A stretch of DNA of 28,059 nucleotides, taken from positions 1 to 28,059 of the IMG/VR virus record IMGVR_UViG_3300027769_000110; one strand, given 5' to 3'. Shown here one piece after another: positions 1-28,059 of the stretch. The stretch is from a virus. Lineage: Duplodnaviria; Caudoviricetes. The translations under genes were made by a program, and so were the position numbers. Numbering within the stretch: the stretch's first letter is position 1; each line of letters begins with the position of its first letter. The notes under the pieces were generated by a model. The model did not search any database. It was not told the origin of the DNA and worked only from the letters and a program-made list of their open reading frames with translations.

Positions 1-351
1 TCCTAAATAGAAAATTCCAAAGCCTGCTCCTGGTGCACCATTTGTACCGTTTGTCCCATTTGTACCATCTGCACCTTTTGCTGCAATCAAATCAAACTTA
101 ACTGTATTGGTTGGAAGTGTTCCAGCAGTTGTTACTGACTTTGTATAATAAAGTTGTCCTTGATAAACTACGACATCTCCAACTGCATAAGCAGCAGCAG
201 AGTTATATGCACCTTGATATGACCATAGAGCAGGCGTTCCTGGCAAACCGTTTTGACCTGCTGGTCCTTGTGGACCTTGAGGGCCTACGGGTCCTTCGTC
301 TCCCTTGTCTCCAACTGCGCCTGGCATCGGAACAATCTTAATAACTGCCAT
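1..351 (-). CDS. Collagen-like (Gly-X-Y) fibre/tail protein with CBM5/12-like module, 5' part only (runs off window)
   Basis: Manual translation from ATG at 351: MAVIKIVPMPGAVGDKGDEGPVGPQGPQGPAGQNGLPG...WSYQGAYNSAAAYAVGDVVVYQGQLYY...GADGTNGTNGTNGAPG. TAATG overlap with the upstream gene. Absent from the ORF track because it is open-ended. Confidence 0.8.
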   Translation of the reverse strand, partial: MAVIKIVPMPGAVGDKGDEGPVGPQGPQGPAGQNGLPGTPALWSYQGAYNSAAAYAVGDVVVYQGQLYYTKSVTTAGTLPTNTVKFDLIAAKGADGTNGTNGTNGAPGAGFGIFYLG

Positions 352-746
352 TATAGTGTACCCCCTGGTGTGATGTCGCCTAATACTTGAATGGTTCCAA
401 TAACAGGAGTCCAAACAGTGTCTTCTATTAATTCTGGAATTGTTACCTGTAGATCAAATGGTAATTGAGCCACAACTGATGAGTATTTCAATCCCCAATT
501 TTTTGTAACCGATGGGTAGGCTGTAATATCGACAAATCCTACTCCAGGCTCACATTCGAGGGCATCCAAAACGTTACCAGATTGATCATAAGCAGTTGCT
601 CTAAAAGACCAGTCGGTAGTATCATAATAATCTATTTCATTATCCTCATAAAACTCTACACGTAGGGTTCCAGTATCTCCTCTAACAACGCTCCATTGCA
701 TAGTGACTGGATCGGCACCAAAAGCAAGAGAAGAGTGAATAGGCAT
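351..746 (-). CDS. Phage structural protein, BppU-N/baseplate-like Ig-type domain
   Basis: ORF 351..872; likely start ATG 746 (TATAAT 6 nt upstream). Pattern VVRGDT..L.V...YD.TDW...FDLQV...TPV.GTI.V..DIT; adjacent to the fibre gene. Confidence 0.55.
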   Translation of the reverse strand: MPIHSSLAFGADPVTMQWSVVRGDTGTLRVEFYEDNEIDYYDTTDWSFRATAYDQSGNVLDALECEPGVGFVDITAYPSVTKNWGLKYSSVVAQLPFDLQVTIPELIEDTVWTPVIGTIQVLGDITPGGTL

Positions 747-1013
747 ACTCAGATTATACCATAAATAAAGACTAATACCTTGATTGGTGGGTATAGGACA
801 AACCAAGGTATTAGCCAGTAATAAAAGTATACCATAATAGGACAATCTGGACATGATATTTAAAGTTATCAAATTGTTATAATAGACAATGTCCGTTTTG
901 TTACCATAAGTCTATTTTGACCATGTATGCGATAGTGTATACTAAATATATATAAAAGAAAAGAACTATCTTTATAGTTTTAAAAACTATCTTTATATAT
1001 AGTATATAGCAAA

Positions 1014-1283
1014 TTATTTATTATCAACTTTAGCAATATGCTCAATTAAAATTTTATACATTTCGTCAAGTTTCTTTTCTTGGCGATCTCTGGATCTTTC
1101 TGAATCTATTCTCTGTTCGTCAACAGCACTTTCTAATCTATTAATTTGATCTTTTACAGATGATCCGCCATTGGTTTTAAGTTCGTAAAGATAATGTTTG
1201 ACAAGCCACTTGATTGCGAAGGCGATTGATGATACAATTGTAAGAATGGCTACAATTAGGGAAGCCCAGTCTTGGATTGTCAT
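1014..1283 (-). CDS. Small membrane protein (N-terminal TM plus coiled coil), actinophage holin-associated type
   Basis: TM segment WASLIVAILTIVSSIAFAIKWLV followed by NGGSSVKDQINRLE, a motif typical of actinophage membrane proteins. Confidence 0.6.
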   Translation of the reverse strand: MTIQDWASLIVAILTIVSSIAFAIKWLVKHYLYELKTNGGSSVKDQINRLESAVDEQRIDSERSRDRQEKKLDEMYKILIEHIAKVDNK

Positions 1284-1315
1284 AGTAACATTATTATAAG
1301 GGGTATATTTAAAAA

Positions 1316-2086
1316 ATGAAAACAGACATACTCAACACACTGGAGTATTCTAAGAATCTTATTATATCTCCTGACATGGATGGTTTTATGACGGCAAAAT
1401 TATTAGAGCGTTTTAACGGTTCGCAAATAGTGGGGTCATACGACAAAAATATTTTATGTCTCGCCGAGAATATAGATCCGTCGGAATGTTTGTTCGTCGA
1501 CTGCGATATGAATCGACAAGAGTATGTATCTCTCGGCAATCATATGCGACTCTTAGAAGATAATATGTCCGTCGAGTCGTTTAATCCGAATGTTCACTTC
1601 GGCGTTTCGACATATAGCGACAAGTTTCCTTTCGCAACCGCTTTTTTGATAAGTTTCGCAACAGAGGTCGAAACCTCACCTGCAGACCTTATACGCATGG
1701 CATTTGCTGATTCAACATTACGCAATATGGAAAAATACAGCAACAACATGCGAAACTGGTCTGATAGGATGGATCATCCTGCAGTTCGGTACATAATAGA
1801 CAATTCGGACATTGCAAGAAAAGATGATGCACAAGCAAGGTTTGATTATGTTGATCAATCATTTACATCAAAACGTTATGGCAAGACACGTTACATAGAT
1901 ACCCTTAACAACGCCCTACAAGGCCAGGGGATGAAGTTTAAACCACTTACCAATGGTAAGAAGTACATATGCGACAAAGTTGGCATAGAAACCCTTATAA
2001 GGTATAATAGAGATATCATATCTTACGCAGAGATATTTACAGGAGAGTATTCTGTTACATACGACCAAGAAAAGGAATGGGCATGA
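1316..2086 (+). CDS. Divergent DHH-superfamily phosphoesterase-like protein
   Basis: 256 aa; LIISPDMDG (DxDG motif I), LFVDCD (motif II), LGNH in place of DHH. Confidence 0.5.
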   Translation: MKTDILNTLEYSKNLIISPDMDGFMTAKLLERFNGSQIVGSYDKNILCLAENIDPSECLFVDCDMNRQEYVSLGNHMRLLEDNMSVESFNPNVHFGVSTYSDKFPFATAFLISFATEVETSPADLIRMAFADSTLRNMEKYSNNMRNWSDRMDHPAVRYIIDNSDIARKDDAQARFDYVDQSFTSKRYGKTRYIDTLNNALQGQGMKFKPLTNGKKYICDKVGIETLIRYNRDIISYAEIFTGEYSVTYDQEKEWA

Positions 2087-2268
2087 AAAGACACGAAGTA
2101 ATTGAAATTATGATTGAGACAGTAAATACTTACAATAGAAATTTAATGGCGCAGTCAAATTTGAGCGAATTAGAAATCAAAAAAGGAATTGACGGACAGT
2201 ATCCAGCCTTGCAGCATATGATGGGTTTGATATATGACGATCTTGAGTCTCAAGGTGTTTTTAACTAA
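2083..2268 (+). CDS. Hypothetical protein
   Basis: ORF 2077..2268; ATGA overlap with the upstream stop gives start 2083. Confidence 0.55.
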   Translation: MKRHEVIEIMIETVNTYNRNLMAQSNLSELEIKKGIDGQYPALQHMMGLIYDDLESQGVFN

Positions 2269-2281
2269 AATTTGAAAATTT

Positions 2282-2452
2282 TTATACCATGTTACGGATG
2301 AATTGGGCTATATCGTGTGATGCGCCATGATAACTACCGTGAAATTTTTTCTCTACTTGGTCTGCAATAACAAACCTTAGTTTCTGCTCAATTTGAAATA
2401 GCAAAACCGCTTGTGCTTGTTCTGGAGTTAATTTTTGTTGATCGCTATCCAT
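2282..2452 (-). CDS. Hypothetical protein
   Basis: ORF 2282..2464; MDSDQQ start overlaps the end of the upstream gene. Confidence 0.55.
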   Translation of the reverse strand: MDSDQQKLTPEQAQAVLLFQIEQKLRFVIADQVEKKFHGSYHGASHDIAQFIRNMV

Positions 2453-2642
2453 TTTTACACTCACAATCTGTGCAGCATGTTTCTGAAAATAGTTTTACAG
2501 CAAGGTTAGGCTCTTCTTGCCAAAACTGATCTCTTCCCATGTTGTCTGTTACTGGGAAAGGACTTGATTCAAATTGTGGATTACTTGGCTCTGGTCTGAC
2601 TTCTAGGTCCCAGGAATTTTCTAGATTATCTAATATGCCCAT
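2445..2642 (-). CDS. Hypothetical protein with C-terminal Cys cluster (leaderless)
   Basis: TATAAT 6 nt upstream of the ATG; ends CCTDCECKNG. Confidence 0.6.
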   Translation of the reverse strand: MGILDNLENSWDLEVRPEPSNPQFESSPFPVTDNMGRDQFWQEEPNLAVKLFSETCCTDCECKNG

Positions 2643-2826
2643 AAGAATATTATACCCTATTCCGTCGAAATCTGAAAAATTTTGTAAAACCCAAATAGCC
2701 TAAAATCTGAATATTTTGTCCAGATGTATGATACATACTATACAGAAAATACACACAAAAAAATAGTGCGCCCATAATGATGATGATTTAACTACGATCT
2801 AAAACCTCAAACCCTAAACCCTAATG

Positions 2827-2869
2827 CTTTGGCACTAGTACCATGATTTACTTTGATACTAGTACCATG
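2827..2869. repeat. Tandem repeat CTTTGNNACTAGTACCATG x2, period 24
   Basis: 2827-2845 and 2851-2869. Confidence 0.7.
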
Positions 2870-2877
2870 CAAAACTT

Positions 2878-2976
2878 TTAGCATTTGCAAGGGTCTATGC
2901 GGGTCTCTTTCTCACTAAAAATGATGATACCTGTATCCCCGCAAAACTCGCAGGTGTGTGCGTATAGTGCATTCAC
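2878..2976 (-). CDS. 32-aa zinc-finger-like micro-protein
   Basis: GTG start overlaps the TAG of the upstream ORF; GAAAGAGG RBS; CEFC...CKC. Confidence 0.6.
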   Translation of the reverse strand: MNALYAHTCEFCGDTGIIIFSEKETRIDPCKC

Positions 2977-3137
2977 TATGCAACCTCTTTCTCTAATAGT
3001 ATTCCTAGAATTAACTCTAATTGTGGAGTAGTTAGTAATGCTTGGGCACAACCCCATGACCATGCTAAGTCCATGTCTCCATAGTGCTTCTTAGCAAGAG
3101 TGTTAATCTGTTGAGCAATCTCAAAATTAGTTTTCAT
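2976..3137 (-). CDS. 53-aa micro-protein (MKTNFEIAQQ...)
   Basis: Manual translation; TAATG coupling to the upstream gene. Confidence 0.6.
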   Translation of the reverse strand: MKTNFEIAQQINTLAKKHYGDMDLAWSWGCAQALLTTPQLELILGILLEKEVA

Positions 3138-3283
3138 TAGTTTTCTTCTTTCTCTAATAAGTATTGGTTATTTAATGGACGAGCATTGTTAGAGAACATA
3201 GCCTCTATCTTAGCCTTATCCTTTTCACGCTGGATAGCGTAGCGAGCCTGTTGCTCTGCTCTTATTCTTTCTAGTGTGCTCAT
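3137..3283 (-). CDS. 48-aa micro-protein (MSTLERIRAE...)
   Basis: Manual translation; GAAAGG RBS; ATGA coupling. Confidence 0.6.
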   Translation of the reverse strand: MSTLERIRAEQQARYAIQREKDKAKIEAMFSNNARPLNNQYLLEKEEN

Positions 3284-3375
3284 TTGTTAGCACCTTTCTT
3301 TAGTAGGGTTAGGGCTTGCGCTAGGCTTTCCTTGCGCTGGGCTTCTACATAAGCCTTGTATTCATCTAGTGTCAT
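3280..3375 (-). CDS. 31-aa micro-protein (MTLDEYKAYV...)
   Basis: GAAAGG RBS; downstream of the leftward promoter at 3413-3434. Confidence 0.6.
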   Translation of the reverse strand: MTLDEYKAYVEAQRKESLAQALTLLKKGANK

Positions 3376-3412
3376 TTATCTGACCTTTCTTTATTTAATC
3401 TCTATACCTAGT

Positions 3413-3434
3413 ATTCTAGCACCTACCACTGACA
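3413..3434 (-). promoter_or_regulatory. Leftward TGTCAG-N10-TAGAAT promoter
   Basis: Same fixed spacing as seven plus-strand copies. Confidence 0.65.
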
Positions 3435-3483
3435 AATTAGCCTGTTTCTCGGGCGTGTCGGGAAAGTATTTTTGTGACTTACA

Positions 3484-3600
3484 TCACCCTCCAAGGGTAA
3501 AGGCTAGGATAAGGGCTATCCCTAAGCCTATAAAGGCTCCAATAGGGGCATAGTCTGCGTTCTCGTCTAGCCAATCGATTAGTGCTGTAAATGGGTTCAT
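3484..3600 (-). CDS. 38-aa single-pass membrane micro-protein
   Basis: MNPFTALIDWLDENADYAPIGAFIGLGIALILAFTLGG; GAAAGG RBS; own promoter. Confidence 0.65.
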   Translation of the reverse strand: MNPFTALIDWLDENADYAPIGAFIGLGIALILAFTLGG

Positions 3601-3649
3601 GTTAGTGACCTTTCGTTTAGTAGTTAGATTTTAACTATCTAATACTGCA

Positions 3650-3689
3650 AGTGTAACATAGATACCGCCAAAAGTCAAGACGACACGCC
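3650..3689 (-). promoter_or_regulatory. Leftward sigma70/SigA-type promoter TTGACT-17-TACACT with upstream GGCGTGTCG
   Basis: Direct reading of the reverse strand. Confidence 0.7.
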
Positions 3690-3699
3690 GTATAGATAA

Positions 3700-3816
3700 T
3701 GTGATCCTCATCACACGGGCCGGCACGTTTTTGTCAAGCCGACACGCTGATAGAAATGGTCATTCTTATTTATGACCATACAAATGTGACCCTTATCACT
3801 TGTGATACACCTCACA
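3700..3816. promoter_or_regulatory. Three CRP/GlxR-type boxes TGTGA-N6-TCAC(A/T) in the divergent control region
   Basis: 3700-3715 perfect, 3785-3800 one mismatch, 3801-3816 perfect. Confidence 0.65.
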
Positions 3817-3850
3817 ATGTCCGTTTTGGTAGTATTTTCGACTTGCGATT

Positions 3851-3872
3851 TGTCAGACCCCCATGCTACACT
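3851..3872 (+). promoter_or_regulatory. TGTCAG-N10-TACACT promoter
   Basis: Precedes the GAAAGG RBS and ATG 3928. Confidence 0.65.
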
Positions 3873-3927
3873 TACAGTATAAAGAAAAACAAGGGTAAAG
3901 AAATCCCTTAAAGAAAGGTAGGTCAAA

Positions 3928-4104
3928 ATGACTACACTAAACACACTATGCAAGTGGCATGAGCCTCTTGTTTCCGCTATCTCCGAAATTGGAGATGAGC
4001 AATTTACACTATGCATGAATTGCGAAAATAACATTGAGCGTTACTACTACGATAGTGACCCTGAGCAGTTTCCTACATGGACAGATTGGTATGTATCTAA
4101 ATGA
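3928..4104 (+). CDS. 58-aa Cys/His micro-protein
   Basis: Manual translation MTTLNTLCKWHE...CMNC...; GAAAGG RBS. Confidence 0.65.
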   Translation: MTTLNTLCKWHEPLVSAISEIGDEQFTLCMNCENNIERYYYDSDPEQFPTWTDWYVSK

Positions 4105-4292
4105 ATAAAACTTTTGACACTATGCAATTTATAGATGAGCAAGGCTTATGCGCTATGGATAACATTTGCGCTTTTTGCATAACACTATTTGACGGGTGGA
4201 ATAGATTTTGCCCAGCGTGTAAAGACTACAAGGGCGTTATGGCTCTCCCTGATTTTATCAACACTTATGGAAAGGAAGGACTTAAAAGATGA
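4101..4292 (+). CDS. Zinc-ribbon micro-protein
   Basis: CAFC...CPAC; ATGA coupling. Confidence 0.65.
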   Translation: MNKTFDTMQFIDEQGLCAMDNICAFCITLFDGWNRFCPACKDYKGVMALPDFINTYGKEGLKR

Positions 4293-4453
4293 GTACCTTT
4301 GTTAATCTCCCCTCAGTTTGTGGGGCTACATCTGCAAGCGTAGATGTCTATGACCTAGACCTTAACCCTCATGGGGTTATCTGTTGCGATAACTGCAAGT
4401 CTATCGTGTTATGCCGTAAGGCGTGGGACTACCTATACAAGGAGGTTAAATAA
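4289..4453 (+). CDS. 54-aa Cys-rich micro-protein
   Basis: Manual translation MSTFVNLPSVCG...CCDNC; ATGA coupling; AAGGA RBS. Confidence 0.6.
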   Translation: MSTFVNLPSVCGATSASVDVYDLDLNPHGVICCDNCKSIVLCRKAWDYLYKEVK

Positions 4454-4602
4454 TGAATGTCTATGAGTTTAACGCTTTCATAAATGTAGAGGCTGAGTCC
4501 TATGATGAGGCTATTGATGTATTTCAATTCCAATTAAAGTATGGAATAAATAAAGATAATGTCTATGTCGCTGACATAAATGAATTGGAGATTGCAGAAT
4601 GA
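4453..4602 (+). CDS. 49-aa acidic micro-protein
   Basis: AAGGAGG RBS; TAATG coupling. Confidence 0.65.
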   Translation: MNVYEFNAFINVEAESYDEAIDVFQFQLKYGINKDNVYVADINELEIAE

Positions 4603-4688
4603 AAACACTTCAAGAGAAATTAGATTTGGTATCTAAAGAATTAGAACCAATACTTTGGGATTTACTAAATGAAATTGAGGAGAAATAA
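4599..4688 (+). CDS. 29-aa micro-protein
   Basis: GGAG RBS; ATGA coupling. Confidence 0.5.
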   Translation: MKTLQEKLDLVSKELEPILWDLLNEIEEK

Positions 4689-4765
4689 ATTGTTGGTAAT
4701 TTTAATTGCAATGACTTCATTTGCTTTTGTAATTTGGATGCATAACGGAGCATAAATAAAAAAGG

Positions 4766-4796
4766 ATCGCAGAAATAAAAACTCTGCGATTTTTTT
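4766..4796 (+). terminator. Intrinsic terminator
   Basis: ATCGCAGA/TCTGCGAT stem followed by a T run. Confidence 0.7.
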
Positions 4797-4812
4797 GCCG
4801 GCCCCCAAAAAG

Positions 4813-4836
4813 TTATCCACAGGCAGATGTGCATAA
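4813..4836. promoter_or_regulatory. DnaA box pair
   Basis: TTATCCACA 4813-4821 (perfect) and inverted TGTGCATAA 4828-4836 (one mismatch). Confidence 0.6.
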
Positions 4837-4876
4837 CTAATGTGTTTAAGGTCACACTTTTATTTCCCCTATTTAC

Positions 4877-4916
4877 GGCGTGTCGATTTGCTTTTTTGAC
4901 ATTTCTTTGCTATACT
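4877..4916 (+). promoter_or_regulatory. Promoter GGCGTGTCG-AT-TTGCTT-17-TATACT
   Basis: Direct reading; extended -10 TG present. Confidence 0.65.
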
Positions 4917-5067
4917 TCTAGTATAACAATTAAATAATGACTAATTAAGCAATGAGCCTTAGCAAATAAATGTGACGAGTATCACAGTGAGCCTAAGCAA
5001 ATAAGTGCCCAATTTGTCAGTGCCCCCTGTTATACTTACTTATACAAACAAACGAAAGGTAGTCAAA

Positions 5068-5265
5068 ATGACTTACACTATAACACTAGAAACCTTTTCA
5101 GGTTCTACAAAAAAAATCAACCTATCCTCTAAAGGTCAGGTTGCTCAATTTATCTCAACTTATCCAACACAATTACCTGTTGGCGTATCTGTCAAGGTTG
5201 CTTGCGACTCTCTCGGAATTAGTGGCACACTTCGTGGCACTCAAACACTTACTAACTCAAACTAA
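5068..5265 (+). CDS. Hypothetical protein
   Basis: ORF 5005..5265; start reassigned to ATG 5068 after the GAAAGG RBS and the promoter at 5015-5036. Confidence 0.7.
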   Translation: MTYTITLETFSGSTKKINLSSKGQVAQFISTYPTQLPVGVSVKVACDSLGISGTLRGTQTLTNSN

Positions 5266-5282
5266 GAATAGGAAAACTAACA

Positions 5283-5489
5283 ATGGTACAAATCGAACAC
5301 AATCTAAAGTTCATCACAGAATTTGACGAAACACATCCAATCGGAAAGCAAGCACTTTCTATTCCTCACTCAGATTTAATTGCTATGCTTGAGGGAATGC
5401 TAAAGGACCTTCTAGTTCCTGCACTAATTCCAGTAATTGAGGACATCAATAAAAATGGGTCCTATGCAATTCTAAAGGTGGCAGAATAA
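5283..5489 (+). CDS. Hypothetical protein
   Basis: ORF track; AGGA RBS. Confidence 0.65.
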   Translation: MVQIEHNLKFITEFDETHPIGKQALSIPHSDLIAMLEGMLKDLLVPALIPVIEDINKNGSYAILKVAE

Positions 5490-5672
5490 ATGATGACACG
5501 CAAAGACTATGTAGAAACTGCAAGCATTCTAAATAAGTTTGCAGACACAATCGACTCACACACTTTTCAAGATTTAGTTTTTGAATTTAGCGAATGGTTT
5601 AGTGCAGACAATCCAAGATTTGATGAAAATAGATTTTGGGATGCTTGCGTTAAAGAAATGGAGTTAGTGTAA
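5490..5672 (+). CDS. Conserved-looking phage protein (TRKDY...DNPRFD..RF..AC)
   Basis: Motif is common in small phage early proteins. Confidence 0.65.
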   Translation: MMTRKDYVETASILNKFADTIDSHTFQDLVFEFSEWFSADNPRFDENRFWDACVKEMELV

Positions 5673-6064
5673 TGAAAAAAGTAATAACAGTAATAACAGG
5701 AATATTTTTAGCCTTAACTTTATCTGCTTGCGGAGGAAGTTATTCAGCAATTGAAGAAATTAGCACAACTGTTGCAGATGTAACATTTGAAGGACAAGCA
5801 GAAAGAGCAGCAAAAAACTATTTGTCAATGATGCCTTTTTCAAGAAGTGGTCTTATTGAACAATTAGAATTTGAAGGCTATTCATCTTCAGAGTCTACAA
5901 TTGCTGTTGACTCTCTAAATATTGACTATAACGAACAAGCATATAGAGCAGCAAAAAATTATCTTCTAATGATGCCTTTTTCTTCTTTAGAATTAGTCGA
6001 ACAATTAGAATTTGAAGGATACACACAATCACAAGCAATAGCGGGAGTTAGCCGAATAGGTTAA
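5672..6064 (+). CDS. Ltp-family host-surface lipoprotein (superinfection exclusion-like)
   Basis: Signal peptide with lipobox LSAC; two repeats A.RAAKNYL.MMPFS...L.EQLEFEGY....A. Confidence 0.8.
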   Translation: MKKVITVITGIFLALTLSACGGSYSAIEEISTTVADVTFEGQAERAAKNYLSMMPFSRSGLIEQLEFEGYSSSESTIAVDSLNIDYNEQAYRAAKNYLLMMPFSSLELVEQLEFEGYTQSQAIAGVSRIG

Positions 6065-6072
6065 TAAAAAAT

Positions 6073-6096
6073 CCTGAGCAAGATCTAAAACTGCTC
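6073..6096 (+). repeat. 24-nt hairpin repeat, copy 1
   Basis: CCTGAGCAAG-ATCTA-AAACTGCTC. Confidence 0.9.
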
Positions 6097-6113
6097 AAAG
6101 ATTTGCCGGCCCG

Positions 6114-6171
6114 TTTTCCACAGGTCAGACCAAGTTATCCACAGGTCATTTAAGATGTGAGTTTTATCACA
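6114..6171. promoter_or_regulatory. Two DnaA boxes plus a perfect CRP-type box
   Basis: TTTTCCACA 6114-6122, TTATCCACA 6135-6143, TGTGA-GTTTTA-TCACA 6156-6171. Confidence 0.6.
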
Positions 6172-6324
6172 CCCACTGAGCGTCTCATTATTTAAGATTA
6201 CTCGCTAGTAGGTTGATAATTTATGACTAATAGGCTAGACTTACATAGTAAGAAAAAATAAACAAAGAAATTTGTCAGACCCTCATGGTAGGATAGATTT
6301 ATCAACAAACGAAAGGCAGACAAA

Positions 6325-6555
6325 ATGTCAGCACTAACTTATACAATAGATAGCCTACTAGTAGGAAAACAGTATCGCTCAAAGTCTCGTGGCATTGAGG
6401 GAGAAATTAAAGAGGCAACGCCTCATGATGCATGGTATGGAAATGAATTCCAAGCCTATCGAATTCTTGTTAGACCAACCTATACAGGAAATTCTATTTC
6501 ACTTAATCGTTGGAAAGATTTTTATGCGGTTGTCGCAGTAAAGGTAAAGGGGTAA
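6325..6555 (+). CDS. Small beta-barrel (SH3-like) hypothetical protein
   Basis: GAAAGG RBS; promoter at 6273-6294; VG..Y.SK..G..GEI pattern. Confidence 0.65.
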   Translation: MSALTYTIDSLLVGKQYRSKSRGIEGEIKEATPHDAWYGNEFQAYRILVRPTYTGNSISLNRWKDFYAVVAVKVKG

Positions 6556-6558
6556 TAA

Positions 6559-6735
6559 ATGAATAATTGGAATTGCCATGAATGCTATGATGAGGGTGTC
6601 CTCTTTTTTGGTAATGGTCACGAAGAATTTGACTCAGAATTTTGTGAGTGCGCTAAGGGCGTGTCGCTTGAAACTGAATACACCGAATGGTATGCTGAAA
6701 GTATCATGAACGAATTTTATAAGGAGAATGCATAA
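6559..6735 (+). CDS. 58-aa zinc-finger-like protein
   Basis: Manual translation MNNWNCHECYDEG...FCEC. Confidence 0.6.
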   Translation: MNNWNCHECYDEGVLFFGNGHEEFDSEFCECAKGVSLETEYTEWYAESIMNEFYKENA

Positions 6736-6953
6736 TGAACGAATACCTATACTCAGTAACAGTTACCTATGACTCAGCCCCTACGCCTAAATGGGTTGGT
6801 CGCTACTCAGATGCTTTATCTGCCGTGGAAGTTTATCAAAAGTTTATTGACCACGGATTTGCTAACGAATACGCAACAGTTAATCTTTCTGAACCTTCAG
6901 GCAAGATGCACACAAAAACTTTTTACAAAACAGGAATGGTGGTAACACGATAA
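6735..6953 (+). CDS. Hypothetical protein
   Basis: AAGGAG RBS; TAATG coupling. Confidence 0.7.
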   Translation: MNEYLYSVTVTYDSAPTPKWVGRYSDALSAVEVYQKFIDHGFANEYATVNLSEPSGKMHTKTFYKTGMVVTR

Positions 6954-7276
6954 TGGGAAGCAATTTTGCACAAGACTTAGCAGAAAACATTGACATAAGC
7001 CTTGAACAGGCTATCGGTTATCACTTACAAGGTAATCACTATCCACCAGTACCACTAAGCATGGTTAAGCCTTGCATTGAAGCGTTAGATGCGGCTCGTG
7101 AATTAGATGCAATGCGCCAGATTGAGATGCCTGAAGGCGTATTCTATAAAGGAAAGACCACTGCACCAGCATGGGCTATCATTGAGCAACACCACTTAGA
7201 TGCATGGTTGCCACAAGATGAAAATGAATACTATGGTGAAGATGCAGGCTACGAACTAGGGTTAGGATTAGAATAA
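6953..7276 (+). CDS. Hypothetical phage protein (HLQGNHYPPVP...IIEQHHL)
   Basis: ORF track; TAATG coupling. Confidence 0.7.
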   Translation: MGSNFAQDLAENIDISLEQAIGYHLQGNHYPPVPLSMVKPCIEALDAARELDAMRQIEMPEGVFYKGKTTAPAWAIIEQHHLDAWLPQDENEYYGEDAGYELGLGLE

Positions 7277-7515
7277 TGTCTGATACAATGGTAAACATGG
7301 AATTGATCCACGCAGATAACTTAACACCAGACCAAGTAATGCTTGGTGATTTAATTAAAATTGACAATGACATTGTTGAAGTAATTTTTATTGAATGTGA
7401 TTCAACAGGAGATAACTATGACATACAAACACAAAACGAATTTGGTGAAAAAGAATTTACTCAGTATGCTTATACTGATTTGATTCCATTGTATGTTTTT
7501 ATTCAAGAAGAATAG
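7276..7515 (+). CDS. Acidic hypothetical protein
   Basis: ORF track; TAATG coupling. Confidence 0.6.
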   Translation: MSDTMVNMELIHADNLTPDQVMLGDLIKIDNDIVEVIFIECDSTGDNYDIQTQNEFGEKEFTQYAYTDLIPLYVFIQEE

Positions 7516-7554
7516 TTAAAAGTATTTTTATGCACTTTCCCGCATAAAAATGCC

Positions 7555-7595
7555 GGCGTGTCGATTTGACATTTTTAACCCATTTATGCTAAGAT
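7555..7595 (+). promoter_or_regulatory. Promoter GGCGTGTCG-AT-TTGACA-18-TAAGAT (leaderless, ATG 7602)
   Basis: Direct reading. Confidence 0.7.
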
Positions 7596-7601
7596 TAGTT
7601 T

Positions 7602-7754
7602 ATGAAGAAAAATGCAGAGGAATTAAGACGCTTAATGGAATTGCGCCGTAGCAATGCAGCCTCTGCCGTACCAAATAAAAAGAAATACGATAGAAAAAAA
7701 TGTCAGTCCCTAATGGTAGAATTAAAGAAAGAAAGAGGGCCCCACTATGACTAA
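7602..7754 (+). CDS. 50-aa basic micro-protein with ELRRSNAA motif
   Basis: Manual translation MKKNAEELRRLMELRRSNAASAVPNKKKYDRKK...; the motif is recalled from small actinophage proteins. Confidence 0.65.
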   Translation: MKKNAEELRRLMELRRSNAASAVPNKKKYDRKKCQSLMVELKKERGPHYD

Positions 7755-8469
7755 ACTCCTACGCTCAAAAGATAGAAAGGTTGCTAACCTTGTCACACCT
7801 AACGGAAAACAAGCAAGTATTGCTAACACATTCGGACTACCCGCAGGAAAGGCTTATTCATGTCCTGGTGCAACGACTGTCTGCGAAAGTGTTTGCTACG
7901 CAGGCAAATTGGAAAAGGTCTTTCCAACAGTAAAGAAAAACCTATTGCACAATTGGTCATTGCTTAAAGACGCAGACGGTGAAACCATGGTGCGCTTACT
8001 TAATGAGATGATCACAGAATTCAAGGCTGATTGTGTAAAGCGTAAGGCACCTATGCTATTCCGTATTCACTGGGACGGCGACTTCTTTAACGATACTTAT
8101 GCATATGCATGGAAAGTAGTTATTGATAAGCACCCTGATATTCAATTCTGGGTATACACTCGTGTTAAATCTGCAGCGCTTATTCTTAAGGATGTATCTA
8201 ATTTATCATTGTATTTTTCTGCTGATAGTGAGAATGTTAAAACTGCCGTTGACCTAAAAATTAACAGTGGTGTACGCATGGCATACCTTGCTAAGAATTT
8301 TGCTATTGGTCAAGCGGATGTAAAAGAAATGATCGGACGACCTGCTGCTAAGTGTCCTGAGAATAATAAACAAATTCCACTAATCTCAACAAATGGAAGC
8401 GCTTGCGTTTCTTGCTCACTTTGTGTATACTCTAAGAGTGACATAATTTTTTCTGCAACTAAGAAATGA
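7747..8469 (+). CDS. GP88-family protein (radical-SAM-like Cys motif)
   Basis: FGLPAG..SCPGAT..C..VCYA, FRIHWDGDF, FWVYTR, C-terminal CP...C..C..C. Confidence 0.8.
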   Translation: MTKLLRSKDRKVANLVTPNGKQASIANTFGLPAGKAYSCPGATTVCESVCYAGKLEKVFPTVKKNLLHNWSLLKDADGETMVRLLNEMITEFKADCVKRKAPMLFRIHWDGDFFNDTYAYAWKVVIDKHPDIQFWVYTRVKSAALILKDVSNLSLYFSADSENVKTAVDLKINSGVRMAYLAKNFAIGQADVKEMIGRPAAKCPENNKQIPLISTNGSACVSCSLCVYSKSDIIFSATKK

Positions 8470-8704
8470 GATGATATGAGTTCAACTCAAATTATATTTT
8501 TGTTTTGGTTTTTGGTTCTTTTGTTTTTCTATCAATAAAAATTGGAAGGGCCGGCACGAAAATTTTATTTTGTCAAGTTGCAACACGCCTTTAAGATGTG
8601 ATTAAGGACACACCACAAAACCTCCCCAAAATTGGTATTTCTGACATTTTTATGCTAAAATTATACTATAAGCAATTAACCCCCACAACGAAAGGCAAGA
8701 CCCA

Positions 8705-8875
8705 ATGACACTACATGGATACACTTACCAAATTGGTGATTTATTCACAACAAGCAAGACAGGCGTTACAGGTCGTATCGCAGGTTTCTCACCAATCAGT
8801 AATAAGGTTACTAGAGTTAGCCTAGTCCTAGCAAACGGCTCTCGTCGCTTGGCTATGGTCAAGACCTCTAAGTAA
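8705..8875 (+). CDS. 56-aa SH3/KOW-like micro-protein A
   Basis: MTLHGYTYQIGDLFTTSKTGVTGRIAGFSPISNKVTRVSLVLANGSRRLAMVKTSK; GAAAGG RBS. Confidence 0.75.
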   Translation: MTLHGYTYQIGDLFTTSKTGVTGRIAGFSPISNKVTRVSLVLANGSRRLAMVKTSK

Positions 8876-8906
8876 TCTCAAAATGTGAGAAATGTCAGGT
8901 TTCGAT

Positions 8907-8936
8907 TTGACATTTTTATCCCCAAAATGTTATACT
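8907..8936 (+). promoter_or_regulatory. Promoter TTGACA-18-TATACT
   Basis: Near-consensus with extended -10 TG. Confidence 0.75.
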
Positions 8937-8981
8937 TAGGTATAACGAAATAACAACCCCTAACAGAAAAGGAAATACAAA

Positions 8982-9146
8982 ATGGCAGTAGCAACAGCAA
9001 CTTACAAGGTAGGCGACACTTTCACAACACAGAAGTCAAAGGTCACAGGAGTAATCACAGAGATTAACCCACAGGCTAACGGAAATGTTCGTGTTAAGTT
9101 AGATGTCAATGGACAGGCTCGCTATACAACTTGGACGGCTAAGTAA
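8982..9146 (+). CDS. 54-aa SH3/KOW-like micro-protein B (paralogue of A)
   Basis: MAVATATYKVGDTFTTQKSKVTGVITEINPQANGNVRVKLDVNGQARYTTWTAK; AAAGGA RBS. Confidence 0.75.
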   Translation: MAVATATYKVGDTFTTQKSKVTGVITEINPQANGNVRVKLDVNGQARYTTWTAK

Positions 9147-9160
9147 TCTAATTACTAATT

Positions 9161-9184
9161 CCTGAGCATGAATACAAACTGCTC
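9161..9184 (+). repeat. 24-nt hairpin repeat, copy 2
   Basis: CCTGAGCATG-AATAC-AAACTGCTC. Confidence 0.9.
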
Positions 9185-9219
9185 AAACCAACCCCCTAAC
9201 AGTAAAGGAACAGACCCAC

Positions 9220-9642
9220 ATGGCACGACAAAAAGCAATCTCAGTAAAGATAGCAACACCAAAAGTAATCAAGGCACTAGAGCAATCACTTGCTAAGTTA
9301 GAACTTGATTGGACATCACAAGAAGCAAACGAGGCTAAGTACGAGAAGGCTCGCAAGGCTTGGCAGAAGGAAGTTATTGACTATGCAGTAGCAAACATCA
9401 AGAAGGCAGAAAACTTCCGTACCAACTATCGTCATTGGTCAAATAACCTTAACATTGACTTTGATTTAACAGTTAGCGAAAAGGAAATGCCAAAAGAGCC
9501 TGAGAAGGACTTTGTTACACTACATCAGCACTCATACAATGAGCAGAAAGAGGAAATCTCTAACGCTATTCGTATTCTAAAGATGACAGATGAGGAAACA
9601 GTTAGCACAAGCACTTACAATGCTATTGCTCGTTATCTCTAA
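9220..9642 (+). CDS. Hypothetical phage protein
   Basis: 140 aa; AAAGGA RBS; strong codon bias. Confidence 0.8.
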   Translation: MARQKAISVKIATPKVIKALEQSLAKLELDWTSQEANEAKYEKARKAWQKEVIDYAVANIKKAENFRTNYRHWSNNLNIDFDLTVSEKEMPKEPEKDFVTLHQHSYNEQKEEISNAIRILKMTDEETVSTSTYNAIARYL

Positions 9643-9697
9643 TTTCTAGTTACCTGTTATTCTGCAACTCGCCTGAGTAACTGAAAATAACTAGACA

Positions 9698-9721
9698 CCT
9701 GAGTAAGTGTATAAACTGCTC
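9698..9721 (+). repeat. 24-nt hairpin repeat, copy 3
   Basis: CCTGAGTAAG-TGTAT-AAACTGCTC. Confidence 0.9.
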
Positions 9722-9745
9722 ACCCCAACTAATTTAAGGAATAAA

Positions 9746-9976
9746 ATGACAACAGAAACAACAGTAGAGTCTTGGAATGGATTTGCTATTACAGGATTTG
9801 TACTTAGCCTTACATTCACACCACTTGCGTTTATCTTTAGCCCGTTGGCACTTAGCCAACTAAAGAAAGACCCAAGCCAACGAGGTAAAGGTCTTGCACA
9901 GGCAGGACTAATTATTGCAACTATTCATGCAGCAATAATCTTTGTTATGCTAATGGCTTTCTCTCTATCAGTATAA
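9746..9976 (+). CDS. DUF4190-like two-TM membrane protein
   Basis: NGFAITGFVLSL...ALSQLKK....RGKGLA.AGLII; start moved to 9746 (AAGGA RBS). Confidence 0.75.
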   Translation: MTTETTVESWNGFAITGFVLSLTFTPLAFIFSPLALSQLKKDPSQRGKGLAQAGLIIATIHAAIIFVMLMAFSLSV

Positions 9977-9983
9977 ATAGTAT

Positions 9984-10089
9984 TCGCCAGGCTGATTAGG
10001 GCGATCATAGAAATACTATAGAGCCAGTTCACACCAACTGCAAGAAGTGTAACTACCTGAGTAAGTATCAAAACTGCTCCCCGCAAGGG
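9984..10089 (+). ncRNA. Candidate structured RNA (pseudoknot plus hairpins, includes repeat copy 4)
   Basis: TCGCC/GGCGA, GGCT/AGCC, ATAG/CTAT, AGTT-ACAC/GTGT-AACT, CCC-GCAA-GGG. Confidence 0.4.
10056..10079 (+). repeat. 24-nt hairpin repeat, copy 4
   Basis: CCTGAGTAAG-TATCA-AAACTGCTC. Confidence 0.9.
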
Positions 10090-10092
10090 CCC

Positions 10093-10122
10093 TTGACAAA
10101 TGTCAGTGGCACCTAGTACAAT
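10093..10122 (+). promoter_or_regulatory. Promoter TTGACA-18-TACAAT with TGTCAG in the spacer
   Basis: Direct reading. Confidence 0.75.
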
Positions 10123-10153
10123 TGGATTAACCAACTAACAGAAAGAGGCCCCC

Positions 10154-10585
10154 ATGGACCAAACAGTCACAGGAATAGAAGAAGCAAAGCACTACATGAC
10201 AAGAGAGTTTTTAGAGACTACTCTTGCACAAAACAAAGCACGTATCGATGAATTAGAAAAGCACATTGCTACAGTTACACAACGTTCATACGGCGAGGCT
10301 GCAGAGCGTAACCGTATGCGTAATGAAATGCAAGAGTGGACCTTGGAAGCGCTAGAGAATGGCACTTTTGATGAAGGCACCGCACAAGAGATTGCAGACA
10401 TTTGCGGTTTTGAATTAACGAAAGAATTCGAATTAGAAGTTACAGTTCTGTATTCGGTTACCGTTAATGCACGTGATGAAGAAAGTGCACAGAATGCAAT
10501 TCACGATATCGATTTCGATACTGTTCAATATGACTCAGATAATATTTCTTGGTTATCATCCAGTGTTGACAGAATAGATATTTAG
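10154..10585 (+). CDS. Acidic hypothetical protein (coiled coil plus V.V.A.DEE.A domain)
   Basis: 143 aa; GAAAGAGG RBS. Confidence 0.8.
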   Translation: MDQTVTGIEEAKHYMTREFLETTLAQNKARIDELEKHIATVTQRSYGEAAERNRMRNEMQEWTLEALENGTFDEGTAQEIADICGFELTKEFELEVTVLYSVTVNARDEESAQNAIHDIDFDTVQYDSDNISWLSSSVDRIDI

Positions 10586-10606
10586 TAGGGGGCTACTAAT
10601 AATAAA

Positions 10607-10630
10607 CCTGAGCATGTTTTAAAACTGCTC
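10607..10630 (+). repeat. 24-nt hairpin repeat, copy 5
   Basis: CCTGAGCATG-TTTTA-AAACTGCTC. Confidence 0.9.
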
Positions 10631-10804
10631 CTCTGTTCCCTCAAAAATTTTCCGGCACGAAAAATCTAAATTGTCAAGTCGACACACCGTGTGATTAAGA
10701 TCACTTTAAGAAATGTCCGATTTGCCCATGTTTAACTATCCCGATTTGCATTTGTCACCCCTTCCGTGTATACTTAGATTAACAACAACAAAAGGAGAAA
10801 ACTC

Positions 10805-11821
10805 ATGGCACATGAACTAGAATCACAAAATGGTAAGGCTTCATTCGCATCATTTCGTGAACCTGCTTGGCATGGATTGGGTACCGTATTTACAGAAGAA
10901 AAAACAACAAGCGAAATGCTTGCTGCTGCCAATCTAAATAATTGGAATGTTCGTCTGGAAGATTTGGAAACCCCTACACATCTCACAAGCGACAAGGCGT
11001 ACCAGTATGTCTTGCGTACTAACCCTACTGATAACACACAGACCGACATTCTTGGTGTCGTTGGTGAGCGTTATCATGTTATGCAGAATGAAGATTTATT
11101 CTCATTCGGTGACAACATTCTTGATGGTGGAGGTCGTTGGGAAACGGCTGGCTCAATCAAGGGTGGTCGTGTCGTATTCGGTGCATTAGCACTAGAGCGT
11201 GAAACTGTCCTAGACCCTAACGGTGTTGCAGATAAGGTAAAGACTTATTTACTTATCAACACATCACATGACGGCTCAATCGCTATTCAAGCAAGCATTA
11301 CACCTGTTCGTGTTGTGTGCGCTAACACTCTTAACCTTGCACTAAACACAACTAAGAAAAAGAATGGTGTCAAGCAATCTTTCAAGATTCGCCACACTCA
11401 GACCGCTTCTGGTAAGGTTGCCGTTGCTCGTGAGACTCTTGGCATGGCTCATAAGTACATGGATTCATTTGACCTCATGGCTAAGGCTATGATTGAAAAA
11501 GAAATCACAGCGCAAGATTTCAATAACATCATTCTTGCTGCATACCCTAAGCCTGAAAAAGATTCTAAGGGTGCTTTCAAGAAATGGGAAAACAAGGTAG
11601 ATGTTATTAACGACATCTATACAGGAGAGTTTAACGGCATGATTGCTGGTAATGCTTGGGGTGCTTTCAATGCACTAACTGAACGCCTTGATTGGTACCG
11701 TTCTGCTCGTGGTGGTTCTAACGAATCTATCCTTGCATCTGCAAGTGGTTTTGACCCTGCTATCAACGCAGAAAAAAATCGTTTGTTAAAGATTGTGCAA
11801 AGCACTTTGCAAATTGCATAA
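10805..11821 (+). CDS. DUF932 / TIGR03299-type phage/plasmid protein
   Basis: MAHELE...REPAWHGLG...Y..MQN...ETAGS..GG...YLL..TSHDGS...TPVRVVCANTL...IRHT...GNAWGAFNA.TE..DW. Confidence 0.9.
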   Translation: MAHELESQNGKASFASFREPAWHGLGTVFTEEKTTSEMLAAANLNNWNVRLEDLETPTHLTSDKAYQYVLRTNPTDNTQTDILGVVGERYHVMQNEDLFSFGDNILDGGGRWETAGSIKGGRVVFGALALERETVLDPNGVADKVKTYLLINTSHDGSIAIQASITPVRVVCANTLNLALNTTKKKNGVKQSFKIRHTQTASGKVAVARETLGMAHKYMDSFDLMAKAMIEKEITAQDFNNIILAAYPKPEKDSKGAFKKWENKVDVINDIYTGEFNGMIAGNAWGAFNALTERLDWYRSARGGSNESILASASGFDPAINAEKNRLLKIVQSTLQIA

Positions 11822-11832
11822 TTAAAAAAATT

Positions 11833-11856
11833 CCTGAGTAAGAATTAAAACTGCTC
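11833..11856 (+). repeat. 24-nt hairpin repeat, copy 6
   Basis: CCTGAGTAAG-AATTA-AAACTGCTC, 7 nt before tRNA-Asp. Confidence 0.9.
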
Positions 11857-11863
11857 ACCATTA

Positions 11864-11937
11864 GGTCCGTTAGAATAGTTGGTTAGTTCGCTACCCTGTC
11901 ACGGTAGAGGTCACGGGTTCAAGTCCCGTACGGATCG
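11864..11937 (+). tRNA. tRNA-Asp(GTC)
   Basis: Acceptor GGTCCGT/ACGGATC; anticodon arm CTACC-CTGTCAC-GGTAG; T arm GGTTCAAGTCC; no encoded CCA. Confidence 0.93.
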
Positions 11938-12103
11938 CAATAAATAAAATAAAAATGCCGGCAGGACAAATAGTACAAATCGGACATACAAAAATGTCAA
12001 TCTTAAATTAAATTACGAAGAACTAAAAAAATCCCCAGAAATATCAAACCTAAAAATCTTTACGATACTTGACATTTATCCCCCAAACCCCTATAATTAG
12101 TAT

Positions 12104-12268
12104 ATGACCCAAACAATGAGAACGATTGACGAACTAGTCAATGAGATGTACATGGACAATGAGCAACATCTCGAATACATGGAAAATATGAACGGTGGAG
12201 ATTGTGATTGTGCAATCCACACTACCTTGAATACAATAGTCAAATACTGGTGGGATGAGGAGAACTGA
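12104..12268 (+). CDS. 54-aa hypothetical protein (leaderless)
   Basis: TTGACA-17-TATAAT (12069-12097), ATG 6 nt later. Confidence 0.65.
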   Translation: MTQTMRTIDELVNEMYMDNEQHLEYMENMNGGDCDCAIHTTLNTIVKYWWDEEN

Positions 12269-12426
12269 TGTTAGGTTATGAGAGAGATGATCTAGACAAT
12301 ATGGTTCTTGCTATTGATTCTGCTTTAACTACCGTGAATCCTGACGATGACCCCTGGTTACACAGAAACCTAACACAAGCCTCAGACTTCCTGTCAGGAC
12401 TATGGGCAGAAGGGTACTTTGACTAA
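12268..12426 (+). CDS. 52-aa hypothetical protein
   Basis: AGGAG RBS; TGATG coupling. Confidence 0.6.
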   Translation: MLGYERDDLDNMVLAIDSALTTVNPDDDPWLHRNLTQASDFLSGLWAEGYFD

Positions 12427-12516
12427 TGAGTAGAGAAGATATGATTGTTGTATGTGAACAGGCTATTGATGCCCTTGAAGAAGTTCGTGCTTATCTAGTT
12501 AATCAAGGAGACTAAT

Positions 12517-12723
12517 ATGTGGACTAAGTATAGTTATGTTTGTACAGACTGTGATTCTTTGATTGAGATTACTACCAATACCCTGCCAGTTATGGATCCA
12601 GGCTGTATTTGTGGTTTGGATACATTTGTTACCCGCACAGCAGTTGAGGGAGAACAAATGCCACCTGTGATGAGTATCACACCAATAGGACTTGTAAAAA
12701 TCAACACCAACCCGTATAATTAA
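12517..12723 (+). CDS. Zinc-ribbon hypothetical protein
   Basis: CTDC...CIC; AAGGAG RBS. Confidence 0.65.
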   Translation: MWTKYSYVCTDCDSLIEITTNTLPVMDPGCICGLDTFVTRTAVEGEQMPPVMSITPIGLVKINTNPYN

Positions 12724-12726
12724 TAT

Positions 12727-12930
12727 ATGGACCTAAACACATTCAAAGAATACATAAACCTACACCTCATCTCCTTGGAGCAAGACTCTGAGGCTATTGA
12801 GAAAGCAATGGATAACTATTCTAACTATGAGGACGATGAGTATCGTATGTTAGAAATTGAGGACATATCTACAAATGGGCAGATTATTGCCACTGCTCAC
12901 CTTTTGTCAGTGCTAGAGGGTACAATATAA
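12727..12930 (+). CDS. Acidic hypothetical protein (leaderless)
   Basis: TATAAT-N6-ATG. Confidence 0.65.
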   Translation: MDLNTFKEYINLHLISLEQDSEAIEKAMDNYSNYEDDEYRMLEIEDISTNGQIIATAHLLSVLEGTI

Positions 12931-12932
12931 AT

Positions 12933-13208
12933 ATGGACACAACACAACTAGAACCACATCTACAACGCATGGTAGACGCAGGTCTATCAGGTACAGACAT
13001 CTTGCATGGGGAACTTAAGAACCTTATGCTTATTGCTGAGCAGGAACTCACAGAGATTGCAACTGAGGAAGAAGAAGGTGGCTACTCAGACGCTATGCTA
13101 TCTATGCAACGCACAGAGGCAGAGGGCAGACTAGACGCTCTTGTAGAAGTCTATGCTCTTACATACCAACTAGCATTTGCTATTAGTGAAAGGACTAAGA
13201 ATGCCTAA
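12933..13208 (+). CDS. Acidic hypothetical protein (leaderless)
   Basis: TGTCAG-N10-TACAAT-N6-ATG. Confidence 0.7.
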   Translation: MDTTQLEPHLQRMVDAGLSGTDILHGELKNLMLIAEQELTEIATEEEEGGYSDAMLSMQRTEAEGRLDALVEVYALTYQLAFAISERTKNA

Positions 13209-13380
13209 TTGTTTAGACTGTAACAACACCACACGATTTTGGTATGCAGAAACAGGACACAAACTTGGTATCTATAATGAGTCAGGGGTCATGGAAGATG
13301 TTGAAGATGACTACTGGGATGAACCAACAGACGGCATGTGTGCAGAATGTGAGTCAGTAAATATTGAAGGGGAGTTGTAA
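13201..13380 (+). CDS. Zinc-ribbon hypothetical protein
   Basis: CLDC...CAEC; GAAAGGA RBS before ATG 13201. Confidence 0.65.
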   Translation: MPNCLDCNNTTRFWYAETGHKLGIYNESGVMEDVEDDYWDEPTDGMCAECESVNIEGEL

Positions 13381-13814
13381 TGTCAACTAACTTTATTGAA
13401 CTTACCTTTGATGATTGGTGTGAGCAATACAAGCCAATCAAGAATCATATAGATACAAATGCTTCCTTTGACGGAGAGATGTTTGAGACCTATGGTGATG
13501 AGGTTGAGTTTGTTAAGACTCAGTCCCCTGAAAATATCTGGATGTACGGAGACGGTGACGACGGTGCCTCTTACCTGTGGAATGGCTGGGGATTTGTTAA
13601 TAGAATAGGCTACTTTATCACTGAGGTACCCTGCCCACCTGATACGACCATTCAGGTCTTGGTCAGTCATAACTGGTACTACTGTGAGAACTGTGGTGCT
13701 GAAATGGAGGACCCTGATAATCTTATTAGAGATGCCTTTGATGAGGCAGACTTGCTAAAATGCCCCCTATGTGCTACACTTGATGAAATAACCCAAATAA
13801 AGGAGACCCAATGA
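13380..13814 (+). CDS. Hypothetical phage protein with C-terminal zinc ribbon
   Basis: FETYG...IW...G..FVNRIGYFITEVP; CENC...CPLC. Confidence 0.75.
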   Translation: MSTNFIELTFDDWCEQYKPIKNHIDTNASFDGEMFETYGDEVEFVKTQSPENIWMYGDGDDGASYLWNGWGFVNRIGYFITEVPCPPDTTIQVLVSHNWYYCENCGAEMEDPDNLIRDAFDEADLLKCPLCATLDEITQIKETQ

Positions 13815-14134
13815 AAACAGAAGTAGACAATCTAATACAAGCAGGCTGGTTTAGCGTAGACTCAGGACAAGCCATGGTAGGCGACCCATGCTACCTTGAC
13901 GGCTGGAAAACAAATGAGGGCGAGGAGTGGAACCTAGAGGGCAAAGTAGGTGACTACTCATACCACGGTGCTTCAGCCACAACAATTGAAAACTCTTACG
14001 GAGAACTAGGAATAGGTACTGCCGTAGTATTTAACACAGGCTATGGTGACGGCTACTATCCTGTCTATGTTCAGATGAACGAGGACGGGCGAGTTAGCAA
14101 GGTAGTTATTGATTTCGAAGGTGAGATTAAATAA
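13811..14134 (+). CDS. DUF4241-like protein
   Basis: VDSGQ..VGDPCY and TGYGDGYYPVY motifs. Confidence 0.7.
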   Translation: MKTEVDNLIQAGWFSVDSGQAMVGDPCYLDGWKTNEGEEWNLEGKVGDYSYHGASATTIENSYGELGIGTAVVFNTGYGDGYYPVYVQMNEDGRVSKVVIDFEGEIK

Positions 14135-14280
14135 TGGCAGAATTTAAAGTAGAAGTTATCTTTGAGCCAACAGGTGACTACATGACATTTAGATATGAGG
14201 CAGAGGCAGAAGATGAAGAAGCCCTGCTCAATGAAGTACTAAGCCAATTATCAATCGTATCTTTTAAGGAGAATAACTAA
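14134..14280 (+). CDS. 48-aa acidic micro-protein
   Basis: Manual translation MAEFKVEVIFEPTGD...; TAATG coupling at both ends. Confidence 0.6.
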   Translation: MAEFKVEVIFEPTGDYMTFRYEAEAEDEEALLNEVLSQLSIVSFKENN

Positions 14281-14645
14281 TGGGAGCAAGGATCAACTTT
14301 GTATTTAAAGACGTTGAAGATGAGGCACACGTAGTCCTATATAGTCACTGGGGTGAGACAGAATGGCAGCGGGACCTAGCAATGGCGCTGCAGCATTCAA
14401 AGCCTAGGTGGAAAGACTATGCCTACTTTACCCGCATGATGATTAGTTATTTAATGCAAGACTCCGTGCTAGAGGAGACAGGGTTTGGCATTTATGCTAT
14501 CAAGGGTACCAACTTTGATTTAGGTGAGACCACTGTAGTCATCGATATTGCTAAAGAAACTATCAATCATGTGGGCTCCACTGTGGTAGTTGACTGGGAT
14601 AAATTTATGATAGCATACCTACCAAGTTTAATTGAGACAATCTAG
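14280..14645 (+). CDS. Hypothetical phage protein (LYSHWG...RW.D..Y.TRM)
   Basis: AAGGAG RBS; ORF track. Confidence 0.75.
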   Translation: MGARINFVFKDVEDEAHVVLYSHWGETEWQRDLAMALQHSKPRWKDYAYFTRMMISYLMQDSVLEETGFGIYAIKGTNFDLGETTVVIDIAKETINHVGSTVVVDWDKFMIAYLPSLIETI

Positions 14646-14667
14646 GGATTGGGTCCTCTAGATTATC

Positions 14668-14712
14668 GGGTGGAAGGGGCAGGCGTGGGGCTTGCTCTTT
14701 CCCCCACTTTTT
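14668..14712 (+). terminator. GC-rich hairpin/terminator with alternative pairing
   Basis: GGAAGGGGCAGGC/GCTTGCTCTTTCC or GTGGGG/CCCCAC, followed by a T5 run. Confidence 0.6.
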
Positions 14713-14737
14713 GATACAATAGATACAAGGGAGAATC

Positions 14738-14944
14738 ATGCGTATAAGCAGACGAATCACAGAGGAAGAAAAGGTTGCCAATCGAATTGGTAACATGGTT
14801 TCAGACCTCAGAGTTGATTTAGAATTGGTGGGGGAATACCTAGCAAAATCTCAGCCCTATGTAGTGTACAATAGATTACAGGTAATAGCAGAATCAGCCA
14901 AAGAAACTAAGGAAGGTACAAATTATGCTTACAACAACATTTGA
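14738..14944 (+). CDS. Hypothetical protein
   Basis: GGGAG RBS. Confidence 0.65.
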   Translation: MRISRRITEEEKVANRIGNMVSDLRVDLELVGEYLAKSQPYVVYNRLQVIAESAKETKEGTNYAYNNI

Positions 14945-15230
14945 GAACAAGGCATTGATACTAGGACAGGTATGGATGCAACACAAGAGCGATAATGAAA
15001 TGGCAGACTTCTTTGCATACAATGACATTGGCGTTCCACTTGCTTTCGCATTTGCCGAGGGTATTGTAAATTACACACCAACACTAGAGCAGTATGTTAA
15101 TGAATCATTTGATTTATTACTAGAGGCAATAAGCATTGATGATGCAGGGTTTGAAGATTTGCAAGACCTGTGGGATGCACTAGAAGCAATCGAAGAGCAC
15201 AACAGCACCAACCCTGAAAATCCTCTCTGA
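14925..15230 (+). CDS. Acidic hypothetical protein
   Basis: ORF track; AAGG RBS. Confidence 0.65.
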   Translation: MLTTTFENKALILGQVWMQHKSDNEMADFFAYNDIGVPLAFAFAEGIVNYTPTLEQYVNESFDLLLEAISIDDAGFEDLQDLWDALEAIEEHNSTNPENPL

Positions 15231-15412
15231 GGCGGGGCCGGAGACTCTTTTGTAACAAACCATCAAACCTTATATCTAAAAGACATTACGATCCAAACCA
15301 AAAAATCCCCAAACCTTAGACATTACGAACCCTTAAAACTTTCCCCCTGCTGAACTTATACCATAGTTTGTAAGGTTTGTCAAACCTTCATATCAAGGTG
15401 TATAATATATAT

Positions 15413-15685
15413 ATGAGTCCAAGACACTTTGCTAGATATGCTAAAGAAGATCCAAAAGGATATAATGCATTCACAGATTCTATGTGGAACTCTTTTGTTA
15501 CTGTTACCCATAAGATTGGTTTGTCTCCTTTCTTTTCATTTACCCCCGATTTTTTGGAGGGACTAAACGCAAAGCAGATTGGCAAGCAACTTGGCACAAT
15601 TTACAACAAATCAATGACTGATGATCCTATTACTGGTACCTTTGCCGATGGCGAAATCCCAGGGGATCAAGACCAAACCCCATAA
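15413..15685 (+). CDS. Hypothetical protein (leaderless)
   Basis: TATAAT 15401-15406, ATG 15413. Confidence 0.55.
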   Translation: MSPRHFARYAKEDPKGYNAFTDSMWNSFVTVTHKIGLSPFFSFTPDFLEGLNAKQIGKQLGTIYNKSMTDDPITGTFADGEIPGDQDQTP

Positions 15686-15778
15686 CAAATAACCCCTATA
15701 GAATAACAAACCATTATCTCCTGGTTTGCTTAAATAACATAAAGGTTTGTTAAAAAAAGATTACGATTATCGACAATT

Positions 15779-15804
15779 TCTCCCTGGTTTTGGGAGATTT
15801 TTTT
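15779..15804 (+). terminator. Intrinsic terminator
   Basis: TCTCCC/GGGAGA followed by T7. Confidence 0.55.
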
Positions 15805-16028
15805 ATGGGGTTTTAAGGTTTGAAAGGACTTGACAAACCATTATATCTGTGATATCATCCGCTTCGGGGATACAAAGGTTTGAGGTTTGACAATATGAAG
15901 GTTTTGTGATAGGGCCTCTCTCCCGCAAAAAAGATTACGAACGCATCGTTAAAAGCGCTCCCTACTCCACTATCCTCCACAATGCTCCACTTCTAGAATG
16001 TCTAAATATATTATCAGTAAGATTAATC

Positions 16029-16082
16029 TGTGGATAACATGTGGATAACTATGAGATTTTTAGCCTATTGTCCTGTGGATAA
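16029..16082. promoter_or_regulatory. Cluster of three perfect DnaA boxes
   Basis: TGTGGATAA at 16029, 16040 and 16074, each followed by C. Confidence 0.75.
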
Positions 16083-16112
16083 CTGTTCACCTTGGTGTGC
16101 TATGATAGGGTG

Positions 16113-16301
16113 ATGTTAACAATACTTTTAATCCTAATCACATGGTATGCCACAAAGGTATACTATACAAAAACCTTCAAACTCTCAATGCCTACTGTAG
16201 ATCCAAACATGGTTCATGCCAACTGTGCTAAGTGTTCTCAAACCATATACACCCATATAGACAACCTTCGTGCCCCATTCTATTGTTTGGCCTGTAAGTA
16301 A
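16113..16301 (+). CDS. Membrane-anchored zinc-ribbon protein (leaderless)
   Basis: TATGAT-N6-ATG; TM segment then CAKC...CLAC. Confidence 0.6.
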   Translation: MLTILLILITWYATKVYYTKTFKLSMPTVDPNMVHANCAKCSQTIYTHIDNLRAPFYCLACK

Positions 16302-16399
16302 TGATAGATGTCCTATGCTTTAACTGTGGGGCTATGTACCAAACCTCATATGGAAAAGACATTACGAAGCAGTGTCCAAAATGCCAGGGCAAATAAAGA

Positions 16400-16714
16400 T
16401 TACAATACACCCTTTATAGCCTTATTGACCATACGGATCAAACCTCGTCTAGTTATCTTCGACGCATCAAATGTCTCCGTATAGCCCCCTTGTGGCATAT
16501 CTGCCTTATCCAGGAAAGAACCATGCTTTTCCCTTAGTGTTCTTAGTACTAGGGTTTCTACTGTTCTCGCTTTATCCCGTTCGGAAAACCACCAATACTT
16601 AATCAATATCCAACCCTTGGTCCTATGGCTTGCAAACCTTCTACCTGAGACATCTGATATACCTATCTTAATAGCCTTATGCATTGGGCTGTATAGTATA
16701 TATAGCAGGGTCAT
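16400..16714 (-). CDS. GIY-YIG/T5orf172-like nuclease domain protein
   Basis: LYILY...IKIGIS....RR...H...E...GYTETF; leaderless start at 16714. Confidence 0.65.
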   Translation of the reverse strand: MTLLYILYSPMHKAIKIGISDVSGRRFASHRTKGWILIKYWWFSERDKARTVETLVLRTLREKHGSFLDKADMPQGGYTETFDASKITRRGLIRMVNKAIKGVL

Positions 16715-16762
16715 AACTCTATTATACTTGACATACCGTGGCAAATATGGGATACTTGATAT

Positions 16763-16972
16763 ATGAAATCAAATAGAGAGGCAGCGCTAACTCGTAGAGA
16801 TAAAGTTAAGCCAAGAAATGTCACAATGCCAAAAGAGGCAATGAAGATAGCCGTAAGATTAGAGACAGCACGAAACTATAAAGATAAAACAAGATATAAC
16901 AATATACTAAAAAAGTTGGCTGATGAGTATCCAGACTATGCAGAGTCTATAGAATCTTTATATTGGAAATAA
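16763..16972 (+). CDS. Basic hypothetical protein (leaderless)
   Basis: TTGACA-17-GATACT-N6-ATG. Confidence 0.6.
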   Translation: MKSNREAALTRRDKVKPRNVTMPKEAMKIAVRLETARNYKDKTRYNNILKKLADEYPDYAESIESLYWK

Positions 16973-17416
16973 ATGTATTCAAACTGTGGCACTTATGCTG
17001 GCTATCGCAAACACCATAACCATAAGACTAAACCATGTGTTGAGTGTTTGGCTGCATCGAGTGTGTACAACAGATTACGATATGCCAATAATAATCGCCG
17101 TTCTGTGACAGCCAAGTATCGTGCTTCAAACCTTGATAAGGTCAGAGAACGAGAAAGATCTAAGAATAGGCGTCGTCGAGCAAACATTACGAACGACTAT
17201 AAAGAATCCCAGGTTATATCTACATATGGGGATGTATGCTACTTATGTGGATTAGGCATTGATCTTCTGGCTCCCCGAAAATGTGGAGTCAAGGGCTGGG
17301 AGCAGGGTTTGCATATTGATCATGTTGTTCCTATTGCAAAAGGTGGCTCAGATACCTTACAGAATGTCAGACCAGCACATGCTTTATGCAATTTAAGAAA
17401 GTGGGCAAACATATGA
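16973..17416 (+). CDS. HNH endonuclease
   Basis: CYLC...HIDHVVPIAKGG....N...H..CN.RK; N-terminal CGT.AGY..H...PC..C. Confidence 0.9.
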   Translation: MYSNCGTYAGYRKHHNHKTKPCVECLAASSVYNRLRYANNNRRSVTAKYRASNLDKVRERERSKNRRRRANITNDYKESQVISTYGDVCYLCGLGIDLLAPRKCGVKGWEQGLHIDHVVPIAKGGSDTLQNVRPAHALCNLRKWANI

Positions 17417-17619
17417 TCAACATGGAAATCCCAGATCCATTCCAAACCTTTGTAGCCAAGAAATATGCCAACGCTAAAGGCTATGTACATGACTTCTTTA
17501 CTGGTGAGTGGTCTTATAGATGCCTTACCTGTAAGGAAGATCTTTTTGGTCCGTCCCGCAAAATTATGACAAAAATAAGACTATACCATACGAGAAATGA
17601 GTGCACAGGTGGATATTGA
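17413..17619 (+). CDS. C2H2-like hypothetical protein
   Basis: ATGA coupling; CLTC...H...C. Confidence 0.6.
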   Translation: MINMEIPDPFQTFVAKKYANAKGYVHDFFTGEWSYRCLTCKEDLFGPSRKIMTKIRLYHTRNECTGGY

Positions 17620-17788
17620 TGAGTTTATGAAAGATCCTTGGAAACGCTTTAATGAGATGAGAAAGACTCCTCATGAATGTGATTACGATTATAGGATAGA
17701 TTCCTCTGGAACTATGTTCTTTGAGATATGTAAACTATGTCTTGATACCAAGGGTGTTATTGAGATGAAAGCAGATGAAGGATACTAA
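17597..17788 (+). CDS. Hypothetical protein
   Basis: ORF track; start uncertain. Confidence 0.5.
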   Translation: MSAQVDIDEFMKDPWKRFNEMRKTPHECDYDYRIDSSGTMFFEICKLCLDTKGVIEMKADEGY

Positions 17789-17872
17789 CCAATAGTGCCC
17801 GTCTAGGGCATAAGAAGGTTTATTACTTCTATTTTGCGCCGAACTTAAAAGAGTGTATGATAAAATATAGCC

Positions 17873-17998
17873 ATGAATAAACTGGAGTCATCGTATAGCA
17901 AATTTATGGGCTACAAGATAGCCTGCACCGAATGCGACGAACTGCACCTTAAACCCAGCGACGAACCATTTGTCTGTTTTACCTGCCTATCCGATTGA
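17873..17998 (+). CDS. 41-aa zinc-ribbon micro-protein
   Basis: Manual translation ...CTECD...CFTC. Confidence 0.5.
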   Translation: MNKLESSYSKFMGYKIACTECDELHLKPSDEPFVCFTCLSD

Positions 17999-18013
17999 TG
18001 GTATAATAGTTAT

Positions 18014-18634
18014 ATGCCATACTCAATTAACAATAAGCCAGTAGGAAATGATCCCGACTCAATTAAAAGAACTGAATCATACAATAAATTTTTCAATAAA
18101 TTAGGCAACTCTACAAAAAACATTATAACTATTCCTAATTTTTTAACAGAAGAAGAAATATCTTATTTGATGGAAGGGCTAGACGAGAGAGACTCTATTC
18201 GTTTTGTTTCTCAAAAAGGTCCTAATGGAGAGCCATTAACCTACATGCATAAATATAATGGTTTGCCTGATAAGTACAATATTATAGGTAGGGCTAAAAA
18301 TGAAATAGAAAAAGCATACAACCTAGAAGATATCAATATATTAGAAAAAGAAGAGTTCTTGGGTGTTGTTCACTGGGAGACTGGATCTTACTTAAATGTT
18401 CATGTAGATGATCTTGGTTATGTAACAGAGAACCATTTGCCAATTATTATTTATTTAAATGATAACTATGAGGGTGGAGAAATTAAATTTGAAACGCATG
18501 ATGTTTGTCTTAAGCCAAAAACTGGTGATTTGGTCATATTCCCTGGTAATGTGCACTATGCTCACGAAGTTAAAAAAGTTTTATCTGGAGATAGATATAC
18601 ATTACCTATTTGGTTTACGATAGTAGAAAATTAA
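18014..18634 (+). CDS. 2OG-Fe(II) oxygenase (prolyl 4-hydroxylase-like)
   Basis: HVD...IIYLNDNYEGGE...KPKTG..VIFP...HEV..V..G.RY; intact HxD..H triad. Confidence 0.9.
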   Translation: MPYSINNKPVGNDPDSIKRTESYNKFFNKLGNSTKNIITIPNFLTEEEISYLMEGLDERDSIRFVSQKGPNGEPLTYMHKYNGLPDKYNIIGRAKNEIEKAYNLEDINILEKEEFLGVVHWETGSYLNVHVDDLGYVTENHLPIIIYLNDNYEGGEIKFETHDVCLKPKTGDLVIFPGNVHYAHEVKKVLSGDRYTLPIWFTIVEN

Positions 18635-18882
18635 TGGATAGTACAAAAAAAAGAAAACTTTTAGATGGGTCTGAGGTAGATGATTACGATTACCCAATTG
18701 ATTTAATTTTGCATACAAAGGCTCCTGCAAAATGGAAACTGATTGATCTTGAAACTGGGCAAGAGTACCTTGGTTCAGAGATATCTCATGAAACATTTGG
18801 AGAACTTCTAAGAAGCAAGGTAGCAAAAGCCAAGATAGGTTCTTGGTTTAAAACAAAGGGAAGAGTAATAAAAAATGGATAA
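18634..18882 (+). CDS. Hypothetical protein
   Basis: TAATG coupling; TKAP.KW.L.D.ETG..Y.G. Confidence 0.65.
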   Translation: MDSTKKRKLLDGSEVDDYDYPIDLILHTKAPAKWKLIDLETGQEYLGSEISHETFGELLRSKVAKAKIGSWFKTKGRVIKNG

Positions 18883-20302
18883 TACTAAAAAGCCTATAAC
18901 CTTTCACTGGATGTGGAGAAGACATTGGCAAATAAATGATAGTATCGAGCACTTAGACCTTAATGGAATTCTCAAGATGGCCCAAGAACTAGATGGTGCT
19001 AACGTAAAATCTGTTTTACTTCCGTATGGTCCAGGAGGTATTGATTTTTCATTAGTAATAAAAGAGGCATTAGAAAAAACCAATCAACTGATAATGACAA
19101 TCGCTTTACCAGCATATGGCGTAAGCCCAGATTATGCTGCGAAGATTCTTGAAACCTTAAATCGCTTTGCTCCTGGAAGAATTGGAGTAAACATGGTTGC
19201 TGGAAGATGGGGCGATGAAGGTAATGGTCATTCTGAAAAGTTAGTAATAGATCACTATATGCATGATCCATCGCTGATTGATACCCTTGAAAAAAGAGTT
19301 GCAATATCTGAAGTGTGGATGGATAAGGTAATGGCTTTAATGGAAAACCATGAGCACAAGACACACATGGCAGTTGTCGGTTCATCAGACACAACAATTG
19401 GAATAGCAAACAAGCATTGCGAATATATATATGTTGATGACAATCTGTTGGTTAGAGATCAGTTTAAAAAGATTGATCTAGATAAGGTGAAGCCAATAGT
19501 GATTATTGATCCACTTATTACCACACATCCAGACGATGAAAAGTATGTCAAGTATGATAAGAATGCTCCAGTTAGACAGCAGCATCATTTAGTAAAAGGA
19601 TCACTGATCGATGTTGTTGCACAAATAAGAAATCTATCTGAAAAATTTGGTATTTATGACTTTATGATTCATACTGATCAGGAAGATATTAGTAAGTTAT
19701 TAGATATGGTAAAAAACTTTAATGACATTGTGGTTCCTGAAGACAATGTCATCGGCTACTCTGACCTAACAGTAAAAACATTTAACAGGATTGGAAGCGA
19801 TCCTAGCAATATTAAAGTATTTAATAACTATCTAAGCAAAGAAGAATGCGAACACATCATAGAACTTATAAAGAGTACAGAGACAAGTAATAACCGTCTT
19901 CTACAGAATGACGATGCTGGTTGGCCTGCCCTATCTTTATTGTATTATGATTCACTTACCTATTCAGAAAAGTATATACCTGGAATTCAGTCTATTTTAG
20001 AAAAAGAGTTTGGTGTAAAACTAAAGCCAAGAAATTCTCGTTTTGCTCAGTGGGTTCATAATAATAGTAAAACTATCCCAATAGATGACATGGGCCACAA
20101 AGACTCAAACCATTTAGCAGGATGGGTTTATCTAAATGATGACTATGATGGTGGAGGTTTATCTTTTATTAATCAGGGCCTATCTCTTAAGCCAAAGGCT
20201 GGCGATCTAATTCTATACCCTGGAAACCCTAACTATTGGTATCATGTTGGGCCAGCCAATGGTTCAAGGTATATCATGCCGATATGGTTTGATCTCGTCT
20301 AG
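18875..20302 (+). CDS. Luciferase-like (LLM/SsuD-type) flavin monooxygenase domain fused to a 2OG-Fe(II) oxygenase-like domain
   Basis: N-term: AQEL..A...SVLLP...IAL....SP.YAAK...TL...APGR..VN.VAG; C-term: YLNDDYDGG...KPKAG..ILYP...HV....G.RY. Confidence 0.75.
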   Translation: MDNTKKPITFHWMWRRHWQINDSIEHLDLNGILKMAQELDGANVKSVLLPYGPGGIDFSLVIKEALEKTNQLIMTIALPAYGVSPDYAAKILETLNRFAPGRIGVNMVAGRWGDEGNGHSEKLVIDHYMHDPSLIDTLEKRVAISEVWMDKVMALMENHEHKTHMAVVGSSDTTIGIANKHCEYIYVDDNLLVRDQFKKIDLDKVKPIVIIDPLITTHPDDEKYVKYDKNAPVRQQHHLVKGSLIDVVAQIRNLSEKFGIYDFMIHTDQEDISKLLDMVKNFNDIVVPEDNVIGYSDLTVKTFNRIGSDPSNIKVFNNYLSKEECEHIIELIKSTETSNNRLLQNDDAGWPALSLLYYDSLTYSEKYIPGIQSILEKEFGVKLKPRNSRFAQWVHNNSKTIPIDDMGHKDSNHLAGWVYLNDDYDGGGLSFINQGLSLKPKAGDLILYPGNPNYWYHVGPANGSRYIMPIWFDLV

Positions 20303-20317
20303 TGGTATAATCATATT

Positions 20318-20443
20318 ATGAATAAATCTAAATGCTTTTTCTGCAACAAGGATGCAACTCATTACGACATAGTTGTAAACCACTCTGAATATGTGGTTGC
20401 AGATGTTTGTTTAGATCATTTGTCTATGGGCCTTGTGTCATAG
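20318..20443 (+). CDS. 41-aa Cys/His micro-protein (leaderless)
   Basis: TATAAT-N6-ATG; CFFC...C..H. Confidence 0.55.
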   Translation: MNKSKCFFCNKDATHYDIVVNHSEYVVADVCLDHLSMGLVS

Positions 20444-20444
20444 C

Positions 20445-20960
20445 ATGAATCCAGCAAAAATAATTACCTATCCAAGATCTGGAACCCACTATCTTCAAAA
20501 CCTTATACTCACATACTCTTCTAAAGAAATAACATTTAGCCACTATCAAGTTAACGAAGATAGTTTTATTATAACTATTGCAAGAGACCCTTTTGACAGT
20601 ATTCAATCTCTTGTAGCAATGAGAAAGTATTACAATCCAGATACATATACTCAAGCCGACTACCTCGACTATTATGTTGACCTGTATAAATATTTAGATC
20701 AAAATGCTAATCTAGTTATTGATTACAACGATCTAATTAATTTCCCTGAAGAAACAACAAAAATGGTATGCAATCTAATTGGTTTTGAAAAAACACCATC
20801 AAAATATAATATGGACGGAGATAACAAGGAGATTGGATATTTGGTCTCTAGCAAAACAGTTAAGGAATATAATGAAGAATATTTTAAAATAGAGGACATG
20901 GCTAAATGCTATAATGAGTATCACAAACTGTTATCTAAAGCAAATAGAGTAAGGGCTTAG
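20445..20960 (+). CDS. Sulfotransferase-like protein
   Basis: 5'-PSB motif TYPRSGT; 3'-PB motif RDP.D...S; Y.DL...P. Confidence 0.7.
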   Translation: MNPAKIITYPRSGTHYLQNLILTYSSKEITFSHYQVNEDSFIITIARDPFDSIQSLVAMRKYYNPDTYTQADYLDYYVDLYKYLDQNANLVIDYNDLINFPEETTKMVCNLIGFEKTPSKYNMDGDNKEIGYLVSSKTVKEYNEEYFKIEDMAKCYNEYHKLLSKANRVRA

Positions 20961-20964
20961 TAGT

Positions 20965-21972
20965 ATGACAAAAATTACAAAAAATATTTTAAACTATTAT
21001 AAAAATAATGAAAATAATTCCTTTTATTTAAACAAATATTTTACAAATACTCTTGAAATTGGTTACTACGCTCCACATGCAACAAATGTTATTCTAAATA
21101 AATCAAATGGTGATCCTTTTTTACCAACGGTGGATGAGCATAACACATACAAGATTAATAGCCTTGGTTTGCGTGGAGAAGTGGATCTTGATGCTGATGT
21201 TCTTGCCTCTGGTTGTTCTATTACTTTTGGTATTGGGATCCCAGAAGATGGAAGATGGACAAACCTTCTAAGCAATAAGATGAATAAGAGTATAATGAAC
21301 TTAGGAAATCCTGGAGGATCTGTAGCAACTATCTGTAACCATATCATTCATTATTGCATGAACAACAAAATGCCTAAAGAAATTTTTTGTTTGATGCCAG
21401 ATTTTTGGAGAAATATGGTTGTTGTAGACAAAGAATTTTATAAGTCAGGCGTAAAGAGAGAAAATGTTGGAACAAAAGATTTTTTAGAGTTAATGTTTTG
21501 TAATCCCAATATTAAAACAGATGAAGATATTGTTGTCATGGAGACAAAAGATAAACAAAATATAGAAGACTCACTTTCGCCACATCAACTAATTTTAAAT
21601 GCTGTAAACTATATTTATATTTTAGAATCATTTTGTTTATCAAATAACATAAAACTACATTGGACAACATGGGACAGATCAAGTTCTATGGTCATGGAAC
21701 AACTTGAAAAACTTGAAAATTTTAAATTAAAAAACTTTGTTCCTTTTTACCCAAAAGGTTCAGGAAATCAACTTAATTTTTTTATAAAAGAGACTTGCAC
21801 TTCAAGCCACGATAACGAATTTAAAGACCATATATGTTGGCCTTCTGGATCTGATTATTCTGTTATAGACCATAAGAAACACCCAGAAATGTCTCATCCA
21901 GGAATTCATTTTCAAGAGCATGTAGCAGAGTTTTTTTATAACTTACAGAATCAAGTAGATTCCAGAAAATGA
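20965..21972 (+). CDS. SGNH/GDSL hydrolase-like protein
   Basis: INSLGLRG...GCSITFG.G...W...NLG.PG.S...HPG..H. Confidence 0.65.
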   Translation: MTKITKNILNYYKNNENNSFYLNKYFTNTLEIGYYAPHATNVILNKSNGDPFLPTVDEHNTYKINSLGLRGEVDLDADVLASGCSITFGIGIPEDGRWTNLLSNKMNKSIMNLGNPGGSVATICNHIIHYCMNNKMPKEIFCLMPDFWRNMVVVDKEFYKSGVKRENVGTKDFLELMFCNPNIKTDEDIVVMETKDKQNIEDSLSPHQLILNAVNYIYILESFCLSNNIKLHWTTWDRSSSMVMEQLEKLENFKLKNFVPFYPKGSGNQLNFFIKETCTSSHDNEFKDHICWPSGSDYSVIDHKKHPEMSHPGIHFQEHVAEFFYNLQNQVDSRK

Positions 21973-22526
21973 AAAAACATATACCATATTTAGTGACATT
22001 TCCAAGAAGTGGGTCTCATTATTTTGACGAACTTATTTATAAAGAAGCAGGAATTCACATCGAAAAATCTCATACTTTAAACCTACTATTTGATAAAAAC
22101 AATAACAAACAAAGAAAGTTAATTACAATAGTTAGAGATCCAGTAGATAGTATCACATCCTATAGTGGATACGAACAAAGCAACGCAGGACCAAGGCCTT
22201 TGTTCGCTATCGAGATAAGAGTTAATCAAATTCTTACAGAGTACATACTTGTGCATAATTTTTTGTATGATTATGCAGACTATGTGATTGACTTTAATGA
22301 TCTTGTATTATATCCAGATGCTGTAACTAAAAAAATTCTAAGTCTTTTAGAAATAGATTCAGGAGATTATGTGTTTTTTGATACATATCCAACAGAGTAT
22401 TCTGAAGATTATCTTAAATCAAGCAAAACTTTACCAAACTATGACAAAAATCTTTTAGATAAATTTAATTTTGATTCATGTTATTTTTATTACAACAGGA
22501 TTTTAGAGAAAAAGATTATCGTTTAG
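21969..22526 (+). CDS. Sulfotransferase-like protein (paralogue)
   Basis: TFPRSGS, KSH, RDP.DSI.S. Confidence 0.7.
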   Translation: MKKHIPYLVTFPRSGSHYFDELIYKEAGIHIEKSHTLNLLFDKNNNKQRKLITIVRDPVDSITSYSGYEQSNAGPRPLFAIEIRVNQILTEYILVHNFLYDYADYVIDFNDLVLYPDAVTKKILSLLEIDSGDYVFFDTYPTEYSEDYLKSSKTLPNYDKNLLDKFNFDSCYFYYNRILEKKIIV

Positions 22527-22566
22527 TCAATTTGACAAAAATAAGACGTTAAGGTATAATAAATAT

Positions 22567-22797
22567 ATGAACCAATTTATGCAAGACTATGCCTCCTGGG
22601 TGCTTGCCGTCATTGGCGTTACAGGAATCTTCTTTGTTGGTCGTAAGACTATTTGGGGATGGTTTGTGCTCCTATTTAACGAATGTCTTTGGATAGCATA
22701 TGCCCTTTATACTGATCAATACGGGTTCATTTTCAGTGCCCTCGCATATGCAGCAGTCTATATTAAGTCATACCTGCATTGGAGAAGAGAAGAATGA
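22567..22797 (+). CDS. PnuC-like three-helix membrane protein (leaderless)
   Basis: W.L..IGV.G....GRK...GW......LW..YA....QYG...Y..W; TTGACA-17-TATAAT-N6-ATG. Confidence 0.65.
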   Translation: MNQFMQDYASWVLAVIGVTGIFFVGRKTIWGWFVLLFNECLWIAYALYTDQYGFIFSALAYAAVYIKSYLHWRREE

Positions 22798-23038
22798 TTA
22801 AAAATGTTTGTTCTCTATGTAATCTAGACAAGGCATCTGAATGGTTTTGGGACGCTCATCAAACAATGAGTGATGGAAAAGTTTGGTGTGTTAATGCCAA
22901 AAGAGCCTAAGATAACTCAGATGGACTGGCGTAGCCTTGGCTACTGGCCTGTATGGAAAAATGGAAAAAAAGTTTGGGTAAAAGACGACAATAGAAATAG
23001 GCAATAACACTTATTTCAACCCTGTGATACAATTAATT

Positions 23039-24055
23039 ATGAAGTTTTTAACAAGAGATATTTTGCCTTTTTATAAAGAGAATGAAGAAAATGATTGGTA
23101 TTTAAAAAGGTTTTTTTCAAATACAAAGCAAATTGGACTTTATAAGCCAGGAAGTAATGATGTTGTTAGTTCAAAACGTATTAGTAAAGATAACTCTGTA
23201 GAAACAGTTGATGAGGTAAATACCTACGAAATAAATTCTATTGGTTTAAGAGGAGAAATTGATGAAAATTCAGAGATACTTGCATCTGGTTGCTCTATAA
23301 CCTTTGGTCTTGGTGTTCCAGAATCTGGTAGGTGGACAAACCTTTTAAGCAAAAAGATTAACAAAAGTGTTACGAACTTGGGCAATCCTGGAGACTCAGT
23401 AGAAAATATTTGCATGAACATAATCCAGTACTGCTTAAACACTAAAATGCCAAAAGAAATTTTTTGCTTTTTCCCAGATTTTTTTAGAAGCGTGGTCATA
23501 GTAGACAAAGAATTTTATAAGTCAAGAGTCAACAGAGGCAGTATGGGAACAAAAGATAACTTAGAACAAGTTTTTTGCAACCCAAAAATAATTCAAGACA
23601 AGAGATCATTTTTTATGGAAATACAAGATCAAAAATATATAGAGGACTCAACTTCCCCACATCAACTCGTTGTGGACTCTATTAGGTTTATTTATGTTTT
23701 AGAATCATTTTGTTTGTCAAATAATATAAAACTACACTGGACAACTTGGAACATACCATCTAGTTATATTTTAGAAGAATTAAGTAAAATAAAAGATTTT
23801 AAATTAAAAAATTTTACATCTTTTTATCCTCCTGATTCAGAATATGAGGGCTTGGGCGCACTTATACTAGAGAATTGTAATCCAGATACTCACGAACACG
23901 AGTTTAAAGATCACCCATCTTGGAATGTGGGATCTGACTATGCTTTTATAGATGGTAAAAAAACATTTAAAAATTCTCATCCAGGAATACATGTTCAAGA
24001 ACATGTTTCAGATTTTTTTTACAATTTATATAAGGGACACAATGAAAACAATTAA
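23039..24055 (+). CDS. SGNH/GDSL hydrolase-like protein (paralogue of 20965..21972)
   Basis: Shares GCSITFG, MPKEIFC, VDKEFYKS, SPHQL, LESFCLSNNIKLHWTTW and HPGIH. Confidence 0.7.
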   Translation: MKFLTRDILPFYKENEENDWYLKRFFSNTKQIGLYKPGSNDVVSSKRISKDNSVETVDEVNTYEINSIGLRGEIDENSEILASGCSITFGLGVPESGRWTNLLSKKINKSVTNLGNPGDSVENICMNIIQYCLNTKMPKEIFCFFPDFFRSVVIVDKEFYKSRVNRGSMGTKDNLEQVFCNPKIIQDKRSFFMEIQDQKYIEDSTSPHQLVVDSIRFIYVLESFCLSNNIKLHWTTWNIPSSYILEELSKIKDFKLKNFTSFYPPDSEYEGLGALILENCNPDTHEHEFKDHPSWNVGSDYAFIDGKKTFKNSHPGIHVQEHVSDFFYNLYKGHNENN

Positions 24056-24266
24056 GATTCAAAAGACTAAGATTTTTCCATTAAGATGGATAGGAAATTT
24101 TTGTGGGGAATATGCTGGCAATCACCTTATTAAGGCTATTGATTTAGATGAGCAACTAGATAGTAACTTATCATTTCGTTATAAATACCACGCAAAAATG
24201 TGGGTGATTCTCAATAAACCCTATGAGCGTTGGGGCACTTATTACATTGTAGATCTTGACAAATAG
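24042..24266 (+). CDS. Hypothetical protein
   Basis: AAGGGA RBS before ATG 24042. Confidence 0.6.
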   Translation: MKTIKIQKTKIFPLRWIGNFCGEYAGNHLIKAIDLDEQLDSNLSFRYKYHAKMWVILNKPYERWGTYYIVDLDK

Positions 24267-24290
24267 CCCTGTATGGTGTATAATTAAGTT

Positions 24291-24725
24291 ATGAGTATAT
24301 ATGACTTGTCATTTATTGACAATAAGGGTAATGAAATAAAACTGGAAAGTTTTAAAGGTAAAGACATGTTAATAGTTAACACGGCAAGCCATTGTGGATA
24401 CACAGCACAGTATCAAGACCTGCAAAAAATTCAAAGTGATTCTATTGTTGTAATTGGATTTCCATGTAATCAGTTTGGTAACCAAGAGCCAGGAACAACA
24501 GAAGAAATTGAATCATTCTGTACAAACATTTATGGTATAACCTTTCCTATATCACAGAAGATAGAGGTTAATGGACCAAGTGCTCACCCAATCTACAAGA
24601 AACTAAAAGAAATTGCTACAGGTGGAAAAGATATTGGTTGGAACTTTGAGAAGTTCTGGGTATCTGCTGATGGATCAATTACTCATTATCCTAGTTCTCA
24701 TCAAGTATTCGATATTATTAAATAG
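24291..24725 (+). CDS. Glutathione peroxidase family protein (Cys type)
   Basis: NTASHCGYT.QY, GFPCNQFGNQEPG and WNFEKF signatures. Confidence 0.93.
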   Translation: MSIYDLSFIDNKGNEIKLESFKGKDMLIVNTASHCGYTAQYQDLQKIQSDSIVVIGFPCNQFGNQEPGTTEEIESFCTNIYGITFPISQKIEVNGPSAHPIYKKLKEIATGGKDIGWNFEKFWVSADGSITHYPSSHQVFDIIK

Positions 24726-24763
24726 TATTTGACAGCAAGTTCCTATTAGGGTATACTTATTAT

Positions 24764-24937
24764 ATGAGTATAGACGAAATGACATTACGAGAAGAGATTG
24801 CAAGGGCTATTGAGGCTCTTCCAATTGAGGACTCTGTCACCAATGCCCTGGGTATGCGTATCCTTGCAGCAAAGGTTGCAAGAGGAAAAGATAATTATAT
24901 GACCACCATGTTTGAAAGACAGGAGGATTTTGAATGA
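24764..24937 (+). CDS. 57-aa hypothetical protein (leaderless)
   Basis: TTGACA-17-TATACT-N6-ATG. Confidence 0.6.
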   Translation: MSIDEMTLREEIARAIEALPIEDSVTNALGMRILAAKVARGKDNYMTTMFERQEDFE

Positions 24938-25024
24938 TTAGTATATTCTTTTTGCTTCCAGCATTTGTTATAGGGTACGTAGCATGCTATGTTGTCATGA
25001 CATATAAAGTTAATCAAGACTAGG

Positions 25025-25474
25025 ATGAAGCCTTCTGCATACATCTTTGACGTAGACGGAACTCTTGCTAATGTAGATCCTTACCTACACTATGTTCGTG
25101 GCTCTAATAGGGATTACAATGCCTTTCATGAGGCTTCTATAGATGCCCTTCCAAATATAGAGGTTGTTCAGATGCTAAATAATGCTGTTTCTGATCAGCA
25201 TGCCATCTTGATTGTTACATCTCGTAAAGAAAAATATCGTGGATTAACATCTATGTGGCTTGCAAAGAATAATATCAGGTCTCATGCTTTATTTATGAGG
25301 GCAGACGATGATAGCAGACCAGACTATGAAGCAAAAAAGGATATGCTTGATAAGATTAATATACTATGGGATGTTGTACATGCAGTAGATGACAACCCAA
25401 ATGTAATTAAGTTATGGGAAGATCATGGAATCCTTACAACAAAAATTGGAACATGGGATGGAAACAAATCTTGA
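25025..25474 (+). CDS. HAD phosphatase, T4 PseT/PNK 3'-phosphatase-like
   Basis: FDVDGTL, VTSR, LFMR..DD.RPD...K, VDD. Confidence 0.88.
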   Translation: MKPSAYIFDVDGTLANVDPYLHYVRGSNRDYNAFHEASIDALPNIEVVQMLNNAVSDQHAILIVTSRKEKYRGLTSMWLAKNNIRSHALFMRADDDSRPDYEAKKDMLDKINILWDVVHAVDDNPNVIKLWEDHGILTTKIGTWDGNKS

Positions 25475-25505
25475 CACACATATCTCAATATGGTATGATT
25501 AGTTT

Positions 25506-25634
25506 ATGAGCAAACGAGTTAAGAAGATTTACAAGTGCGTTGAGTGTGAGACTATGATTACTATTGTAACAAAGGTTCACGAACTACCAGAATCAATCAT
25601 TTGTCCTTGTGACAAAGTAGCAGAAAGCCAGTGA
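25506..25634 (+). CDS. 42-aa zinc-ribbon micro-protein (leaderless)
   Basis: TTGACA-17-TATGAT-N6-ATG; CVEC...CPC. Confidence 0.6.
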   Translation: MSKRVKKIYKCVECETMITIVTKVHELPESIICPCDKVAESQ

Positions 25635-25638
25635 TATA

Positions 25639-25800
25639 ATGAAAAAGTCAAACAATAAAGTATCTCAGCACAAGATCAAAAGAGCAGTCAAGAATAAGAA
25701 ACGAATACAGGCCAAGCCATACTTATCGAAGTTTGAGCAGCAACAAAACAGGATCAGAGAAGAAATCGTTCTTGGATCTTTACGCTCAGTCCCTAACTAG
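25639..25800 (+). CDS. 53-aa very basic micro-protein
   Basis: Manual translation MKKSNNKVSQHKIKRAVKNKKR... Confidence 0.5.
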   Translation: MKKSNNKVSQHKIKRAVKNKKRIQAKPYLSKFEQQQNRIREEIVLGSLRSVPN

Positions 25801-25813
25801 AACTGGAGATATC

Positions 25814-25957
25814 GTGGTAGATCAAGAAGAAGTAAATAAGATATCAAAAGAACTAAAACGTTATATTATTAAACAACATATGAAAACATATTATCATACC
25901 ACTATTGGAATTTTATGTTTTCTTCTTGGAACATTCTTTGGGTTACTAATTAAATAA
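25814..25957 (+). CDS. Small C-terminally anchored membrane protein
   Basis: GGAG RBS plus GTG start within ORF 25733..25957. Confidence 0.5.
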   Translation: MVDQEEVNKISKELKRYIIKQHMKTYYHTTIGILCFLLGTFFGLLIK

Positions 25958-25963
25958 GGACTA

Positions 25964-26037
25964 GCACCAGTAGCCAAGTTGGTTAAGGCACCGAACTCAT
26001 AATTCGGCTATCGTAGGTTCAAGTCCTACCTGGTGTA
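25964..26037 (+). tRNA. tRNA with CAT anticodon (elongator Met or Ile2)
   Basis: GCACCAG/CTGGTGT acceptor; CCGAA-CTCATAA-TTCGG. Confidence 0.9.
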
Positions 26038-26041
26038 CTAC

Positions 26042-26115
26042 ACATCTGTAACTCAGTTGGTTAGAGTACCTGCCTTATATGCAGAGAGCCGAAGGTTCAA
26101 GTCCTTCCAGATGTA
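26042..26115 (+). tRNA. tRNA-Ile(TAT)
   Basis: ACATCTG/CAGATGT acceptor; CTGC-CTTATAT-GCAG; GGTTCAAGTCC. Confidence 0.85.
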
Positions 26116-26119
26116 CAAG

Positions 26120-26193
26120 GCGAGTGTTGCATAATGGTAGTGCACCATCCTTCCAAGTTGGTAGTGCCAGTTCGATTCTGGTCACTCGCTCCA
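26120..26193 (+). tRNA. tRNA-Gly(TCC)
   Basis: GCGAGTG/CACTCGC acceptor, U73, encoded CCA; loop CTTCCAA. Confidence 0.92.
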
Positions 26194-26194
26194 C

Positions 26195-26267
26195 ACCTCT
26201 GTAGTTCAGTGGACAGAACGATGGACTTCTAAGCCATGCGTCGCAAGTTCGATTCTTGCCAGGGGTA
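26195..26267 (+). tRNA. tRNA-Arg(TCT)
   Basis: ACCTCTG/CAGGGGT acceptor; loop CTTCTAA. Confidence 0.9.
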
Positions 26268-26269
26268 CT

Positions 26270-26398
26270 TTACTTTTTAGGATGCTTTGGTTCGTATGGC
26301 GCAATCTTAGACTTAACTCGACCATCTTTGTATAGTCTAACAATCCATCCATCTTTAATCTGAATAGGATTAAACGCTGCTGCTTTTTTCTTTGGCAT
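26270..26398 (-). CDS. 42-aa basic micro-protein
   Basis: MPKKKAAAFNPIQIKDGWIVRLYKDGRVKSKIAPYEPKHPKK; TAATG coupling. Confidence 0.6.
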   Translation of the reverse strand: MPKKKAAAFNPIQIKDGWIVRLYKDGRVKSKIAPYEPKHPKK

Positions 26399-26838
26399 TA
26401 CTTTACCAACTTAAATGGAGAATCTGACCAATTATCTGACTTAGCAACTGGTATACAGTTTGGTACTGGCTTCCCATCAGCACCTGGCTTCATTCCTCTT
26501 TGAACATATCCATCCCAGCAAGGTGCAGCCTTTCCCATTTGTGCTTCATACATTGCCATAGCAACTTCTGAATCTTCTGGCTCAACCATAAGTGGTGGGA
26601 TCTGAACATACATTGACATTGCACATGCCGTATATAGCCTTGTTGCTTCCCACATTCCACCTTCTTCTTGTTCAAATAATTGAATCATTACTGCAGGATT
26701 TTCTGCCGATGCTTCCATGTAGTACTCTGTACCAGGGTTTCCAAGGGAACCTTCATACATGACATGAACAACCTGCCCTATATGGGTATCTCCTTCCCCA
26801 CCATGTGAGGTCATTGCGAAATCGCCTTCTTTTAGCAT
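26398..26838 (-). CDS. Hypothetical protein with CWDGY...VPNC phage motif
   Basis: Leaderless start; motif recurs in phage head-associated proteins. Confidence 0.7.
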   Translation of the reverse strand: MLKEGDFAMTSHGGEGDTHIGQVVHVMYEGSLGNPGTEYYMEASAENPAVMIQLFEQEEGGMWEATRLYTACAMSMYVQIPPLMVEPEDSEVAMAMYEAQMGKAAPCWDGYVQRGMKPGADGKPVPNCIPVAKSDNWSDSPFKLVK

Positions 26839-26866
26839 ATAACTATTATAGCATGCCTTAAAACTA

Positions 26867-27505
26867 TCACTGAAGGATATCTGGATCGTCAGAAAAGGCT
26901 ATGCTTGCTGAATGCCTTGGACACATTGACTCAACGCTATGGACTACACCCTTTGGGATATACGCTGCATCTCCTTCACTTAACAATACTTCATAGTTTA
27001 ACTCTTGATTGTCATGAAAAACCTTCCATAGACTTTGTCCACTACCCTGAATAAATAATCTGTCTTGTTGGTCTGAGTGAACTGCTGGATCCCAAAACTC
27101 AGTACCCCATCCATCTACACCATTATCATGTATTGTAAGTTCTTGCGGAGTCTTTTTAGGGTTGTCTGTATTAAATTTTGAAAAAAGGCTAGATAGATTA
27201 TTGTCTGTCATTGCATTATTGTTTCTGTTTATAAAATGAATAATCATCATTGAAAAAAGTACATGCCCCTTATGAGATAAAGAAATATCTGAGACTGCTT
27301 TTTTGTAATACTCCAAAACCCTTGCATCATTTTCAATAACCATCGTGCCAAAGGAGTTGTAGACTATTGTTTCAGTTTCTTTTGCACGATCATAAAAATC
27401 GTCTATATCTTTCCAAGAAGGAAAATCTTTGTAGAAATTTTTTACAACATGCAGCCTTCTTTCTTTTGTGGCTGATATTAGGTCTTCTTTTGTCATTAAG
27501 GTCAT
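26867..27505 (-). CDS. JmjC/cupin-4-like oxygenase
   Basis: HSD..D...IQ.SG...W.V...L..GD..YIPKG..H.V. Confidence 0.8.
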   Translation of the reverse strand: MTLMTKEDLISATKERRLHVVKNFYKDFPSWKDIDDFYDRAKETETIVYNSFGTMVIENDARVLEYYKKAVSDISLSHKGHVLFSMMIIHFINRNNNAMTDNNLSSLFSKFNTDNPKKTPQELTIHDNGVDGWGTEFWDPAVHSDQQDRLFIQGSGQSLWKVFHDNQELNYEVLLSEGDAAYIPKGVVHSVESMCPRHSASIAFSDDPDILQ

Positions 27506-27524
27506 ATAAAATTATAGCACATAA

Positions 27525-27791
27525 CTAGCCAGTTAATCGGTTGTGAGTTCTTATCCTATGACAGTTAGCGCAAACCACCTCACACTTTTCTATCTCTTTT
27601 TTGATAGCCTTCCAGGAAAACCCATCGTGGATCATTCTTGATATGTTGTACTTTTTGTCTCTTATGTGATCAAAATCTAAGATAATGTGATTACTTATAC
27701 CACAGTCTACGCAGCCAGAATCTTCTTTTATCTTAGCAAGCATCTTCTTATACTGCTGCTTATTATAATGGTCTAACTCTTTGTCAGTCAT
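27525..27791 (-). CDS. HNH endonuclease-like protein
   Basis: CVDCG...LDFDH...EIEKCEVVCANCHRIRT. Confidence 0.85.
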   Translation of the reverse strand: MTDKELDHYNKQQYKKMLAKIKEDSGCVDCGISNHIILDFDHIRDKKYNISRMIHDGFSWKAIKKEIEKCEVVCANCHRIRTHNRLTG

Positions 27792-27819
27792 TGATATTAT
27801 TATACCGCCAAATATTAAG

Positions 27820-27903
27820 CCCCACACAGGCAATTCACCTGACTTGCGCCACGGTCTCTATCCAATGGGTAACTAATCCATCACTAAGGTCCTGTGTGGG
27901 GAC
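27820..27903 (-). ncRNA. Candidate ~84-nt three-way-junction ncRNA
   Basis: 11-bp terminal stem CCCCACACAGG/CCTGTGTGGGG; GCAA tetraloop arm on the minus strand; TACAAT at 27910-27915. Confidence 0.5.
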
Positions 27904-27915
27904 ATTTATATTGTA

Positions 27916-28059
27916 CTACTTGATTTTGATTATCTTAGGCTTCTTTTCTTCAGGAACAATGCGTACTACATGAACATGTAGCATGCCATCCTTAAGTTCT
28001 GCAGAAGTTACTTCCATATATTCTCCCAGTGCAAAAGATCTTATGAACTTTCTTCCTGC
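27916..28059 (-). CDS. Small heat-shock protein Hsp20, 3' end
   Basis: Manual translation AGRKFIRSFALGEYMEVTSAELKDGMLHVHVVRIVPEEKKPKIIKIK. Confidence 0.9.
   Translation of the reverse strand, partial: AGRKFIRSFALGEYMEVTSAELKDGMLHVHVVRIVPEEKKPKIIKIK

Follow-up and report, generated by a model that had tools for sequence, protein, structure and literature searches.

A small RNA pseudoknot predicted behind phage stop codons, a candidate barrier at message 3′ ends

Introduction

Why would a phage genome repeat one 24-nt sequence, always on the same strand and always behind a stop codon? In a 28,059-nt stretch of a tailed-phage record (IMGVR_UViG_3300027769_000110; hereafter, the window), six such copies start at positions 6073, 9161, 9698, 10056, 10607, and 11833, all on the + strand, where 100 shuffles of the window give an expectation of 0.02. 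A preliminary description had read them as simple, protein-recognized RNA hairpins with a role in processing, 3′ stabilization, or boxB/nut-like antitermination. Its census was exact: the starts and the orientation were reproduced, all six copies are intergenic and lie behind a + strand stop, 17 of the 24 positions are invariant, and C and T opposite G split 3:3. No seventh copy was found in the window by a search allowing up to three mismatches or by two generic pseudoknot scans, one of which recovered four of the six copies together with three unrelated candidates. Neighboring copies are 358 to 3,088 nt apart, i.e., dispersed and not in tandem, among genes that we infer to be early from their small size and from repeated promoter-like motifs.

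Predicted fold of the repeat

Judged from the letters and their covariation, each repeat is predicted to be an H-type RNA pseudoknot in which both stems covary, and not the simple hairpin first proposed. In all six window copies, C1 and the two to four bases that precede the repeat pair with G10 and the variable “N5” bases, such that the element extends 2 to 4 nt further 5′ and measures 26 to 29 nt in total. The first base of the 5′ CCU is thus not unpaired as had been described, and G10, which had been assigned a closing pair with C19, needs no such partner and pairs with C1 instead. Stem 1 has the form NNNC/GNNN (3 to 5 bp) and stem 2 the form GAGYA/UGCUC (5 to 6 bp), about 8 to 11 bp together, and the loops of the knot are CU, one base, and NN-AAAC. 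When folded alone, the 24-mers reached only −1.9 to −6.0 kcal/mol.

Pairs −2/12 and −1/11 of stem 1, which the search pattern left free, were Watson-Crick in 106/106 and 105/106 distinct matches (shuffled means, 30 and 44). In stem 2, A5-U23 was replaced by G-C in 97, by G·U in 6, and by C-G in 2 of 107 variants, G6-C22 was Watson-Crick in 93 of 95 stem-1-positive variants, and G4-C24 in 77 of 101 variants. An alignment of 80 hand-picked rows had 96.3% of its cells paired (0/500 shuffles; slid controls, 28 to 42%). Most matches (317/350) span 24 nt, and loop C2 and the AAA are nearly invariant; the pattern used in every collection scan prescribed U3, A8-U20, and C1-G10, whose invariance is therefore built in. 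Because the second stem covaries too, we take the element to be an RNA fold and not a DNA site, and the earlier proposal of selection on RNA pairing stands. The inverted repeat GAGCA/TGCTC would suit a site on double-stranded DNA, but two crossing stems covary, the C/U change opposite G is one-sided, and the strand is biased, which leaves this reading with next to no credence.

Setting of the six copies

Knot 1 (6071 to 6097, +; stem 1 ATC/GAT, stem 2 (U)GAGCA/UGCUC(A)) lies 6 nt past the stop of an Ltp lipoprotein gene; a CCGGC box and promoter-like motifs come next. Knot 2 (9158 to 9185, +; ATTC/GAAT) lies 11 nt past the stop at 9146, and the next start codon, at 9220, comes 35 nt past base 9184 with no promoter match between. 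Knot 3 (9695 to 9722, +; ACAC/GTGT) is found 52 nt past the stop at 9642, with a long hairpin in between, and the start of a DUF4190 gene at 9746 comes 24 nt past base 9721. Knot 4 (10054 to 10079, +; TAC/GTA), 77 nt past the stop at 9976 with a second folded element in between, precedes a small GCAA hairpin and a −35/−10 match at 10093 to 10122. Knot 5 (10604 to 10630, +; AAAC/GTTT), 18 nt past the stop at 10585, comes after a short hairpin overlapping that stop and runs, like knot 1, into a CCGGC box and promoter-like motifs. Knot 6 (11829 to 11857, +; AATTC/GAATT) lies 7 nt past the stop of a DUF932 gene (PF06067; 10805 to 11821, +), whose closest isolate homologs are in Streptomyces phages (53% identity), and, as had been noted, a tRNA gene, tRNA-Asp(GTC) (11864 to 11938, +), follows immediately 3′, beginning 7 nt past base 11856. 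Knots 3, 4, and 6 carry U·G at position 7.

Plain hairpins fill the same slot. A 14-bp hairpin with a U-tract (4760 to 4796, +) lies 4 nt past the stop of a 21-codon open reading frame (ORF), and a 12-bp A/U-rich hairpin (7522 to 7553, +) lies 6 nt past the stop at 7515; both precede a CCGGC box and thereby occupy the stop-to-CCGGC slot of knots 1 and 5. In Streptomyces phage Samisti12, where no knot was found, hairpins of −18 kcal/mol or stronger stand behind 10 of 16 folded stops, that of the DUF932 homolog included; hairpin-slot counts are biased in that loci were picked for the knot, and a knot lies beyond most of the hairpins at those loci. A slot shared with terminator hairpins is expected under termination as much as under 3′-end protection.

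A pseudoknot-type terminator or pause signal, which would end or attenuate transcription with or without a U-tract, would explain why the slot is common to the canonical terminator hairpin at 4760, and knots 1, 4, and 5 precede promoter-like motifs where no other terminator-like site was called. Among 350 matches, a U-tract lies behind 85, versus 16 at +30 nt, but the antisense A-run control is as high as 65/350, and a ribosome binding site with a start codon follows 123. In the window, a U-tract follows none of the six copies and none was called as a terminator, so they are not canonical intrinsic terminators, as the preliminary description had concluded, and knots 2, 3, and 6 run into a gene or tRNA within 7 to 35 nt without a promoter match. 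The RNA evidence comprised 24 runs with small shares, all as assembled contigs, and the contigs of the four runs compared with the window, which give pieces and joints rather than ends or strand, were joined across the knot positions, with DNA carry-over possible. On balance, we consider a terminator or pause signal rather unlikely.

Placement relative to stops, starts, and cut sites

Placement of the knot is tied sharply to the upstream stop and only loosely to the downstream start. The first paired base lies 5 to 9 nt past the stop in 137 of 245 cases and 3 nt or less in 3. In 160 of 243 matches (controls, 34 and 67), the 60 nt upstream contain the end of a sense ORF that is 60 codons or longer; among the 243, the ORF end falls at 5 to 9 nt in 96 and at 0 to 4 nt in one. 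The metagenome set behaves alike, with a sense ORF end nearby in 72/94 (controls, 10 and 15), at 5 to 9 nt in 32 and at 0 to 4 nt in 2. The distance to the next start is broad, 9 to 57 nt. A spacer of 5 to 9 nt is typical of recoding pseudoknots, and the gap after the stop resembles it, but the frame stays open for at least 40 codons after only 9 of 96 stops (0 to 14 codons in the window), UAA dominates among the stops (123/198), and slippery heptamers number 0/168. Given the closed frames, the missing heptamers, and the crossing-stem covariation, readthrough and frameshifting are rejected together with the DNA site.

Among 597 matches, a tRNA lies downstream in 35 (34 of them at 2 to 13 nt), upstream in 5, and antisense in none, and six type III hammerhead-pattern elements lie directly 3′ of knots; tRNA or hammerhead neighbors occur in about 7% of matches. 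Most of the downstream tRNAs are tRNA-Asp (21/35), mostly from one lineage. The tRNA-processing role read from knot 6 is not supported and is rejected: among 32 DUF932 homologs that keep the knot, a tRNA is called next in 20, inspection by eye shows a truncated or degenerate tRNA-like stretch in 2, and the remaining 10 have neither. A scaffold or GP20-type leader follows the knot in phage D6E and in Lactobacillus prophages. From unsystematic inspection, no common neighbor gene was evident beside the knots.

These distances also bear on whether the knot protects or controls the gene that follows it, as an xrRNA-like block to RNase J, as an obstacle to RNase E scanning, or as part of a leader of the GP20-b type. 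Downstream starts at 9 to 57 nt in 123/350 matches, and DUF2800 RNA beginning directly after the knot in four loci, would suit such a role. To our knowledge, however, Bacteroidota and β/γ-proteobacteria lack RNase J, and the knot is present on contigs labeled with many phyla, these included; the single E. coli phage copy examined has an imperfect stem 1. In E. coli, RNase E scanning is hindered by H-type pseudoknots, yet protection rises with stem length and is only modest at 11 bp (excerpts of PMC9943677), against 8 to 11 bp in the knot. Cuts at tRNAs or hammerheads would, moreover, sever the knot from the downstream RNA, and the spacing is sharp on the wrong side. As for leaders, the first hairpin of the GP20-b model (RF03003; positions 1 to 27) overlies the knot of Lactobacillus prophage loci L367 and L372 at 24.0 and 25.4 bits, below the 36.2-bit cutoff, and inspection by eye of the GP20-b matches in two further loci (L423 and L098) suggests that their first hairpin can adopt this knot topology too. 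GP20-b differs in having a second hairpin and a 3′ tail before GP20 genes (PMC10690425, in part), whereas the window copies precede other genes, promoter-like motifs, or a tRNA. The window held no GP20-b match, a search for the tail pattern gave 0 matches, and sampling met GP20-b in 1/5 and 1/47 genomes (the same locus). We regard a downstream role as unlikely. The placement of the knot points to the 3′ side of a message rather than to an xrRNA-like 5′ side.

A likely barrier at the 3′ end

We propose, at a probability of roughly 55% and from sequence comparison, that the knot blocks 3′-to-5′ exonucleases and so stabilizes the 3′ end of the phage message upstream of it. Of the roles named earlier, 3′ stabilization is the one that we take up. 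REP elements, intercistronic stem-loops, protect bacterial mRNA 3′ ends. In the excerpted text of PMC3997798, 3′ structure shields bacterial mRNA ends, and, like intercistronic and terminator stem-loops there, the knot sits just past the stop on the same strand, in a slot shared with such hairpins in the window and in Samisti12; it differs in being a fixed-size pseudoknot with conserved loop bases that is weak as a hairpin alone and usually lacks a U-tract. The barrier reading is supported because the cut sites (tRNA and hammerhead) lie mostly downstream and because plain hairpins fill the same slot. A literature search found no report of such a knot stopping PNPase or RNase R.

In this proposal, a gap of at least 5 nt would keep the knot outside the terminating ribosome. 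A free 3′ end would arise a few bases downstream, through termination, through cleavage by RNase P at a tRNA or by a hammerhead, or through an endonuclease cut in the G-poor spacer, and PNPase, RNase II, or RNase R might then trim back to stem 2 and stop. At knot 6, 5′ maturation of tRNA-Asp would leave the upstream message with the knot close to its 3′ end. Base triples formed by the near-invariant loop C and AAAC could stabilize a fold of 9 to 10 bp, and in an A+T-rich genome the knot may stand in for a stem-loop of the intercistronic or terminator kind. As a plain hairpin would suffice for a barrier, only such putative triples would explain the strict loop-base conservation across phyla. 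Luteovirus-type pseudoknots (BWYV) carry base triples, and the knot shares their size, H-type topology, first loop of 1 to 2 nt starting with C, one-base second loop, and A-rich third loop. The compact BWYV-type fold has 8 coaxial bp (PMC9943677, as excerpted). In contrast to it, the knot follows stops in noncoding DNA, with no slippery site or open frame behind.

Fixed length and near-invariant loop bases might instead mark a site that a protein of host or phage binds, whether for antitermination, as a type III toxin drawn to a decoy, or as a processing factor. Sites of the boxB/nut type lie between the promoter and the first gene, ahead of terminators, and the copies sit past stops, so the antitermination role suggested earlier fits poorly. 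Type III antitoxins, too, are H-type knots whose loop is rich in A, but they come as tandem arrays flanked by a promoter and a terminator, with the toxin gene downstream (PMC12283969, in part). The copies here are dispersed, and no type III toxin family occurs among the 38 window proteins scanned, a subset of its ORFs, which does not fit an antitoxin of the toxI/cptI/tenpI type. Most stem pairs swap freely, and one sequence across many phyla would be hard for one protein; the invariant bases can be explained without a protein that recognizes the loop. We find a protein site improbable. A very small self-cleaving ribozyme, cutting long phage messages into gene-sized pieces, has precedent in hammerheads that flank prophage genes (PMC3088659, in extract), and a pseudoknot with near-invariant bases across phyla falls under the “sophisticated RNA” of the accessible text of PMC5737381. 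The knot, however, lacks a hammerhead core and any Rfam ribozyme match, a second cut 2 to 13 nt from a hammerhead-pattern element or tRNA would be redundant, and plain hairpins also fill its slot, all of which makes a ribozyme very improbable.

If the barrier reading is true, capping by the knot would explain how gene-sized pieces of phage transcripts survive tRNA and ribozyme cuts, and would offer a 27-nt portable stabilizer. Small 3′-terminal pseudoknots, evopreQ1 and mpknot, likewise serve RNA stabilization on prime-editing guides; those are synthetic and act in eukaryotic cells, by a mechanism that the excerpted PMC10575697 calls undetermined. A bolder and still tentative version, which we hold rather unlikely, makes the knot a counterpart of viral xrRNAs at the opposite end: 27 nt long, locked by base triples, and shared by phages of many bacterial phyla, it would halt structure-melting 3′-to-5′ decay (RNase R, and PNPase assisted by a helicase or by tailing), and transcription might also end at it with no U-tract needed. 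With such a knot, bacteria would have a natural class of end-forming RNA that is new and needs no protein. Should the knot do no more than a hairpin does, it is still a useful annotation, but the biology is modest.

Family size and relatives

The core pattern occurs in about 6,800 viral, 590 genome, and 12,000 metagenome stretches, and we estimate ten thousand or more occurrences in viral contigs. It was absent, at up to two mismatches, from all 10 phages chosen as having published transcript maps (PAK_P3, 14-1, YuA, LUZ7, phiKZ, Syn9, crAss001, K, SPO1, and T5). Among cultured phages, Lentibacter phage ICBM2, Roseobacter phage SIO1, and cyanophage S-RIM4 carry it. In keeping with the earlier impression that no named RNA family applies, Rfam searches of the whole window and of 9640 to 10130, at E values up to 10, matched none of the copies, and searches of 40 relative loci matched only neighboring elements or sub-threshold GP20-b overlaps. 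A literature search, with the Weinberg 2017 supplement and Fremin 2023 files 1, 2, and 4 outside its scope, returned no description of the motif, and six other Fremin 2023 supplementary files held no match to it. We thus describe a large RNA family, covarying in two stems, that Rfam lacks; its short length and its knot probably account for the omission. STAXI (RF01728; PMC2864571, in part) is likewise a small repeated pseudoknot in mobile DNA, but consists of two or three tandem repeats with UUCG loops in Enterobacteriales. Prophage hammerheads (excerpts of PMC3088659) are, like the knot, repeated RNA elements that lie between small phage genes, and the two co-occur.

Covariation identifies an RNA pseudoknot

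All six copies (6073, 9161, 9698, 10056, 10607, and 11833; hereafter knots 1 to 6) were recovered on the + strand where the preliminary description had placed them, against 0.02 expected, and a + strand stop codon precedes each of them, as had been claimed; allowing three mismatches gained no further copies in the window. The isolated 24-mers are weak folds (−1.9 to −6.0 kcal/mol). The proposed hairpin with five free bases did not hold: These bases instead pair with bases 5′ of CCUGAG (core positions 1 to 24 are counted from here), yielding a pseudoknot, or “knot,” in which this stem 1 crosses stem 2 (GAGYA/UGCUC). Stem 1 is present in 6/6 window copies, with a length of 3 to 5 bp.

We evaluated stem 1 in a scan of viral contigs (135 loci out of 2/64 parts; 106 distinct 24-nt matches), where positions −3/13, −2/12, and −1/11 were unconstrained by the search. 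Pair −2/12 was Watson-Crick in all 106 matches (shuffled mean 30, maximum 47), made up of 43 G-C, 24 A-U, 22 C-G, and 17 U-A, and pairs −1/11 and −3/13 formed in 105 (shuffled mean 44) and 77 (shuffled mean 33), respectively. For stem 2, searches compelled one position at a time to vary. Non-A bases at position 5 (n = 107 distinct) gave 97 G-C, 6 G·U, and 2 C-G pairs; non-G bases at position 6 were Watson-Crick paired in 93 of the 95 matches that have stem 1; and non-G bases at position 4 were so paired in 77/101, with A·A in 11. Few stretches had a purine at position 7 (48, of which 18 were distinct); 9 of the distinct ones had stem 1, and the pair formed in 6 of these 9. Two copies in cyanophage S-CRM01 carry a U7-A21 pair. 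In an 80-row alignment, picked by hand and enriched in variants, 96.3% of cells were paired, a value reached by 0/500 shuffles, and slid controls gave 28 to 42%. The covariation establishes the element as a real RNA pseudoknot. A double-stranded DNA site is ruled out because the stems cross, wobble is confined to one side, and the matches are strand biased.

The loop bases resist change. When C2 was changed, stem 1 was kept in only 10/84 distinct matches (~5 expected by chance), and when C19 was changed, it was kept in 15/100, 11 of which retained AAA. Luteovirus-type knots contain base triples, and by analogy, the present knot may contain them as well.

The knot is placed relative to the upstream gene

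Among 243 matches with long flanks, a sense open reading frame (ORF; ≥60 codons) stops within 60 nt in 160, compared to 34 for a shifted anchor and 67 for the reverse strand; the ORF end lies 5 to 9 nt away in 96 and 0 to 4 nt away in 1. A separately fetched metagenome set displayed such an ORF end in 72/94 (32 at 5 to 9 nt, 2 at 0 to 4 nt). With both sets pooled, which overlap, the distance from the stop to the first paired base was 5 to 9 nt in 137/245 and ≤3 nt in 3. A terminating ribosome covers a stretch after the stop equal to this lower bound. Spacing to a downstream start codon, found in 123/350 matches, is loose (9 to 57 nt). These data point to a placement tied to the upstream gene.

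Recoding by frameshift or readthrough was rejected, as the stops are mostly UAA and the frame stays open for 40 codons after only 9/96 of them; slippery heptamers occurred in 0 of 168 cases examined. In Lentibacter phage ICBM2 (L136:5983-6300), the knot overlaps the start annotated for glutaredoxin, whose translation probably begins at the ATG located 37 nt past the knot. Several bacterial contigs among the collected loci (L348, L354, L377, L379, L391, L419, and others) carry a conserved CAYTG-bearing stretch immediately 5′ of the knot, without an Rfam match at gathering thresholds.

Hairpins, tRNAs, and ribozymes around the knot

The slot behind the stop can hold a plain hairpin instead of a knot. 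Window hairpins at 4760 and 7522 begin 4 and 6 nt past their stops. Streptomyces phage Samisti12, a close cultured relative judged by DUF932, lacks the knot; in 10/16 of its gaps that were folded, the DUF932 gap among them, a hairpin of ≤−18 kcal/mol, an energy inflated by the higher G+C of this phage, follows right after the stop, with mostly UUCG, UCCG, or GAAA loops and no U-tract. Among loci selected for the knot, one homologue (L089) shows a clean hairpin replacement, and others have a hairpin and then the knot further on. In contigs from RNA runs, relatives without the Ltp or DUF4190 gene nonetheless retain the knot. Slot sharing agrees with a transcription termination or pausing signal, as does the U-tract that follows 85/350 matches, but genes or a tRNA lie only 7 to 35 nt behind knots 2, 3, and 6, and we consider this reading unlikely.

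Downstream, 35 of 597 distinct matches have a tRNA (34 at 2 to 13 nt; 21 tRNA-Asp, largely from one lineage, and 14 other types), compared to 5 upstream and 0 antisense. Knot 6 indeed lies 7 nt from tRNA-Asp, as first described. The tRNA-processing role suggested there finds no support among 32 DUF932 homologues with a knot: A tRNA was called next in 20, a truncated or degenerate one in 2, and none in 10, and a tRNA signal was thus rejected. In six matches, a type III hammerhead pattern lies directly 3′ of the knot, with the cut, placed by eye, 6 to 13 nt beyond it; one scored 33.3 bits in Rfam, under cut-off. The sole hammerhead above cut-off (in locus L339) lies ~190 nt upstream of the knot. 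After a cut at such a downstream tRNA or hammerhead, the upstream piece would carry the knot at its 3′ end. That the knot itself is catalytic seems highly improbable. The DUF2800 RNA (RF02960) starts one base past the knot in L039, L270, L371, and L408.

From the observed fold, strand, spacing, neighbors, and slot sharing, we infer, with a probability of roughly 0.55, that the knot acts as a barrier: A free end would first be produced downstream, and 3′-to-5′ trimming of that end would then be halted by the knot. Structured 3′ ends resist exonucleases, according to passages of PMC3997798. A putative protein-binding site appears very unlikely.

Known families and spread

Rfam holds no family matching the window copies, in line with the initial failure to assign one. 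GP20-b comes closest: Its first hairpin, which may likewise be a knot, aligns to two prophage knots with scores below cut-off. By eye, this hairpin can adopt the same topology from a different sequence in L423:223-283 and L098:236-297 (minus strand), where a canonical knot immediately precedes it. In phage D6E and Lactobacillus prophages, the knot precedes a scaffold or GP20-type leader, which agrees with a 5′ shield, for which portions of PMC9943677 on RNase E scanning offer a precedent; the same portions indicate that protection rises with length and is modest for 11 bp. A shield appears quite unlikely. STAXI and type III antitoxins differ in that their repeats are tandem (parts of PMC2864571 and PMC12283969). 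No description of the knot was found in the literature, where alignments supplementing PMC5737381 and PMC10690425 were covered in part and may hold an entry. The knot is an uncatalogued RNA pseudoknot and probably belongs among 3′-end structures.

It is very widespread. Extrapolation from 2/64 parts gives ~6,800 viral stretches with the core pattern, and three variant classes add an estimated ~920, 2,000, and 480. Metagenome contigs hold an estimated ~12,000, and genome contigs ~590 with labels of many phyla, whose bins may include stray phage contigs. Cultured carriers include Lentibacter phage ICBM2, Roseobacter phage SIO1, cyanophages S-RIM4 and S-CRM01, thermophilic phage D6E, and, with an imperfect stem 1, Escherichia phage PO103-1; the motif was absent from 10/10 well-studied phages screened.

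The source is a 28-kb phage record without additional contigs. Its host is likely a freshwater actinobacterium, since the proteins nearest to its DUF932 protein come from Streptomyces phages (53% identity) and identical pieces of >200 nt occur in freshwater RNA runs.

Other elements in the window

Most gene blocks end in a 3′ structure and then a CCGGC box. Seven boxes lie within 2500-16200 (3720, 4798, 6106, 7553, 8551, 10652, and 11958), preceded by knots 1 and 5, plain hairpins (two), a tRNA (one), or no clear structure (two); Samisti12 has a similar CCGG-containing box at the matching place. The gap that separates knot 4 from the 9976 stop contains a second pseudoknot-like element (9984-10024), in which UCGCC/GGCGA crosses GGCU/AGCC and a hairpin is inserted; L050 has a near-identical copy, and L120 has a similar stretch behind a different gene. 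A long hairpin ahead of knot 3 (9646-9694), in which the 5′ half of the knot is partly duplicated, shares CTGCAA with a smaller one ahead of knot 4 (10025-10053). A promoter-like motif, TGTCA-N10/11-TA..T, recurs at 3851, 5015, 7701, 10101, 10753, and 12905, and seven TGTG-N8-CACA palindromes (3700, 3801, 4841, 4971, 6156, 8597, and 12666), which we take to be CRP/GlxR-like, lie mostly in intergenic control regions.

A 475-amino acid ORF (18875-20302) carries a 2OG-Fe(II) oxygenase-like domain at its C terminus; its N-terminal part matched neither Pfam nor PHROG. A tRNA with anticodon TAT (26042-26116; called Ile), unusual for bacteria, clusters with tRNA-Met, -Gly, and -Arg. The ORFs at 20965-21972 (335 amino acids) and 23024-24055 (343 amino acids) are paralogous (73 to 79% DNA identity in parts), as are two shorter ORFs, one beside each of them.
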